The notes: generated by a model not told the origin, from the letters alone. A DNA stretch of 64,000 nucleotides from an uncultured Acidobacteriota bacterium (GCA_963738945.1 CAVTYD010000003.1:130583-194582), one strand, 5' to 3'. Shown: positions 1 through 64,000, numbered from the stretch's first letter. Numbers and translations are program-made.

Positions 1-1
1 A

Positions 2-310
2 TCATGGAGAGTTTTCGGGCGGCAGCGAGCCGTGTTCCGGCGCCAGCCGAAGCCACCGCCCGAGCGCGACGGCCGCCGCGGACAGAACGACGAAGACGAG
101 GCGCGGCGGAAGACCGGGCCCGAGCGCGATCGGGACGGCCGCGATGAGCACGGCGCACCCCAGGGCATCGCCCCAGCCGAGGCGCTCGAGAAAGAACGAT
201 CGATCGGGCGGGAGAAATGCTCCGCTCGTCCCGATGCCGAGCGCCGACACGACGAAGAGCGCCGCCGCGACGACGAGAAGCGACAGGACGAAGGTCAAGG
301 AGCCGGCCAC
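2..310 (-). CDS. integral membrane protein, partial (C-terminus beyond left edge), function unknown
   Basis: ORF track 2..310(-) with GTG start at 310. Translation is dominated by hydrophobic helices ([48 protein letters not shown]). It overlaps the upstream ORF by 16 nt, so one frameshifted gene together with 295..732 cannot be excluded. Confidence 0.4.
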   Translation of the reverse strand: MAGSLTFVLSLLVVAAALFVVSALGIGTSGAFLPPDRSFFLERLGWGDALGCAVLIAAVPIALGPGLPPRLVFVVLSAAAVALGRWLRLAPEHGSLPPENSP

Positions 311-732
311 CAGAGAATGCCCTCCGGGAGACGCGTGACGGGGCCGCCGGGAGCCGGCAAGTCCCCGTACTGAGCGACGACCCAGCCCGGGGGCACGAAA
401 GGAACGTCATGGCCGCGCCGGAAATCGAAAGACACCGGCAGCGGGGCAAGGTGGTAGCTCGCGAGGTAGATGAGTGGCTCGCTTCCCGGCGTCCCGAGGA
501 TGATGATCCCCTTCGCGGATCGCGGCAGCCGCCGCCGGACGTTCTCGAGGAACGAGAAGTACCGGCGGTCGAACGCCGTTCCCGATCCGCCGAGCCGTCT
601 TACGGCGAGCTCCTTCGGGGCGAAGGCGGACAGGAAACGGACGCGGCGCGGAAGCTCGGCCCAGCTCTGGCTCGCGAGCACGAGAGCGAACAGCAGGAGA
701 GCCGCGGCTCCCGCCGCCGAGCGCCGCGTCAC
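295..732 (-). CDS. hypothetical protein with N-terminal hydrophobic anchor
   Basis: Last 145 codons of ORF-track 295..1377(-). GTG at 732-730 makes a GTGA overlap with the glyA stop (731-729). Anchor [16 protein letters not shown] is followed by a soluble-looking region. The upstream 215 codons of that ORF are out-of-frame read-through across glyA. Confidence 0.5.
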
Positions 733-2012
733 ACCAGCGGGTACGCGGCGCAGAGCTCCGCGACGGTGCGGCGCGCCTCGTCCAGGGCGGCGGCGTCCTC
801 GCCGGCGTCGAGCACGCGGGCGATCGCGCCGGCAATCGTCTCCATCTCGCCCGGGCCCATGCCCCGGGTCGTCACCGCCGGCGTTCCGAGTCGAATTCCG
901 GAGGCGACCATCGGCGAGCGCGTGTCGAAGGGAATCGTGTTCTTGTTCACGGTGATCCCGGCGAGATCGAGCCGCTTCTCGGCGTCCTTGCCGGAGATTC
1001 CGCGCGCTCCGACGTCCACCATCATCACGTGATTGTCGGTGCCGCCCGAGACGAGGCGGAAGCCGCGCCGCGAGAGCGCGGCCGCCAGGGCCCGGGCGTT
1101 CTCGACGACGCGCTCCTGGTACGCCACGAACTCCGGAGTCGCCGCCTCGGCGAAGGCCACCGCCTTTGCGGCGATCACGTGCTCGAGCGGACCTCCCTGG
1201 ACCCCGGGGAACACGCTGCGGTCGAGGTCCTTCGCGTGCGCGCTCCGGCAGAGCACGAGGCCGCCCCGCGGGCCTCGCAGCGTCTTGTGGGTCGTCGTCG
1301 TCACGAAGGGCGCGTGCGGCACCGGGGAGGGGTGCAGGCCGGCGATCACCAGGCCCGCGATGTGGGCGATGTCGCACATCAGCACCGCGCCGACCTCGTC
1401 GGCGACGGCCCCGAAGCGGGCGAAATCGATCACGCGCGCATAGGCCGACGCCCCGGCGATGATCAGCTTCGGGCGATGCTCGCGCGCCAGGGCCGCCATG
1501 GCGTCGTAGTCGATGCGCTCGTCCTCGCGGCGCACGCCGTAGGCCACGACCCTGTATTCGCGGCCCGAGAACGACAGGGGATGTCCGTGCGTCAGGTGGC
1601 CGCCGTGCGTCAGGTCCATCCCCAGGATCGTGTCGCCGGGCTTCAGCGCGGTCAGGTAGACGGACATGTTCGCCTGCGAGCCCGAGTGCGGCTGGACGTT
1701 GGCGTGGTCGGCCCCGAAGAGCGCTTTCGCACGGTCGATCGCGAGCTGCTCGACCTTGTCCACGAACTCGCAGCCGCCGTAGTAGCGCTTCCCGGGATAG
1801 CCCTCGGCGTACTTGTTCGTCAGGACGGAGCCCTGGGCTTCGCGCACGGCCCGCGAGACCCAGTTCTCGGAGGCGATCAGCTCGAGTCCCTCGTTCTGCC
1901 GGCGCGCTTCGGCGGCGATCCAGCGGGCGATCTCGGGGTCGACCGCGTCGAGGTCACGGTCCATCAACGAGGCGGGGGCGGCCGCAGCACGGGACATCGG
2001 CTCCTCTTTCAT
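729..2012 (-). CDS. glyA: serine hydroxymethyltransferase
   Basis: 427-aa ORF with hallmark SHMT sequence ([42 protein letters not shown] carrying the PLP lysine). Confidence 0.95.
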
Positions 2013-2019
2013 CTGCCGT

Positions 2020-3294
2020 CTACTCGACGACGAGCTCGCGGTACTCGGAGTTGCAGTAGCTGTCGGTCATGCCGGCGATGTGGTCGGCCATCGCGCGATA
2101 GAACGCGGGCCGCGGTCGGTAGTGATCCGCCACTTCGCGATCCACGGCGCCGAGAGACACCTCGCGAAGGAAGCGCACGCCCAGATCGTGCTGAAGGCCC
2201 CGGAGGACGTCGTCGGGAAGGAGCCGCGGGTTGTCGCGATAGGCCTGGAACAGGCCGGCGAGGACGCGGCGCGCGTGGCCGTCGTGCCGCGAGACCGGGA
2301 AGGAGTGGATGATGTGGCGGTACACGAACTCGCGCAGCTCCGCGTACAGCCGGCGTCCGGACTCGGTGAAGCCGACCAGATCGCCCGGCAGCCGGTCCCG
2401 ACGGGCGTAGAAGTCGTCGGCCGTCGCGACCCCGGACGACCCGAGCCATCGTTCGATTCGGGCGCGGGATCCTTCCACGAGGTCCGCGGAAAGCGTGGCG
2501 ATCATCCCGCGGATCAGCGAGGAGCGGCGCGACGCGGCGTCGCTCCCGTAGCCCCGCGACGACCGCACGAGCCGGGCGATCGCCAGCTCCTCGATCGCCG
2601 CTTCTTCCGTGAGGGGCAGGCCGTCCTCGAGATCGTGGGTCTGCTGGGCGATCTCGTCCGACCAGTTGACCGCCTGCGCCTCGAGCGTTCCGCCGGACTC
2701 GAACCGCAGGCCGTCCACGAAATCGAGCGGGAACGGAAAGTCCTTCGGCCACGCCGTGTGCTTGAGCATCCCCTCGCGCACGTCGTGGGTGAGGTTCAGG
2801 CCCGGCTCCTCGTAGCGCTTCTCGAGCCGGTCCACGACGCGCACGGACTGGAAGTTGTGCTTGAAGCCGCCGGCCTCCGGGTGACTCTCGCGCAGGAGCC
2901 GGTCGAGCACGTACTCGCCCGAGTGGCCGAACGGCGTGTGGCCGAGGTCGTGGCCGAGGGCGATCGCTTCGGTCAGGTCCTCGTTCAGACCCAGCGCCCG
3001 GGCGACGCTGCGGGCGATCTGCGCGACCTCGATCGTATGGGTCAGGCGCGTGCGGAAGTGATCGCCCTCGTACGGGATGAAGACCTGGGTCTTGTGCTTC
3101 AGGCGCCGGAAGGCGCGGGAGTGGATGATCCGGTCGCGGTCGCGGGCGTAGTCGGTGCGCGCATCGCCCGGATTCGAGGGGGCCGCGCCGCGCGGCCGGA
3201 TCGCTCGGGCGCTCTTCGAAGCGTAGATCGCCAGCCGCTCCTCTTCGAGCCGCTCGAAGTGCTCCCGCGTGATCGGGGCGACGACCGTGGTCAT
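2020..3294 (-). CDS. dgt: dGTP triphosphohydrolase-like HD-domain phosphohydrolase
   Basis: C-terminal 424 codons of the 1147-aa ORF 2020..5463. HD motif region [47 protein letters not shown] at 3294 forms an ATGA overlap with the folC stop at 3291-3293. Confidence 0.9.
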
Positions 3295-4601
3295 GAGCCC
3301 TTTCCGCCGTACCGGCCGGAGTGAAGCAGCGAGCGCGCCTCGCCGACGAGGTACAGAGATCCCGCGACGATTATAGATTCGGCCGCGGGAAGGCCGAGCA
3401 GCTCGTCGAGCGCGGCCGCGAGGCTCGGCGCCGCGCGCGCGTCGGGACGTCCGGGCGAGAACCGGCGAACGAGCTCTTCGGGCGGCGCCGCGCGCGGCGA
3501 GTCCGACGCCGGCACGAACCGGATGCGCTCGACGGCGGGAGCGAGCGCCCGGCCCATCGTCTCGACGTCCTTGTCCGACATCGCGCCGAAGACGAGGTCG
3601 GCCTTCAAACCGGAGTCGGCGAGAAAGCGCACGAGGGCGAGCGCGCCGTCGGCGTTGTGACACCCGTCCAGGAGCACGGTCCGGCCGCGGACGGAGAATC
3701 GCTCGAGGCGGCCCGGCCAGCGGACCGAGGCGACTCCCCGTTCGACGACGCCCGGCCCGAGCCGGATCGGCGGCCCGAGCAGCTCGGCCGCGCGGACCGC
3801 CGCGGCGGCATTCTCCGCCTGGTGCGACCCGGGAAGGGGCGTCGTCAGCGCATACCTCCCCTGCGGCGTCATGAGCTCGACGCGGGTCCCCGCGGTCGAC
3901 ACGGTCTCGGCCGCGAAGCGGACCTCGTCCGCGAGCCGGTGCAGGCGCGTCCCCGTCCGCGCCGCGACCTCGTCGAAGACGGCGAGCGCTTCGGGCCGCC
4001 GGCTCGCCACGAGCGCGGGCCGGTTCGCGCGAAAGACGCCGGCCTTCTCGAAGGCGATCGACGCGATCGTCCCGCCGAGCTCCTCGACGTGGTCGAGCGA
4101 GATCGACGTCACCACCGAGAGGACCGCCGGCGCGACGTTGGTCGCGTCGAAGCGTCCGCCGAGCCCGACCTCGAGCACGGCCAGATCCAGGCCTCGCCGG
4201 GCGAAGGCCGTGAAGGCGGCGGCGGTCATGGCTTCGAAGTACGTCAGGGGAATCGGCGTCTCCCGGTCGGCGGCTGCGAACACTTCGCCGAGCTCGGCAT
4301 CGAGCGCTTCGGGAGCGATGTCCTCGGCCCCGAGGCGGATGCGCTCGGTCGCGCTCTCCAGGTGCGGAGACGTGTACAACCCGGCCGCGAGCCCGGCGGA
4401 CCCGGCGATCGAGGCGAGCGTGGCCGCGGTCGAGCCCTTTCCGTTGGTGCCGGCCACGAGCACCGAAGGCACCCGCCGCTCGGGCCGCCCGAGCCGCTCG
4501 CAGACCGCGTCGATCGACGCCAGCCCGAGGCGGATGCCCCTCTGCCCGAGCGACTCGAGGCGGGAGAGGTGCGGAAGGGAGGGTCCGGGAGCGGGGCGCA
4601 A
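3291..4601 (-). CDS. folC: bifunctional folylpolyglutamate synthase / dihydrofolate synthase
   Basis: 436-aa ORF with TTG start. Mur-ligase-type ATP site VLVAGTNGKGST. Length and order are typical of FolC, directly downstream of accD as in many bacteria. Confidence 0.9.
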   Translation of the reverse strand: MRPAPGPSLPHLSRLESLGQRGIRLGLASIDAVCERLGRPERRVPSVLVAGTNGKGSTAATLASIAGSAGLAAGLYTSPHLESATERIRLGAEDIAPEALDAELGEVFAAADRETPIPLTYFEAMTAAAFTAFARRGLDLAVLEVGLGGRFDATNVAPAVLSVVTSISLDHVEELGGTIASIAFEKAGVFRANRPALVASRRPEALAVFDEVAARTGTRLHRLADEVRFAAETVSTAGTRVELMTPQGRYALTTPLPGSHQAENAAAAVRAAELLGPPIRLGPGVVERGVASVRWPGRLERFSVRGRTVLLDGCHNADGALALVRFLADSGLKADLVFGAMSDKDVETMGRALAPAVERIRFVPASDSPRAAPPEELVRRFSPGRPDARAAPSLAAALDELLGLPAAESIIVAGSLYLVGEARSLLHSGRYGGKGS

Positions 4602-4607
4602 GCCGGT

Positions 4608-5465
4608 TCAGGCGGCGGGCCGTCCGTCCCACATCAGGGCGAGGCACCGGGCGAGCGTCGCCTTCATCTCGGACCGGTCCACGATGAGGTCGAGCATCCC
4701 GTGCTCGAGCAGAAACTCGGAGCGCTGGAACCCTTCCGGAAGCGTCTGGCGGATCGTCTGCTCGATCACGCGCGGGCCCGCGAAGCCGATGAGGGCGTTC
4801 GGCTCCGCAACGTTCAGGTCGCCGAGCATCGCGTAGGAGGCCGTCACCCCGCCCGTCGTCGGGTCGGTCATGATCGAAACGTACGGGATCCGCGCTTCCG
4901 ACAGCCGCGCGAGCGCGGCCGAGATCTTCCCCATCTGCATGAGGGAGAGGATTCCCTCCTGCATGCGCGCTCCCCCGGAGGTCGAAACGAGCAGCAGCGG
5001 CCGGCGCTCGTCCAGGGCCCGTTCGGCCGCGCGCGTCACCTTCTCTCCCACGACCGAGCCCATGGAGCCCGCCATGAAGAAGAACTCCATCGCGCCGATG
5101 AGGACCGGGATGCCCTCGAGGGTGCCCGAGCCGACGACGATGGCATCCGAAGTGCCGACGTTCTCTTCGGCGTCCCGCAGCCGGTCGCGATACTTCTTGC
5201 TGTCCCGGAACTTGAGCGGATCGGAGGAGCGCAGGTTGGCGTCGAGCTCGACCCATTCGCCGTCGTCGAAGAGCATCCGCAGCCGCTCGGGAGCCGACAG
5301 GCGAAAGTGGAAGTTGCACTTGGGACAGATCTTGAAGTTCCGGGCGAGCTCCTTGTTGTAGAGGATCTGGCGGCAGTGGTCGCACTTGACCCACAGCCCC
5401 TCCGGAACCTTGCTCTGCCGCCCCTCCCGGATCTCCTTGGGCGCCCGATCCTTCCTGAACCACAT
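4608..5465 (-). CDS. accD: acetyl-CoA carboxylase carboxyltransferase subunit beta
   Basis: 285-aa ORF. N-terminal zinc ribbon (CDHCRQ...CPKCNFHFR) followed by the carboxyltransferase domain (GGARMQEG). Confidence 0.95.
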   Translation of the reverse strand: MWFRKDRAPKEIREGRQSKVPEGLWVKCDHCRQILYNKELARNFKICPKCNFHFRLSAPERLRMLFDDGEWVELDANLRSSDPLKFRDSKKYRDRLRDAEENVGTSDAIVVGSGTLEGIPVLIGAMEFFFMAGSMGSVVGEKVTRAAERALDERRPLLLVSTSGGARMQEGILSLMQMGKISAALARLSEARIPYVSIMTDPTTGGVTASYAMLGDLNVAEPNALIGFAGPRVIEQTIRQTLPEGFQRSEFLLEHGMLDLIVDRSEMKATLARCLALMWDGRPAA

Positions 5466-5540
5466 GGGGGGCAGGATGGTAGCAGGATTGTCGCCGCCGC
5501 GACGCGGGCCCCTTCCCGAAGGGGCGGACCCGGGAGCGAC

Positions 5541-6356
5541 TCAGACGTTCGGAAGACCCTCCGGGAGGACGTCGCTCGTCAACCCGAACCCCGACCCCCG
5601 CCGCTCGAAGGGCGTTCCGAAGGCGCGGGAGAGGTTCTCCGGCGTCAGGACGTCGTCACGGGGACCCTCGGCGATCGTCCGCCCGGCCCGCAGGAGCAGG
5701 ACCGAGCTCGACAGCCGCGCGGCCAGACCGATCTCGTGTGTGACCAGGAGGACCGTCGTGCCGCGCTCGCGGTGCACGCGCCAGAGCGTCTCCAGAAACT
5801 CCAGCCGATGCCGGGGATCGAGCCCGGCCGTCGGTTCGTCGAGCAGCCAGACCTCGGCTTCCTGGGCGAGCGCCCGCGCGAGAAACACGCGGCGCCGCTC
5901 GCCGCCCGACAGGGCCCGGGCGTCGCGCTCGGCGAGCGAGGCGACGTCGCAGGCACTCATGGCCTCCAGAGCCAGGTGCCGATCCTCGGGCGATTCCGCG
6001 GCGAATCCACGGCTGTGCGGGGCGCGGCCCTGCAGCACCAGGTCGAGGCTTCGGATCGGAAACACCAGGTCCATGGTCTGGGGAACGTAGGCGATGCGCC
6101 GTGCGGACGTGCGCCGGGGAATCGTCGAGAGCGGGACGCCGTCGAGGAGGAGCTCGCCGCCCGAGGAAGGCAGCACGCGGGCGAGGACCTTCAGCAGCGT
6201 GGACTTGCCCGACCCGTTTTCCCCGAGCACCGCGACGACCGCGCCCGCGGGAATCGACGCGTCGAGACCCTCGAGCGCCGGCGTGGCGCCGTAGCGCGCG
6301 CGAAGGTCGCGAGCCTCGATTCGGGCCGGAGTCACGGCGTCCTCAGAAGCAGCCAC
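5541..6356 (-). CDS. ABC transporter ATP-binding protein (iron-siderophore/cobalamin FecE/BtuD type)
   Basis: Walker A GENGSGKST, signature LSGGERRR, Walker B VWLLDEPT. An alternative GTG start at 6335 would give a GTGA overlap with the permease stop (6332-6334). Confidence 0.9.
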   Translation of the reverse strand: MAASEDAVTPARIEARDLRARYGATPALEGLDASIPAGAVVAVLGENGSGKSTLLKVLARVLPSSGGELLLDGVPLSTIPRRTSARRIAYVPQTMDLVFPIRSLDLVLQGRAPHSRGFAAESPEDRHLALEAMSACDVASLAERDARALSGGERRRVFLARALAQEAEVWLLDEPTAGLDPRHRLEFLETLWRVHRERGTTVLLVTHEIGLAARLSSSVLLLRAGRTIAEGPRDDVLTPENLSRAFGTPFERRGSGFGLTSDVLPEGLPNV

Positions 6357-7306
6357 GCGAAGAGCGGCGCGCCGAGAGCCGCGGTAATGGCACCGATCGG
6401 GAGCTCGGCCGGCGCCAGCGCCGCCCGCGAAACGGCGTCCGCGGCCACGAGGAGAGCCGCGCCCGCCAGGGCCGAGAGCGGCAGGAGGGTGCGCTGGTCG
6501 TTTCCCGCGACCGCACGCACGCCGTGCGGCACGAGGAGCCCGACGAATCCGATGACGCCGGCGAAGGCGACCGCCGCGCCGGTCAGGAGCGACGCGGCGA
6601 GGAAGACGACGCGCTTGGTCTTCTCGGTATCGACGCCGAGTGCCGCCGCGCTCTCCTCCCCGACGGCAAAGAGGTTCAGACGCGCCGAGGCCGCGAGGAG
6701 CACCAGCAGCCCCGCCGCGGCATAGGGAGCGAGGGCGCCGACCTTGCCCGGCGTCGCGTCGGACAGGCTCCCCATCATCCAGAAGAGCATCGTGCGCGAG
6801 GCCTCGCCCGAGGCGATCGAGAAGGCCGCGAGCAGGAGAGCCGAGAAGAACGCGTTCGCAATCAGGCCCGAGAGCAGCAGGCGCTCGAGGTCGAGCCTTC
6901 CGCCGCGGCGCGCCATCGCGGCGACTCCGACCGAGGCGGCGGCCGCACCCAGGAATGCCGCCGCCGGCGAGACGAGCGGCGAGGCGCCCGCCAGGGCCGC
7001 CCCGGCCGCTCCCACGGCGGCGCCGCCGGACGTGCCGAGCAGGAAGGGGTCGGCGAGCGGATTCTTGAGCAGGGCCTGCAGCGCGGCGCCGGCGAGCGCG
7101 AGGCAGGCGCCCACGAGCGCCGCGAGCAGGACCCTCGGCCAGCGCAGGGCCGCCAGCATCCGCGCGGTCTCCCCCGCCTCGCCGCCGCCGCTCACGAGAT
7201 CCCCGAGCGAGAGGTGGACGCCGCCGACCGAGAACGCGACCAGGACGACCCCGGCGAGGACGAGCGCGCCGGCCGCCAGCGCGGGCCCCCGGGCCAGCGT
7301 CTTCAC
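6332..7306 (-). CDS. FecCD/BtuC-family ABC permease
   Basis: Last 324 codons of ORF 6332..7630. Multi-TM FecCD-like sequence (LLGTSGGAAVGA, LLTGAAVAFAGVIGFVGLLVPH). GTG at 7306 gives a GTGA overlap with the upstream binding-protein stop (7303-7305). Confidence 0.9.
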   Translation of the reverse strand: MKTLARGPALAAGALVLAGVVLVAFSVGGVHLSLGDLVSGGGEAGETARMLAALRWPRVLLAALVGACLALAGAALQALLKNPLADPFLLGTSGGAAVGAAGAALAGASPLVSPAAAFLGAAAASVGVAAMARRGGRLDLERLLLSGLIANAFFSALLLAAFSIASGEASRTMLFWMMGSLSDATPGKVGALAPYAAAGLLVLLAASARLNLFAVGEESAAALGVDTEKTKRVVFLAASLLTGAAVAFAGVIGFVGLLVPHGVRAVAGNDQRTLLPLSALAGAALLVAADAVSRAALAPAELPIGAITAALGAPLFAWLLLRTP

Positions 7307-8169
7307 CGGGACATCCCGGCCAGGCGCTCGAGCACGTCGAAGACGCGCGGACCGGGCCGGGTCAGAGCGGCCTCGTCCAGCCGCACGCGGCGGGCCTTCG
7401 CGATCGGCCCCGAGGCGAGGGTTCCCCCCGGCGCGAAGGCGGTCTTCCAGGCGGCCTTCGCTTCGATCGACTCCGGAATCACGAGCAGCTCGACGGGCGC
7501 GGTCGCGACATATTCCTTCGAGAGCACGGGCCACCCGCGGCGGTCCGCGACCAGATTCTGTACGCCGGCCTCCTCGAGGACATCGTTCAGGAACGTCTGC
7601 CCTCCCGCCGCCTGAGGCGGGTCGGGCCACACGAGCATCAGCGCTCTCGGCCGGGGCCGCCCCGCGACGCTCTTTCGGACGGCTTCGCGGCGGCGCTCGA
7701 GATCGTCGCTCAAGCGGCGGCCCGCCTCGGGAATTCCGAGCCGGTCCGCGACGAGCCGGATGCTCTCGAGCACGGCGTCGAGCGAGCCCGACGGCGTCAC
7801 CGTCACGGGAAGGCCGGCGGCTTGCAGCGCTCGGACCGAGCCCTGCGCATTGCCTTCGGCGATGGCCAGAACGAGGTCCGGTCTCAGCGCGGCCACCTTC
7901 TCGGCATCCACCTGCAGGCCGCCGACCCGGGGAATCCGGCGCGCGGCCTCGGGATAGTCGGAATACTCCGACACGCCGACGAGCCGGTCTCCCGCGCCGA
8001 GGGCGAACACGATTTCGGTCAGGTTCGGAGCGAGCGTGACGACGCGCCGGGGACTGCCGGGAGCCGGAGCCGCGGGGCCGGACCCGCGACAGGCGAGAAG
8101 CCCGGCGGCGAGGAGGAGACTCGCGGCGAGCGGTCGCGGCGCGACCGGCGACCGGGAGCCCTCAGACAT
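7303..8169 (-). CDS. periplasmic substrate-binding lipoprotein (BtuF/FhuD-type) of the ABC importer
   Basis: ORF 7303..8259, with the start taken at the internal ATG 8169. This gives a lipoprotein signal (LLLAAGLLAC), then RVVTLAPNLTEIVFALGAGDRLVGVS, typical of the class III periplasmic binding fold. Confidence 0.85.
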   Translation of the reverse strand: MSEGSRSPVAPRPLAASLLLAAGLLACRGSGPAAPAPGSPRRVVTLAPNLTEIVFALGAGDRLVGVSEYSDYPEAARRIPRVGGLQVDAEKVAALRPDLVLAIAEGNAQGSVRALQAAGLPVTVTPSGSLDAVLESIRLVADRLGIPEAGRRLSDDLERRREAVRKSVAGRPRPRALMLVWPDPPQAAGGQTFLNDVLEEAGVQNLVADRRGWPVLSKEYVATAPVELLVIPESIEAKAAWKTAFAPGGTLASGPIAKARRVRLDEAALTRPGPRVFDVLERLAGMSR

Positions 8170-8268
8170 TTCGAGCGGCGCTCGACGCGCCGACCGGTGG
8201 TGGAACGCTTCCGGAGAGTCGCTCCGACCTCGTGACGATGCCGCCGCGGCCCTCGCCACGAGAATCCA

Positions 8269-8493
8269 TCAACCCTGCGATTCGGCCTCTTCCAGCTCGT
8301 TGCGGACGCCGAGGCGCTGACACGCCGCGTCGTACATCTGGCGCGCCGCCTTCTGCGCGTTCTGAAGCTCGGCCAGCCGGTCCTTGACCTTCGCCAGCTC
8401 CTCCTGGATCTCGCCTTCGAGCTCCTGGATCTCCTTCTTGGTGACGTTCAGCGTGTTTTCGTAGAACTTCTTCTGATCGTTCGAAAGGGACAT
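8269..8493 (-). CDS. small coiled-coil protein (74 aa), function unknown
   Basis: High-GC3 ORF with an AGGAGG SD upstream of the ATG. The sequence is heptad-like and charged (KKEIQELEGEIQEELAKVKDRLAELQNAQKAARQ). It lies 27 nt downstream of the kinase gene on the same strand. Confidence 0.6.
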   Translation of the reverse strand: MSLSNDQKKFYENTLNVTKKEIQELEGEIQEELAKVKDRLAELQNAQKAARQMYDAACQRLGVRNELEEAESQG

Positions 8494-8520
8494 GCCGGTT
8501 GCCTCCTGTCCGTCGGGTTC

Positions 8521-11346
8521 TTACGGTTTCACTTCGACGATGATGGGACGCCACATCTTGACCGGGATTCCATTCTTGGTGGCGGCCCGGAATTTCGCGC
8601 TCTTCACCCCGGCGAGGACCGCGTCATTGACGGCGCGCTCCGTCACGCCCTGCTGCAGCCGGGTCTCGGTGGGCAGGCCGTTCTCGTCGACCAGCACCAG
8701 CACGACGACGCGGCCCTCGACTCGCCGCTCCCGCGCGATCGCAGGATAGACGACCCGCGGCGGCGCGACCAGCGTCGGCTCGACGACGCCCGGGCCCGGA
8801 CCGACGAGGTCACCGCGCTGCGTCTCGACCTCCTTCGGCGGAGCCGGTTTGGGCGCTTCGACCGGCGGAGGCTCGGTCGGAATCGCCGTCGGAATCGGAA
8901 CCGCCGTCGGGGGAAGCGTCGGCAGGGCCGTCGGCTCCACGACCTGGGGAGCCGGGACCGCCTGCGCCGGCGCGGGCTCGGCGGCCGCCGGAGCGGCCTT
9001 CGACGCCGCCGCGGTCCGCTCGAGCTCCTTGCGTTTGATCGCGAGCTGACGCTGCACCTCGGCTTCGACGGCCTTCTGATCGACGGCCGGAGGCGCCGCC
9101 GTCGGGACGGGGACCGCCGCGGCCACCAGTGTCGGCGCGGAGGTCGGAAGCGCCGCTACCGGAGTGACGCTCGCCGCCGTCGCCTTGCCGCCGGCCGACG
9201 GCTTCATCATGCGCCAGGCGAGAAACCCGACGAGAGCGACCGCCGCGGCGACCACGAGCGCGATCAACGGAGTGCGGCTGGCCTTTTCGGCTTCCGCCGA
9301 TTTCTCCAGGGAGCCGAAAACCTCGCGCGAGGGCTCCCGCGGCGGCGGCACCGAAGCGGGCGGCGGACTCGGGGGTGCGGCGGCCGGAGGAGGCGGGGGC
9401 GGCGCCGGCTTCGAGACCGACGACGTCTTGCGCGAGACCGGAGCGCCCTTCGACTTGCGCTTGCGGGCCGCCGGTTCGCTTTCTTCGACGGCCTGCGCTG
9501 CCTCGCGGGCTTGCGCTTCCGCGACCGCGCCCTCTTCGGCCTGCAGGCGATGGAGATAGATCGCGACATCCGCGCTGCCGGGAGCGGGCGTGTACGAGTA
9601 GAGGACCGAGTCGAGGTCGCGAAGGAGGTCCGAAGCATTGGCATACCGGTCGTCCGGCTCCTTCGCCAGCGCCTTCAGGACCACCGTGTCGAGGTTCTGG
9701 GGAACCTCGGGGTTGAACCGCGAGGGGGGTGCCACCTCGGCGCTCCGCACCTTTTCGAGGACGTTGATGTCGGTGTCTCCGCCGAACAGCCGTTCCCCGG
9801 TGAGCAGCTCGTGGAGGACGACGCCGAGCGAGAAGAGATCGCTGCGGCGGTCGATGGGCTTTCCCCAGGCCTGCTCGGGCGACATGTACTGGATCTTTCC
9901 CTTCAGCGCGCCCGACTGCGTCTTCGACGCCTTCGACGCCGCCTTGGCGATCCCGAAGTCGCAGAGCTTGATGTCGCCCTCGTACGAGATGAGGATGTTC
10001 TGCGGCGAGACGTCGCGATGGACGATGTTGAGCTCGTGCCCCTCCGCATCGCGCCGCCGGTGCGCGTAGTCGAGGGCCGAGGCGACCTTCGACGCGACGT
10101 AGACGGCCAGAGGAACCGGCAGGGGGATCCCGAGGGCGCGCCCCGATTGCTGGATCGTCTTCAGGTCGCGGCCGTCCACGTACTCCATCGCGATGAAGTA
10201 GCCGCCGGCCTGGATCTTCCCGAGGTCGTAGATGTGGATGATGTTGGGGTGGTTCAGCTGCGCCGCGAGCTTGGCCTCGTCGGCGAACATCGTGACGAAC
10301 GCCTCGTCGTCGGCCAGGTGCGGCAGGATTTTCTTGATCGCGACGATCTTCTGGAACCCTTCGACCCCGGTGCGCTTGGCCTTGTAGAGCTCGGCCATCC
10401 CCCCGGACGCGATCCGCTCGAGGATCTCGTACTGCCCGAACTGGTCCGGCCCCGACGACGACACGGCGGCCGCGGGCTCCTCGCGCCGGCGCGGCGCCGC
10501 GGCCGCCGGCGCCGATGCCGGCGGAGGCGTCACTCCGGCCGGCGGCCTGGGCTTGATCGTGAGACCCGACAGGGTGTCGGAGATCATCCGGTCGACGTCG
10601 GTGTCGGAGGACATCCTCGGGCGAGGCGTCGCCGGCGGAGTCGGGGTCGGCGCAACGATCGGCGGCGGGGTCTTGTCGGACGGGGCGGCCGGGCGGACGG
10701 TGGGCGCCGGCTTCGACGGCATCAGGCCGGAGAGCGTGTCGCGGAGACGCTTGTCCATGTCGCTCTCCGCGTCCGGCCGCGCGGCCGGCGGGGCGGCGGG
10801 CGCCACGGCCGGAGGAGGAGACGGCGCCCGGTCGGCCGACGGCGTCATTCGCTTCTTCGAAGCGTCGGCCGTCAGCTCGTCGAGCAGGTCCGAGAAGATG
10901 TCGGAGGAGGTCAGTGGCGACGGCGCGGCGGCCGCCTGGGCCGTCTCGATGCGCATCGTCTTGGCGCCGACGTCGGTCGCGTCGATCGCCTCCCGGACCG
11001 AGCCCATGAAATCCTCGTCGGAGAACGGGCGCTGGAGGATGTCGAACGCGCCCACCTTCTGGGCATCCGCCTTGCGGTTGGAGCCACGGTAACCGGTCAT
11101 CATCAGGATGATCGGCGGAGCGGTCGCGCCCCCCTTCTTGCGGATCTCCCGGATGACCTCGGCGCTGGGCAGGCGCGGGAGCATGCCGGAGAGAAGGATC
11201 AGGTCGAAACGGGAGGCGCCGAAGGTCTGGATCCCCGCCTCGCCGTCGTGGGCCTCGGTGATCGTGTAGCCGAGCGGCGTCAACAGAGTCCGAGTCCGCT
11301 CGATGTAGCGCGGCTCGTACTCGATCAAAAGAACCTTCTTGGGCAT
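8521..11346 (-). CDS. multidomain signalling protein: N-terminal receiver (REC) + Ser/Thr protein kinase + TM helix + C-terminal TonB_C domain
   Basis: Intact 941-aa ORF. REC: KKVLLIEYE...DLILLSGMLP...GAFDILQRPF. Kinase: VAIKKI, HRDVSPQNIL, DFGIAKA, YMSPEQ. TM: LIALVVAAAVALVGFLAW. Pro-rich linkers. C-terminus VYPAIARERRVEGRVVVLVLVDENGLPTETRL...KFRAATKNGIPVKMW matches the TonB C-terminal fold pattern. Confidence 0.9.
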   Translation of the reverse strand: MPKKVLLIEYEPRYIERTRTLLTPLGYTITEAHDGEAGIQTFGASRFDLILLSGMLPRLPSAEVIREIRKKGGATAPPIILMMTGYRGSNRKADAQKVGAFDILQRPFSDEDFMGSVREAIDATDVGAKTMRIETAQAAAAPSPLTSSDIFSDLLDELTADASKKRMTPSADRAPSPPPAVAPAAPPAARPDAESDMDKRLRDTLSGLMPSKPAPTVRPAAPSDKTPPPIVAPTPTPPATPRPRMSSDTDVDRMISDTLSGLTIKPRPPAGVTPPPASAPAAAAPRRREEPAAAVSSSGPDQFGQYEILERIASGGMAELYKAKRTGVEGFQKIVAIKKILPHLADDEAFVTMFADEAKLAAQLNHPNIIHIYDLGKIQAGGYFIAMEYVDGRDLKTIQQSGRALGIPLPVPLAVYVASKVASALDYAHRRRDAEGHELNIVHRDVSPQNILISYEGDIKLCDFGIAKAASKASKTQSGALKGKIQYMSPEQAWGKPIDRRSDLFSLGVVLHELLTGERLFGGDTDINVLEKVRSAEVAPPSRFNPEVPQNLDTVVLKALAKEPDDRYANASDLLRDLDSVLYSYTPAPGSADVAIYLHRLQAEEGAVAEAQAREAAQAVEESEPAARKRKSKGAPVSRKTSSVSKPAPPPPPPAAAPPSPPPASVPPPREPSREVFGSLEKSAEAEKASRTPLIALVVAAAVALVGFLAWRMMKPSAGGKATAASVTPVAALPTSAPTLVAAAVPVPTAAPPAVDQKAVEAEVQRQLAIKRKELERTAAASKAAPAAAEPAPAQAVPAPQVVEPTALPTLPPTAVPIPTAIPTEPPPVEAPKPAPPKEVETQRGDLVGPGPGVVEPTLVAPPRVVYPAIARERRVEGRVVVLVLVDENGLPTETRLQQGVTERAVNDAVLAGVKSAKFRAATKNGIPVKMWRPIIVEVKP

Positions 11347-11440
11347 GAACTGGACCTATTGTCGCTGGAAATGCCCGGAAATCAAGGAGAAGCGAGAGTC
11401 GGACCGCTCCTCATATAATCCCCGCCCTTAGGAGACGCAC

Positions 11441-12181
11441 ATGTCCGGCCACAGCAAATGGAGCACGATCAAGCACAAGAAAGGCGCCGCCGACGCCAAG
11501 CGCGGGCGCCTGTTCACGAAGCTGATCCGCGAGATCACGATGTCCGCCAAGCAGGGCGGCGGGGCACCGGAATCGAATCCGCGCCTGCGCAAGGCGATCG
11601 ACGACGCGAAGGCGGTCAACATGCCCGCCGACAACATCAAGCGGGCGGTCCAGCGCGGGACGGGGGAATTGCCCGGCGTCTCCTACGAAGAGGTGACGTA
11701 CGAGGGCTACGGCCCGGGCGGAACGGCCGTGCTGATCGAGGCGCTGACGGACAACAAGAACCGGACGCTGCCCGAGATCCGGACGATCTTCTCCAAGCAC
11801 GGGGGCAACCTCGGCGAGTCGGGATCGGTCAAGTTTCTCTTTCAGAAGAAGGGTTACATCGCGATCGAAAAGGACAAGGTGAGCGAGGACGCCATGATGG
11901 AAGCCGCGATCGAGGCCGGCGCCGACGACGTCCAGACCTCCGACCAGTACCACGAGATCCAGACCGCTCCCGAGTCCTTCGAGGACGTCCGGAAGCAGCT
12001 CGAAGGCAAGGGCCTCGCGCTCGCCGTAGCGGAGATCTCCATGATTCCGACGACCGAGGTCGTGCTCGACGCGCGCAAGGCGGACCAGATGGTCAAGCTC
12101 ATGGAAGCGATCGAGGACCACGACGACGTCCAGCACGTCTGGGCCAACTTCGATTTCGCCGAGGCTCCTGCCGAGAGGTGA
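11441..12181 (+). CDS. yebC: YebC/PmpR-family transcriptional regulator
   Basis: 246 aa, starting MSGHSKWSTIKHKKGAADAKRG, the family signature. AGGAG SD lies 7 nt upstream. Confidence 0.95.
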   Translation: MSGHSKWSTIKHKKGAADAKRGRLFTKLIREITMSAKQGGGAPESNPRLRKAIDDAKAVNMPADNIKRAVQRGTGELPGVSYEEVTYEGYGPGGTAVLIEALTDNKNRTLPEIRTIFSKHGGNLGESGSVKFLFQKKGYIAIEKDKVSEDAMMEAAIEAGADDVQTSDQYHEIQTAPESFEDVRKQLEGKGLALAVAEISMIPTTEVVLDARKADQMVKLMEAIEDHDDVQHVWANFDFAEAPAER

Positions 12182-12182
12182 G

Positions 12183-12674
12183 GTGAAAATCCTCGGCCTC
12201 GATCCGGGAACGACCGCCACCGGATTCGGGATCGTGGCCTTCGCCGACGGACGGCTCACCCTCGAGGGCTGCGGCGTGTGGCGTCCTCCGGCGCGCCTCG
12301 AGTTCGCCGGCCGACTCGACTTTCTGGGCGGGGCCCTCCAGGAGCTGATCGCGGCGGAGTGCCCGGCGGTCGTCTCCGTCGAAACCGTCTTCGCCGCCCG
12401 AAACATCTCTTCGGCGCTCAAGCTCGCCCATGCCCGGGGCGTCCTGCTCGCGGCCGCCGCGCGGGCCTCTCTGCCCGTTTTCGAATACGAGCCGAGGCTC
12501 GTCAAGAAGGCCCTGGTGGGCTACGGTCAAGCCGAGAAGGAACAGGTCCGGGCCATGGTCCTGTCCCTCCTCGCCCGGCAGCGGGCCCGGATTCCCCTCG
12601 ATGCGGCGGACGCGCTGGCCGTGGCGATCTGCCACATCCACTCGTCGCCTCCGCTCCCTCGGGGGCCTGGCTAA
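12183..12674 (+). CDS. ruvC: crossover junction endodeoxyribonuclease RuvC
   Basis: 163 aa with GTG start 1 nt after the yebC stop. ILGLDPGTTATGFG catalytic motif. yebC-ruvC order is conserved in many bacteria. Confidence 0.95.
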   Translation: MKILGLDPGTTATGFGIVAFADGRLTLEGCGVWRPPARLEFAGRLDFLGGALQELIAAECPAVVSVETVFAARNISSALKLAHARGVLLAAAARASLPVFEYEPRLVKKALVGYGQAEKEQVRAMVLSLLARQRARIPLDAADALAVAICHIHSSPPLPRGPG

Positions 12675-12681
12675 CGCCACC

Positions 12682-12718
12682 GGCCCGCGGCTCGCCCAAA
12701 GGGGCTCGACCGCGGGCC
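12682..12718 (+). terminator. GC-rich hairpin just after ruvC (possible factor-independent terminator, no T-tract)
   Basis: Perfect 9-bp inverted repeat, GGCCCGCGG (12682-12690) with CCGCGGGCC (12710-12718), 8 nt after the ruvC stop. Confidence 0.35.
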
Positions 12719-12974
12719 TGGCCCCCTCGCTCGCTCCGGCTCCCGCCACGCGAGTCGTTTCGCTCGCCCGAGCTCGCGAAACTTGGTCGCGCGGCGAGCC
12801 AATAAGTCATACGGTTCCTAAGATCTGCGGCAACTCCGACGGTGCTCGCGGCGTGAGTAGTCTCCCGAGCAAAGCGAGGGAGGAGGCTCACGCCGCGGGA
12901 GCCGAAGCGCGGTGAGGAGTCAGCCGGGCGGTCGAGCCCGCATCCGGGCGAGCCGCCCGGCGGTGCGCGCCGTC

Positions 12975-13010
12975 GAGGCGCGCAGACTCCGAACGAAGCG
13001 GAGGCGACGG
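12975..13010 (+). repeat. 36-nt two-hairpin element, copy A (includes the SD of the downstream gene)
   Basis: gaggcgcgcagactccgaacgaagcggaggcgacgg is 34/36 identical to the reverse complement of 61438..61473. The CTCCG/CGGAG stem overlaps the GGAGG SD. An adjacent CGCGCC/GGCGCG stem covaries with copy B. Confidence 0.7.
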
Positions 13011-13924
13011 TGGGTGCTAGCATTCGGAAACCTATGTCCTTTCAGGGTTCCATCTCGGAGCTGCCGGTTCCGGACATCATCCAGCTCGTTTCGGTCTCCG
13101 GAAAGACCGGGATGTTCCTGCTGATGCGGGGGTCCGAGCGCGGCTCGATTTACCTCCAAAACGGCCGGATCGTGCATGCCGAGCTCGGGTCGCTCGGCGG
13201 CGAGGAGGCCGTTTATGCGCTGGCGATCTGGTCCACCGGCGACTTCCAGTTCACGCCCGGCAAGGAGAGCGAAAAGACCACGATCGACAAGACGAATACG
13301 TCGCTCTTGATGGAAGCGGCACGGCGTCTGGACGAATGGAAGGTGCTCGCGCGAAAAATCCCGGGCGTCGACTTCATTCCGGTTCTGAAGCCCCGCGACC
13401 TCGGCGAGCCCGTCACGCTCTCTCCCCCGGAGTGGAACCTGATCATTCGCATCGACGGCCGGAAGTCGGTCGAGGAGCTCGCGCGCTCGGCGAGCTCGAA
13501 CTCCTTCGAAACGGCGAAAGTGCTCTATGGACTCGTGACCTCCGACCTGGTCGACATGCGTCCCAACTCCGCAGCCCGGAGCGGCGCGACCGCGCCGGCG
13601 CCGGCCCCGGCACCTCCGTCCGCAGAGACGGCGGTCCCGCGCCCCGCTCCAGCGGCGCCCGTCCTCGGCGACGAGAAGAAGATTCTGATGATTCTCTGCA
13701 CGCGCGTGAAGCAGGAAGCCGAAGGCGCGATCGGCGAAGCGAACCTGCCGGGGATCGATCGACCGTACAAGCAGGCGCTGGCCGAGATCGACCGCGGCCG
13801 GGGCGTGGAGGCCGTCCGCGACCTGATCCGCCAGACGGAGAAGGCGATTGCCTCGATCCGCGGCCCCGCGATCATGCGAGCCTTCCAGGAAAAGATGTCA
13901 CTGGTGATGCAGCCCAAGGTATAG
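13010..13924 (+). CDS. DUF4388 (PatA-N-like) domain protein
   Basis: 304-aa ORF. GTG 13010 is preceded by GGAGG at 6-nt spacing; alternative ATG at 13034. DUF4388-like N-terminus: LPVPDIIQLVSVSGKTGMFLL...GSIYLQNGRIVHAE...GEEAVYALAIWSTGDFQF. Pro/Ala linker and a helical C-terminus. Confidence 0.8.
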   Translation: MGASIRKPMSFQGSISELPVPDIIQLVSVSGKTGMFLLMRGSERGSIYLQNGRIVHAELGSLGGEEAVYALAIWSTGDFQFTPGKESEKTTIDKTNTSLLMEAARRLDEWKVLARKIPGVDFIPVLKPRDLGEPVTLSPPEWNLIIRIDGRKSVEELARSASSNSFETAKVLYGLVTSDLVDMRPNSAARSGATAPAPAPAPPSAETAVPRPAPAAPVLGDEKKILMILCTRVKQEAEGAIGEANLPGIDRPYKQALAEIDRGRGVEAVRDLIRQTEKAIASIRGPAIMRAFQEKMSLVMQPKV

Positions 13925-14000
13925 CCGCTCGATTCGCCCTTCCGATCAGCGCCCGAAGACCCTGTCCGGAAGGACACCCCCCTGACCTAGCAGAAGATGT

Positions 14001-14029
14001 TTGGCAATTAGGCCCTTTTGTCTTATTCT
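14001..14029 (+). promoter_or_regulatory. sigma70-like promoter candidate for the OmpA-family gene
   Basis: TTGGCA (14001-14006), 17-nt spacer, TATTCT (14024-14029). It sits in a locally AT-rich island about 50 nt upstream of the AAGGAG SD and ATG 14081. Confidence 0.45.
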
Positions 14030-14080
14030 ATTCGGCATAAAGGACCCCGCTTCAGTCCGGGCTCGAAAGGAGACACTCGC

Positions 14081-15460
14081 ATGATGTCCAAGCGGACCGC
14101 GCTCCTCGGGATGCTGCTCGCCCTGACCGGCGCTTTCGCCTTCGGGCAGCCCGCCGTGATCGCCCCGACGACGGGGGGCGACATCGGCCTCCTGACGATG
14201 CCCACGGCCGACTCGCCCCGGGCGGGCCAGTTCACCTTCGGCGCGTACGGCTGGTATGCGCCGCGATACGCCGCCGAGTCCTTCGACGGTCAGCCGAACA
14301 ACACGCGGTGGTTCGTGCAGTACGGCGCGACCGGCTCCATGAGCCTCGGTCTGACCAACTGGTGGTCCGTCTTCGTCGCGGGCGGCGGCCATGTCACGCA
14401 GACGGGCGGCGACTGGCAGGGGGGCATCATCAACGGCAATTCGATCCCCGGCCACCTTCGCCTCTCCGAGGGTGACAAGATCCGCCTCGGGACCAAGATC
14501 AGCTTCCATTCCGAGGACGATCCGGACCTGCGCTTCGGCGTCTGGCTGGCCGGGCTCATTCCGGTGACCTCCGCGGACATCACCGACTCCAACGGCACCC
14601 TCCAGCGCATCAACACGAGTCGGGGCGACTGGGAATGGGGCGGCGCCGTCACCAAGGGGTGGCTCACGGGCATCGTGTCGTATCAGCTCTCCGGCCAGCC
14701 CACCGAGGTGGACGTGCGCGTGCCGAACATCCTGCGGTTCGGCGTCGGCGCCGAGATCCCGGTTCTCCCGATCCTGCACATCCTCCTCGAAGGCTGGTAC
14801 AACGTCTACGACGGGGGCGACTTCCCCGAGCCCAACTACGGCGCGCTCAACGCCGGCGCCCGCTTCTGGATCGGGCACACCGGCTGGGCGGTTTCCGGCG
14901 CGCTCTCGACCAACCTGAGCATGCTGTTCGACCACGGCATCAACCCGAACCCGTTCGGCGGCGTCGTCGGGATCTCGTACGCCGCATGGCCTCCGGCGCC
15001 TCCTCCGCCGGTGGTCGTTCCGGCCGCCGCCGAGCCGATCGTCGAGCAGCCCGTGCCGGCTCCGGCCACCGTGGCTCCCGCTCCGCAGCCTCCCCCGCGA
15101 CCGGCGCCGCGGACCACGTCCGACGAGATCTTTTTCGACGGCAAGAGCGCCCGCCTGACCAACATCGCCAAGGCCGTCCTGGACGGCGTGGCCCTGCGCA
15201 TGAAGAACGACCTCAACGCGACGGCCGTCGTGACCGGATATACCGACAACACCGGGACCGACAAGGCCAACGAAGAGCTCGGCATGAAACGGGCGCAGGC
15301 GGCCAAGGAGTACCTCGTGACGCGGCACGGCATCGATCCGGGCCGGATCACGGCCGCCTCCAGGGGATCCTCAGAGCCGGCGTACGACAACTCCACGGCA
15401 GAGGGCAAGACGAAGAACCGCCGGGCCCAGATTGTGGTTACACTCGTATCGGGAACGTGA
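14081..15460 (+). CDS. OmpA-family outer-membrane protein (N-terminal beta-barrel-like region + OmpA_C peptidoglycan-binding domain)
   Basis: ORF 14018..15460, with the start taken at ATG 14081 (AAGGAG SD; signal peptide MMSKRTALLGMLLALTGAFAFG). Pro-rich hinge (PPAPPPPVVVPAAAEP). OmpA_C motifs TGYTDNTGTDKANEELGMKRA and NRRAQIVV. Confidence 0.9.
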   Translation: MMSKRTALLGMLLALTGAFAFGQPAVIAPTTGGDIGLLTMPTADSPRAGQFTFGAYGWYAPRYAAESFDGQPNNTRWFVQYGATGSMSLGLTNWWSVFVAGGGHVTQTGGDWQGGIINGNSIPGHLRLSEGDKIRLGTKISFHSEDDPDLRFGVWLAGLIPVTSADITDSNGTLQRINTSRGDWEWGGAVTKGWLTGIVSYQLSGQPTEVDVRVPNILRFGVGAEIPVLPILHILLEGWYNVYDGGDFPEPNYGALNAGARFWIGHTGWAVSGALSTNLSMLFDHGINPNPFGGVVGISYAAWPPAPPPPVVVPAAAEPIVEQPVPAPATVAPAPQPPPRPAPRTTSDEIFFDGKSARLTNIAKAVLDGVALRMKNDLNATAVVTGYTDNTGTDKANEELGMKRAQAAKEYLVTRHGIDPGRITAASRGSSEPAYDNSTAEGKTKNRRAQIVVTLVSGT

Positions 15461-15489
15461 GAGGGATCTCGCCACAACGCTTCTTCGAA

Positions 15490-15514
15490 CCCCCTCCCCG
15501 CGAGGGGGTTTTTT
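15490..15514 (+). terminator. rho-independent terminator of the OmpA-family gene
   Basis: CCCCCTC (15490-96), loop cccgc, GAGGGGG (15502-08), followed by TTTTTT (15509-14). Confidence 0.7.
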
Positions 15515-16643
15515 GACTCCGGCCGGCGAAGCCGAGGTTCCGCACAGCCCTCCCCCGCGGGTCGTCGGGCTGACGGTCATCTCGCTCGCCGCCGTCGTCG
15601 GGCTGCTCTACTACGGCCGCCCGCTCCTCGTTCCGATCGCGTTCGCTCTCTTCCTGTCCTTCGCCCTGCGCCCCTTCGTTTCTCTGCTCGAGCGGGCGGG
15701 CGTGCCCCGGGTTCTCGCGATTCTCCTGATCCTCTTCGTCATCGTCGGCGGCGTGGCGCTGCTCGTCATCAACGTGACGGCGCAGCTGAACCAGTTTTTC
15801 GCGGCGCTGCCCCGCTACCAGGCCCGGATCCGCGACCTCGTGAGCCACGTCATGGCCTTCGTCAACCGGCTCCGCGAAAGGATGGGCTCGATCCTTCCCG
15901 AGGATTCCCGCGGCGTGCGCGAGGTCAAGCTCACCGAGTCGCAGCTCGACACGACGCGCGCCGTCTTCACCCAGCTCGGCGAGACGCTCGGCGTCATCCT
16001 CTATGCCGCCTCCATCCCGTTCCTGACGTTCTTCATGCTGAAGGACCGCGAGAAGTTCAACCGCGTGCTCGCGGGGATCTTCACGCGCAACGAGAGGCTC
16101 GGAGAGGCGGACGTCACCGGAGCGATCTCGCGGACGATGACGGCCTACGCCACGGGCCTGACCTTCGTGATGCTCATCATGGCCGGCATGACGACGCTCG
16201 CACTGATGGCCCTGCGGATCGACTACTACTACGTGCTCGGGCCGGTCGCGGGAATCGCCATCCTGCTCCCCTACGTGGGCGTGATCCTCTCGACGCTGCC
16301 GGCGGTCGCCGTCGCGTACTTCCAGTACGACGGCGAAAAGGCGCTGCTCGTCCTGCTCGTCTACAGCCTCCTCCAGTTTCTCGAGGGCAACGTGCTGACG
16401 CCCTTCATCGTCGGCGGCAAGGTTCGGCTCTTCCCCCTGACGGTGATGGTCGCGTTCATCTTCTGGGGGACGCTGTGGGGCATTCCGGGAGCGGTGCTGG
16501 CCGTGCCCCTGACCTCGGCCATCAAGGTCGTCTGCGAGCACGTGCGCGGATGGGAGGGCCTCGCGCGCCTGCTCGGCGAGCCGGACCTGCCGCACTACCG
16601 AAAGCGAAAGCCCACCCCCGAGCACATGGCCGAAGCGGGCTGA
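15513..16643 (+). CDS. AI-2E family transporter (PerM/UPF0118)
   Basis: ORF 15432..16643. Multi-TM sequence typical of AI-2E: LLYYGRPLLVPIAFALFLSFAL...LQFLEGNVLTPFIVG...WGTLWGIPGAVLAVPLT. The start is uncertain: TTG 15513 is the only in-frame start candidate downstream of the terminator. Confidence 0.8.
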   Translation: MTPAGEAEVPHSPPPRVVGLTVISLAAVVGLLYYGRPLLVPIAFALFLSFALRPFVSLLERAGVPRVLAILLILFVIVGGVALLVINVTAQLNQFFAALPRYQARIRDLVSHVMAFVNRLRERMGSILPEDSRGVREVKLTESQLDTTRAVFTQLGETLGVILYAASIPFLTFFMLKDREKFNRVLAGIFTRNERLGEADVTGAISRTMTAYATGLTFVMLIMAGMTTLALMALRIDYYYVLGPVAGIAILLPYVGVILSTLPAVAVAYFQYDGEKALLVLLVYSLLQFLEGNVLTPFIVGGKVRLFPLTVMVAFIFWGTLWGIPGAVLAVPLTSAIKVVCEHVRGWEGLARLLGEPDLPHYRKRKPTPEHMAEAG

Positions 16644-16644
16644 C

Positions 16645-16675
16645 GCCCGCGCGAACCGGGGGTTGGCGCGCGGGC
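16645..16675 (+). terminator. strong GC hairpin after the AI-2E gene (possible terminator, no T-tract)
   Basis: GCCCGCGCGAACC / GGTT(gg)CGCGCGGGC: a 13-bp stem with a 2-nt bulge, starting 2 nt after the stop. Confidence 0.4.
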
Positions 16676-16709
16676 CGCGGTCCCGCAGAATGGCGCACGG
16701 AGGTTCGCC

Positions 16710-17469
16710 ATGCGCCCACGCCTCATGAGGCACCTCGGTGTTCTGCCTGCTCGGGTCGTTCGCGTGCTTCGCTTCGGCGAGGGCCCAGGATCCGCGACAA
16801 CCCCCTCCGGAGCCTCCGTCGCCGACTCGGTCACCCGGGGACTTCGGACCCCAGGAGACGGAATCGACGATCTCCGCCCTCGCCTTCTATCCGGGCTCGA
16901 GCGGCGACCCGTACAGCACGTCCGGCAGCCTCGGCCGGTTCGGAGCCGTGAACCTGGACGAGCACTTCTATGCCTCGGTGGAGCTTCCCCTCGGGGCGGT
17001 CATCGACTACATCGCTCTCAACAACGTCAACGACAACACCCCGAACGTCATCACGCTCACGCTCCGATACCGGAACGAGAACGCCGCACTGGCGACGATC
17101 GCGACGGTCGGAAACACGCCTCACGAGACTTGGCAAACCGACTTCAGCGCCGGCACGCTCGGTTACGTCTACTATCTGCACTTTCCCCTGATCCTGGACG
17201 TCGAGATCGCGTCCAGTCCCAACCTGCAGTTCTTCGGCAACGCACGGGTCGGCTGGCACCGCTCCGTGAGCCCGCCTCCGGGGGACGCCCACTTCGGTGA
17301 CGTGCCGACGACGCACCCGTTCTTCCAGTTCATCTCGGCCCTGTACTACTCGGGGATCACCTCGGGCTGCCAGGCGAGCCCGCCGCTGTATTGCCCCGAC
17401 AGCCCCGTGACCCGCGGCCAGATGGCGGTCTTCCTGGCGAAGGCCCTCGGCCTGAGCTGGCCCAACTAG
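16710..17469 (+). CDS. secreted protein, sixth member of the variable-N-domain + SLH-like C-terminal module family (frame-disrupted near codon 9 as read)
   Basis: ORF 16738..17469 ends FGDVPTTHPFFQFISALYYSGITSGCQASPPLYCPDSPVTRGQMAVFLAKALGLSWPN. GGAGG (16699-703) plus ATG 16710 encode MRPRLMRHLG in a different frame from the rest of the signal peptide (VFCLLGSFACFASARAQ). This implies a 1-nt indel near 16737. Confidence 0.75.
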
Positions 17470-17493
17470 AGGGAAGGTCGCCGGGGCGGTCCG

Positions 17494-19789
17494 TCAGCGC
17501 GGGGCTGCTTCGAGAGCGGAGAGCTTGCGCGCGTAATCCTGCGCCTCGGCCGCGCGGCCGGCCTTCGCCGAAAAGGACGCCAGCGCTTCGACGATCTCGC
17601 GGTCGCCGTCGTGCTTTCCGTACGCCGCCTCGAGCACGTCGAGCGCCGGACCGGTCTGGCCGGCGGCGTCGAGCGCCACCGCGTAGACGTACGCGTAGCG
17701 CGCCCTGTCCGGCGCGAGGTCGACGGCCCGGCGCAGCTCGGCGAGCGCCTCGTCCAGGCGCTTCTGGCGCACGAGGGAGAGCCCGAGCGCGTGGTGGAGG
17801 CCGGCATCGGCCGGAGAGACCGTGAGGCCCTGGCGCAGCGCCGCTTCGGACTCCTTCTCGCGTCCCTGGGCCCGGTAGAGATCGGCCAGGTTCGCATAAA
17901 CCGCCGCCAGTGCGGGGGTGATGGCGATCGCGCGCCGGTACTCCGCCTCGGCCTTCGCCGCATCGCCGCGCTCCGCGTAGAGAGTTCCGAGGCTCGCGTG
18001 CGCCTCGGCACGGTCGGCGTCCACCTGCTGCGAGGCGATGAACTCCGAGATGCCTCGATCGAGCGCCGTTCGATCCGAGGGACTCAGGGCAGTCCGGCGG
18101 CGCGGCCGCGAGGGCGCGAGCCGCTTCGATGCGGACCGTGCGGACCGGATCACGAAGCAGGGGCGCGGCGAGCGTGACTCGGGCGGCGGGCTCGACGCCG
18201 CGCAGCGCGAGGACGGCGCCGTAGCGGACCAGCGGGTCGGGGTCCGCGAGAGCCGTTGCGAGCGCGCCGTTCTCCTCCGGACCGCCGCGGAGGAGGGTCG
18301 CCGCCGTCGCGCGCCGGATGGCCGGCTCTTTCGCGTCTTCCACCCGTTGAGCCAGAAGGACGGAAGCGCCCGCGCGCTCCTCGCGTCCCGCATGGATCGC
18401 CTCACCGTAAGGTGCGGCCGGGCGCGCCCGCTCGCCCCACCACTTCTGCGCCGCCGCCGCCGCCCAGACGCTGGAGCGATCGGTGTGGCACTGCGTGCAG
18501 GCATCCGGCGTCCCGAGCGCGGCGTCGAGATCCGGCCTGGGGATCCGGAAACTGTGGTCATGGCGGGCATGGACGACCATGTAGTTCCGCGTCGGCATGT
18601 GACAGGCGACGCACCGCGCTCCGGGCGATCCGGCGGCATGGAAGTGGTGCTTCGGCGTATCGAACTTCTCGGCGGCGTGGCACGCCATGCACACGCGGTC
18701 GGCCGAGCCCTTCACCTGGAGCGAGTGCGGATCGTGGCAGTCCGTGCACGAGACACCGGCGGCGTGCATCTTGCTCTGGAGGAAGGAGCCGTACTCGTAG
18801 ACCTCGTCCTGGATCTGGCCGTCGGGAAAGTAAAGGCCCTCCTCGAGCAGCGCCGGCCGGTAGGTCTGCATCAGGGGCTCGCCGAAGACGTAGTCGGCCT
18901 CGACGACGGAGCGGCGCGCATGACAGCGCGCGCAGGTTTCGATCTCCGCCGCCGAGGTCCGCGGAACGCTCCGCTTCGCGATGCCGGTCGCCGGGTCGAT
19001 GTCCCAGGTCGCCTTCGCCGGATCCTTCAGGGCGACCGCGAATCCTTTCTTCGGATCATCGGCGACGGGCTTTCCGGAGAGCGACGCCTCGGCCCAGGAG
19101 ACGTGCGCGGAGCCCGGCCCGTGGCAGGCCTCACAGGAGACGTCGAGCTCCGACCAGGTCGTCGTGTAGGAGTCCGAGGCCGCCGCGTAGCCCTTCCTCA
19201 CGTTCGTCGAGTGACAGTCCGCGCACATGAAGTTCCAGTTCTGGTAGGGCCCGGTCCAGTGCAGCGGGTCGGTGTGAGAAACCTCCTCTTTCGGGTAGAG
19301 ATGAAACCAGCGCTGGCCGCCCTCCTTCGCGGGCCGCGTGTCCCACACCACGTTCAGCGCCTGCAGACGCCCCCCCGGAAACGCAATCAGGTACTGCTGG
19401 AGCGGCGAGACGCCGAAGGTGTAGGCGATCGGATACTCGTGGAGCTTGCCGTCGGGCCCGTCGGTCCGCGCGAAGAACTTGCCCTCCCGCTTGAAGAACG
19501 TCGTCGTGACGCCGTAGTGGGTGAAGCGGGCGCCGTCGAAGTTGCCGAGAACCGTCTTCTCCGTCGCTTCCTGCATCGCGAGGTCGTGGTGCGAGCCCTT
19601 CCAGCGGCTCTCCTCTTCCGAGTGACAGCCCGCGCACGTATCGCGGCCGACGAAGGTCGGCGGGACGGCCTTCGGAGGAAGTGTCGCCGGCGGCTCCGCC
19701 GCGGCCGGCCGCTCCGCCCGGCCGCGGCAGGCCGCCGCCGCTGCCAGGAAGCAGACGGCCAGCACGCCGAAGGACCGAGGACCGCGCAT
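17494..19789 (-). CDS. octaheme c-type cytochrome fused to HEAT-like and TPR repeats (frame-disrupted near 18090 as read)
   Basis: N-terminal part in the frame of ORF 17357..19789: signal peptide plus eight CxxCH motifs (CAGCH, CADCH, CEACH, CARCH, CTDCH, CMACH, CVACH, CTQCH). After ...RIEAARALAAAPPD this frame turns to Arg/Gly junk. The frame of ORF 17494..18639 continues sensibly (LSPSDRTALDRGISEFIASQQVDADRAEAHASLGTLYAERGD..., TPR repeats) to the stop at 17494. Confidence 0.8.
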
Positions 19790-19853
19790 GGACGCGGATC
19801 ATAGCTCCCGGTACGCCGGTGATACGCTCCGGTCGATTCGCGGAGGTGGGCAG

Positions 19854-20565
19854 ATGAGAAACCGCATCGGCTTCGCGCTCGCTTGCTGCTCGGGTTCGCC
19901 CTCGCGGCGTCGGCTCAGCAGAACATGTACCGGCTCCAGCTGAAAGCGTCCGGAGCGATGGTCTCGCTGGACCGTCCGAACCTCATCGAAGGCCGATACG
20001 TCTTCCACCAGTGGCCGGACGGCGCAGCTCGCGTCGATCCCGCAGGACGTGGTCTCGCAGATCACTCCGCTCACCGGCCTATCGCGCGACACGATCTACC
20101 AGATCGAGCTCAACCCGTCGGGAACGATGATCGCCCGCGACATGCCGGTGCGGCGGGGAACGACGTACACGTTCCACAGCTGGCTCCACGGATCGCTCAT
20201 GAGCCTGCGCGCCTCCGACGTCCGAAAGATCACGGCGCTGACCGGGTGACCATGCCTTCTGGGTCGAGCAGGGTCTCGAGGGCGAGGTCCCCGTGGACAA
20301 CCTCGCGATGCAGGGCACGAACAAGATCGTCGAGATCGGGACGCCGCAGCAGAACACGACCGCGCAGGCCGGGCCGTCGAGCCTGAGCTCGATGAACGGC
20401 GGCCCGCCGGGCATCAGCGGCGCACCGGCGTACGGCAACTGGTCGTATCAGGGAACGCCGGGGGTCTCGGATGCGTGGTCGCCGGCCAACGCGACCATGT
20501 CGGGCGGAGTGCCGACGATGCCGGCCGCCACGGACGGCATGGCGCCTCCGACGATGCCCCGCTAG
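19854..20565 (+). pseudogene. secreted protein with two ~50-aa internal repeats and a Gly/Pro/Ser-rich tail; three frame changes as read
   Basis: GGAGG plus ATG 19854 gives MRNRIGFALA. The frame of ORF 19883 gives LLLGFALAASAQQNMYRLQLKASGAMVSLDRP...YVFHQWPDG. The frame of ORF 20049 gives ...SIPQDVVSQITPLTG...TIYQIELNPSGTMIARDMP...YTFHSWLHGSLMSLRASDVRKITALTG. The frame of ORF 20293 gives the tail. Junctions lie near 19882, 20021 and 20245. Confidence 0.55.
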
Positions 20566-20621
20566 GCGGCGAGAGAACGCCGCCTCGGAAGCCCGACCCG
20601 GACGAAGTCCGGACCGGGATT

Positions 20622-20652
20622 CCGAAAAAACAAGCGGCGAGAGAACGCCGCC
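20622..20652 (-). terminator. rho-independent terminator (second tandem copy)
   Basis: On the minus strand: GCGGCG-TTCTCT-CGCCGC followed by TTGTTTTTT (reverse complement of 20622-20651). Confidence 0.5.
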
Positions 20653-20680
20653 TCGCCGGACGAAGTCCGGACCAGGATTC

Positions 20681-20710
20681 CGAAAAAACACGCGGCGGGA
20701 GAACGCCGCC
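20681..20710 (-). terminator. rho-independent terminator (first of two tandem copies) for the minus-strand gene ending at 20765
   Basis: On the minus strand: GCGGCG-TTCTCC-CGCCGC followed by G-TGTTTTTT (reverse complement of 20683-20709). Confidence 0.55.
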
Positions 20711-20764
20711 TCGGAAGCCCGACCCGGACGAAGTCCGGACCGGGTTACCCAAGAGAGAACTGCC

Positions 20765-21487
20765 TCAGCGGGCCGCGTCGACGAAGAAGCTGACGGTCAA
20801 TCCGAGGACGTCGAGATAGGCCGGATTGCACGTCGGGCAGTCCTGGCGGAGATAATAGACGTTGACGTTCAGCCAGCGACGGTACGGCACCTGGAACCCC
20901 GCGGTGTACCACTCCTGCTTCCAGGTCGCGGTCGTGATGTCGTAGAAGAACTCTGCCGAGGCGTAGGGCGTGAAGCGAAATCCGTGGATCTCGGCGTCGA
21001 ATTCGGCGGCCACGAGGTTGCGGTAGCGCGTCGAATACGCTCCATTGACCCATCGGAACTCGACCCGGTTTCGGTCGGTCAGGAGAAGCGACTTCCCCAG
21101 CCGGAAGCGCGGCGTGGCCTGGACGGCCAGACGGTTCTCGATCGTGTCGTTGCCGGATTGAATCGTCTGAAGATGCTCGTAGCCCGCCGCCGTGACGAGG
21201 TAGTTCTCCTTGTCGGGATCGATGTTGACGGTGTGCGGCTGCTCGAAGCGCCACCATTGCAGCCCGAGGCCGGCGCCGAAGTCGACCTGGCGGTAGGGAA
21301 AATCCTGATCGGTCCGGCTCTCGGCGAAGGCGAGGGCCCTCAGGTTGGAGGAGAGCTGGAGGTGGAGGTCCGCGCTCGGCCAGAAAGCTCCGCTCGTCTC
21401 GGCGGTCTGGGCGAATGTCCCGCGAGCCAGACCCGCCTGGAAGAGGAGCGCCGCGAGAAGGGATCGGAGGGCGAACCGCGTCTTCAC
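20765..21487 (-). CDS. secreted/outer-membrane protein (DUF2490-like, tentative)
   Basis: ORF 20765..21607, with the start taken at GTG 21487, giving the signal peptide VKTRFALRSLLAALLFQAGLARGTFAQ. Aromatic-rich alternating pattern (FRWVNGAYSTRYRN, FFYDITTATWKQEWYTAGFQVPY). The family assignment is from memory only. Confidence 0.65.
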   Translation of the reverse strand: MKTRFALRSLLAALLFQAGLARGTFAQTAETSGAFWPSADLHLQLSSNLRALAFAESRTDQDFPYRQVDFGAGLGLQWWRFEQPHTVNIDPDKENYLVTAAGYEHLQTIQSGNDTIENRLAVQATPRFRLGKSLLLTDRNRVEFRWVNGAYSTRYRNLVAAEFDAEIHGFRFTPYASAEFFYDITTATWKQEWYTAGFQVPYRRWLNVNVYYLRQDCPTCNPAYLDVLGLTVSFFVDAAR

Positions 21488-21554
21488 ACGGAACCGCCAG
21501 GAGAGGCGAGGCCCGCCCCGGAAAATCAAGGACGGGCCCCGCACCGAAAGCCGA

Positions 21555-21995
21555 CTACTTCTCGATCGTGAGCTTGAGTCCCTCGGCCGCGATCTTGAGG
21601 CTCGCACCCTTGGTGATGCTCGTGAGCGTGATTCCGACGCCCTTGGCGTTGGTCAGAGCCGTGACGCCCTTGCCCGAGCCCGCCGTCGCGCCCGCACCCG
21701 CGGCCGCATAGACGCCGCTGAAGTCGTCGACCGACTTCAGGTCGTACACGTCGCCCTTCGCCTTGACGTCCGTCATGCCGACTTCACCCACCGAGAGTCC
21801 CTCGACCTTGACCTTGTAGTTCTTGCCCATGTAGGTCAGGGTCCCGTGACCCCAGCTCCAGCCGATCCCCACCGCGACCGAGCCCTCGGTCAGCTTGAGC
21901 GTCCCGCTCGGCTTCTTGTCTGCGGCCACCGCGAACACTGCCGAGAGCGCGAACACCGCCGCCAGGACCACCGACGAAATCCACCGACGATTCAT
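21555..21995 (-). CDS. small secreted Gly/Ala/Val-rich protein, function unknown
   Basis: ORF 21555..22043, with the start at ATG 21995 (GAGGAG SD). Signal peptide MNRRWISSVVLAAVFALSAVFAVAA. Beta-strand-like repeats (VAVGIGWSWGHGTLTYMGKNYKVKVEGLSVG). Confidence 0.7.
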   Translation of the reverse strand: MNRRWISSVVLAAVFALSAVFAVAADKKPSGTLKLTEGSVAVGIGWSWGHGTLTYMGKNYKVKVEGLSVGEVGMTDVKAKGDVYDLKSVDDFSGVYAAAGAGATAGSGKGVTALTNAKGVGITLTSITKGASLKIAAEGLKLTIEK

Positions 21996-22056
21996 GGTTT
22001 CTCCTCTTTCTGTTTGCGTGCCACCGAAACGGTTCGGCGGCAAACGTCCTTACTCT

Positions 22057-23068
22057 TCATTCTTCGAACGAAAAAATCTTCTTCCAGTCGTTCTTCATGC
22101 TGATGATGACCCATCCGTCCTTCTTGCCTTCGTCGTAGAGTGCCTGGGTAAACGTTCCCACCTTCGAGTCGGGCAGACCCGCCGCCGGTCCGTAAGCATA
22201 TTCCCGCTTCGCATCGTCGTGGAGGACGAGCATCGCCAGACGCGCGCCCTCGCCCGCCTTCGTGTATTCCAGCATCTCCCGGTCCCCGGTCGAGTTGCCG
22301 AAGGCGGCGTAGGGGCGGCGGCCGATCATCAGATAGATGCCCTCCGCCTTGCCCGCGTTGTTGTTGTCCAGGATCAGCTTCGGCTCCTTGGTCAGGACCG
22401 GCTTGCCGTCCTTGCCGTAGCCGTACTTCGTGGTGGCGGCCGTTCCCACCACCTGCTCCGGCGGGACGCCGTAGGTCGCCTCGGCGTAGACGCGAACGAA
22501 GTCCTGTCCGCCGCCGGTCACGATGTAGGTCCTGTAGCCGTTGGCGCGGAGGTATTTCATGACCTCCTGCATCGGCAGATACGTCAGGTCGGTGTAGGGG
22601 CGCTTCCAGCGCGCGTCCTTCGCCGCCGCGATCCACTTCTTGACCTCGGATCGAAAGTCGTCGACCGGCATCCCGGTCAGCGTCGCCGCGGCGATCTTGA
22701 GGAGGTCGTCCTCCGACAGATGCGTGATCGCTTCGCGATTTCCGGACATCACGGTCTTGAACGGCTCGACGCTGGCGAGCTCCGGTTTCGCCTTGACGAG
22801 CGCCGGGACGCGGTCGAGGCAGTACACGAGCTGCGAATAGATCGGATGCTCGACCCAGAGCGTCCCGTCCTGGTCGAACGTCGCGACGCGCTCCTCCGGC
22901 GGCACGAACTTGGGGCTGCCCTGAGTCGTCGTCGATTGGACGAACTCGACGATCGCCTTCTTGGCGGCGCCGTCGTTCCACGACGGCAGTGGGTCCTGCG
23001 CCCATACCCCCGTCGAGCTCGCGACCAGGACGAGAACAACCCGCCAGAATGCTCCTGGTTCTATTCAT
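22057..23068 (-). CDS. secreted HAD-superfamily hydrolase (frame-disrupted near 23040 as read)
   Basis: ORF 22057..22905 carries HAD motif I (FDQDGTLW) and YIVTGGG. The same frame stays open upstream (VVLVLVASSTGVWAQDPLPSWNDGAAKKAIVEFV...). GGAGGA plus ATG 23068 (MNRTRSILAG) is in another frame, implying a 1-nt indel in the signal-peptide region. Confidence 0.8.
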
Positions 23069-23103
23069 CGTTGTCCTCCGGCAAGTCCACGAGACCCCCT
23101 CGC

Positions 23104-24672
23104 CTAGTCACTGGCCTTCGGCGCGGTCTGCAACATCTCCAGAGCCTGGTCGAGGCTGAAGCTGCCGGCCTTCTGGCTCGGGGGGAATTCCCTGAAGGTG
23201 GCGAGGAACTGCCCGACGTACTGCTGCGCCGGCACGAGCACGAAGGCGTGGTCGACCCGCCACTTTCCGTAGGAGATGCTTTCGTGGTCGGCGGTCTCGA
23301 ACGGATCCGAGCGGAGGTTGAAGAGCTTCGGAAAACGCAGCGGCACGAACGGGTCCTGCCAGACATCGAGGCCGGTCGCACGCTGCTCCGCGAAGACGAT
23401 CTTCCACTGGTCGTAGCGCAGGCCGACGAGCGAGCCGTCGTCGTTGAAGTAGAAGAACTCGTGGCGCGGGCCCGGTGACTTGCCGGCGAGCGCATCGGTG
23501 ATGTCGTAGCCGTCGATGTGTACTTTGAAGGTCTTATCGCCGACCTTCATGCCCTTCATCAGCTGGTCCTTGACGTTCGGCACGCCCGCCGCCGCGAGCA
23601 GCGTCGGCAGCATGTCTTCGTGCGCGAAGACGTCGTTCAAGACCGTGCCGGGCTTGATGACGCCGGGCCAGCGGATGGCGCAGGGGACGCGGAAGGCGCC
23701 TTCCCAGTTGCTGGCTTTCTCGTTGCGGAAGGGCGAGGTGCCACCGTCGGGCCAGGAGAATTTCTCCGCGCCGTTGTCGGTGGAGTACATGACGATCGTG
23801 TCGTTCTCGATGCCGAGCTCTTTGAGCTTGTCGAGCAGGAGGCCGACGTCCGCGTCGTGTTCCTGCATCCCGTCGGGATAGACGCCGAGGCCCGTCTTGC
23901 CCTGCCACTTCGGCGACAGATGAGTCCAGATGTGCATGCGCGTGGCGTTCCACCACAGGAAGAAGGGCTTGTTCTCCTTCTTGGCCTCGTCCATGAAGCG
24001 GAGCGCTTCCTTCGTGAACTCGTCGTCCACGGTCTCCATGCGCTTGGTGTCGAGCGCCCCGGTGAGCTCGATCTTCTGCGTGCCGTCCGGGTTCGCCCAG
24101 GTATGGATCACGCCCCGGGTCGCGTACTTCTTCCGCATCTCGGGATTCTTGAAGTAGTCGGGGTTCTCCGGCTCCTCCTCGGCGTTCAGGTGGTAGAGCG
24201 AACCATAGAACTCGTGGAAACCGTGGACGGTCGGCAGCTGCTCGTCCCGGTCGCCGAGGTGATTCTTGCCGAATTGACCGGCCTTGTAGCCCTGCGCCTT
24301 GAGGAGCTCGGCGATCGTCACGTCCCGGGCCTGCAGGCCTTCCTTGGCGCCGGGCAGCCCGACCTTGAGAAGACCGGTGCGGAACGGCGACTGGCCCGTG
24401 ATGAACGCCCCGCGCCCGGCGGTGCAACTCTGCTGGCCGTACCAGTCGGTGAAGAGCGCCCCTTCCTTCGCGATGCGGTCGATGTTCGGCGTCCGGTAAC
24501 CCATCATGCCCTGGTTGTAGGCGCTGAGGTTCCAGTAGCCGATGTCGTCGCCCCAGATGATGAGGATGTTGGGCTTCTTCGCCGGCGCCTGGGCGAGCGC
24601 CGTGGACGCCAGAGCAAGGAGTCCGGTAAAACACAGAGCGAGCGGTTTCGAGAATTGCCGATAACCATTCAT
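23104..24672 (-). CDS. sulfatase (arylsulfatase-type, family S1)
   Basis: 522 aa with a signal peptide. Metal site IIWGDDIGYW. Active-site motif QQSCTAGRGAFITG (C-x-A-x-R formylglycine motif). GKNHLGD. Confidence 0.92.
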   Translation of the reverse strand: MNGYRQFSKPLALCFTGLLALASTALAQAPAKKPNILIIWGDDIGYWNLSAYNQGMMGYRTPNIDRIAKEGALFTDWYGQQSCTAGRGAFITGQSPFRTGLLKVGLPGAKEGLQARDVTIAELLKAQGYKAGQFGKNHLGDRDEQLPTVHGFHEFYGSLYHLNAEEEPENPDYFKNPEMRKKYATRGVIHTWANPDGTQKIELTGALDTKRMETVDDEFTKEALRFMDEAKKENKPFFLWWNATRMHIWTHLSPKWQGKTGLGVYPDGMQEHDADVGLLLDKLKELGIENDTIVMYSTDNGAEKFSWPDGGTSPFRNEKASNWEGAFRVPCAIRWPGVIKPGTVLNDVFAHEDMLPTLLAAAGVPNVKDQLMKGMKVGDKTFKVHIDGYDITDALAGKSPGPRHEFFYFNDDGSLVGLRYDQWKIVFAEQRATGLDVWQDPFVPLRFPKLFNLRSDPFETADHESISYGKWRVDHAFVLVPAQQYVGQFLATFREFPPSQKAGSFSLDQALEMLQTAPKASD

Positions 24673-24687
24673 GGTCTTGCCAGCCTC

Positions 24688-25209
24688 CTAAGGTTGCGGT
24701 TCACGCCTACGGAAGAAGAGATCGAAGACCTTCCGATCGCCGGCAAGGCGGCCGAGCTCCCAGAAGGCGAAGAACGGGATGAACGCAACGAAGAGGACCA
24801 GCGTCCGCCCCAGCATCTCGTAGACGCCCTGGTTCAGGAACGCCTCCCAGCTCGCCGCGAGCGTCTTTCCGTGAATGAGCCCTTCGACGAGGTGCTCGAC
24901 AATGGCGAAGACTCCGACGAGGAGTCCGTAGAGGAAGGACGATCGCAGGACGGAAAACGCCGCCGTTCTGCGGTCGTCGGTCTTCCCGAGCCCCAGGGCC
25001 CTACCGATCAGAACCACCTTCGCGATGACGAGCGCCTCGATGAGCGCAAAGCCGTAGTGAAAGGCGTTGACGCCGAACTCTCGCGAAATGAGCCTCCGGT
25101 AGGTGAGAAACGCGACGAAGAACGCCGCGAGATAGGCGGTGACGAGCAGCATCAACCGCAGCTCCTCGGCCGCTTTCTCCTTGAGTTTCGCCTTCCGCTC
25201 GCCGTTCAT
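24688..25209 (-). CDS. small integral membrane protein (about 4 TM), function unknown
   Basis: 173-aa ORF between two sulfatase genes. Hydrophobic segments LMLLVTAYLAAFFVAFL, FALIEALVIAKVVLI, LYGLLVGVFAIVEHL, LVLFVAFIPFFAFW. Confidence 0.7.
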   Translation of the reverse strand: MNGERKAKLKEKAAEELRLMLLVTAYLAAFFVAFLTYRRLISREFGVNAFHYGFALIEALVIAKVVLIGRALGLGKTDDRRTAAFSVLRSSFLYGLLVGVFAIVEHLVEGLIHGKTLAASWEAFLNQGVYEMLGRTLVLFVAFIPFFAFWELGRLAGDRKVFDLFFRRREPQP

Positions 25210-25291
25210 GTTCTCCGCTTTCCCTGACGTTGAGTTAAAGAACGGGCGGCCCGGCCGGGCCGCCCGCCTCGCGTCATCGCGTTTGCCTCAA

Positions 25292-26989
25292 CTAGTCGCT
25301 CGGGTGGCGCGCGGCCATCGCCTTCACCTGCTGGAGGACCTGTTCGAGGTTGTAACTCGCAGCCTCCTGGAGCGGCGGGAACTCAACGTAAGACTCGAGT
25401 TCCTTCATCCACATCACCTGGCCGATGGGCAGGAGGTTCCAGTCATACAGATACGCCGTGCTCGGGGAGGCGAGGACACCGCCGTACCCCGTCACGGCCT
25501 TCGCACCTTCCCCCCAGGACTGTTCGAACGGATCGCGCCCGATGTTGTCGATCTGAGTCCAGGCGTAGGTCGTAGGGGCAAGGATCGACTGGACGCCGGT
25601 CGCGCCCATCATGGAGTAGTAGAACTTCCAGTTCTTGAAGCGCACCGCCGATGGGATGGAGCCCTGGTAGTAGAAGAAGTAATCGCGATTGCTCTCCGAC
25701 TTGCCCAGGAGGTAGGAGAGCTGGTTGACACCGTCGAGCTTGGTCTTCTTGATGCCCGGGTACTTGCCTTCCATGATCTGCTTGTTCAGATCATTCCCCT
25801 TGGGGCCGCCGGCGGCTTCCACCAACGTGGGCATCCAGTCGAGCAGGGAAAAGATACCCGTGTAGACCGTGCCCGGCTGGATCACGCCTTTCCAGCGGAT
25901 GACCTGCGGAACGCGCATGCCGCCTTCCCACGTCGTCATCTTGTTGCCTTTGAACGGGGTGACGCCCCCATCCGGGTAGGTTTGCGCCTCGGCACCGTTG
26001 TCGGTGGTGAAAACGATGATGGTGTTGTCGAGCTGGCCCATGTCCTCGAGCTTCTTGAGCACGAGGCCGATGTTGTCGTCCAACTGTTTCATGCCGACTT
26101 CGTTGACGCCCCAGTCCTTGCCGCCCCGCGTTCCCAGCATGGCTTCGTACTTCGGAGAAAACATCGTCGTGATGTGCATGCGGGCCGGGTTGTACCAGAC
26201 GAAGAAGGGCTTGTTGGTCTTCTTGGGATCGTTTCGATCGAGAAAGTCGATCACGTGCGAGGAGATCTCCTCGTCCACCGTCTTCGAGCGTTCGAGTGTG
26301 AGCGGACCTTCATCCTTGCCCGACTGGTTCTTGGCCGTCCCGTCGGAGGACTTCATCCAGATGACAGGGCGCGGCGGCGTCAGGCAATTGGAGGTCTTGA
26401 TGTCCACTTCGCCCGGGGGGCTCGGAATTCCGGGAATCGGAATCGTCTTGCACGGCGGCACGACGGCCTGATCCGTGGGGCTCTTGTTGATGTCCGGGAA
26501 GCTGACTTGCTCCATGGCGTCCAGGTGATAGAGGTAACCCCAGAATTCCTGGAAGCCGTGCGCCGTCGGCAGGGAATCCGGATTGTCGCCCAGATGATTC
26601 TTGCCGAACTCGCCGGTGGTGTAGCCCAGGTTGTAGAGGAACCGGGCGAGCGCCGGCGTGCCGGGGCGCAGGTACGAAATTGCGCCCGGCAGCTGCGGCA
26701 TGAGCATGCCGGCACGCATGGGGTTCATGCCGGTGAAGAAGGCCGTGCGCCCGGCGGTGCAGCTCGACTCCGCGTAGGCGGTCATGAAGATTCCGCCCTC
26801 ACGGCCGATGCGATCGATGTTGGGCGTCTCTCCCACCATCAGGCCGCGGTGATAGATGCTCGGCTGCATCCAGCCGATGTCATCGCCCATGATGAACATG
26901 ATGTTGGGTTTTTTCTCCTGGGCATGGACCGATGCCGTAATCAGGACACCAACCGATACCGCGAACCATCGAATCCGTCGTCGACTCAT
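25292..26989 (-). CDS. sulfatase (arylsulfatase-type, family S1)
   Basis: ORF 25292..27385, with the start at ATG 26989 (AAGGAGGG SD) and a signal peptide. FIMGDDIGWM, ESSCTAGRTAFFTG, GKNHLGD. Confidence 0.92.
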   Translation of the reverse strand: MSRRRIRWFAVSVGVLITASVHAQEKKPNIMFIMGDDIGWMQPSIYHRGLMVGETPNIDRIGREGGIFMTAYAESSCTAGRTAFFTGMNPMRAGMLMPQLPGAISYLRPGTPALARFLYNLGYTTGEFGKNHLGDNPDSLPTAHGFQEFWGYLYHLDAMEQVSFPDINKSPTDQAVVPPCKTIPIPGIPSPPGEVDIKTSNCLTPPRPVIWMKSSDGTAKNQSGKDEGPLTLERSKTVDEEISSHVIDFLDRNDPKKTNKPFFVWYNPARMHITTMFSPKYEAMLGTRGGKDWGVNEVGMKQLDDNIGLVLKKLEDMGQLDNTIIVFTTDNGAEAQTYPDGGVTPFKGNKMTTWEGGMRVPQVIRWKGVIQPGTVYTGIFSLLDWMPTLVEAAGGPKGNDLNKQIMEGKYPGIKKTKLDGVNQLSYLLGKSESNRDYFFYYQGSIPSAVRFKNWKFYYSMMGATGVQSILAPTTYAWTQIDNIGRDPFEQSWGEGAKAVTGYGGVLASPSTAYLYDWNLLPIGQVMWMKELESYVEFPPLQEAASYNLEQVLQQVKAMAARHPSD

Positions 26990-27018
26990 TTCATGTCCCT
27001 CCTTGTTGACTGTCATTC

Positions 27019-28677
27019 TCAGTCGCCCGCGGCCTTGACGTTGACCTTCGACGGGTCGACCAGCGGCACCGGATTCTCCGGGTGCTGGAGGTTCGGGATC
27101 AGGTCGTTCGAGGCGCCGCCGGGGAACCGCTTGATGCTCGGGTACTTCACGATGGACTGGTCGAACTCGATGATCACCGGGTAGATCAGCGACAGGACCC
27201 ATCCGTTGTCCATGCCGGCCCACTGCCCCGGCGAGGACTTCGGCAGCCGCGACGCCATGGCGCCGTTGAAGACCATGTCGTACTTCTCGAAGGGGTCCAT
27301 CGTCAAGCAGTAGAGCGAGCCGATCGAGCCGAGATCCTGGTTCGGGCCCAACCATGTGTCCTTGGCGGTATAGAGGTACTTCCACGCGATGTGGACGTCG
27401 TCGTTGTTGGGGTCACCGCCGATGTCGTACCGCGCGCCCTGGAAGTTCTCGCCGTCGATGTAGATCCAGGAGTTGCGCGCGGAATGCTTCGCCTTGCCCA
27501 TGACGTAGGCGCTGTTGTCGATCGAGTCGAAGTAGATCGGCTTGCCGTCGTTGCCCTTCCACTCGCCGTGCGGCGGCGGGGTGACGCCGACCATCGACGA
27601 CAGCGTCGACCAGAGGTCGATGTGGGACATCATCTCGTCGTACTGAGCGCCCTGCGGGACGTGGTTCGGCCACCACATGATGCCCGGGACGCGCCAGCCG
27701 GCCTCGAAGGCGGAGCCCTTCTCCCCGCGGAACGGGTGCGTGCCGGCGTCGGGATACGCGTCCTGCCACGCGCCGTTGTCGGCGGTGAAGACCACGATCG
27801 TGTTGGGCGCCACCTGCCGGATCGCCTCCATGATCCGCCCGACGTTGTCGTCCATCTCCATGACGGAATCCGAGTACCGTCCCAAATGCGACTTGCCGGC
27901 GAACTTGGGCGACGGATTGTTCGGGTTGTGCATCTTCATGAAGTTGACGTCCATGAAGAAGGGCTTGCTGTCGTTGGCGTGCTGCTTGATGTACTCGATG
28001 GCCGAGTCCGCCTGGCGCACGTCGAACGTGGCGAGGTAGTCCCAGGTGATCTCCGCCACCTTGCGCGCGGGCTTCCCGGCTTCGCCCTCCCACTCGAACA
28101 TGTTGACGGCGCCGAAGTAGTCCTTCGCGAATACCGGGTTGTAGGACGGGAACCAGGGGTGGAACCACTCGTTCGTGTCGCTGTACGTGTAGACGCCGGG
28201 GTAATAGGCGCCGAACTCCCGCATCGTCTGGTAACCGTGCTCGATCGGGTAGGCCTCCGGCTTGTCGCCGAGGTGCCACTTGCCCGAGAAATACGTCGAG
28301 TAGCCATGATCGCGGAACCACTCCGCGATCGTCGGCGTCTCCTTGCGCAGGGAGTTCTCGTCGCCCGGGGCGACGACGATCGACAGCGCCGAGCGGATCG
28401 GGATGCGCCCCGTGTTGAACGACGCGCGGCCGGCCGTGCAGCTCGCCTGCCCGTACCAGCTCGTGAACGTCGCCCCTTCCTTGGCGAGGCGATCCAGGTT
28501 GGGCGTCGGGTGGCCGAGGGCCCTTCCGCCGCCCGAATACGCTCCGAGATCGTTCCAGCCCGTGTCATCGCTCATGAGAACGAGGACGTTGGGCTTCTTC
28601 GTCTGCGCCTGGACCGATGCCGTGAGGAAGGTTCCGACAACGATGCCGAACAAGAATCTGCGGGGCCATCTGGCCAT
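27019..28677 (-). CDS. sulfatase (arylsulfatase-type, family S1)
   Basis: ORF 27019..28914, with the start at ATG 28677 (AAGGAG SD) and a signal peptide. VLMSDDTGWN, QASCTAGRASFNTG, GKWHLGD. Confidence 0.92.
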   Translation of the reverse strand: MARWPRRFLFGIVVGTFLTASVQAQTKKPNVLVLMSDDTGWNDLGAYSGGGRALGHPTPNLDRLAKEGATFTSWYGQASCTAGRASFNTGRIPIRSALSIVVAPGDENSLRKETPTIAEWFRDHGYSTYFSGKWHLGDKPEAYPIEHGYQTMREFGAYYPGVYTYSDTNEWFHPWFPSYNPVFAKDYFGAVNMFEWEGEAGKPARKVAEITWDYLATFDVRQADSAIEYIKQHANDSKPFFMDVNFMKMHNPNNPSPKFAGKSHLGRYSDSVMEMDDNVGRIMEAIRQVAPNTIVVFTADNGAWQDAYPDAGTHPFRGEKGSAFEAGWRVPGIMWWPNHVPQGAQYDEMMSHIDLWSTLSSMVGVTPPPHGEWKGNDGKPIYFDSIDNSAYVMGKAKHSARNSWIYIDGENFQGARYDIGGDPNNDDVHIAWKYLYTAKDTWLGPNQDLGSIGSLYCLTMDPFEKYDMVFNGAMASRLPKSSPGQWAGMDNGWVLSLIYPVIIEFDQSIVKYPSIKRFPGGASNDLIPNLQHPENPVPLVDPSKVNVKAAGD

Positions 28678-28732
28678 GGTCACCACTCCTTTTCCAACGT
28701 CGACTAAAAAACGAAACGCAGAACTACGAAAC

Positions 28733-29965
28733 TCAGAAGTGCAATTTGATGTCCGCCGAACCCCCGAGCGCCTCGCGATCGGGGTTTTTGTAGTTGAAGC
28801 CTCCGGTCGGACCCCACACGACCGCGAGATCGACCGACACGACCGGAACGCCGATTCCCAGGCCGAAGGTGTACGCCCACGACGGATTGGCCGCCGCGAA
28901 GTCGCGCATCGCACCGGCGCGGATGGCGACGAACGGGATCCGCGCCTCGGCGCCGAGCGAGAGCTGCTGGCTCTTCGTGCCCGGCTCGAGCTCGAGCCCC
29001 CGTGTGTCCGGGACGAGCGTGTCGCTCTTGATGAAGTCGCCGTCGGCCGCGAGCGTCAGGAACGGCAGCGGGTCGACCGAGACGCCGCCCCGAAACTGGC
29101 GGGGCAGCGGCACCGTTCCGGGGCTTCCCGTGACCTGCGCGACCGTGAACTCCGGCTGGTTGAGCGCCACGCCGACGACGCCAACCTTGACGATGCCGAG
29201 ATTCGCGCGCGCCCCGACGTCGAAGGTCAGCTTGTTCGTCGTGCGGGCGTTCTCTTCGAAGGCGTCGTGGAGCAGCTCGGAGAGGTCCTTGCCCGCGCAG
29301 GACGTGGTTCCGAAGACACCGCAAGACCCGAAATACGTCACTCCCGACACGTACCGCAGCGCTCCCCCGACCTCGAGGACGCCGTCCAGGAACTTCGCGC
29401 CGTAGGCCAGCCGCGCCTCCCGCGCCGACAGGCCCACGAGGTAGAGGCCGGTCTGGTTGAAGGCGAGACCGTTGTCCGGGCCGCCGCCCGGGACGACGTG
29501 CTGGAGGTCGATCACCGGGTAGATGCCGGCGTTCGGCACGTCGCCGACCGAGAAGGCGAAGCCGTTCCACGACGCCACGAGGCCGACGACGCCGGACGAG
29601 ATGACGCTCGTGCCAGGCCGCGCGAGGTTCGCGATGTTGGCGAGCGCGACCGGGATCAAGTCCGGACGATCGCCGTTGACGATCTCGTCGAACGGCAGAT
29701 TGCTCAGGTTGACGAGGCTTCCGACGAGGTTGTTGCGATTCTGGGCCGTCATCCCCGCGAGGAGCTGGATGTCGAAGCCCTTCAGGTCGGCGAGGGCCGC
29801 GGGATTGGCGTAGATCGCGGAGTTGTCGTCCACGGCCGCGACCTCCGCGCCGCCCATTCCGGTCGCCCGGGCTCCGGCCCATGGGAACTGGGCCCGCGCC
29901 CGCGAGGCGAGGGCGACGAAAAGGACCGTGGCACACGAGAGGACTCGACGCAGGGTCTGATCCAT
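28733..29965 (-). CDS. outer-membrane beta-barrel protein (FadL/TraF/PorV-like N-terminal motif)
   Basis: 410 aa. AAGGAG SD and signal peptide. GARATGMGGAEVAAVDDNSAIYANPAALA motif. Alternating beta pattern. C-terminal ...DIKLHF with terminal Phe. Confidence 0.8.
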   Translation of the reverse strand: MDQTLRRVLSCATVLFVALASRARAQFPWAGARATGMGGAEVAAVDDNSAIYANPAALADLKGFDIQLLAGMTAQNRNNLVGSLVNLSNLPFDEIVNGDRPDLIPVALANIANLARPGTSVISSGVVGLVASWNGFAFSVGDVPNAGIYPVIDLQHVVPGGGPDNGLAFNQTGLYLVGLSAREARLAYGAKFLDGVLEVGGALRYVSGVTYFGSCGVFGTTSCAGKDLSELLHDAFEENARTTNKLTFDVGARANLGIVKVGVVGVALNQPEFTVAQVTGSPGTVPLPRQFRGGVSVDPLPFLTLAADGDFIKSDTLVPDTRGLELEPGTKSQQLSLGAEARIPFVAIRAGAMRDFAAANPSWAYTFGLGIGVPVVSVDLAVVWGPTGGFNYKNPDREALGGSADIKLHF

Positions 29966-29989
29966 GGACGGTGGTCTCCTTCCGGGCTC

Positions 29990-30379
29990 CTAGGGCTCTG
30001 GCTCTCGTCCTCCACGCTCCAGGGCTTCGCCGACGGCCCTCACGAGGAGTCGCCCCTCGAAGGGCTTCGCCAGAAAAGCGATGGCGCCGAGCTCGTCGGC
30101 CTCCCGCCGGAACAGGGCCGAGTCGTGAGCCGTGATGAAAATGACCGGTCCGGCCTGGCCATCCTCCCTCAACCGGCGCTGCAAGTCGATCCCCGAGGCG
30201 CCCGGCAGGTGAATGTCGGCGATCAGGCAGCCGAGGTTGCCGGGCGCGCTTTCCAGAAACGCCTCGGCCGAGCCGTACGTGCGGGCGTCGTACCCGGCCG
30301 TCTTTAGCATTCGCCCCAGCGCCTCGCGCATCCCTACGTCGTCCTCCACGATCGCAATCGTCGCCTGCGGGCCCGCCAT
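29990..30379 (-). CDS. single-domain response regulator (CheY-like receiver)
   Basis: ORF 29990..30613, with the start at ATG 30379. IAIVEDDVGMREAL...CLIADIHLPGASGIDL...VIFITAH...AFLAKPF. Confidence 0.85.
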   Translation of the reverse strand: MAGPQATIAIVEDDVGMREALGRMLKTAGYDARTYGSAEAFLESAPGNLGCLIADIHLPGASGIDLQRRLREDGQAGPVIFITAHDSALFRREADELGAIAFLAKPFEGRLLVRAVGEALERGGREPEP

Positions 30380-30476
30380 GAACGGTACGAAGCATCCCGT
30401 TCCGGGATGCCGCGGGATAAGCCGGCTCTTCGGGAGGGGGACGTTGCCCTTTGGTGCAATGGCCCCGAGAAGTTCC

Positions 30477-31121
30477 TCAGAAACCCGGGCGGCGTTCACC
30501 CGAAGCCTGCCGGCGGCGAAGCAGGCCGTCGACATGGACGAGCTCGGCGATGGAGCCGACGCCCATCTTCTCCATGATCTGGGCCCGGTGCGCCTTGACG
30601 GTGCGCTCGGCAATGCCGAGCTCGGCGGCGATCTGCTTGTTGAGACGGCCCACGACCACTCGCTCGAAGACTTCGCGCTCCCGGGCGGTCAGGCTCTCGA
30701 AACGCCGCGCGGCTTCCCGACGGCGTCCCGCGCCGCCCCCTTCGGCGCTCTGCCTCGCGAGCGCCGCCTCGATCGCCGCCAGCAGCTCCCTGCGTTGAAC
30801 CGGCTTCGTCAGAAAATCGACGGCGCCCCGGCGCATCGCGTGCACGCTCTGCCGGATGTCGCCGTGCCCGGTCAGGAAGACGACGGGAAGGGCGTCGCCG
30901 CGTTTCGCGATCGACTCCTGGAGCTCCAGGCCGCTCGGACCCGGCATCCGCACGTCGAGCAGCACGCAGCCGGGCCCCTCCGCCGGCGGATCCAGGAGGA
31001 AATCGCCGGCCGAGCGGTACGGCTTCGTCGCATAGCCCGCGGCCTTCAACAGCCGCGACACAGCGGTTCGGAACGAGTCGTCGTCGTCGACGACGTGGAT
31101 GACGGCCGTGCCGGCGGTCAT
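30477..31121 (-). CDS. NarL/FixJ-family response regulator (REC + LuxR-type HTH)
   Basis: Last 214 codons of ORF 30477..31451, from ATG 31121. VIHVVDDDDSFRTAV...VLLDVRMPGPSGLEL...FLTGHGD...DFLTKP, then LTAREREVFERVVVGRLNKQIAAELGIAERTVKAHR. As read there is no stop between the kinase and this gene (see findings). Confidence 0.85.
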   Translation of the reverse strand: MTAGTAVIHVVDDDDSFRTAVSRLLKAAGYATKPYRSAGDFLLDPPAEGPGCVLLDVRMPGPSGLELQESIAKRGDALPVVFLTGHGDIRQSVHAMRRGAVDFLTKPVQRRELLAAIEAALARQSAEGGGAGRRREAARRFESLTAREREVFERVVVGRLNKQIAAELGIAERTVKAHRAQIMEKMGVGSIAELVHVDGLLRRRQASGERRPGF

Positions 31122-33045
31122 GCCGTCGTCCTTTCCGGATCGGCCGGAGCGGGGCCGGGTCCGTCCGGCACCCACGTAGGGAAGCGTGAACTCGAACGCC
31201 GCGCCTCCTCCCGGCTCGTTCGCGGCGTCGATCCGTCCGCCGTGCGCCTCCACGATCGAGCGGCAGATCGAGAGTCCGAGCCCGACGCCGTAGGCCTTGG
31301 TCGTGAAGAAGGACTGGAAGAGGCGGTTGCCCTCGGACGGTCCGATCCCGTGGCCCGAGTCCGACACGCGGACGGAGACGCGGTCGCGGGCGACGCGCGT
31401 GCGCATCACGAGGCGCCGCCGGTCTTCCGGCACGCCGGCCATCGCCTCCATGCCGTTGAACGTCAGGTTGATGACGACCTGCTGCAGGGCGACCTCGTCG
31501 CCCCGCGCCGCCGGCAGGCCGCGCCCGAGGTCGCGCTCGATCGACGACGCCGTGCCGGCGGGCCTCGTGCCGGAGCATCCGCGCGACCGACTCGACGACC
31601 GCGTTGAGGTCGAGCGGCTTCATCTCCATCTCGCGTTTGCCGGCGAGCCGCCGCACGCGCTGAACCACCTCGCTCGCCCTCCGGTCGTCGCGCCGGATGT
31701 CGCCGAGAATCTGGCGCACCTCCTCGAACTCTCCGTTTCTCGACGCGAGCAGCATCTCGGCGGTCTCGGCGTTGGCGAGGATCGCGCCGAGGGGCTGATT
31801 GATCTCGTGAGAGATCGAGGCCGCGAGCTCCCCCACCGTCGCCAGGCGCGCCGCCTGCGCGAGCTCCTCCTGGCGCCGCCGGTTCTCCTCCTGCGCGCGC
31901 CTCCGCTGCCGGCGCTCGACGAGCAATGCGATCAGGAGGGCCGTCTCGGCGGCCACGGCGGCGGCCCCGCCGAGGATCCGGTACCGGTAGGTCGACCAGA
32001 ACGACGGCGGGCGATACCGGATCTCGTACGAAGACGGCACGGCGCGGACAGGGATCCCGAAGCGCTTCAGCGCCCGCGCGTCCACAGCGAGAACGCGCGG
32101 GGAGCGCGGGACGAGCGCGATCGCGCCGGGAGCCTCGCCCCGCAGCACGCGCAACGCGATCTCACCGGCCGCGTGACCCTCGTGGGCCGAATCGAACAGG
32201 GCGCCCCCGGCGATTCCGCTCCCGAGGTACGTGGCGTGGACGGCGAAGACCGGCACGGAGGCCGCCGCGGCGAGGGCGCGCGCCGCATCGAGAGGAACGA
32301 CCGACCGGCCCGCCGAGTCCCGAAACATCATCGTGTAGACGAGGATGGTGTCGGCGGGCAGTCGGCCGAACTCCTTCGGGAAATTGGCGATCGGGACGCC
32401 GGTGCGAGCGATCACATCCAGCCTGATGCCGAGCTTCTTCACGTCGCGACGCACGCTCTCCACAGACCCGATGTCGAGGGGTCCGGAGCCCGCGACGACC
32501 ACGATCCGGCGCGCCCCGGGAACGAGGCGCTGGGCCAGCTGGAGGGTCTCGGTCATGTCGTCGTCGCTGAAGAGGCCCGTGACCCAGTCGGGCCGGACGT
32601 GGTGCGCGAAGTACGACGGTTCGACGGCGGTGAACACCACGGCCGCATGCGGCCAGAGGCGGTCCCTGTGCGTCGCCAGAAAATCTAGGGCGAGTTCCGT
32701 GAAGGCGAAGACGAGCTCCGGCTCCCTCTCCGCGTACTTGCGTTCGAGAAACGCGGCGAACGCGTCTCCGTAGCCCTCGCTCCGGAAGCGGAACGCGTCC
32801 AGGCCCTCCGAGTGGACCTCGAAGGGCCCGGCATCCGACTCGGAAAGCACCCGCCGGATCTCGGCGTCGGCCGCCTGGCTCGCGGGGAGCATGACCTCGG
32901 TGCCGGTCAGGATCACGATGCGGCGGGCGGGCGGCGGCGAGTCGGCGGCGGCCGCGGTCGAAGCGGCGACCAGCACGAGAAGCGTGGTCGAGAGAAGGCG
33001 GCGCACGGTGTCGTTTCCCGATCGGCCCGGGCGCCAATCTATCAC
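31122..33045 (-). CDS. sensor histidine kinase with periplasmic ABC-substrate-binding-like domain (frame-disrupted near 31541 as read)
   Basis: The frame of ORF 30496..33045 gives a signal/TM, a roughly 300-aa periplasmic domain (RRIVILTGTE...RRIVVVAGSGP...), a TM (ILGGAAAVAAETALLIALLV) and the H-box ELAASISHEINQPLGAI. After ...EARRHGVV the sense continues in the frame of ORF 30477..31451 (IERDLGRGLPAARGDEVALQQVVINLTFNGMEAM...DSGHGI...GVGLGLSI). Confidence 0.8.
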
Positions 33046-33121
33046 CGGAGCCGCGATGGACGAAGACGGAGCGGCAGGAAAGTGCGGGCGCCCGACGCCG
33101 GGCGCCCGCCTCGCCGCAAAC

Positions 33122-34741
<1,620 letters not shown>

Positions 34742-34880
34742 GGGGCCTCCTCATCAATAATTGCCGCGGTTCCGGGGTTGGTGCCCTCGAGCTGAGACCG
34801 CGCCGCGCCGTGGCCGAATTCTTCAGCCGCGCCCGGGTGGAAGCGAACCGGCAAAACCCGCGAGAACCCGCCGGGGATCG

Positions 34881-35762
34881 TCAGAAGGTCACGGTGAGAT
34901 ACAGGCGCGGGCCGTAGTAGCTGTACTTGAACTGGACGAAGGTCGACGCGTCTTCCCTCTTCAGGCTGAATCTCTGGTAGTCGAACGCGGCGCTGAGGCC
35001 GAAGTTCTTCGTCGCGAACCAGTCGACGTGCGCTTCCGCATCGAACACCGCTCCGGAATAGGGAGACACCGGCGCAAAGATGCCGTTGAAGATCAGGCCC
35101 GCCGAGATCGCCTCTCCCACCTGCTGATCGAACTTGAGGCCGAGCAGCGGAACGAAGAGCTCCTCCTTCGCGGTCCGGGTCACCGTTTGTCCGACGATCG
35201 GGCCGTCCGGCCCGACGACCCCGGCCGCAGCCTGCAGGTCGGCCTTGAGCACGACGTAGGAGGCGCCGAGAGAGAGGCCGAACTGCGTGTGCTCGTTCTT
35301 GATGAAGTCGTACCGCAAGTCGAGATACGGAAGGTTCGAAGTCGTGGTCGCCGAGACGGACGCGCCCGCGGTATACCTCACGCCGCCGTAGGGAACGTCC
35401 ACCGACAGGGACTCCGTCCGGCTACGGTGAAACCCCGTGTACCCGAAGTCGAGATAGAAGCGGCCGAGGGGGTTCCAGTAACCCCGCGCCACGAAGCCGG
35501 GCGCCGATGACGGCATCAGGCCCAGGCCCTCCATGTCGACACCCGCGCCGATCGGCCCCCCGGGCGTCAGGTTCTCCTGGAAGTTCACGGTCGTGTTGAA
35601 CCAGGCGTACTCGCCGCCGAGATAGAGGCGAAACGTGTTGGGCACGTCGCCGGGAAACGTGCCCGACGACTCCGCGGAGACGGCCCCCGCGCCGAGGAAC
35701 AGGCCGGAGAAGGCCAGAAGCAACGCCAGGAACCTCGACCGAACCATTGGACCAGAGCCCAT
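34881..35762 (-). CDS. outer-membrane beta-barrel protein, function unknown
   Basis: ORF 34881..35852, with the start at ATG 35762. Signal peptide (RFLALLLAFSGLFLGAGAVSA). Alternating aromatic beta pattern. C-terminal YLTVTF with terminal Phe. Confidence 0.75.
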   Translation of the reverse strand: MGSGPMVRSRFLALLLAFSGLFLGAGAVSAESSGTFPGDVPNTFRLYLGGEYAWFNTTVNFQENLTPGGPIGAGVDMEGLGLMPSSAPGFVARGYWNPLGRFYLDFGYTGFHRSRTESLSVDVPYGGVRYTAGASVSATTTSNLPYLDLRYDFIKNEHTQFGLSLGASYVVLKADLQAAAGVVGPDGPIVGQTVTRTAKEELFVPLLGLKFDQQVGEAISAGLIFNGIFAPVSPYSGAVFDAEAHVDWFATKNFGLSAAFDYQRFSLKREDASTFVQFKYSYYGPRLYLTVTF

Positions 35763-35870
35763 GTCGTCCCCTTTCGAATTGAGATCTCTCGTGGCGACCG
35801 CCGCCCCGGCTCGATCCGCGGCCACCGGCAGGATCGGCAATCTGACCTGCACCGGAAAGACGGGAGCGTG

Positions 35871-35899
35871 ATCCTATATCGGCGCACGCCGCGGTCCAA
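35871..35899 (-). promoter_or_regulatory. weak sigma70-like promoter candidate at the head of the sulfatase locus
   Basis: Minus strand: TTGGAC (35899-35894), 17-nt spacer, TAGGAT (35876-35871), about 110 nt upstream of ATG 35762. This is a pattern match only. Confidence 0.25.
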
Positions 35900-35963
35900 C
35901 GTCTTCCCCGAGATCGTTTCGCCCGACTGACGACGTGCCGCGAGTCCGACCCCGCGGCGGCTC

Positions 35964-36863
35964 TCAGGCGATTCGAGTGGCGCTGCGCGTCTGCCGGCGG
36001 CCCAGAGACAGCAGGCTGCCCGCTAGGCCGGCCGCGGCTCCGGCGGCGGGCAGCAGCAGCGCGGTCGGGACGCCGAGGAAACCGACCCAGAGGACGGCGA
36101 GGACGGGATGCGGATCGCGGGCAAGCCAGTGCGTCGCGAATCGATACGTCGCGTAGAGCAGGCCGAGCGCGAGGCCGCCGCCCACGAACCCCTCGGCCGT
36201 GGCGTAGAGCCAGAAGGGCGCGCGAATCGCGGACTCGGTGGCGCCCATCAGGCGCATGATCCCCACCTCGTCGCGGTGGAGGTCGAGGGCCAGCCGCACG
36301 GCCGACGCGACCGACAGCACCGCCGCGAGCGTCAGGATCGCGCCGAGGAAGAGGCCCGCGTTGCGGAGAAGCGAGATCGCGTCCCGGAACCGGCGCGAGA
36401 ACTCCTCCTCGGATTCGGACGACTCGACGCCGGGCCACAGCCGCGCCGCGGCGGCGATCTCCTTCGCCGACCCGGGCGGGGCGCCGGGCTTGAGGACGAT
36501 CTCGATCGAGGGCGGAAACGGCGCCTCCTTCAGGTCCGACAGAGCCGCGCCGAGATCCGGATAGGCGCGCCGGAATCGCTCGAGCGCGGCGTCGCTTCCC
36601 ACGATGCGAACGATCTTGATCCGGGCGTCGGACTGGAGCCGGCCCGAGACGGCGCGCGGATCGGTCCCGGTCTCGAGCGTGATGACGGCGGCCGTCGGTT
36701 CGGCCTCCGTCACGGCGAGGCGCCCGAGGTTGTGGGAAACGAGGGCGAGCAGGCCGGGCACGTAGAGGGCCAGGGCGATCAACGTGATCGCCGCGGCCGT
36801 CTGGCGCGGGCTCGATCGAGCCACCGACCAGGCCTCGCCCACGACGTAGCGGGGCCTCAACAT
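35964..36863 (-). CDS. ftsX: cell-division ABC transporter permease FtsX
   Basis: 299 aa, immediately downstream of ftsE. One N-terminal TM, an extracytoplasmic loop and three C-terminal TMs ([27 protein letters not shown]). Confidence 0.85.
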
Positions 36864-36877
36864 GCGCGGCTCACGTC

Positions 36878-37591
36878 CTACGTCGCGGGAAGGAAGGGCG
36901 CCTCCCGCACGATCGGCGCGACCTCCCTGGTGCGGTCCGGATCGTGGAGATGTCCCCTCTCGAGCGTCAGCGTGCGCTTGCCCATGCGGCGGATCATCTC
37001 GACGTCGTGCGTCGCGACGACGACCGTCGTGCCGCGGATGTTGAACTCGACGAAGAGCCGCATGATCTCCTCGGCGAGGACGGGGTCGAGGTTTCCGGTC
37101 GGCTCGTCGGCGAGGAGCACGGTCGGCTCGTTGACGATCGCGCGCGCGATGGCGACGCGCTGCTGCTCGCCGCCCGAGAGCTCGTCCGGATAGGCGTTCA
37201 TCAGGTGATGGAGGCCGACGCGCTTCAGGACGTGATACGCGCGCCGCTTCTGCTCCACGCGGGCGAGGCCCAGCACGTTCTGCACGAAGGCGATGTTCTC
37301 GAAGACGGTCTTTCGTCCGATGAGCTTGAAGTCCTGGAACACGACGCCCATCGTCCGGCGCAGGTACGGGATCTGGCTCTGCGGCAGGACGCCGATGTTG
37401 CGCCCGTTGACGATGATCTGTCCCGCGCTCGGAGGCTCCTCCAGGAAGAGCAGCCGCAACAGCGTCGACTTCCCGGCGCCGGAGGGGCCGGTCAGAAAGA
37501 CGAATTCTCCGGCTTCGATCCGGAACGACACGTCGACGAGGGCATCCCGGAACGTCCCGTACTTCTTCGTGACGCCGAAGAGCTGGATCAC
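36878..37591 (-). CDS. ftsE: cell-division ATP-binding protein FtsE
   Basis: Last 237 codons of ORF 36878..39094. GTG 37591 gives a GTGA overlap with the gatB stop (37588-90). Walker [29 protein letters not shown]. Confidence 0.92.
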
Positions 37592-39078
37592 GCGGAGGGT
37601 GCCTCCAGCGCGCGTTTCAGGGCGCCGCGGACCGCGGCCGGATCGGCGCGGCCGCCGGTCTCCTTCATCACCTGCCCGACGAGCCAGCCGAAGGTCTGCG
37701 TCTTTCCGGCGCGATATTCCGCCACCTGCGACGGGTTTCCGGCGATGGTCTCGCGGACCGCCGCCTCGAGCGCGCCGGCATCCCGGATTCGCCCCAGACC
37801 CTTCTCGGCGACGATCGCCGCGGCGTCCGCGGGAGAGTCGAGCATCGCGACGAGCACGTCCTTGCCCGAGGCCGCCGAGATCTCGCCCGCGTCGACCAGC
37901 CGGAGGAGCCCCGCCAGCCGCTCGGGGGAGACGGGAAACGACATCGCGTCTTCGACGGAGATCTTCCGCTCCTTCATCCAGCGCAGGACTTCGCCGACGA
38001 CCCAGTTCGCCGCGAGCTTCGCCGGCACGCCGGCCGCGACCGCGCCCTCGAAGTAGTCCGCGAGCTCGCGCGCCGAGCTCAGCGTCTCGGCATCCGAGAG
38101 GGCCAGCCGATGGCCGGCGACGAAGCGGCCCTGCCGGGCCTGGGGCAATTCCGGCATCTCGCGCTTCGCTTCCTCGACCCAGGCGTCGTCGACGGCGAGC
38201 AGGCCCAGGTCCGGTTCCGGGAAATAGCGGTAGTCGTGCGCCTCTTCCTTGCTGCGCATCGGGACCGTCCGGCCGCCCTTCTCGTCCCAGAGCCGGGTCT
38301 CCTGGACGATCGCCTCGCCGCGGCCGGTCGCCTCGGCCTGCCGGTCGATCTCGTGTTCGATCGCTTTCGCCACGAAGCGGATCGAGTTGACGTTCTTGAT
38401 CTCGACGCGGGTACCGAACGGCGCCGTCGCGGAAGCCCGGACCGAGACGTTCGCGTCGCAGCGCATGCTCCCCTTCTCCATGTCGCCGTCGCAGACCCCG
38501 GTGTAACGCAGCAGGCGCCGCAGCTCGGTCAGATAGCTCGCGGCTTCCTCGGCCGAGCGAAGATCCGGCTCGCTGACGATCTCGATCAGGGGAACGCCGG
38601 CCCGGTTCCAGTCCACGAGGGAGACGTCCGCCGGCACGTCGGCATAGGGCGTGTCGTGAAGCAGCTTTCCGGCGTCCTCCTCGACGTGGATCCGGACGAG
38701 CCGGATCGCCCGGGAGCCTTCGAGCGTCTTGATCCGGATGGCGCCGCCCGTCGAGAAGGGCCGGTCGTATTGCGAGATCTGATACCCCTTGGGAAGGTCC
38801 GGGTAGAAGTAGTTCTTGCGCGCAAACTGCGACTCGGGATGGATCGTCGCGCCGACCGCCGCCGCAAAACGCAGGGCGAGCGTGATCACCTCGCGATTCA
38901 GGACGGGAAGAGTCCCCGGAAATCCGAGGCAGATCGGACAGGTGGCCGAGTTGGCGGGCGCGCCGACGGTCACGGGGCAGCCGCAGAAGATCTTCGAACG
39001 GGTCTTCAGCTGGGCATGAACTTCCAGCCCGATCACCGGAGAAACGCGGGTTTTCACGGGAGTTTCGGCGGCCGACAC
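37588..39078 (-). CDS. gatB: Asp-tRNA(Asn)/Glu-tRNA(Gln) amidotransferase subunit B
   Basis: 496 aa. VIGLEVHAQLKTRSKIFCGC, RIHVEEDAGK, CDANVSVR and the C-terminal YqeY-like tail. Confidence 0.95.
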   Translation of the reverse strand: MSAAETPVKTRVSPVIGLEVHAQLKTRSKIFCGCPVTVGAPANSATCPICLGFPGTLPVLNREVITLALRFAAAVGATIHPESQFARKNYFYPDLPKGYQISQYDRPFSTGGAIRIKTLEGSRAIRLVRIHVEEDAGKLLHDTPYADVPADVSLVDWNRAGVPLIEIVSEPDLRSAEEAASYLTELRRLLRYTGVCDGDMEKGSMRCDANVSVRASATAPFGTRVEIKNVNSIRFVAKAIEHEIDRQAEATGRGEAIVQETRLWDEKGGRTVPMRSKEEAHDYRYFPEPDLGLLAVDDAWVEEAKREMPELPQARQGRFVAGHRLALSDAETLSSARELADYFEGAVAAGVPAKLAANWVVGEVLRWMKERKISVEDAMSFPVSPERLAGLLRLVDAGEISAASGKDVLVAMLDSPADAAAIVAEKGLGRIRDAGALEAAVRETIAGNPSQVAEYRAGKTQTFGWLVGQVMKETGGRADPAAVRGALKRALEAPSA

Positions 39079-39198
39079 CGAAGAATTTTAGCACGCGGGG
39101 TCTCGGACTCTGAGCGGGCCGCTCCGCGGCCGACCGACGAGAGGGGAAGCCCTGCCGCTCCCGCTCCCGGGAAAGAAGAGTCCCCCTACAATCCCCTC

Positions 39199-39993
39199 GT
39201 GCACTGGCTCGACGAGACGACCGGCGGCGTGCGGACGTTCCGACCGGCGCCGCCCCCTGGAGACGTCGTCGTCGCGTTCTCCGGCCGCGGCCACGCGCCG
39301 GAGGGCGAGGCGACGCCCACTCCGTACCTCGCGCGCCGGCTCGCGAACGCGATCGGGCTCGACGGAGCGCCGATCCACTGGGCGCGCCAGGTGCACGGCG
39401 GCCGTGCCGCGGAGCTGCGCGACTCCGCGCCTGCCGGCTCCGCCCTCTGCGCCGGCGAGTGCGACGCGCTCGTCACCGATCAGCCGGGAGCCGCCCTCGT
39501 CGTCCAGACGGCCGACTGCGTGCCGATTCTTCTCGCCGCTCCGGGAATGGTGGGAGCCGCCCATGCCGGCTGGCGGGGAACGGCGAAGAACGTCGCCGGC
39601 GAAGCCGTCGCGGCGCTCGGACGGCTGGGCGCCAATCCCGCCGGGATCCGCGCCTGGCTCGGGCCCTCGATCGGCCCCTGCTGCTACGAGGTCGGCGGCG
39701 AAGTCGCCGCGCAGTTCGCCGGCGATTGCGTCCACGCCGGCTGCGGCGGCGGATACCGACTCGATCTCCGCGCCGTCAACGTGGCGCAGCTCTCCGCCTC
39801 GGGTGTCCCGCGCGAGGCGATCGCGGTCCACCCGGCCTGCACCCTGTGCGGCGGCGAAGGCTTCGCGAGCTGGCGCCGCGACGGGGCCAGGGCGGGCCGC
39901 ATGATCGCGCTCATCGCCCGGACCGGCGCGGCGGGAGAACGCCGCGTCGCGGACCGGGCCGAGGGAACCGAGGGCCGGCCGGCGAAAGGCTGA
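39199..39993 (+). CDS. pgeF: peptidoglycan editing factor PgeF / YfiH (laccase-domain, DUF152) protein
   Basis: Last 264 codons of ORF 38110..39993, from GTG 39199. QVHGG, CDALVT, QTADCVPILL, AHAGWRG, GPCCYEVG, SWRRDG. Confidence 0.85.
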   Translation: MHWLDETTGGVRTFRPAPPPGDVVVAFSGRGHAPEGEATPTPYLARRLANAIGLDGAPIHWARQVHGGRAAELRDSAPAGSALCAGECDALVTDQPGAALVVQTADCVPILLAAPGMVGAAHAGWRGTAKNVAGEAVAALGRLGANPAGIRAWLGPSIGPCCYEVGGEVAAQFAGDCVHAGCGGGYRLDLRAVNVAQLSASGVPREAIAVHPACTLCGGEGFASWRRDGARAGRMIALIARTGAAGERRVADRAEGTEGRPAKG

Positions 39994-40008
39994 CCGTCCT
40001 CGGTCCAC

Positions 40009-40734
40009 CTACGGGTAATAAAGGCCGAGCGCCTTCGCGAGGAACACCGCCATCTGTTTTCGGGTCACGACCGTGTCCGGACAGAAATTTCCGCTCCCGC
40101 ATCCGGCCGTGACGCCCGATGCCGCCAGCGCCTCGATGTAGGAAAACGCGGGATCGGTCGCCGGAACGTCCGCGAACGTCGGCGACGCCGGCGCCGGGCT
40201 GACCTGGAGCTTGTAGCCCACGACGGCGCCGGAAAACGACGTCGTGCTGTCTCCGTTCGGGCCGAAGGCCGCTTCGAGGATCAGCCGGTGGTCGTCGTCG
40301 TTCGTGTAGCCAAGCCCGCTCAGGTCGGCGAAGGCGGACGTGCAGCCCTGGTTGGCGGCCCCGGTGATCTGCGTCAGCAGCGTGAGATCGGCGTTGGTTG
40401 CCGACGCGCCGTAGAGCAGGAGAAGGATCGAGCTTCCGCCGTCCGGCTGCGAATTGCAGAAGTCGAACTCGAGGTTCTGGAGCAGGGCTCCGGGCGGCAG
40501 CGACGCCGACGCGAAGAAGAAGGAGAACGGAGTGAGCGCATAGCGGCGAGCCGGGTTTCCGAAGTCGGAATAGGAGACGGACGACGACGACGGCGAGAAC
40601 TGCCACTCCGGCACCGTGGAGTAGGTCGTGTTCGTCGTTCCCCACGTTTGTGGAGCAGCCGGCGATCCGGCGAGCGCGCGACCCGCGACCGCGAGCGCCA
40701 GGACGATCGACGCCGGGATTTTCCGGGATCTCAT
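40009..40734 (-). CDS. secreted protein, variable N-domain + SLH-like C-terminal module (array member 4)
   Basis: Last 241 codons of ORF 40009..41460. ATG 40734 with GAGGAGG SD. Signal peptide MRSRKIPASIVLALAVAGRALAG. Ends FADVPATDPAFSYIEALAASGVTAGCGSGNFCPDTVVTRKQMAVFLAKALGLYYP. Confidence 0.8.
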   Translation of the reverse strand: MRSRKIPASIVLALAVAGRALAGSPAAPQTWGTTNTTYSTVPEWQFSPSSSSVSYSDFGNPARRYALTPFSFFFASASLPPGALLQNLEFDFCNSQPDGGSSILLLLYGASATNADLTLLTQITGAANQGCTSAFADLSGLGYTNDDDHRLILEAAFGPNGDSTTSFSGAVVGYKLQVSPAPASPTFADVPATDPAFSYIEALAASGVTAGCGSGNFCPDTVVTRKQMAVFLAKALGLYYP

Positions 40735-40748
40735 TTCACACCTCCTCG

Positions 40749-42116
40749 TCAGTAGTAGGAGAGGCCGAGCGCCTTCGCGAGGAAGACGGCCATCTGGCGG
40801 CGCGTGACGGCGTTCGCCGGGCAGAAGTTGCCGCCGCCGCAGCCGCCGGTGATCCCGGAGGCCGCCAGCGCTTCGACGTAGGCGAAGGCGGGATCGGACG
40901 ACGGCACGTCGGCGAACGTCGGCGTGGCCGGAGGCGGGCTCACCTGCAGGTGATAGGTGAACGTGGCGCCCAGGATTCGGGTCTGGAAGTCGCCGTAAGG
41001 CGCTCCGAAGAGCACGTACGCGACGAGCTTGGTGTCGCCGACGGTGTAATTGAGACCCGTCGCGGTGACCGCCCAGCACCCGGCCTGCTCCGAGGGGAGG
41101 TCGGTGATCGGGGCGCCCAACGGAGAATCGATCACGACGAGGTTCATGGGCGAGCCGTTCGTCGACCGAGTGTCGCAGGAGTCGAATTCCACCTGGTCGA
41201 GCACCGCGCCCGGCGGCAGGCCGACGGCGGTAATGAGAGCCGGCGAATGATCCGCGGAGATCAGGTATCGAGCGAGCTGAGGCGGACCGGTGTCCGCATA
41301 CTGGGCCGTGTCGTCGGGCGGCAGAAACTGCCACTCCGGAACATGGACGCTCGTCGCCACCGTTCCGAACCGGTAAGCCAGCCCCAACACCTTGGATAGA
41401 AAGACCGCCATCTGACGGCGTGTGACGGCCTGGTCGGGGCAGTAGAGCCCGCCGCCGCAACCCGCGGTGACGCCCGACGCCGCCAGGGCCTCGATGTACC
41501 GGTACGCCGGATCAGTGAGTGGCACGTCGCTGAACGTCGGTGTCAAGGGGGCCCGGCTCACTTGAAGCCGGTATGTCACCCCCACGTTGCCCACCCCGAC
41601 GATTGCATCGACGGGGGGGTCCGGCCCGAAGATCGTCCACAGGAGCAGGCGATGGGACGGCGCGTCCACGGTGTAATTCAGACCGCTCAGATCGACCGAC
41701 TGCGAAGTGCATTGGTCGTTGGCGTGCGCGGTTATCGAGGCGAGAACGCCGAGGAAGTTTCCCGCCGCGTCGGTATCTTCCAGAATGACCAGGAAATCGT
41801 CGCCGCCCGGCGGATTGCCGTTGCAGTAGGCGACGCTCATGCCCTCGAGGAGCGCACCCCGCGGAAGCACCGGTGTCGCGTAGAAAGCGCCGTAAGGCGA
41901 AGTCGAAGTTAGGAGAAAGTTTCCTTGAATGCCTCGATGATCGTACTGGGTGGTCGAGTCAATCGGCGCGAAGTCGTAGGCGGAGATGGGGTACGTCGAG
42001 TCGTTCGTCGTTCCGAACTTGGGCGCCATTTCGGGCGCTCTCGGCTCAGCTGCGATGCACCGCCCGCCGAGAAACGCGAGAGCGAGACCGAACGAGAGGC
42101 AAATCCGCGTCTTCAT
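40749..42116 (-). CDS. secreted protein with two complete (N-domain + SLH-like) modules in one ORF (array member 3)
   Basis: ORF 40749..42146, with the start at ATG 42116 (signal MKTRICLSFGLALAFLGG). Module 1 ends ...FSDVPLTDPAYRYIEALAASGVTAGCGGGLYCPDQAVTRRQMAVFLSKVLGLAY. It runs directly into module 2 (RFGTVATSVHVPEWQF...FADVPSSDPAFAYVEALAASGITGGCGGGNFCPANAVTRRQMAVFLAKALGLSYY). Confidence 0.8.
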   Translation of the reverse strand: MKTRICLSFGLALAFLGGRCIAAEPRAPEMAPKFGTTNDSTYPISAYDFAPIDSTTQYDHRGIQGNFLLTSTSPYGAFYATPVLPRGALLEGMSVAYCNGNPPGGDDFLVILEDTDAAGNFLGVLASITAHANDQCTSQSVDLSGLNYTVDAPSHRLLLWTIFGPDPPVDAIVGVGNVGVTYRLQVSRAPLTPTFSDVPLTDPAYRYIEALAASGVTAGCGGGLYCPDQAVTRRQMAVFLSKVLGLAYRFGTVATSVHVPEWQFLPPDDTAQYADTGPPQLARYLISADHSPALITAVGLPPGAVLDQVEFDSCDTRSTNGSPMNLVVIDSPLGAPITDLPSEQAGCWAVTATGLNYTVGDTKLVAYVLFGAPYGDFQTRILGATFTYHLQVSPPPATPTFADVPSSDPAFAYVEALAASGITGGCGGGNFCPANAVTRRQMAVFLAKALGLSYY

Positions 42117-42136
42117 GACTCCCTTCCCTGCGGCCC

Positions 42137-42889
42137 TCACGGCCACTGCAGCCCGAGCGCCTTGGCGAGAAACACCGCCATCTGCCGCCGCGTCAGCGTC
42201 GCGTCCGGGCAGTAGTTGCCGTTGCCGCAGCCGGCCGTGATGCCCGACGCGACGAGCGCCTCGATGTACTGGAAGCCCGGGTCGGTCGTCGGCACGTCGT
42301 TGAACGTCGCCGCCGGGGGCGCCGGGCTGACCTCCAGCCGGTAGAACAGGTTGACCCCGGCCAGGGCCTGGGTCCCGTTGACCGCGTCGATCTCGGCAAT
42401 GAGAACGAGCTGGTTGTCGTAGTAGTTGACCTGGTAGTCGAGTGACGTCAGATCCGCGATCTCGAACTCACCGCAGCCGTTCGACGAAGCGCTGTAGACA
42501 CCGGTCCCCATCTCCGTCATGTTGGTCCCGTCGTACCAGGACTTGTAGAGATGAACGCCGAGCTGGTCGTTCGGGTTGGGGTCGGTGTTGCAGAAATACG
42601 CCTCGATCCCCGTCAGCAGCGCTCCATTGGGAAGCCGCGGCACGGCCGCGAAACATTGCCCGATGCAGTTCCCCGGAGATCTCGCCAGGGTGTTGGGAAA
42701 GAGGTAGTCGGCATAGCTCGTCGCAGAGTCCCGCGGCGCAAACTCCGTGACCGGGACGTGGTAGATCGAGTCCTGGCTGATTCCATACGTCTTCGCCCGG
42801 AGCTGAGGCAGCCCGTCCTCCGCGGCACCGGCGGTCGTCAAGGCGAGCGCCGCCGCGAAAAAGGCTCCGATCCCGATTCTTCGCTTCAT
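42137..42889 (-). CDS. secreted protein, variable N-domain + SLH-like C-terminal module (array member 2)
   Basis: Last 250 codons of ORF 42137..43297. ATG 42889 with GGAGGG SD. Signal MKRRIGIGAFFAAALALTTAGA. Ends FNDVPTTDPGFQYIEALVASGITAGCGNGNYCPDATLTRRQMAVFLAKALGLQWP. Confidence 0.8.
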   Translation of the reverse strand: MKRRIGIGAFFAAALALTTAGAAEDGLPQLRAKTYGISQDSIYHVPVTEFAPRDSATSYADYLFPNTLARSPGNCIGQCFAAVPRLPNGALLTGIEAYFCNTDPNPNDQLGVHLYKSWYDGTNMTEMGTGVYSASSNGCGEFEIADLTSLDYQVNYYDNQLVLIAEIDAVNGTQALAGVNLFYRLEVSPAPPAATFNDVPTTDPGFQYIEALVASGITAGCGNGNYCPDATLTRRQMAVFLAKALGLQWP

Positions 42890-42912
42890 GGTCACCCTCC
42901 GTTGCGAACGCC

Positions 42913-43665
42913 TCATGGCCACTGCAGCCCGAGCGCCTTCGCGAGAAACACCGCCATCTGCCGCCGCGTCAGCGTCGCGTCCGGACAGTAGTTGCCGTTC
43001 CCGCAGCCGGCCGTGATGCCCGAGGCCACGAGCGCTTCGATGTACTGGAATCCGGGGTCCGTCGTCGGCACGTCGTTGAAGTCGGCGAACAGCGGCGACG
43101 GACTGACCTGCAGCGTGTATCCGAGAACGACACCGGCGAAGCGCGTGCTGGACGTTCCCGATGTGGTCTCGACCGCGACCGTGAGCTGATTGCGGTAGTT
43201 GTCGACCTGGAAGCCGCCGGCGGGAGGCAGGCTGAATGCCGCGAACCCGCACGGGAGCGTGCCGTTGCTGCCCGACCCGATCGCGCCACTGCTGCACCCG
43301 CTGCCGAGGTTGTCGCAGAAGAAGAACGTGGCCACGACGTCGTTCACCGCGTCCTCGTCGCAGGAGTCGAGCTCGTAGTACGTGACGAGCGCGCCGGACG
43401 GCAAATGAGGAGACGCGACGAAGATTGCCGGGCCGCCCGAGGAGTAACGCTGGAAGACGCCGAAGTTCGAGTAGCCGGAATCGGTGTAGACGGCGCCGTG
43501 CGCCGTGTCGAGCGGCGTGAACTCGGAGGCGGCGATCCGATAGTAGCTGAGCTGGTTCACGCCGTAGGTCTTCGGGGCGAGCGAGGCCTTCGCCGGCGCC
43601 TGCGCGAGCAGGCGACCGCTCAGCAGGAGGAGGATCAAGCCGAGGCCGAGGCGCGACATTTTCAT
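42913..43665 (-). CDS. secreted protein, variable N-domain + SLH-like C-terminal module (array member 1)
   Basis: ORF 42913..43785, with the start at ATG 43665 (AGGAAG SD). Signal MKMSRLGLGLILLLLSGRLLAQA. The C-terminal 55 aa are identical to member 2. Same length (753 nt) as member 2. Confidence 0.8.
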   Translation of the reverse strand: MKMSRLGLGLILLLLSGRLLAQAPAKASLAPKTYGVNQLSYYRIAASEFTPLDTAHGAVYTDSGYSNFGVFQRYSSGGPAIFVASPHLPSGALVTYYELDSCDEDAVNDVVATFFFCDNLGSGCSSGAIGSGSNGTLPCGFAAFSLPPAGGFQVDNYRNQLTVAVETTSGTSSTRFAGVVLGYTLQVSPSPLFADFNDVPTTDPGFQYIEALVASGITAGCGNGNYCPDATLTRRQMAVFLAKALGLQWP

Positions 43666-43865
43666 GGATTCTTCCTTTCTCGGCCTCCCGACGGCCGCTG
43701 CGACCCGAGGGTTTTCGCGGGGCGAATTCCGAGCATCGAAAGAACTCTCGCGAGCGGATTCCGGCGTTCCACCCGCCTTCCGCAATTGCTGCAGTAGCTC
43801 TCGTTACCGGCGAGGGGACAGCCGCAACGGGAGCAGGCGGCCGTCGGGGAAGCGGCGTCGTTCAT
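43662..43865 (-). CDS. small zinc-ribbon protein candidate (67 aa)
   Basis: ORF track 43662..43865(-). CSRCGCPL-x8-YCSNCG is a two-CxxC zinc-ribbon pattern. Its stop TGA (43664-62) overlaps ATG 43665 of array member 1 (ATGA coupling). No clear SD and a basic low-complexity tail, so only moderate support. Confidence 0.4.
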   Translation of the reverse strand: MNDAASPTAACSRCGCPLAGNESYCSNCGRRVERRNPLARVLSMLGIRPAKTLGSQRPSGGRERKNP

Positions 43866-43925
43866 GGGGGACAGACTGCCCGTCCCGGCGCCGGGGGTCT
43901 TGAACCGTTCCGTGGTTTGTCCGTA

Positions 43926-43962
43926 GACTTTCTTTCGTCAATCTTTCTTCCAATCGAAAGTC
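43926..43962. promoter_or_regulatory. AT-rich repeat-bearing segment in the divergent intergenic region (candidate operator)
   Basis: Direct repeat CTTTCTT(tcg)TCAAT / CTTTCTTC-CAAT (43928-43954), flanked by the inverted 7-mers GACTTTC (43926-32) and GAAAGTC (43956-62). It lies between the zinc-ribbon ORF and the TTG start (43964) of the wHTH regulator. Confidence 0.35.
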
Positions 43963-43963
43963 C

Positions 43964-46747
43964 TTGAGCCCCAGAGAGATCTACGAGTTCGGCCCGTTCC
44001 GGCTGGACGTCGCCGAGCACCGGCTCCTCGAGGGCGATCTCCGGATCGCTCTGAAGCCGAAGGTCTTCGAGACACTGGTCCTGCTCGTCCGAAATGCCGG
44101 GCACCTGCTCTCCAAGCAGGACCTGATGACGCAGTTGTGGCCGGATACCGTCGTCGACGAGACCAACCTCAACAAGAACGTCTGGCTGATCCGCCGCGCC
44201 CTCGGCGGAAGCGGCGACTCGGCGGAATACATCGAGACGGTGCCGCGGATCGGTTACCGGTTCGTCGCGAGCGTGCGCCGTGCCGAGCCGGATGGACCGC
44301 CGTCGGCGGAACCGGCCGCTCTCGCCGCAGGAGAACCGGCCACGTCCGCGCCGGCGACTCCCCTGCCGCCGCCCGTCCCTCGGAGGCGTTCGCGCACGCC
44401 GGCGATTGTCGCGGCGGCCGCGATCCTCCTCCTCGGCGCTTTCGGCGCGTGGGCGGCGTGGCGGTCCGCGCATGCGAGTGGCCGCTCCACCGACGGCGCC
44501 TCGCGTCCGACGATCTCCGTTCTCGGCTTCCGCAATCTCTCGAACCGTCCGGACCTCGACTGGATCGGCACCGCGCTCTCCGAGATGCTCCAGGCCGAGC
44601 TCGCGCCGGGATCGACGTACCGCCTGATGCCCGTCGAGTCCGCGGACCGACTTCGCCGCGACCTCGCGCTCGAGCAGACCGGCAGCCTGTCGCGCGAGTC
44701 GCTCGCCCGCCTGCGGCGGGCAGCCGCCGTGGACGAGGTCGTCGGCGGCTCCTACGTGTCCGCCGGGTCCGGATCGGCCGACGCCCGAATCCGGATCGAC
44801 GTGCTGGTCCAGGACGCGCGGACGGGCGAGACCGTCGGATCCGTGACGGAGACCGGCGAGGCTTCGAGCCTGCTCGACATGGTCGCCTCGCTCGGCTCCC
44901 GCCTGCGCCTCGCGCTTCGAGAGCCCGACCGCGCCTCGGCGGCCGCCGGAGCGCGGGAGACGCTCCCCCGCGACGCAACGGCTCTGCGGCTCTACGCCGA
45001 AGGACTTCGAAAGCTGCGCGACTCCGACGCGCTCGCTGCCCGCGATCTCCTTCTCGAGTCCGTCGCGGCGGAGCCCGACTTTCCGCTCGCCCACGCGGCG
45101 CTCGGCCGGGTCTATTCGACTCTCGGCTATGAGGAGAAGGCGCGTCTCGAGCTGCAGCAGGCGTTCGAGCGATCGCACGGCCTGCCGCGAAAGGAACAGC
45201 TGGAGGTCGAATCCTCCTATCGCGCGGCTAGCAAGGAATGGGACAAGGCCATCGCGCTCTGCCAGGAGCTCGACCGGCTCTCGCCCGACGACCTCGAGAA
45301 CGGGCTACGCTTCGCCGCGCTGGCGATCAACGCCTCGCGCCGACAGGACGCGCTCGCGGTCCTGAAGAGGCTCGAGCGCCTTCCGCCCCCGACCGGCAAC
45401 GATCCGCGGATCGACCTGCTCGAATCTCGCGCGTTGCTCGGAACCGACCCGAAGGCGGCGCTCGCGGCGGCCGAGCGAGGGCTGGCGGAGAGCCGGGCGC
45501 GCCGCGTGCGCTCGGTCGAGGCCAACGCCCTCCTCGACCGGGCCGTCGCCGCCCAGACGCTCGGTCTCCCCGACAAGGCCTCCGTCGAGGAGGGGATGCG
45601 GATCTTCGCCGAGATCGGCGACTCCGGCGGCGAGGCGCGCGCGGCTCACATCCTCGGAAACGTTCAGTTCGACGAAGGCGATGCGGACGGGGCCCGTGCG
45701 TCCTTCCAGCGTGCCGTCGACCTTTCCGAGCGCATCGGCTACGTGCTCGAGAAGGCGGCTGCCGTCGCGAGCCTCTCGAGGGTCGCGTCGCTGCGAGGCG
45801 AAGCCGCCGAGGCCGAGCGCCTGATCGTCGAGGCGAATTCCATCTGGCGCGCCGTGCCCGATCTCCGGCAGCTGCCGTGGGGACTGAACGCCCTCGGCTC
45901 GATCCGGCTCGGCCAGGGAAGGCTCCGCGAGGCCGAGGCCCTTCACCGGGAGGCGCTCGAGATGGGCCGGGAACGCGGCGACGCCGGCAGCTACCGCCAC
46001 GAGGGATACAGCGGGCTCGTCGCCGCGCTCGCCGCGCAAGGGCGGCTCGACGAGGCCTCCCGAGTCGCCGACGAGGCGCTCGCCGCCAGCCGAAAGATGG
46101 CCGATCCGAGCTGGGTCGCGCAGCACGAGGCCGAGATCGGCATGCTGGCATTCGAACGTGGCCGGTTCGACGAGGCGGACCGCCACTTCGCCGAGGCGCT
46201 CGCGCTCCGAAAGCAGAAGGAGGAGTACACGGTACCCGAGAGCGAGCTCCTGATCGCGCACCTGCGCCTCGAAGAGCGCCGGTGGGAGGACGCGCGCACG
46301 CTGGCCGGGAGAGCATCGCGCGAGTTCGCCGCCGCTGGCCGCAAGGCCGATCAGGCCGATGCCGACGCGGTGACCGCCGAGGCGCTTCTGTCTTCCGGGC
46401 GCAAGGAGGAGGCAAAGAAGACGATCGAAACCGCCGCCGGGCTTCTCGACGACAAGGCCTCCCCCGACGCGCGCATTCCCATCCTTCTCGCGGCCGCCCG
46501 CGTCGAGAGCGTCCTCGGACGCCCGGATGCCGCCCGCTCGGAGGTCGAGACGGCGACACGACTGGCGGAGAAGATCGCATGGAAGAACCTCGTCCTCGAG
46601 GCGCGGCTCGCGGCCACGGAGGTCGAGGCCGGATCGGGCGACGCCAGAGCGAGCGTCGAGTCGGCGGCCGTCGCCGCGGACGCACGGCTTCTCGGTTTCG
46701 AGCGGATCGCCGTTCGCGCGGATCGGCTGACGAACCGCAAGTCGTGA
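43964..46747 (+). CDS. membrane-bound transcriptional regulator: OmpR/PhoB-type winged-helix DNA-binding domain + TM + large TPR region (ToxR/CadC-like topology)
   Basis: Intact 927-aa ORF with TTG start. wHTH: YEFGPFRLDVAEHRLL...LKPKVFETLVLLVRNAGHLLSKQDLMTQLWPD...NLNKNVWLIRRAL...IETVPRIGYRFV. TM: TPAIVAAAAILLLGAFGAWAAW. Then ISVLGFRNLSNRPDLDWIGTALSEML and many TPR-like helices. Confidence 0.88.
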   Translation: MSPREIYEFGPFRLDVAEHRLLEGDLRIALKPKVFETLVLLVRNAGHLLSKQDLMTQLWPDTVVDETNLNKNVWLIRRALGGSGDSAEYIETVPRIGYRFVASVRRAEPDGPPSAEPAALAAGEPATSAPATPLPPPVPRRRSRTPAIVAAAAILLLGAFGAWAAWRSAHASGRSTDGASRPTISVLGFRNLSNRPDLDWIGTALSEMLQAELAPGSTYRLMPVESADRLRRDLALEQTGSLSRESLARLRRAAAVDEVVGGSYVSAGSGSADARIRIDVLVQDARTGETVGSVTETGEASSLLDMVASLGSRLRLALREPDRASAAAGARETLPRDATALRLYAEGLRKLRDSDALAARDLLLESVAAEPDFPLAHAALGRVYSTLGYEEKARLELQQAFERSHGLPRKEQLEVESSYRAASKEWDKAIALCQELDRLSPDDLENGLRFAALAINASRRQDALAVLKRLERLPPPTGNDPRIDLLESRALLGTDPKAALAAAERGLAESRARRVRSVEANALLDRAVAAQTLGLPDKASVEEGMRIFAEIGDSGGEARAAHILGNVQFDEGDADGARASFQRAVDLSERIGYVLEKAAAVASLSRVASLRGEAAEAERLIVEANSIWRAVPDLRQLPWGLNALGSIRLGQGRLREAEALHREALEMGRERGDAGSYRHEGYSGLVAALAAQGRLDEASRVADEALAASRKMADPSWVAQHEAEIGMLAFERGRFDEADRHFAEALALRKQKEEYTVPESELLIAHLRLEERRWEDARTLAGRASREFAAAGRKADQADADAVTAEALLSSGRKEEAKKTIETAAGLLDDKASPDARIPILLAAARVESVLGRPDAARSEVETATRLAEKIAWKNLVLEARLAATEVEAGSGDARASVESAAVAADARLLGFERIAVRADRLTNRKS

Positions 46748-46828
46748 AACCGCGGCGGGAGAGCGCCGCGCCGAAGCCGTGGCCGAGCGAAGCGAGGACT
46801 CGAGCTTCGAAACGACCGGCGCCGGCGC

Positions 46829-48961
46829 CTACGCCGGGGTCAGGTCCGCGTAGCGCGCGACGAATTTCTTCTTGCCGGCGCGGTCGAAGTAAACCGTCAG
46901 GCGCGTCTCCTCGCCCGAGCCTTCCTCGGTCAGAATGACGCCATAGCCGTAGCGCGGGTGGCGCACGCGTTTGCCGCGGCGCAGGGGTCGGTCGTCGCGC
47001 TCCTCTTCCTGGTGCACGCGGCCCGAGAAGATGGTCGGCGCGGGTCTCCCGAAGAACTGCTCCTCGAGGGCCTCGCGGGGAATCTCCTCCAGAAACCGGG
47101 AGGGACGGCGTTGCTCGATGCGGCCGTACACCAGCCGCCGGTCGGCGAGCGTCAGGACGAGGGAATCCTTCGCGCGCGTCATGCCGACGTAGAGAAGGCG
47201 CCGCTCCTCCTCGAGCTCGTCCTCGTCCTCGGCGGACTGGCCGTGCGGGAGGTAGCCCTCCTCGAGGCCCACGGCGAAGACCGCCTCGAACTCGAGCCCC
47301 TTGGCCGCGTGGAGCGTGGACAGCGTCACGGCGCCGCCCGAGCCGGCCGCGTCGCCGTCGGTGGCGAGCGCCACGGTGTCGAGGTATTCGGCGATCGTGG
47401 CGCCCTCGGCGTTGCGCCGCTCGAACTCGCGCGCCGACGACAGCAGCTCCTCGATGTTCTCCCGCCGCGCGACATCCTCGCGGTCATCCGACTGCGCGTA
47501 GAGACTCGCGTAACCTGTCGCCGACAGGAGATGATCGAGCAGGGCCGACGGCGTCCACGTCTCCGCCTTCTCGTGGAGATCGAGGACGATCTCGCGGAAG
47601 CGCGACAGAGCCGTCCGGGCGCGCTCGGTCAGGCCCGGCGGATTCTCGGACACCTCCCACCACGAGCGCCCGGTCTCGCGCGCCGCGGCCGCGAGGCGGT
47701 CGAGCGTGGCCGCTCCGATCCCGCGCGCCGGCACGTTGACGACGCGCCGGAAGGCCAGGTCGTCCTCGGGCCGGGCCGCGAGGCGCAGGTAGGCGAGCAC
47801 GTCCTTGACCTCGGCGCGCTCGTAGAACTTCATGCCGCCGACCACGACGTAGGGAATGCGGCGCCGGACGAGCTCCTCTTCGAAGGGCCGCGACTGGGCG
47901 TTGGTGCGGTAGAGGATCGCGGTCTCGCCCGGCGATCGCCCGGACGACGCGAGCTCGCGCACGACCGCCTCCGTCTCGGCACGGTCCTCCTCGAACCTCC
48001 AGAGGCGGACGGCGAGGCCCTCGCCGCGGTCGGCGCGCAGCCGCTTCTCGCGGCGGCGCCGATTGTGGGCGACCAGGCCCGCCGCGGCGGCCAGGATCTT
48101 CGCCGTCGAGCGGTAGTTCGCCTCGAGCGCGACCACGCGGGCGCCCGGAAAGTCCGTGTCGAAGCGCAGGATGTGCTCGACCTCGGCGCCGCGCCAGCGG
48201 TAGATCGCCTGGTCCTCGTCGCCGACGGCGCAGAGGGACTCGGCGTTCTGGCCGAACAGCTTGACGAGAGCATCCTGCGAGGTGTTCGTGTCCTGGTACT
48301 CGTCGATCAGGAGATGCCGCACGCGGCGGCGCTCCTCGGCGAGGACGGCCGCGTCGGACGAAAGGAGCCGGACGGAACGGGCGATCAGGTCGTCGAAGTC
48401 GAGGGCGCCCGTCGCCGCGAGCTTCTTCTCGTAGAGGGCGTAGACCTGGCCGATCCGTTCCCCCGCATAGTCCGTCTCCGTCGCCGCGAAACGCTCCGCC
48501 GTCACGAGGGCGTTCTTCGCGTTCGAGATCCGCGCGCGCACCGCGTTCGGGGGCAGGACCTGGTCCGAGATCGCGAGCTCGGCCATGGCCTCCTTGATCA
48601 GGGCGAGCTGGTCCGAGGAGTCGGCGATCGCGAAGCGCGGCGGCAGCCTCGCCTCGCGGGCCCGGCGCCGCAGGAGGCGGAGGCACCAGGAATGGAACGT
48701 GCCGATGTAGGAGCCGAGCGCCGCGCCGCCGAGCAGGCGCTGCGCCCGCTCGCGCATCTCGGCCGCGGCCTTGTTCGTGAACGTCACCGCGGCGATCGAG
48801 CGGGGATCCGCGCCCTGGCGTATCAGGTGCGCGAGCCGGTGCGTGATGACGCGCGTCTTGCCCGAGCCGGCGCCCGCGAGGACGAGCAGGGGGCCCCGGA
48901 CGTGGAGGACCGCTTCGCGTTGTTCGGGGTTGAGACCGGTCAGGAGCGACGCATCGGACAC
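46829..48961 (-). CDS. uvrD: ATP-dependent DNA helicase UvrD/PcrA
   Basis: Intact 710-aa ORF. LNPEQREAV, Walker A AGAGSGKT, motif II LLIDEYQDTN, TLHAAKGLEF, VGMTRAK. Confidence 0.93.
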   Translation of the reverse strand: MSDASLLTGLNPEQREAVLHVRGPLLVLAGAGSGKTRVITHRLAHLIRQGADPRSIAAVTFTNKAAAEMRERAQRLLGGAALGSYIGTFHSWCLRLLRRRAREARLPPRFAIADSSDQLALIKEAMAELAISDQVLPPNAVRARISNAKNALVTAERFAATETDYAGERIGQVYALYEKKLAATGALDFDDLIARSVRLLSSDAAVLAEERRRVRHLLIDEYQDTNTSQDALVKLFGQNAESLCAVGDEDQAIYRWRGAEVEHILRFDTDFPGARVVALEANYRSTAKILAAAAGLVAHNRRRREKRLRADRGEGLAVRLWRFEEDRAETEAVVRELASSGRSPGETAILYRTNAQSRPFEEELVRRRIPYVVVGGMKFYERAEVKDVLAYLRLAARPEDDLAFRRVVNVPARGIGAATLDRLAAAARETGRSWWEVSENPPGLTERARTALSRFREIVLDLHEKAETWTPSALLDHLLSATGYASLYAQSDDREDVARRENIEELLSSAREFERRNAEGATIAEYLDTVALATDGDAAGSGGAVTLSTLHAAKGLEFEAVFAVGLEEGYLPHGQSAEDEDELEEERRLLYVGMTRAKDSLVLTLADRRLVYGRIEQRRPSRFLEEIPREALEEQFFGRPAPTIFSGRVHQEEERDDRPLRRGKRVRHPRYGYGVILTEEGSGEETRLTVYFDRAGKKKFVARYADLTPA

Positions 48962-48980
48962 CGGGGGATCATAAGGCAGG

Positions 48981-50808
<1,828 letters not shown>

Positions 50809-50883
50809 GGTTACCTCGAACGCCGGAAGCCGGGAGCCGGGGTCCGGCTCGCCGGGGGTTGGATTGTCATGGAAGGCGGTATT

Positions 50884-52309
50884 TTACCCGTTTTTCCGGC
50901 GCCTGCGGCGAGCGACCCAGCCGGGCTTGTTGACCTGCGGGGAACGCGAGAGCGCCAGTGCTCCTTCGGGCACGTCCTGCGTCACCGTCGTCCCCGCGGC
51001 CACGTACGCGTCGCGGCCGATCGTGACCGGCGCCACGAGCTGGGTGTCGGTGCCGATGAAGGCCCGCTCGCCGATCGTCGTCCGGTGCTTCTTTTCGCCG
51101 TCGTAGTTGCAGGTGATCACGCCGGCGCCGATGTTCGAGCCGGCTCCCGACGTCCGCGTCGCCGAGGTAAGCCAGGTGCTGCGCCTTGACCCCCTTGCGC
51201 AGGACGGTGTTCTTCGTCTCGACGAAGTTGCCGACCCGCACGTCCTCCTCGAGGACGCTGCCCGGCCGCAGGCGCGAGTACGGTCCCACGCGGGCACGGG
51301 CGCCGATGCGCGCGCCCGACGCGTCGCAGTGCGGACCGATCGAGGCGCCGGCGGCGAGCGCCGTGTCGACGAGACGGGTGAAGGCGAGGACCTCGCTCCC
51401 CTCGCCGAGCTCCGTGCGCCCCTCGAGGCACACGAAGGGATGCAGGATCACGTCGGGGGCGAGCGCGACCAGAGGTCCGATCCGCGCCGTGGCCGGATCG
51501 ATCACCGTCACGCCCGCGTCGAGGGCACGCTCGACGCCTCGCCGCCGCTCGAGCTCCTCGGCGGCCGCGAGATCCCGGCGCGTGTTGACGCCCCACGCCT
51601 CGCGCCAGTCTTCCGGCTCCAGAGCGGCGACGAGTCCGGCGCGCGAAGCGAGGATCGAGATCGCATCGGTCAGGTAGAACTCTCCGGAGACGGAGTCGCG
51701 GCGGATCTTCGCGAGGGCGCGGTCGAGGGCCTCGGACGCGAAGCAGTAGACGCCGGCGTTGACCTCGCCGATCTTCTTCTGCCGGGCCGTGGCGTTGCGC
51801 GCCTCCACGACGCCCTTCGGCCGGCCGCGCGCGTCGCGCACGACCCGGCCGAAGTCGCCGGGGTCGGGCGGCCGGAAGGTCAGGAACACCAGGTCGAGGT
51901 CGCGCTCGCGGCGCAACGCCACCATCTGCGCGAGGGTCTCCGGCCGGAGCAGGGGCGTGTCGCCGGCGAGGACGACGATGGGGCCTCCGCCTTCACCGAG
52001 CTCGGCCCTCGCCTTCGCCGCAGCGTCCCCCGTGCCGAGGGGCGGATCCTGGATCGCGTAGCGGACGTTGCGGCCCTCGAGCGCCGCCTCGATCCGGGAG
52101 CGCTCGGCGCCGACGACGAGGACCACGCGCTCCGGCGCGAGCGGCGCGGCCGCGTCGAGCACCGCTTCGACGAGCGTCCGTCCCGCGACGCGGTGAAGGA
52201 CCTTCGGCAGCGTCGAGCGCATGCGCGACCCCACGCCCGCCGCGAGGACGACGACGCGGGGCGGCGGCTCCGCGGGCTTCCGCTTCGCGGCCTTGGAGGC
52301 TTTCGCCAT
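50884..52309 (-). CDS. glmU: bifunctional UDP-N-acetylglucosamine pyrophosphorylase / GlcN-1-P N-acetyltransferase (frame-disrupted near 51147 as read)
   Basis: N-terminus [21 protein letters not shown]... through ...[11 protein letters not shown] in the frame of ORF 50867..52309. Hexapeptide-repeat continuation [39 protein letters not shown] in the frame of ORF 50884..51297. Confidence 0.9.
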
Positions 52310-52321
52310 GCCGCGCCGAGT

Positions 52322-52993
52322 CTACGACGCCAGGAGCTTCTGAAACTCCGGCATCTCGCGCACGGGGTCGAAATCCCGGTCGTGGCGCGCGAGGACCCGG
52401 TGCCGCTGATCCTCTTCGATCGCTCTCTGGAGGTGCTCGAGCGCCGTCCCGAGGTCGCCCTTCTGCGCGTGGCAGCAGGCGAGCAGGAAGTCCACCCGGC
52501 CGGAGCCGTTCTTGCGGGCGGCCCGCTGGAGGTGCTCGATCGCCTCGTCGACGTTGCCGCGGTTCTTCTCGAGCACGGCGGCGTAGTAGAAGTCCTCGGG
52601 CTCGGAAAGGGCCGGGCGCGGATCGCGCCGCTGACGCTCACAGACGGTCAGATACACGCGGGCCCGGTCGACGAGCTCGCGCTCCTCCGGGTACTTCTGG
52701 ATCAGATCCAGGAAGTGGCGCTCGGCCTCGTCGAGCTTCTTTTTCTGCAGGGCGGCGACCCCCCGGTCGTAGTCCTTGCGCGCGTTCTCCGTGTGCTTCG
52801 AGAGCTCACGGAGCGTCTGCGCCTTGCGGGGCGCGGGCGTCTCCGCGGCAGCACCGGTCAAGCCCAGCTTCTCCATCCGCTTCTCCAGCTCGTCGATGCG
52901 GACGGAAAGGGCGTCGGCGAGCGCCTGAACACTCATCTTTCCCATGTTGTCTTTGATGAATCGCAACTCGGCTTCGGACCAGCGCTTGACCAT
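52322..52993 (-). CDS. TPR-repeat protein, function unknown
   Basis: 223-aa ORF with high GC3. TPR-like helices (AALQKKKLDEAERHFLDLIQKYPE, YYAAVLEKNRGNVDEAIEHLQRA, LLACCHAQKGDLGTALEHLQRAIE). Confidence 0.75.
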   Translation of the reverse strand: MVKRWSEAELRFIKDNMGKMSVQALADALSVRIDELEKRMEKLGLTGAAAETPAPRKAQTLRELSKHTENARKDYDRGVAALQKKKLDEAERHFLDLIQKYPEERELVDRARVYLTVCERQRRDPRPALSEPEDFYYAAVLEKNRGNVDEAIEHLQRAARKNGSGRVDFLLACCHAQKGDLGTALEHLQRAIEEDQRHRVLARHDRDFDPVREMPEFQKLLAS

Positions 52994-53097
52994 TCGTCTT
53001 TGCCCTCCCGGCGGCTCGCGAAAAACGGCGTATTGTAGGGAGGCTCCACTCCGGTGTCAATGGTCGCGATCCGGCGCCGGGGGGACGGGAGGTGCCG

Positions 53098-53397
53098 ATG
53101 CGACGGCTCTCGACGATCGCCGCCGTCTCGATCCTGGCCGCGGCTCTCGGATCCGCCCGCCTCGGCGCGACCCAGGCCGACCGCTCCCTGACGGCGTCGG
53201 GGACGATTTCGAAGATCCAGGCGGCCGAGCGCTCGTTCACGGTCGCCCTTTCCGACGGCACGCAGGCGCGCTTCGTCTGGAGCGCCGACACCCGGATCAG
53301 CGGCGTGCTCTCTCCCGGCGCCCGCGTGACCATCCGGTACGAGGTGGCCGCGGACGGCCGCAACGTCGCCCAGCAGATCAGCGTGGCGCGAACCTAG
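53098..53397 (+). CDS. small secreted protein, function unknown
   Basis: ORF 53092..53397. ATG 53098 lies after GGGAGG. Signal peptide MRRLSTIAAVSILAAALGSARLGA, then a roughly 75-aa beta-like domain. Confidence 0.6.
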   Translation: MRRLSTIAAVSILAAALGSARLGATQADRSLTASGTISKIQAAERSFTVALSDGTQARFVWSADTRISGVLSPGARVTIRYEVAADGRNVAQQISVART

Positions 53398-53468
53398 CCG
53401 CCGAAGCTCCCTCACCCTGCTAGAATCTCGCCGCGCCGCGCGACACGCGGCGGGGAGGGACGAGATCC

Positions 53469-53738
53469 ATGGGGATGTACATCATCGCGGAACCGTGCAT
53501 CGGCACGAAGGACACCGCCTGCGTGGACGTGTGCCCGGTCGATTGCATCCATCCGCGCAAGGACGAAGGGACCTTCTCGACGGCCGAGATGCTCTACATC
53601 GATCCCGACGTCTGCATCCAGTGCGGCAACTGCGAGCCCGCCTGCCCGGTGACCGCGATCTTCACCGAGGAGACGATCCCGGACAAGTGGAAGCACTACC
53701 TGCAGGTCAACGCCGACTGGTACAAGCCCCAGAAGTAG
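53469..53738 (+). CDS. ferredoxin (dicluster, FdxA-like 7Fe type)
   Basis: 89 aa. CIGTKDTACVDVCPVDCI and CIQCGNCEPACPV cluster motifs. Confidence 0.9.
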   Translation: MGMYIIAEPCIGTKDTACVDVCPVDCIHPRKDEGTFSTAEMLYIDPDVCIQCGNCEPACPVTAIFTEETIPDKWKHYLQVNADWYKPQK

Positions 53739-53784
53739 GGGCGGGGCTTGCCCCGCCCGGGATGCCTCCCTCGGCCGCTGGCTC

Positions 53785-54531
53785 TCAGCCTCCCAGCACC
53801 TTCTTCAGGAACGCGTCCGCCCTCGCGTTGGCGTCCTTCGCGTCCTCGGTCCGATAGACCTTCGGGTCCTTCGAAGACGCGAAGCCGTGGCCGGCGTCGG
53901 GATAGATCTTGAAATCCACGCTCTTCCCGTCCTTCTTCGCCTCTGCCGCGAATTCCTTCACGCTCTCCGGAGAAATCCCCTGGTCCTGGCCTCCGAAGTT
54001 GCCGAGCAGCGGCACCTTCAGCGCCGAGATCGTGGCCGGATCCGTCATGAGGTGCCCGTAATAGATGACCGCGCCCGAGAGCGTCGGCTCGGCGACCGCG
54101 AGGTCGAGCGAGAGTCCGCCGCCCATGCACCAGCCGATCGAGGCGACCCTCGACGGGTCTACGTCCGGGCGGGCGCGCAGGAATGCGACCGCACCCTTCA
54201 TGTCGCGCAGGGCGCGGTCGTCGGGGAGGCCCCGCATCAACTGGTGGGCCGTGTCGGGATCCTCCGCCACCTTGCCGCGGTAGAGATCCACCGCGAGCGC
54301 GACGTATCCCTGCTTCGCGAACTCGTCGGCCCTGCCCTTGACCCAGTCGTTGAGCCCCCACCACTCGTGAATGACGACGATGGCCGGATGCCTGCCCGAT
54401 CCGGCCGGCGTCGCGAGGTACCCCGAGACTTTCTCCGAGCCGCTCGGATACGAGACCATCGAACCCGCCGCGGCGACGGCGGCCGCGAGAACCGAAGCGC
54501 CGAACCCCAGGACGAATGCCTTTCTCCGCAT
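53785..54531 (-). CDS. dienelactone hydrolase family protein
   Basis: 248 aa with a signal peptide. PAIVVIHEWWGLNDW, nucleophile motif GWCMGG, DAGHGF. Confidence 0.88.
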   Translation of the reverse strand: MRRKAFVLGFGASVLAAAVAAAGSMVSYPSGSEKVSGYLATPAGSGRHPAIVVIHEWWGLNDWVKGRADEFAKQGYVALAVDLYRGKVAEDPDTAHQLMRGLPDDRALRDMKGAVAFLRARPDVDPSRVASIGWCMGGGLSLDLAVAEPTLSGAVIYYGHLMTDPATISALKVPLLGNFGGQDQGISPESVKEFAAEAKKDGKSVDFKIYPDAGHGFASSKDPKVYRTEDAKDANARADAFLKKVLGG

Positions 54532-54571
54532 GAGACCTCCTCTCGCCGACTGCTGGGGTAATCTTATTTCG

Positions 54572-55072
54572 GTGCAGCTTTCGTTTCCGATCGCGGAGCC
54601 CGATGCCGCGGCTCTCCTCCAGCACCTCTACGACCGTCTCTCCGCCCGCTTCGGGTTCGGACCGGCGCGCGTCCGCGTGTCCCGCCGCAAGCTGACCGGC
54701 GGCCACATCGTTTACGGGCAGCCTCACCGCATCACGATCTCGGGCCACCTGACGCCCGCCGAGCAGGCGGACACGCTGCGCCACGAGGCGGCCCATGCCT
54801 GGGCGTGGGGCCTGGACGGCCGGAACACGGCACACGGTCCGCTGTTTCGGGCGCTCTCCCGCCGGCTCGGCGCCCGCGACGGGCACGCCCCCGAGACCGG
54901 GGCCCTGCGGGAGTTCCGCGCGTCGGGGGCGCGGGTCGTCTATCGCTGCCGCGGGTGCCAGCGGCTCTTCCGCCGCTTCCGGCCCTTTCGCGGCGCGCGG
55001 GAGTGCCTGGCGTGCCATCGCGCGGGACGGCCCGCTCGACTCGAACGACTCGACCGCCTGCGGGCTCGATGA
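54572..55072 (+). CDS. SprT-like zinc metalloprotease-domain protein
   Basis: ORF 54371..55072; the start at GTG 54572 is uncertain. HEAAHAW zinc motif followed by YRCRGCQ...CLACH. The stop overlaps the next gene start (ATGA). Confidence 0.7.
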   Translation: MQLSFPIAEPDAAALLQHLYDRLSARFGFGPARVRVSRRKLTGGHIVYGQPHRITISGHLTPAEQADTLRHEAAHAWAWGLDGRNTAHGPLFRALSRRLGARDGHAPETGALREFRASGARVVYRCRGCQRLFRRFRPFRGARECLACHRAGRPARLERLDRLRAR

Positions 55073-55917
55073 CTTCCGAGCGCCGGGGGATCCTTCTCGT
55101 CGCGGCCGCGGCGCTGATCTGGTCGACGGGCGGCGTCGGGATCAAGTGGCTCTCCGAGCCGCCGCTGAAAATCGCCTTCTACCGCTCGGCGACGGCGGCC
55201 GTCGCGCTCTTCGTGATCTTCCGGCCGAGGGTCTGGCGCTGGACTCCGGCCTTCCTGATCGGGATCGCGAGCTACGCGGGGTGCCTGACGACCTTCGTCC
55301 TGGCGACCAAGTGGACGTCGGCGGCCAACGCCATCTTCCTCCAATACTGCGGCGTCGTGTGGGTCCTGCTCCTGTCTCCGGCGGTTCTCGGGGAAGCGTT
55401 CCAGCGGCGCGACGCCGCCGCCGTCGCCGTGGCGTTTTGCGGCATGCTGCTCTTCTTCGTCGGCCGGCTCGAGAACCGCGGCTTCGAAGGCGAGATCGCG
55501 GCGCTCGTCTCGAGCGTCTTCTTCGCGATCCTGGTGCTCGCGCTGCGGCGGGAGCGCGGCGCCGGCGCCGAGGCGGTCGTGACTTACGGCAACGTCCTCG
55601 CCGCGGTCTCGATCCTGCCCTTCGTGCGCCACGAGCTCGGCGTCACGCTGCCCTCCGGCATCGTCCTGACTTTCCTCGGCGTGGTCCAGATCGGCGGCGC
55701 GTACGCGCTCTTCGTCGCGGGGCTCAAGCACGTCACCGCCACGGAGGCGGCGCTCGTCGGAATGCTCGAGCCGATCTCCAATCCGATCTGGGTCTTTCTC
55801 TTCATCGGGGAGCGCCCCGGCGCGTTCTCGGTTCTCGGGGGCGCCATCGTCCTCGGCGCGATCGCCTGGCGGACGCTGTCGAGCGGCGCCGCGGTCACCA
55901 CCCCTCCGCCGGACTGA
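55069..55917 (+). CDS. EamA/DMT-superfamily transporter
   Basis: Last 282 codons of ORF 54805..55917, from ATG 55069. Ten hydrophobic segments in two EamA-like halves. Confidence 0.88.
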   Translation: MTSERRGILLVAAAALIWSTGGVGIKWLSEPPLKIAFYRSATAAVALFVIFRPRVWRWTPAFLIGIASYAGCLTTFVLATKWTSAANAIFLQYCGVVWVLLLSPAVLGEAFQRRDAAAVAVAFCGMLLFFVGRLENRGFEGEIAALVSSVFFAILVLALRRERGAGAEAVVTYGNVLAAVSILPFVRHELGVTLPSGIVLTFLGVVQIGGAYALFVAGLKHVTATEAALVGMLEPISNPIWVFLFIGERPGAFSVLGGAIVLGAIAWRTLSSGAAVTTPPPD

Positions 55918-55926
55918 CCCGCGCCG

Positions 55927-57556
55927 CTATCTCCTCAGACGCACCAGGGACAGCGAGTCGAGACCCTCGCCCCGGCCGAGCGCCGCCGCCACGACGTTGC
56001 CCCGGAACACGGGCCGGCGATCGACGACCTCCCAGCGCACCGGCAGGCCCTCGAGACGCTTCTCGTCGGCCGTCCAGAGCACGAGGAATCCCCGAGGGTG
56101 CCGGAGCTCCGCCGACAGACGCGACGGATCCGAGATCATCGTCCAGTCGAAGCCGGAGGCGAACGCGATGCTGTTGAAGTTGTTTCCGTAGAGAAAGCCG
56201 TCGCAGGCGCCGAGACACTCGGCCCGGACCCGCTCTCCCCACGCGGCGAGCGGGTCCCACCGGGAGAGGCGCAGATCGAGGTCCTGCAGCGCCGCGAGTA
56301 GGAGTCCCGCCGCCAGTACCGCGGCGAAGGGAAGCCTCGAATTCTCGGGGCGCGCCGCGGCGAAGACGAGGACGGCGCAGAGCGAAAGCAGTGCGAGCCC
56401 GATCAGGACCGCGGGCGCTCCGGAACCCGACAGCTCGCCCAGGCGGTGGCCCGCGCGAAGCACCAGCGCGAGGCCGGCGGCAGAGACGAGGGAGGCGGCC
56501 GCCCAGCCCGCGCGCCGCCACGCCCGACTCGCCGCCGGCAGGAGACCCAGCTCTTCGCCGACGAGCGCCGCCACGGCCGGAAGGACGGTGACGAGGTAGA
56601 CCTCGCGCTTCATGACGAGGCAGGACCAGAACACGATCCCGAACGCGAACCAGCCGGCGAAGACGCCCGGGCGCCGGCGCGCGCGCCAGGCGGCCGGCAG
56701 GAGCACGGCCCAGGGGAACGCCCCCCAGGCGAGGATCCCGAGGTAGTACAGAGGACCGCGCGTGAACTGCATGAACTTCGGCGTCGCGCCCCGGAGAAAC
56801 TGGTTCTCCCAGTAGAAGACCCGCCAGAACTCCGGGCCGAGACGACGATCCATGGCCACGTGCCAGGGAGCGCACGAGCGCGACGAGGGCCGCCGCCGCC
56901 CAGGCGCCGCGCGCCAGGAAGCGCGTCGGAGCCCGGCGATCCAGCACGAGCCCGGCTCCGACCGCGCCGACCGGAAGCGCAATGCCGACGAGGCCCTTCG
57001 CATAGAAGGCGAGGGCGAGCATCGCGCCGGCGAGGAGGCCGGCTCCCGCGTCGGAGAGATCGGGCTCGCGAAAGGCTCGATCCAGTGCTCCGACCGAAAG
57101 CGTCAGCGCGAGGACGAGGAACGCGTCCGCGGCGAACGTCGAGGACACGGTCCAGAACTGAAACGAGAAGAGAAGGATCAACCCGGCGAGCATGCCCGCG
57201 CCCGGGCCCGACCGGCGCCCCGCCCACACCGCGACGAGCAGCGCCGTGACGAGACCGGCGATCACGCCGGGCAGCTTGGCGGCGGCGGGGGTCGCGCCGA
57301 GCACGCGGTACCCGGCGGCGAGAATCCAGAAGGTCAGCGGCGGCTTGTCGAGAAACGGGCGGTTCTCCCAGTACGGAACGAGGAAGTCTCCGGTCGCGAG
57401 CATCCGGACGGGAGGACTCGCATACATCGCCTCGTTTCCGCGCTGCAGCGTCGCGGACCCGAGCCGCCCCACGTAGACCCACGCGACGACCAGGAGCGCC
57501 GCGAGCACGAGAACGCTCGAAACGCCGTCGAGGCCCGAATCCCGCTCGCCGCTCAT
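55927..57556 (-). CDS. GT-C glycosyltransferase, family 39 / ArnT-like (frame-disrupted near 56872 as read)
   Basis: ATG 57556 gives an ATGA overlap with the upstream stop. N-terminal half (ASPPVRMLATGDFLVPYWENRPFLDKPPLTFWILAAGY...) is in the frame of ORF 55895..58552. Sense continues (CAPWHVAMDRRLGPEFWRVFYWENQFLR...) in the frame of ORF 55927..57003. Confidence 0.8.
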
Positions 57557-58692
57557 CGCGGCAGGTCGAACTCTCGGCGGAGCCGCTCGCCGTCGGCGTC
57601 GAGCTCCGGGGGGAACCGAAGCCGCGGCTCCCCGCCCTCGACCCGAATCGGCGACGCGACGAAGCTCACGCCCCTCGCCTCGAGGACGCTCCCGAGGGCC
57701 CTCGCCGTGTCCGAGCGGAGCGCCTCGAGCGGCCCGCGCACCGGTCCGGCCGGGATGCCCGCCCGGCGACACCGCTCGACCCACGTGGCGCGCGACTCTC
57801 CCGCGAACACGGCGGAAAGCTCGCGCTCGAGCTCCTCCCGGCGCGTCACGCGCGCCTCGTTGGTCGCAAAGGGACCCTCCCCCGCCCACTCCGGCCGGCC
57901 GACCAGTGCGGCGAGACGCTCGAACTGGGGGTCGGTGCCGACGCCGAGGACGAAGGCGCCGTCCGAGGCCTCGAAGGTGCGATAGGGAACGATCTGCGGA
58001 TGCGCGTTGCCGTGCCGCCTCGCCTCGTCGCCCGTGAGCAGCGCCGACTGCGCGACGTTGATCAGCGAGGCGAGCGTGGACGAGAAGAGGTCGACCTCCA
58101 CGTGGCGGCCCTGTTCCGGGCGCCCGCGCCCGGCGAGCGCCGCCAGGATCCCGATCGCCGTGTAGCAGCCCGCGAGAAGGTCCGAGACCGCGATGCCGAC
58201 CTTCGTCGCCTCGCCGTCGGCTTCTCCGGTGATCGCCATCAGGCCGGCGCCCGCCTGGGCGAGCAGGTCGAAGCCCGGGGCCGAGGACTCCGGACCCGTC
58301 CGGCCGTACCCGGTGATCGATGCGGTGACCAGGCGCGGATTCGCGCCGCGCAGCTCCGCGAGCGACAGCCCGAACTTCTCCAGGCCTCCCGGCGGGAAGT
58401 TCTCGACGAGCACGTCGGCGCGTCCGGCCAGACGCCGCACCGATTCCGCCCCGGCCGCCGTGGCGAGATCGAGCGCGATCGACTCCTTGTTGCGGTTGAT
58501 CGCCAGGTAGTACGCCGAGAGCCGCGTCGGCGCGTGATACGGCGGTCCCCATCCGCGCGTGACGTCTCCACCCTCGGGATGCTCGACCTTGACGACCCGG
58601 GCGCCGAGATCGCCGAGCATCATCGTGCAGAAGGGACCCGCGAGCACGCGCGACAGATCGAGGACGAGCACGCCCTCGAGAGGAAGGCTCAC
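57553..58692 (-). CDS. CoA transferase, family III (CaiB/BaiF)
   Basis: Last 379 codons of ORF 57553..59268. GTG 58692 gives a GTGA overlap with the upstream stop. VLDLSRVLAGPFCTMMLGDLGARVVKVE, ENFPPGGLEKFGL, GFDLLAQAGAGLM. Confidence 0.9.
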   Translation of the reverse strand: MSLPLEGVLVLDLSRVLAGPFCTMMLGDLGARVVKVEHPEGGDVTRGWGPPYHAPTRLSAYYLAINRNKESIALDLATAAGAESVRRLAGRADVLVENFPPGGLEKFGLSLAELRGANPRLVTASITGYGRTGPESSAPGFDLLAQAGAGLMAITGEADGEATKVGIAVSDLLAGCYTAIGILAALAGRGRPEQGRHVEVDLFSSTLASLINVAQSALLTGDEARRHGNAHPQIVPYRTFEASDGAFVLGVGTDPQFERLAALVGRPEWAGEGPFATNEARVTRREELERELSAVFAGESRATWVERCRRAGIPAGPVRGPLEALRSDTARALGSVLEARGVSFVASPIRVEGGEPRLRFPPELDADGERLRREFDLPR

Positions 58693-60281
58693 CGGCTCGG
58701 GGCGCGCGCGGGACGCCAGCCGAGCGGTCCCGGCAGGAAATGGAAGAGGCCGATCGGAGAGATCGCCACGTCCTCGACTCGCTTCGCCATGGCCCAGTAT
58801 TGATCGGCGCCGAAAATGAAGTCGGCCGGCGGATCCTCGGCCATCCGGAGCGCGACCCGCCGATAGAGGTCGAGGCGCCGGGACGCGTCGAGCTCGGTCC
58901 GTGCGGCCTCCATCAGCCGATCCGCTTCGGCATCCTTGTAGAAGCCGACGTTCTCTCCGGACGGGGGCCACTGGCTCGAGTGGTAGTAGGGATAGGGATC
59001 GAGGTTCGGCGGAAAGAAGACGTTGCCGGCGAACTGCACGTCGAATTCGCCCTTCTGCGCGCGCTGCGTGAACGCCGCCCATTCGAGCGGCCGCAGGACG
59101 AGCTCGACCCCGACCTTCTCGTAAGCGGAGCGGAGGATCTCGCCGACGGCGGCGTAGATCGCCTTGCCCGTGGGATACAGCATCTCGATCGACGCCGTTT
59201 TCCCGTCCTTGCGGCGGATGCCGTTCGGCCCGGGCTTCCAGCCCGCCTCCTCGAGCAGCCGCGCGCACACGGCCGGATCGTAGGACGGAGGCGCGAGGTC
59301 CGGCGGATTCTCCGGAACGCCCGGGGGATATGGGCCCGCGACGAGGGCCGCGCCATCCGGCGGATAGAGACGCCGGACCATCTCCTCGCGCGGCCAGGCA
59401 CGCGTGAGAGCGCGGCGCACCCGCGGATCGGCGAGAAACGGGTTGCGGCAGTTCCAGACGAGCAGGGCCTCCATGAACTGCGGAACCCGGAGCGTCCGGA
59501 AACGCTGCAGATACTCGGCCTGCGTGTCCGCAATCTTCTTCTGGTCGCGGCTGACACGGAACTCGTCGAGCTCTCCGCGGAGCCCGGCCTGGTACGCGAC
59601 CGTGGCGTCGGGGATCACGCGAAAGACGATCTCATCCCAGTGCGCGTCGGCGTTGGCGGGACCGTCGCGGCGGACGAGCCGGACGCTCTGGTTCGTTTCC
59701 CACGACTCGAGGCGATAGGGCCCGCTCCCGACCGGATGTCGGCCCATTTCCGCCGCATCCTTCGCGCCGGAAAACGCGGCGCTCGAAACGATCGGGATCG
59801 TGAATCCGAGCATCCGCTCGGCGTACGGCTTCGCGAATCGCACGCGCACGGTCGAAGCGTCGGGGGTCTCGATCGCCGCGACGTCCTCGAACGCGGCGCG
59901 CCAGGTCGGGGCGGCGACCTTCGGATCGCGGACCCGCTCGATCGTGAAGCGCACGTCGTCGGACGTCACGGGCGCGCCCGACTCCCACGTGTACTTCGGG
60001 TCGAGGTGAAACTCGTAGCTCAACCCGTCCGGCGAGACCGTCCAGGAAGCCGCGAGCGACGGCACCGGACGGCGGGCGGCGTCGATCGCGATCAGGGGTC
60101 GGAGGATCATCGCGTCCACCAGCAGCCCCGGCTCCTCGGTGTTCGTCGTCGGATCGAGACTGGCGGGATCGCCGATGAGATGGCGCTGCAGTGTCGTTTT
60201 CGAGGCAGCGGCCGGCGCACGGCCGCAGGCGACGGCCGCCAGCACGGCGAGTCCGGCCAGGAACCGGGAAAGTCGCTTCAT
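58689..60281 (-). CDS. ABC transporter substrate-binding lipoprotein, family 5 (peptide/nickel type)
   Basis: ORF 58689..60305, with the start at ATG 60281 (lipobox LAAVAC). LDPTTNTEEPG..., SWTVSPDGLSYEFHLDPKYTWESGAPVTSDDVRFTIER. Confidence 0.88.
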   Translation of the reverse strand: MKRLSRFLAGLAVLAAVACGRAPAAASKTTLQRHLIGDPASLDPTTNTEEPGLLVDAMILRPLIAIDAARRPVPSLAASWTVSPDGLSYEFHLDPKYTWESGAPVTSDDVRFTIERVRDPKVAAPTWRAAFEDVAAIETPDASTVRVRFAKPYAERMLGFTIPIVSSAAFSGAKDAAEMGRHPVGSGPYRLESWETNQSVRLVRRDGPANADAHWDEIVFRVIPDATVAYQAGLRGELDEFRVSRDQKKIADTQAEYLQRFRTLRVPQFMEALLVWNCRNPFLADPRVRRALTRAWPREEMVRRLYPPDGAALVAGPYPPGVPENPPDLAPPSYDPAVCARLLEEAGWKPGPNGIRRKDGKTASIEMLYPTGKAIYAAVGEILRSAYEKVGVELVLRPLEWAAFTQRAQKGEFDVQFAGNVFFPPNLDPYPYYHSSQWPPSGENVGFYKDAEADRLMEAARTELDASRRLDLYRRVALRMAEDPPADFIFGADQYWAMAKRVEDVAISPIGLFHFLPGPLGWRPARAPSR

Positions 60282-60313
60282 CGGTGACGTCCGACAGAAT
60301 AGCATCCCGTCGC

Positions 60314-61000
60314 ATGGCGACCGTCGTCCTCGACATCGAAACCGCGGGTCACTCGTGGGACTCGCTCGACGACGGGCAGAAGACCTACCTGCGAAAGAAC
60401 GCGCGCACCGACGAAGAGAAGGAGAAGCTGCCCGAGTCCCTGTCGCTCTGGCCGCTCACGGGAAAGATCATCGTCGTCGCGATGCTCAATCCGGAGAGCG
60501 ACCGCGGACGGATCTGGTACGAGAAGACCGACGGCCGCGCCGAAGAGACGTCTTCCGACGGCCGGTTCAAGTTCGTCGGCGATTCCGAGGCGGTGCTCCT
60601 GGCGGAATTCTGGAAGGCGATGCGGCGCTTCCAGCGATTCGTGACGTTCAACGGACGCGGCTTCGACGGACCGTTCCTCATGCTGCGCAGCGCGGTCCTC
60701 GGGATCGCGGCGACGCGCAATCTCGTCGGGTATCGATACGCGATCCGCCCCCACACGGACCTGCTCGAAGCGATCACCTTCTTCGGAGCATCGCGCAAGT
60801 GGAACCTCGACTTCGCCTGCAAGGCGTTCGGCGTCGAGAGCCCGAAGGAGCAGGGAATGGACGGTTTTTCCGTCGGCCCTTACTACCGGGCGGGACGGAT
60901 TCGCGAGATCGCCGCGTATTGCCGCCGGGACGTCGAGGCCACGGCGCGGCTCTTTCAGAAGCTCGAGAAAACTCTCCTCCCGGCCCTGGAAAGCCGCTAG
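60314..61000 (+). CDS. RNase H-like 3'-5' exonuclease-fold protein (DEDD-type)
   Basis: Last 228 codons of ORF 60191..61000, from ATG 60314. VVLDIETAG (Exo I), FNGRGFDGPFL (Exo II), YCRRDVEAT (Exo III-like). Confidence 0.75.
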   Translation: MATVVLDIETAGHSWDSLDDGQKTYLRKNARTDEEKEKLPESLSLWPLTGKIIVVAMLNPESDRGRIWYEKTDGRAEETSSDGRFKFVGDSEAVLLAEFWKAMRRFQRFVTFNGRGFDGPFLMLRSAVLGIAATRNLVGYRYAIRPHTDLLEAITFFGASRKWNLDFACKAFGVESPKEQGMDGFSVGPYYRAGRIREIAAYCRRDVEATARLFQKLEKTLLPALESR

Positions 61001-61079
61001 AAATCGAGCCCGGCGGCGCTATGCTAGGATCCGCGGACATCGCGAATTGAAGGCAGTGAGGAGTCCTACGGAGCATTCC

Positions 61080-61436
61080 ATGCGCCGCAGACCGGCCAAC
61101 GAGAGGGCTTCCGAGCGAATTCGCATCGGCGCTCCCGCTACGCTCAAGTGGGCCGAACAGGAATTGACCGGTTTCGTCGAGGTCGTCAACGTGGCGGGCA
61201 TGTACGTCGCGACCCAGCGCTCGCTTCCGCCTCAGATCGAGCCCCAGCTCGGCGATTACGTGGAGCTCGTGTTCTCGCTTCCCGGCGACAACCGGAGCTT
61301 TCGTGTCCGCGGCAACGTCGTGTTCCTGGACGGAATCGCGCCGCCCGGTCCGAAGCGCCCCGGTTTCGGCGCCCGCTTCGAGCGGCCTCCGGTCACCCTC
61401 CTCGACGCCATCCGCAATTTGAACCGCGAACACTAA
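61080..61436 (+). CDS. PilZ-domain protein
   Basis: ORF 61047..61436, with the start at ATG 61080. RRRPANERASERIRI (RxxxR region) and VNVAGMYV (D/N-x-S/A-x-x-G-like) about 30 aa later. Size is typical of stand-alone PilZ. Confidence 0.7.
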   Translation: MRRRPANERASERIRIGAPATLKWAEQELTGFVEVVNVAGMYVATQRSLPPQIEPQLGDYVELVFSLPGDNRSFRVRGNVVFLDGIAPPGPKRPGFGARFERPPVTLLDAIRNLNREH

Positions 61437-61437
61437 G

Positions 61438-61473
61438 CCGTCGCCTCCGCTTCGCTCGGAGTCTGCGCCCCTC
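61438..61473 (-). repeat. 36-nt two-hairpin element, copy B (inverted relative to copy A)
   Basis: The reverse complement, gaggggcgcagactccgagcgaagcggaggcgacgg, is 34/36 identical to 12975..13010. The adjacent stem CGCCCC/GGGGCG replaces CGCGCC/GGCGCG of copy A. Confidence 0.7.
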
Positions 61474-61566
61474 CGGGGCGAACTACACCGACAGTGCCGC
61501 GCCTCGAGTCCTACCCCTCTCCCTCCAGGGTTGGGGTTAGGCGGGGCTACGCTGCCCCAGGGCGCC

Positions 61567-62046
61567 TCAATCGGGCTTTGCCTGAGTTTGCGACATCGTG
61601 TCGAAGAGGAAGCTGACGAGCGCGTCCGCCTCGGTCACCGCCCCCGTCGCCTGCGAGGTGATGGTCGTCGGAACCGCGTTGGTGAACTCCCACCGAGCGA
61701 GGATCGTGCCGTCGGCGGTCCGCACGACCAGGGCGAGAGCGTGGGTTCCGGGCGCGCCGGTGCTCGTGGCCGAGTTCAGAACGTCCTGAAGCCGGTTCAA
61801 TCCCTTCTGGGTGACGTTGACCGAGATGAGCCGCTGGTCCGCCGAGAAGGCCGTGTTGAGCTGTCGGGAATCGGTCCGGGACACGGTGCTGTGGTTGAAG
61901 TTGATCTGGTAGCCGACGATGCCCGCCTGTACGACGCCGTCGACGAAGAACTGGTAGCTCTGCTCCCGGGGGTCCACGGCTTGAGCCGAGAGGGCCGCCG
62001 CAGCCATCATCAGGACGAGAGCGAGCAAGGCGCGAAATCGGGTCAT
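61567..62046 (-). CDS. secreted protein, function unknown
   Basis: ORF 61567..62091, with the start at ATG 62046 (GGGAGGA SD). Signal peptide MTRFRALLALVLMMAAAALSAQA. I recognise no motif. Confidence 0.6.
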   Translation of the reverse strand: MTRFRALLALVLMMAAAALSAQAVDPREQSYQFFVDGVVQAGIVGYQINFNHSTVSRTDSRQLNTAFSADQRLISVNVTQKGLNRLQDVLNSATSTGAPGTHALALVVRTADGTILARWEFTNAVPTTITSQATGAVTEADALVSFLFDTMSQTQAKPD

Positions 62047-62186
62047 TCTCTGTTCCTCCCTAGACCATGAACGGACCGGCGAGACTAGCATTGTCGGAAA
62101 AGGCGCCGCCGCCTTTCCGAATTCCCGGGGACCGCGCCGGCATTCGCCTTTTTCGCGCCGGGCTAAGATTCCGCCGGGAGGACCGC

Positions 62187-62741
62187 GTGACGCCCGACGA
62201 CATCGCCCCGGAGTTCCGGACTCCGCCGAAGAGCTATGCCCGGCCCGCGCCGATCGACGGCGTCCGGATCCTGCGTCTTCCCCGGTTCACCGACGATCGC
62301 GGCTTCTTCCTGGAGATCTTCCGGTCGAAATCGAACCCGGCCGCCGGGAAGGAGCTCGCGGAATTCTTCCACGGGGTTTCGGTCGCGCAGATGAACTTCT
62401 CGGTCGTGGACGCCGAGGGCCACATCAAGGGACTGCACTACCACCTGAAGCAGGACGACATCTGGTTCGTCCCGCCCCCCTCGAAGGCGAAGCTCGTCTT
62501 CTTCGACGTGCGCCGGAGCTCGCCGACGTTCGGCAAGACGCAGGTCGTCGTGGCCGGCGGCGGAAACGACGTCCTCGTGCGGATTCCGGCCGGCGTCGCA
62601 CACGGCTACCGCCCCCTGACGAATCCGTGCTCGCTGATCTACTTCGTCACGGAGACCTTCGATCCCTCTTCGCCCGACGAGCTACGCATCTCCTGGGACC
62701 ATCCCGCGGTGCGTGATCTCTGGGCGGTGCCGAACGGCTAG
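62187..62741 (+). CDS. dTDP-4-dehydrorhamnose 3,5-epimerase-like cupin (RmlC family)
   Basis: ORF 62067..62741, with the start at GTG 62187 (GGGAGG SD). FTDDRGFFLEIF, QMNFSVV...IKGLHYH, PAGVAHGY. Confidence 0.8.
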   Translation: MTPDDIAPEFRTPPKSYARPAPIDGVRILRLPRFTDDRGFFLEIFRSKSNPAAGKELAEFFHGVSVAQMNFSVVDAEGHIKGLHYHLKQDDIWFVPPPSKAKLVFFDVRRSSPTFGKTQVVVAGGGNDVLVRIPAGVAHGYRPLTNPCSLIYFVTETFDPSSPDELRISWDHPAVRDLWAVPNG

Positions 62742-62750
62742 GTCGGACGG

Positions 62751-63260
62751 TCAGCCGGCCGCGGGATCGGGGACGGGGTTCGCGAGCCGGCGCATCGCCG
62801 CCTCGTCCATCGAGTAGCGCACCCAGTCCGCCGAAGGCGTCCCGCCGAGGCGCTGGTAGAAGCGCATCGCGTTCACGTTCCAGTCGAGGACGAACCAGTC
62901 GATCCGCACCGCTCTGCGCGCGACGGCTTCCCGCGCGAGCGCCGCCATGAGCGCCTCCCCCACGCCGCTTGAGCGCGCCGTCTCCGCGACGACGAGGTCT
63001 TCGAGAAACAGGAACGGGCGCGCGCGGAACGAGGAGCCGAGGCCTTCCCAGAAGATCGCGATTCCCTCGATGCGGCCACCCCTTTCGGCCACGAGACCCT
63101 CGATCTTTCCCGCGTCGAAGAGCATCGCGCCGACGCGCGCGGCCTCGTCGTCGTTCGGCGGCTCCATCCGCTCGAAGCGCGCGAGCTCCCGCTGCAGCTC
63201 CACCATGCGGGGCCAGTCTTCGCGGCGCGCCCGGCGCACCTCGACCGGGGCCGGCGTCAC
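62751..63260 (-). CDS. GNAT-family N-acetyltransferase
   Basis: Last 169 codons of ORF 62751..63863. GTG 63260 gives a GTGA overlap with the upstream stop. LEDLVVAETARSSGVGEALMAAL (acetyl-CoA site), NVNAMRFYQRLG. Confidence 0.85.
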   Translation of the reverse strand: MTPAPVEVRRARREDWPRMVELQRELARFERMEPPNDDEAARVGAMLFDAGKIEGLVAERGGRIEGIAIFWEGLGSSFRARPFLFLEDLVVAETARSSGVGEALMAALAREAVARRAVRIDWFVLDWNVNAMRFYQRLGGTPSADWVRYSMDEAAMRRLANPVPDPAAG

Positions 63261-63790
63261 TTCGTCGCCGCGACCCGGGGAAAATCCACGTAGGACAGCA
63301 GCTTGATCGCCGCATCGCGGTCGACGTTCCCGCCCTGACCGAGCACCAGCCGCGAGGGCAGCACGAGCACGGTGATCAGCGTCGTCGGATTGCCGCTCGA
63401 GCGGTCGGTCACGGCGAAGGCCTTGAGTCCCGCGATCATCACGTCGCGCGTCTCCACGCCCGGGTGCGACGCGGCCTCCGTCATCGCCTGACGGAGCGCG
63501 GCCTCGAGGTTCTTGTCCTTCCCGTAGTCCTGGACGACGAGCTGGAACTGGCGGGTCACCGTCGGGCTCTCGATCCGCTGGAAGAAGCGCGCGACCTGGG
63601 TGAAGACGCCCATCTCGTTCTCGTCGGTATCCGGCAGCGGATCGGTCGGCGCCGCGGCGTAGCCGGGCAGCTCCTTCGGCAGCCCGTCGGCGAGCGAGAG
63701 CGGCCAGGACACCTTCTTCTCCGCCTTGTCCTGGGCGGCCGCGGTCAACGCGAGGCCCATGAGAAGGGTGCCGGCGAGGATCTTCCTCAT
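63257..63790 (-). CDS. secreted protein, function unknown
   Basis: ORF 63257..63811, with the start at ATG 63790. Signal peptide MRKILAGTLLMGLALTAAAQ. Confidence 0.65.
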   Translation of the reverse strand: MRKILAGTLLMGLALTAAAQDKAEKKVSWPLSLADGLPKELPGYAAAPTDPLPDTDENEMGVFTQVARFFQRIESPTVTRQFQLVVQDYGKDKNLEAALRQAMTEAASHPGVETRDVMIAGLKAFAVTDRSSGNPTTLITVLVLPSRLVLGQGGNVDRDAAIKLLSYVDFPRVAATK

Positions 63791-63811
63791 CGCCGAAACA
63801 GGATAGCGCAT

Positions 63812-63820
63812 TGATACAAT
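63812..63820 (+). promoter_or_regulatory. extended -10 promoter candidate (TGaTACAAT)
   Basis: TG-a-TACAAT at 63812-63820, 17 nt upstream of GTG 63838, in the divergent gap between 63790(-) and 63838(+). Confidence 0.35.
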
Positions 63821-63837
63821 TTCGCCAGACTCCCGCC

Positions 63838-64000
63838 GTGAAGGACGAACCGGCCCCCCGCATCCGCGTCTATCTCAACGACCCTCGGGGCCGGGGCGAC
63901 CACCTCGTCGAGACGGCCCCGCCGCAGAACGTCGAAAAGGGCCCCTGGGGATTCCGCATTCAGGGAACCGCGCCGGCACCGAAGGCCTACGCTCCGGACA
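63838..64000 (+). CDS. partial ORF running off the right edge, function unknown
   Basis: GTG 63838 opens a stop-free, high-GC3 frame (VKDEPAPRIRVYLNDPRGRGDHLVETAPPQNVEKGPWGFRIQG...) to the window end. Not in the ORF track because it is unterminated. Confidence 0.3.
   Translation, partial: MKDEPAPRIRVYLNDPRGRGDHLVETAPPQNVEKGPWGFRIQGTAPAPKAYAPD

What the first reader, a model, noticed from the sequence alone, without database searches (positions are those of the whole stretch)
40009..43865. Tandem array of secreted paralogs: diversified N-terminal domain on a near-invariant, Cys-bearing SLH-like C-terminal module
Four co-directional minus-strand genes (42913..43665, 42137..42889, 40749..42116, 40009..40734) are separated by only 14-23 nt. 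Each has its own SD and a signal peptide. All five modules end with Y-x-L-Q/E-V-S-x-x-P...F-x-D-V-P-x-x-D-P-x-F/Y-x-Y-I/V-E-A-L-x-A-S-G-I/V-T-x-G-C-G-x-G-x-F/Y-C-P-x-x-x-V/L-T-R-x-Q-M-A-V-F-L-x-K-x-L-G-L. This has the spacing and key residues of an S-layer-homology repeat (F-x-D-V, G-I/V-x-x-G, T-R-x-E/Q-x-A-x-x-L-x-K/R-A-L). It also carries a G-C-G-x-G-x-x-C-P insert (possible disulfide) that classic SLH repeats lack. The roughly 170-aa N-terminal parts share only a skeleton: T-Y/W-G near the start, E/Y-F-x-P, L-P-x-G-A-L/V-L followed about 10 residues later by a Cys, a second Cys before D-L-S/T-G/S-L-x-Y. Otherwise they look highly divergent by eye. I do not recognise this N-domain as any named family. 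A constant anchor with variable heads, multiple copies in one operon and a dedicated membrane regulator next door resembles surface-display, adhesin or variable-receptor families. This is my best candidate for an undescribed system.
Basis: partly seen in the sequence, partly recalled or inferred. Interest (0 to 1): 0.8.

Follow-up and report, generated by a model that had tools for sequence, protein, structure and literature searches.

The report
Cell-wall-anchored proteins with swappable heads
This is an operon of four secreted proteins from a Thermoanaerobaculia (Acidobacteriota) bacterium, each joining a variable, sugar-binding-like beta-sandwich head that no domain database names to one copy of the known SLH cell-wall anchor, so it extends a known design rather than being a new system.

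Summary
Four minus-strand genes encode five modules, each a roughly 150-aa N-domain plus one C-terminal repeat.

- **Anchor.** All five C-terminal repeats pass Pfam SLH. The "GCGxGxxCP insert" is not an insert: two invariant Cys replace ordinary SLH positions.
- **Head.** The N-domain has no Pfam, NCBIfam or PDB sequence match. AlphaFold models it confidently as a beta-jelly-roll, and Foldseek places it nearest CBM6, CBM36 and CBM86 modules.
- **Family.** It has about 900 clusters at 50% identity. Nearly all are head plus one SLH, with several copies per genome in Thermoanaerobaculia MAGs.
- **Ligand link.** In two related species the largest arrays sit beside a CsaB-like pyruvyl transferase.
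- **Head exchange.** Against a relative 91-99% identical over 11 kb, a 1.2-kb segment of gene C is only 59-77% identical.
- **Regulator.** A ToxR-like regulator and an overlooked zinc-ribbon ORF accompany one orthologous locus, not the family.

Best reading: wall-glycan-anchored, probably trimeric, lectin-like envelope proteins with exchangeable heads. This is a new variant of a known kind.

The parts
42913..43665 (-). Gene A: signal peptide, jelly-roll head (43105-43572) and one SLH repeat (42916-43104). 250 aa.
   Evidence: (SLH 35 bits, gathering score 20.8).
42137..42889 (-). Gene B: signal peptide, head (42329-42793) and one SLH repeat (42140-42328). 250 aa. Its last 55 aa are identical to those of A.
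   Evidence: the last 168 nt are 94% identical to A, with no amino-acid differences.
40749..42116 (-). Gene C: a fusion of two modules. Head 1 is 41559-42020, SLH 1 is 41373-41558, head 2 is 40941-41372 and SLH 2 is 40752-40940. 455 aa.
   Evidence: two SLH stretches, 71.5 bits; AlphaFold model with two beta-sandwiches.
40009..40734 (-). Gene D: signal peptide, head (40201-40650) and one SLH repeat (40012-40200). 241 aa.
   Evidence: AlphaFold pLDDT is 92-98 across the head (10-residue block means). Foldseek hits to CBM6, CBM86 and CBM36.
40927..42100 (-). Replaced segment covering head 1, SLH 1 and head 2 of gene C. It is only 59-77% identical to the closest relative, against a 91-99% background.
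   Evidence: The breakpoints lie at the 5' end of gene C and at the start of its second SLH block.
43662..43865 (-). Small conserved ORF of 67 aa with a zinc ribbon (C-x2-C-x12-C-x2-C). Its stop codon overlaps the ATG of gene A. In six related loci it is followed by a transmembrane helix, which looks lost in this window.
   Evidence: Zn_Ribbon_1 at 19.5-23.6 bits, below the cut-off of 25. Variation falls at third codon positions across 8 loci.
43896..43921 (+). A 26-nt block, GGTCTTGAACCGTTCCGTGGTTTGTC, nearly invariant across 8 loci and lying 42 nt upstream of the regulator's start codon. It may be the regulator's promoter or an operator.
   Evidence: The consensus promoter scan found nothing, so the function is inferred only.
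43964..46747 (+). Divergently transcribed ToxR/CadC-like one-component regulator: N-terminal winged-helix Trans_reg_C domain, a hydrophobic stretch that looks like a membrane span, then a long TPR region. 927 aa.
   Evidence: Trans_reg_C 53 bits, TPR_MalT 58.6 bits. (adjacency is conserved in the orthologous locus, in L003, and in four metagenome contigs).
16738..17469 (+). Sixth, divergent family member elsewhere in the window. It has a head without the Cys pair, plus one SLH repeat with a Cys loop two residues longer. 243 aa.
   Evidence: (matches both the head and the SLH profiles), and (SLH 24.5 bits).

Best explanation
The array encodes small Sec-exported envelope proteins built from two parts.

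**Anchor.** The C-terminal SLH repeat binds a pyruvylated, peptidoglycan-linked glycan. A working SLH unit is a three-repeat spindle, and each head here carries only one repeat. So the proteins most likely work as trimers. These could be homotrimers, or C (two modules) plus D (one module).

**Head.** The N-terminal beta-jelly-roll is a lectin-like or CBM-like head displayed from the cell wall. The two invariant Cys pairs, one in the head and one in the SLH hairpin, probably form disulfides outside the cytoplasm.

**Diversity.** Head diversity comes from duplication and from homologous recombination that uses the conserved SLH-coding 3' blocks as crossover sites.

**Control.** In this particular locus, expression is probably controlled by the divergent ToxR-like membrane regulator together with the small zinc-ribbon protein.

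**Shown.**
- SLH membership, with the GIIxG and TRAE ligand motifs kept.
- The jelly-roll fold, as a confident prediction.
- The size and architecture of the family.
- The link to CsaB in related genomes.
- The head replacement.

**Inferred.**
- Trimerisation.
- Glycan binding by the head.
- Disulfides.
- Location in the envelope (surface or periplasm).
- The regulatory link.
For: - **SLH membership.** All five repeats pass Pfam SLH. G-[IV]-T-x-G and T-R-[RK]-Q are invariant across 91 homologues. They correspond to the GIIxG and TRAE/TRAQ motifs whose Gly and Arg contact pyruvyl-ManNAc in SpaA (PMC6081394).
- **The Cys variant behaves as a normal SLH elsewhere.** The same Cys-bearing repeat occurs as tandem pairs and canonical triplets, about 63 aa apart, in other proteins. 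Most sit behind PKD, TIG, cadherin, beta-helix or peptidase domains.
- **CsaB linkage.** CsaB-like genes lie immediately upstream of, and divergent from, the two largest single-SLH arrays, in L043 and L052. They score 130 bits on PF04230 and 207 and 212 bits on TIGR03609, whose cut-off is 213. Sources also annotate CsaB in Thermoanaerobaculia MAGs.
- **Head fold.** AlphaFold pLDDT is 92-98 (10-residue block means) across the head. Foldseek gives E = 6e-6 to 3e-4 and target-normalised TM of about 0.6 against CBM6, CBM86, CBM36 and CBM15.
- **Trimer logic.** The single-SLH proteins SlpA and OmpM form trimers so that three chains build one SLH unit (PMC9388160; bioRxiv 10.1101/2023.08.14.552755). 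All ten SLH-less multi-head relatives among the top 150 have exactly three heads in one chain. Gene C is a natural two-module fusion.
- **Recombination.** Gene C heads are 63% and 52% identical to the relative in L001. Gene A's head is 99% identical there, and D's is 93%. The flanks are 91-99% identical at the DNA level. The ranking reverses against L007: C is 82% versus 67%, and D is 78% versus 93%. The SLH-coding ends of A and B are 94% identical to each other. That is more than B's end shares with its own orthologue, at 87-90%.
Against: - No csaB could be shown in this window's own genome. The two CsaB-like proteins fall just under the curated equivalog cut-off.
- The Trp that stacks on the sugar in SpaA aligns with a Pro here, with an aromatic residue two positions later. 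The ligand may therefore differ.
- Trimerisation is untested. No multimer prediction was possible, and the SLH parts of the gene C model have low confidence (pLDDT 35-58).
- The fold match to CBMs is generic: 7-13% identity and rmsd above 4 A. No binding-site residues were checked.
- Acidobacteriota have two membranes, and these proteins carry no signal for crossing the outer one. 'Display' may therefore mean periplasmic.
Confidence: 0.6

Rival explanations
1. These are periplasmic peptidoglycan-associated proteins. They act as spacers, as outer-membrane-to-wall tethers, or as adaptors for wall remodelling. The SLH end sits on the wall polymer and the head contacts outer-membrane or wall components. 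Nothing is exposed on the cell surface.
For: - The proteins have only a Sec signal peptide, are small, and carry no beta-barrel or other outer-membrane export signal.
- In the two-membrane bacteria studied so far, the SLH domains of SlpA and OmpM are periplasmic.
- The window also encodes OmpA-family, TonB_C and TraF_2 proteins.
- Neighbouring genes include pgeF, ftsEX, a YkuD transpeptidase and an M15 peptidase.
Against: - Extreme head diversity, many copies per genome and allele replacement against a near-identical background are more typical of exposed proteins.
- The same SLH variant carries large adhesin-like PKD, cadherin and beta-helix proteins, which look extracellular.
Confidence: 0.25
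2. These are subunits of a true S-layer lattice. Alternative paralogues would allow the coat to be varied, as with Campylobacter fetus Sap or the Clostridioides difficile SlpA cassettes.
For: - Several tandem paralogues share a conserved anchor and differ in the rest.
- The csaB-next-to-array layout resembles csaAB-sap-eag in B. anthracis (the B. anthracis layout is from my own knowledge).
- Cassette-like replacement was seen.
Against: - The heads are only about 150 aa, with no predicted lattice-forming domains.
- All genes lie in one operon with their own ribosome-binding sites, so there is no sign of expressing one at a time.
- No invertible promoter or recombinase was seen near the array.
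- No S-layer is reported for this class: one literature search found a single, unrelated paper.
Confidence: 0.08
3. The regulator, the zinc-ribbon protein and the array form a dedicated sensory system. The heads are variable receptors that signal through the membrane regulator.
For: - The regulator, the zinc-ribbon ORF and the array stay adjacent in six syntenic genomes.
- They also stay together in L003, in a different neighbourhood, and in four metagenome contigs.
- Unrelated Trans_reg_C regulators sit next to family members in L022, L024 and L078.
Against: - At least 60 of 78 loci have no regulator.
- Most of the co-occurrence is one vertically inherited locus.
- In this window the zinc-ribbon protein appears to have lost its membrane helix.
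- Simple transcriptional control of an operon explains the adjacency equally well.
Confidence: 0.07

Closest known systems
SLH-anchored surface proteins of Firmicutes (B. anthracis Sap and EA1, P. alvei SpaA and SlhA, C. thermocellum SLH proteins) with CsaB-pyruvylated wall polymer
   Same: - The same Pfam domain.
- The same GIIxG and TR-x-E/Q ligand motifs.
- A variable functional part joined to a conserved anchor.
- A csaB-like gene beside arrays in related genomes.
   Different: - One SLH repeat per head instead of three per chain.
- The anchor is C-terminal.
- An invariant Cys pair in the SLH hairpin.
- Pro at the position of the sugar-stacking Trp.
- The host is a two-membrane Acidobacteriota lineage.
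Single-SLH trimeric connectors SlpA (Deinococcus, Thermus) and OmpM (Negativicutes)
   Same: - One SLH repeat per chain. In those proteins three chains build one SLH unit.
- They are among the PDB sequence hits of the C-module.
   Different: - Those proteins have an N-terminal SLH, a coiled-coil stalk and an outer-membrane beta-barrel.
- Here the SLH is C-terminal and follows a soluble jelly-roll, with no stalk and no barrel.
- Trimerisation is not shown here.
CBM6, CBM35, CBM36 and CBM86-type carbohydrate-binding modules (galactose-binding-domain-like jelly-rolls)
   Same: - A predicted fold of about 150 aa forming a beta-sandwich.
- These are the best Foldseek hits in the PDB.
- Similar modules at phage tail-fibre tips are hit in the viral library.
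   Different: - No sequence-level relationship: no Pfam or PDB profile match, and 7-13% identity.
- The conserved L-P-x-G-A motif and Cys pair are specific to this family.
- Sugar binding is untested.
Cassette variation of surface proteins (C. fetus sap homologues, C. difficile slpA cassette)
   Same: - A conserved anchor-coding block with variable remainders in tandem paralogues.
- An allele replaced against a near-identical genomic background.
   Different: - No sign of single-promoter switching.
- The comparison to these systems rests on my own knowledge, not on a test run here.

Membership tests
SLH domain (Pfam PF00395) | Sequence matches the family profile above the curated threshold | tested here: met
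   Genes A, B and D (one repeat each) score 35-35.5 bits and gene C (two repeats) 71.5 bits, against a gathering score of 20.8. Four of the five repeats match all 44 profile positions without gaps (A matches 2-44). The profile built from 91 homologues hits SbsB, Sap, OmpM and SlpA in the PDB.
SLH domain (Pfam PF00395) | GIIxG motif, including the conserved second Gly (SLH-Gly29), which is needed for ligand binding | tested here: met
   G-[IV]-T-x-G is present in all five modules. G207 and G211 are invariant in 91 homologues. The motif's role is taken from PMC6081394.
SLH domain (Pfam PF00395) | TRAE motif, with the Arg (SLH-Arg43) that binds the pyruvate | tested here: met
   The motif is T-R-R-Q or T-R-K-Q in all modules. 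T224 and R225 are invariant. SpaA repeat 3 has the same TRAQ variant.
SLH domain (Pfam PF00395) | Conserved Trp (SLH-Trp13) that stacks on the ManNAc ring | tested here: not met
   In the gapless alignment to Sap, the Trp aligns with the Pro of the D-P motif. An aromatic residue (F or Y) lies two positions downstream.
SLH domain (Pfam PF00395) | Three repeats forming one three-pronged unit, either in one chain or from three chains | not testable with these tools
   Each head carries one repeat. No multimer prediction was available. Indirect support comes from the triplet use of the same variant elsewhere and from three-head single-chain relatives.
SLH / CsaB wall-anchoring system | A CsaB pyruvyl transferase encoded in the same genome | tested here: inconclusive
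   None was found in the 64-kb window. CsaB-like genes lie next to the largest arrays in two related species (L043, L052). They score 207 and 212 bits on TIGR03609, just under the cut-off of 213. None of the 120 listed CsaB homologues lies on a contig of the size of the window's contig or of its closest relative's.
CBM6-like carbohydrate-binding modules | Sequence membership in a CAZy or Pfam CBM family | tested here: not met
   There are no Pfam or NCBIfam hits to the head even at E <= 1, and no PDB profile hits.
CBM6-like carbohydrate-binding modules | Beta-jelly-roll fold | tested here: met
   The AlphaFold head has pLDDT 92-98 in 10-residue block means. Foldseek top hits are 1gmm, 7zvo, 6sgf and 2cdo, with target-normalised TM of about 0.6.
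CBM6-like carbohydrate-binding modules | Carbohydrate binding through conserved aromatic or Ca2+ sites | not testable with these tools
   Model coordinates could not be read, and there is no binding assay.
ToxR/CadC-like membrane one-component regulators (for the neighbouring gene) | N-terminal OmpR-type winged helix, one membrane span, and an outward-facing sensor domain | tested here: met
   Trans_reg_C covers residues 27-100 and the TPR region covers about 420-870. A hydrophobic stretch near residue 160 is visible in the sequence. Topology is inferred.
Known anti-phage defence systems (PADLOC) | A match to any defence-system protein model | tested here: not met
   None of the four array proteins or the zinc-ribbon ORF matches. 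The regulator gives only a generic TPR hit.

The most novel reading that the evidence does not exclude
The family may be a recombination-driven variable coat. Small trimeric lectin-like heads would be plugged into a pyruvylated wall glycan through single, disulfide-stapled SLH repeats. The conserved SLH-coding blocks would act as portable crossover sites. These sites would let lineages of Thermoanaerobaculia swap, duplicate, fuse and delete heads, for example to escape phages or to change what the cell sticks to. That would make SLH/CsaB anchoring a major organiser of the cell surface in a Gracilicutes phylum where it has not been studied.
Probability: 0.2. Interest if true: 0.65.

Novelty: new variant of a known kind. 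Interest (0 to 1): 0.42.

Why it matters
SLH/CsaB anchoring is understood mainly from Firmicutes and from the outer-membrane connectors of Terrabacteria. This family suggests the same principle is used heavily in Thermoanaerobaculia, a barely cultured class of Acidobacteriota, and in an unusual one-repeat-per-head format. It adds a sizeable unnamed domain family of about 900 clusters at 50% identity. That family could be given a database entry and tested for glycan binding. The head swapping offers a tractable case of surface-protein diversification in soil and sediment bacteria. The Cys-pair SLH variant, found in at least 6,700 proteins, is a simple structural question that nobody appears to have examined.

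Tried and rejected
- **Insert claim.** Rejected, on the gapless profile and Sap alignments.
- **Named family for the head.** Pfam and NCBIfam at E <= 1, and a PDB profile search, returned only the SLH part.
- **Defence system.** There are no PADLOC matches.
- **RNA elements.** There are no Rfam or tRNA hits anywhere in the window.
- **Promoter and terminator scan.** No promoter-like site was found, and terminator-like sites are at the chance level.
- **Model of gene C.** This was meant to show how two SLH repeats pack. The SLH parts had pLDDT 35-58 and no coordinates or PAE were available, so it is uninformative. Its Foldseek search only repeated the tandem-CBM theme at TM of about 0.2.
- **Viral structure library.** It gave only generic tail-fibre CBM-like tips.
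- **Context of a three-head relative (L083).** Nothing informative was found.
- **Clustering of neighbouring genes.** The apparent 22-locus partner is an artefact of TPR-containing Ser/Thr kinases joining the regulator's cluster.
- **Literature.** Searches for SLH, CsaB or S-layers in Acidobacteriota or Thermoanaerobaculia found nothing relevant.
- **csaB in the window's own genome.** None of the 120 listed CsaB homologues lies on a contig of matching length.
- **Diversifying selection.** Domain-wide dN/dS is below 1 everywhere, at 0.2-0.8 in heads and 0.08-0.36 in anchors. Positive selection is therefore not shown. dS is saturated in many comparisons.

Full report
**1. What is in the sequence**

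- A, 42913-43665, 250 aa
- B, 42137-42889, 250 aa
- C, 40749-42116, 455 aa
- D, 40009-40734, 241 aa

They are separated by 23, 20 and 14 nt. Each is preceded by a GGAGG-like or AGGAAG-like ribosome-binding site. Each starts with a Sec-type signal peptide, with no lipobox.

Gene C is a fusion of two modules, so there are five modules in all. When aligned, the roughly 150-aa N-parts are 24-38% identical and the roughly 63-aa C-parts are 67-92% identical. The last 55 residues of A and B are identical. The 168 nt that encode them are 94% identical and differ only at synonymous sites. The only repeated DNA in the interval is the 227-nt SLH-coding block, present five times.

Across 91 homologues, mean column entropy is 2.3 bits in the head and 0.8 bits in the anchor. 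The window has about 70% G+C. Its neighbours are housekeeping genes: ftsE, ftsX, gatB and pgeF on one side, and pcrA/uvrD, glmS and glmU on the other.

**2. The C-terminal module**

All five repeats pass the Pfam SLH model. A, B and D score 35-35.5 bits each and two-repeat C 71.5 bits, against a gathering score of 20.8. Four of the five repeats match all 44 profile positions without gaps (A matches 2-44). The alignment to the B. anthracis Sap SLH domain is also gapless. It is not an insert.

Both Cys are invariant in 91 homologues. So are the two Gly of G-I/V-T-x-G and the Thr-Arg of T-R-x-Q. These motifs match the GIIxG and TRAE/TRAQ motifs. In P. alvei SpaA, their Gly29 and Arg43 bind the pyruvate ketal of the wall polymer (PMC6081394).

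One hallmark is missing. The Trp that stacks on the sugar aligns with a Pro here, with an aromatic residue two positions on.

The Cys-bearing variant is very common. A search with gene C returned at least 6,735 proteins. In non-family proteins the repeat often comes as tandem pairs or canonical triplets, about 63 aa apart. Most follow PKD, TIG, cadherin, beta-helix, thrombospondin-type or metallopeptidase domains. The source organisms include Thermoanaerobaculia, Vicinamibacteria, Anaerolineales and other Chloroflexota.

**3. The N-terminal domain**

The head matches no Pfam or NCBIfam model even at E <= 1. A profile of 91 homologues hits only SLH proteins in the PDB.

AlphaFold2, run with that alignment, gives a confident all-beta sandwich for gene D. 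Block-mean pLDDT is 92-98 over residues 41-170, and pTM is 0.73. Foldseek against the PDB places it among carbohydrate-binding jelly-rolls: CBM6, CBM86, CBM36, CBM11 and CBM15, along with Cry-toxin domain III and some small virus capsids. E-values run from 6e-6 to 3e-4, target-normalised TM is about 0.6, and identity is 7-13%. The viral library returns the CBM-like tips of phage tail fibres at similar scores. This is a resemblance in fold class, not family membership.

**4. The family**

A profile of the five heads was searched against 1.84 billion representatives. It found 908 clusters at E <= 1e-3 and 218 at E <= 1e-10. The architectures of the top 150 are as follows:

| Architecture | Count |
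|---|---|
| Head plus one SLH | 116 |
| Head only (many truncated; one clear frameshift) | 18 |
| Three heads in one chain, no SLH | 10 |
| Gene C type (two modules) | 1 |
| Other mixed arrangements | 5 |

None of the seven three-head proteins scanned matches a Pfam family above threshold. One of the ten comes from a Xanthomonadales MAG.

In species-representative genomes, 489 stretches encode relatives. The 78 best loci are almost all from Thermoanaerobaculia or Acidobacteriota MAGs. One is from a Gemmatimonadales MAG and one from a Planctomycetota MAG. Single MAGs contribute at least 7-9 genes spread over several loci. Members occur as singletons, as pairs, and as arrays of up to six to eight single-SLH genes. 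The window itself holds a sixth, divergent member at 16738-17469.

**5. Link to wall-glycan pyruvylation**

E. coli WcaK was used as a probe against every ORF of the fetched loci. It hit two genes, L052:6051-8207 and L043:219-5732. Both carry PF04230 at 130 bits. Their best NCBIfam match is the CsaB equivalog TIGR03609, at 207 and 212 bits. That is just under the 213-bit cut-off, and the match covers the whole model. In L043 the CsaB-like domain shares one long open frame with glycosyltransferase and methyltransferase domains. In L052 a separate glycosyltransferase ORF follows it.

Both genes lie immediately upstream of, and divergent from, the two largest single-SLH arrays in the data set. 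Homologues of these proteins are annotated by their sources as CsaB in Thermoanaerobaculia and other Acidobacteriota MAGs.

This is the classical genetic signature of SLH anchoring. It is shown for the lineage, not for this window's genome.

**6. Oligomeric state (inference)**

A working SLH unit is a three-fold spindle. Proteins with one repeat, such as SlpA and OmpM, achieve it by forming trimers (PMC9388160; bioRxiv 10.1101/2023.08.14.552755).

Three observations point the same way here:
- Each head carries exactly one repeat.
- Every SLH-less multi-head relative has exactly three heads.
- Two adjacent modules have fused in gene C, next to single-module D.

I could not run a multimer prediction. 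The single-chain model of C has low confidence in its SLH parts.

**7. Head exchange**

Over 11 kb, the window and its closest relative (L001) are 87-100% identical in 150-nt windows, mostly 91-99%. The exception is window 40927-42100, where identity drops to 59-77%. That segment is head 1, SLH 1 and head 2 of gene C. The breakpoints sit at the gene's 5' end and at the start of its second SLH block.

Per-domain protein identities to L001 are as follows:

| Domain | Identity to L001 |
|---|---|
| Head A | 99% |
| Head B | 92% |
| Head D | 93% |
| Head C1 | 63% |
| Head C2 | 52% |

The ranking reverses with a more distant genome, L007. Gene C is 82% identical to L007 but 67% to L001. Gene D is 78% identical to L007 but 93% to L001.

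Other signs of turnover were seen:
- In L005 and L007, the best match to head A is only 32-35% identical. In L011, the best match to head D is 33% identical.
- Within the conserved chromosomal slot, the array has one gene in L031, two in L023, and four or five elsewhere.
- In L031 and L007 the upstream small ORF runs into leftover SLH 3' sequence (ALGLQWP; AGCGGGNYCPD). This points to deletions between SLH blocks.

Domain-wide dN/dS stays below 1, so positive selection is not demonstrated.

**8. The regulator and an overlooked gene**

The divergent gene at 43964-46747 encodes a protein with a Trans_reg_C winged helix, a putative membrane span and a long TPR region. This is the ToxR/CadC layout.

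Aligning the intergenic regions of eight loci revealed two conserved features. The first is a 26-nt block 42 nt upstream of the regulator's start codon. The second is a small ORF co-directional with the array, at window 43662-43865. It encodes a zinc ribbon, CxRCGCPLAGNESYCSNCGR, with variation at third codon positions. In six loci the ribbon is followed by a membrane helix. In this window and in L001 the helix appears lost, and the stop codon overlaps the ATG of gene A. Pfam Zn_Ribbon_1 scores fall just below threshold.

The block of regulator, zinc-ribbon ORF and array is syntenic in six genomes, in the order glmS, pcrA, regulator, zinc-ribbon ORF and array, followed where the contig extends that far by gatB and ftsEX. 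It recurs in a different neighbourhood in L003, and it appears on four metagenome contigs. Unrelated Trans_reg_C regulators sit beside family members in three more loci. Most loci have none. The regulator is therefore plausibly the controller of this operon, but it is not a defining part of the family.

**9. Verdict**

The insert is not real. The head belongs to a familiar fold class, although it is unnamed as a family. The regulator link is local to this locus.

The best-supported picture is a large family, found almost only in Thermoanaerobaculia, of small, probably trimeric, lectin-like proteins. They hang on a pyruvylated wall glycan through single SLH repeats, and their heads are exchanged by recombination at the conserved anchor-coding blocks. 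Whether they face the periplasm or the outside is open.

This is a new variant of a known kind and of moderate interest.

Noticed in passing
window 16738-17469 (+): A sixth family member sits far from the array. Its head is divergent and lacks the Cys pair. Its single SLH repeat has a Cys loop two residues longer (GC-QASPPLY-CP). Its signal peptide looks short and has no charged start. It follows genes for a DUF4388 protein, an OmpA-family protein and an AI-2E transporter.
   Followed up: partly
window 43662-43865 (-): A conserved 67-aa zinc-ribbon ORF lies between the regulator and gene A, and its stop codon overlaps A's ATG. Orthologues in six loci carry a membrane helix that seems lost here and in L001. 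It may be a ToxS-like partner of the regulator.
   Followed up: partly
window 43896-43921 (+): A 26-nt block, GGTCTTGAACCGTTCCGTGGTTTGTC, is nearly invariant across eight loci, just upstream of the regulator. It contains a GAAC-N-GTTC inverted repeat and a TTGAAC...TAGACT arrangement. The consensus promoter scan did not call it.
   Followed up: partly
L043 219-5732 (-) and L052 6051-8207 (-): CsaB-like pyruvyl transferase genes lie directly upstream of, and divergent from, the two largest single-SLH arrays. In L043 the CsaB-like domain is in one long open frame with GT1, GT2 and methyltransferase domains. In L052 a separate GT2/GT1 ORF (3085-5367) lies beyond it.
   Followed up: yes
L004 6875-18251, and about 9 further loci (L009, L013, L030, L041, L054, L071, L075, L077): This is a second recurrent context for a single family member. 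The order is UbiA prenyltransferase, GT2, FAD amine oxidase, then the head-SLH gene. In L004 four PMT_2 (GT-C) glycosyltransferases follow, some fused to NHL repeats. It looks like a polyprenyl-phosphate-sugar envelope glycosylation cluster.
   Followed up: partly
P0290, P0300, P0305, P0319, P0320, P0337, P0338, P0348, P0360, P0369: These are secreted proteins of 450-530 aa made of exactly three tandem copies of the head domain, with no SLH. The sequences inspected keep the L-P-x-G-A motif in each copy. One comes from a Xanthomonadales MAG, so the head domain also occurs outside Acidobacteriota.
   Followed up: partly
L031 9578-9826 and L007 6598-7089: In these loci the zinc-ribbon ORF reads into leftover SLH 3' sequence (ALGLQWP; AGCGGGNYCPD). 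This suggests past deletions by recombination between SLH-coding blocks.
   Followed up: no
window 23104-34741 (-): Four sulfatase genes (23104-24672, 25292-27385, 27019-28914, 33122-34741) lie in a stretch with lower G+C (62-67% against about 70%). A TraF_2-like outer-membrane protein and a two-component regulator are among them. This hints at use of sulfated polysaccharides.
   Followed up: no
window 8521-11346 (-): A 941-aa protein has an unusual domain combination: response-regulator receiver, Ser/Thr protein kinase and a C-terminal TonB_C domain.
   Followed up: no
window 17357-19789 (-): An 810-aa protein combines multihaem cytochrome c motifs (c7, c554, paired CXXCH) with HEAT repeats. 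It lies directly downstream of, and convergent with, the sixth family member.
   Followed up: no
L085 13354-20711: A prophage-like stretch (Prim-Pol, AAA_25, large terminase) starts about 2.6 kb downstream of a three-gene head-SLH cluster. A YkuD transpeptidase and an M15 peptidase lie on the other side of the cluster.
   Followed up: no
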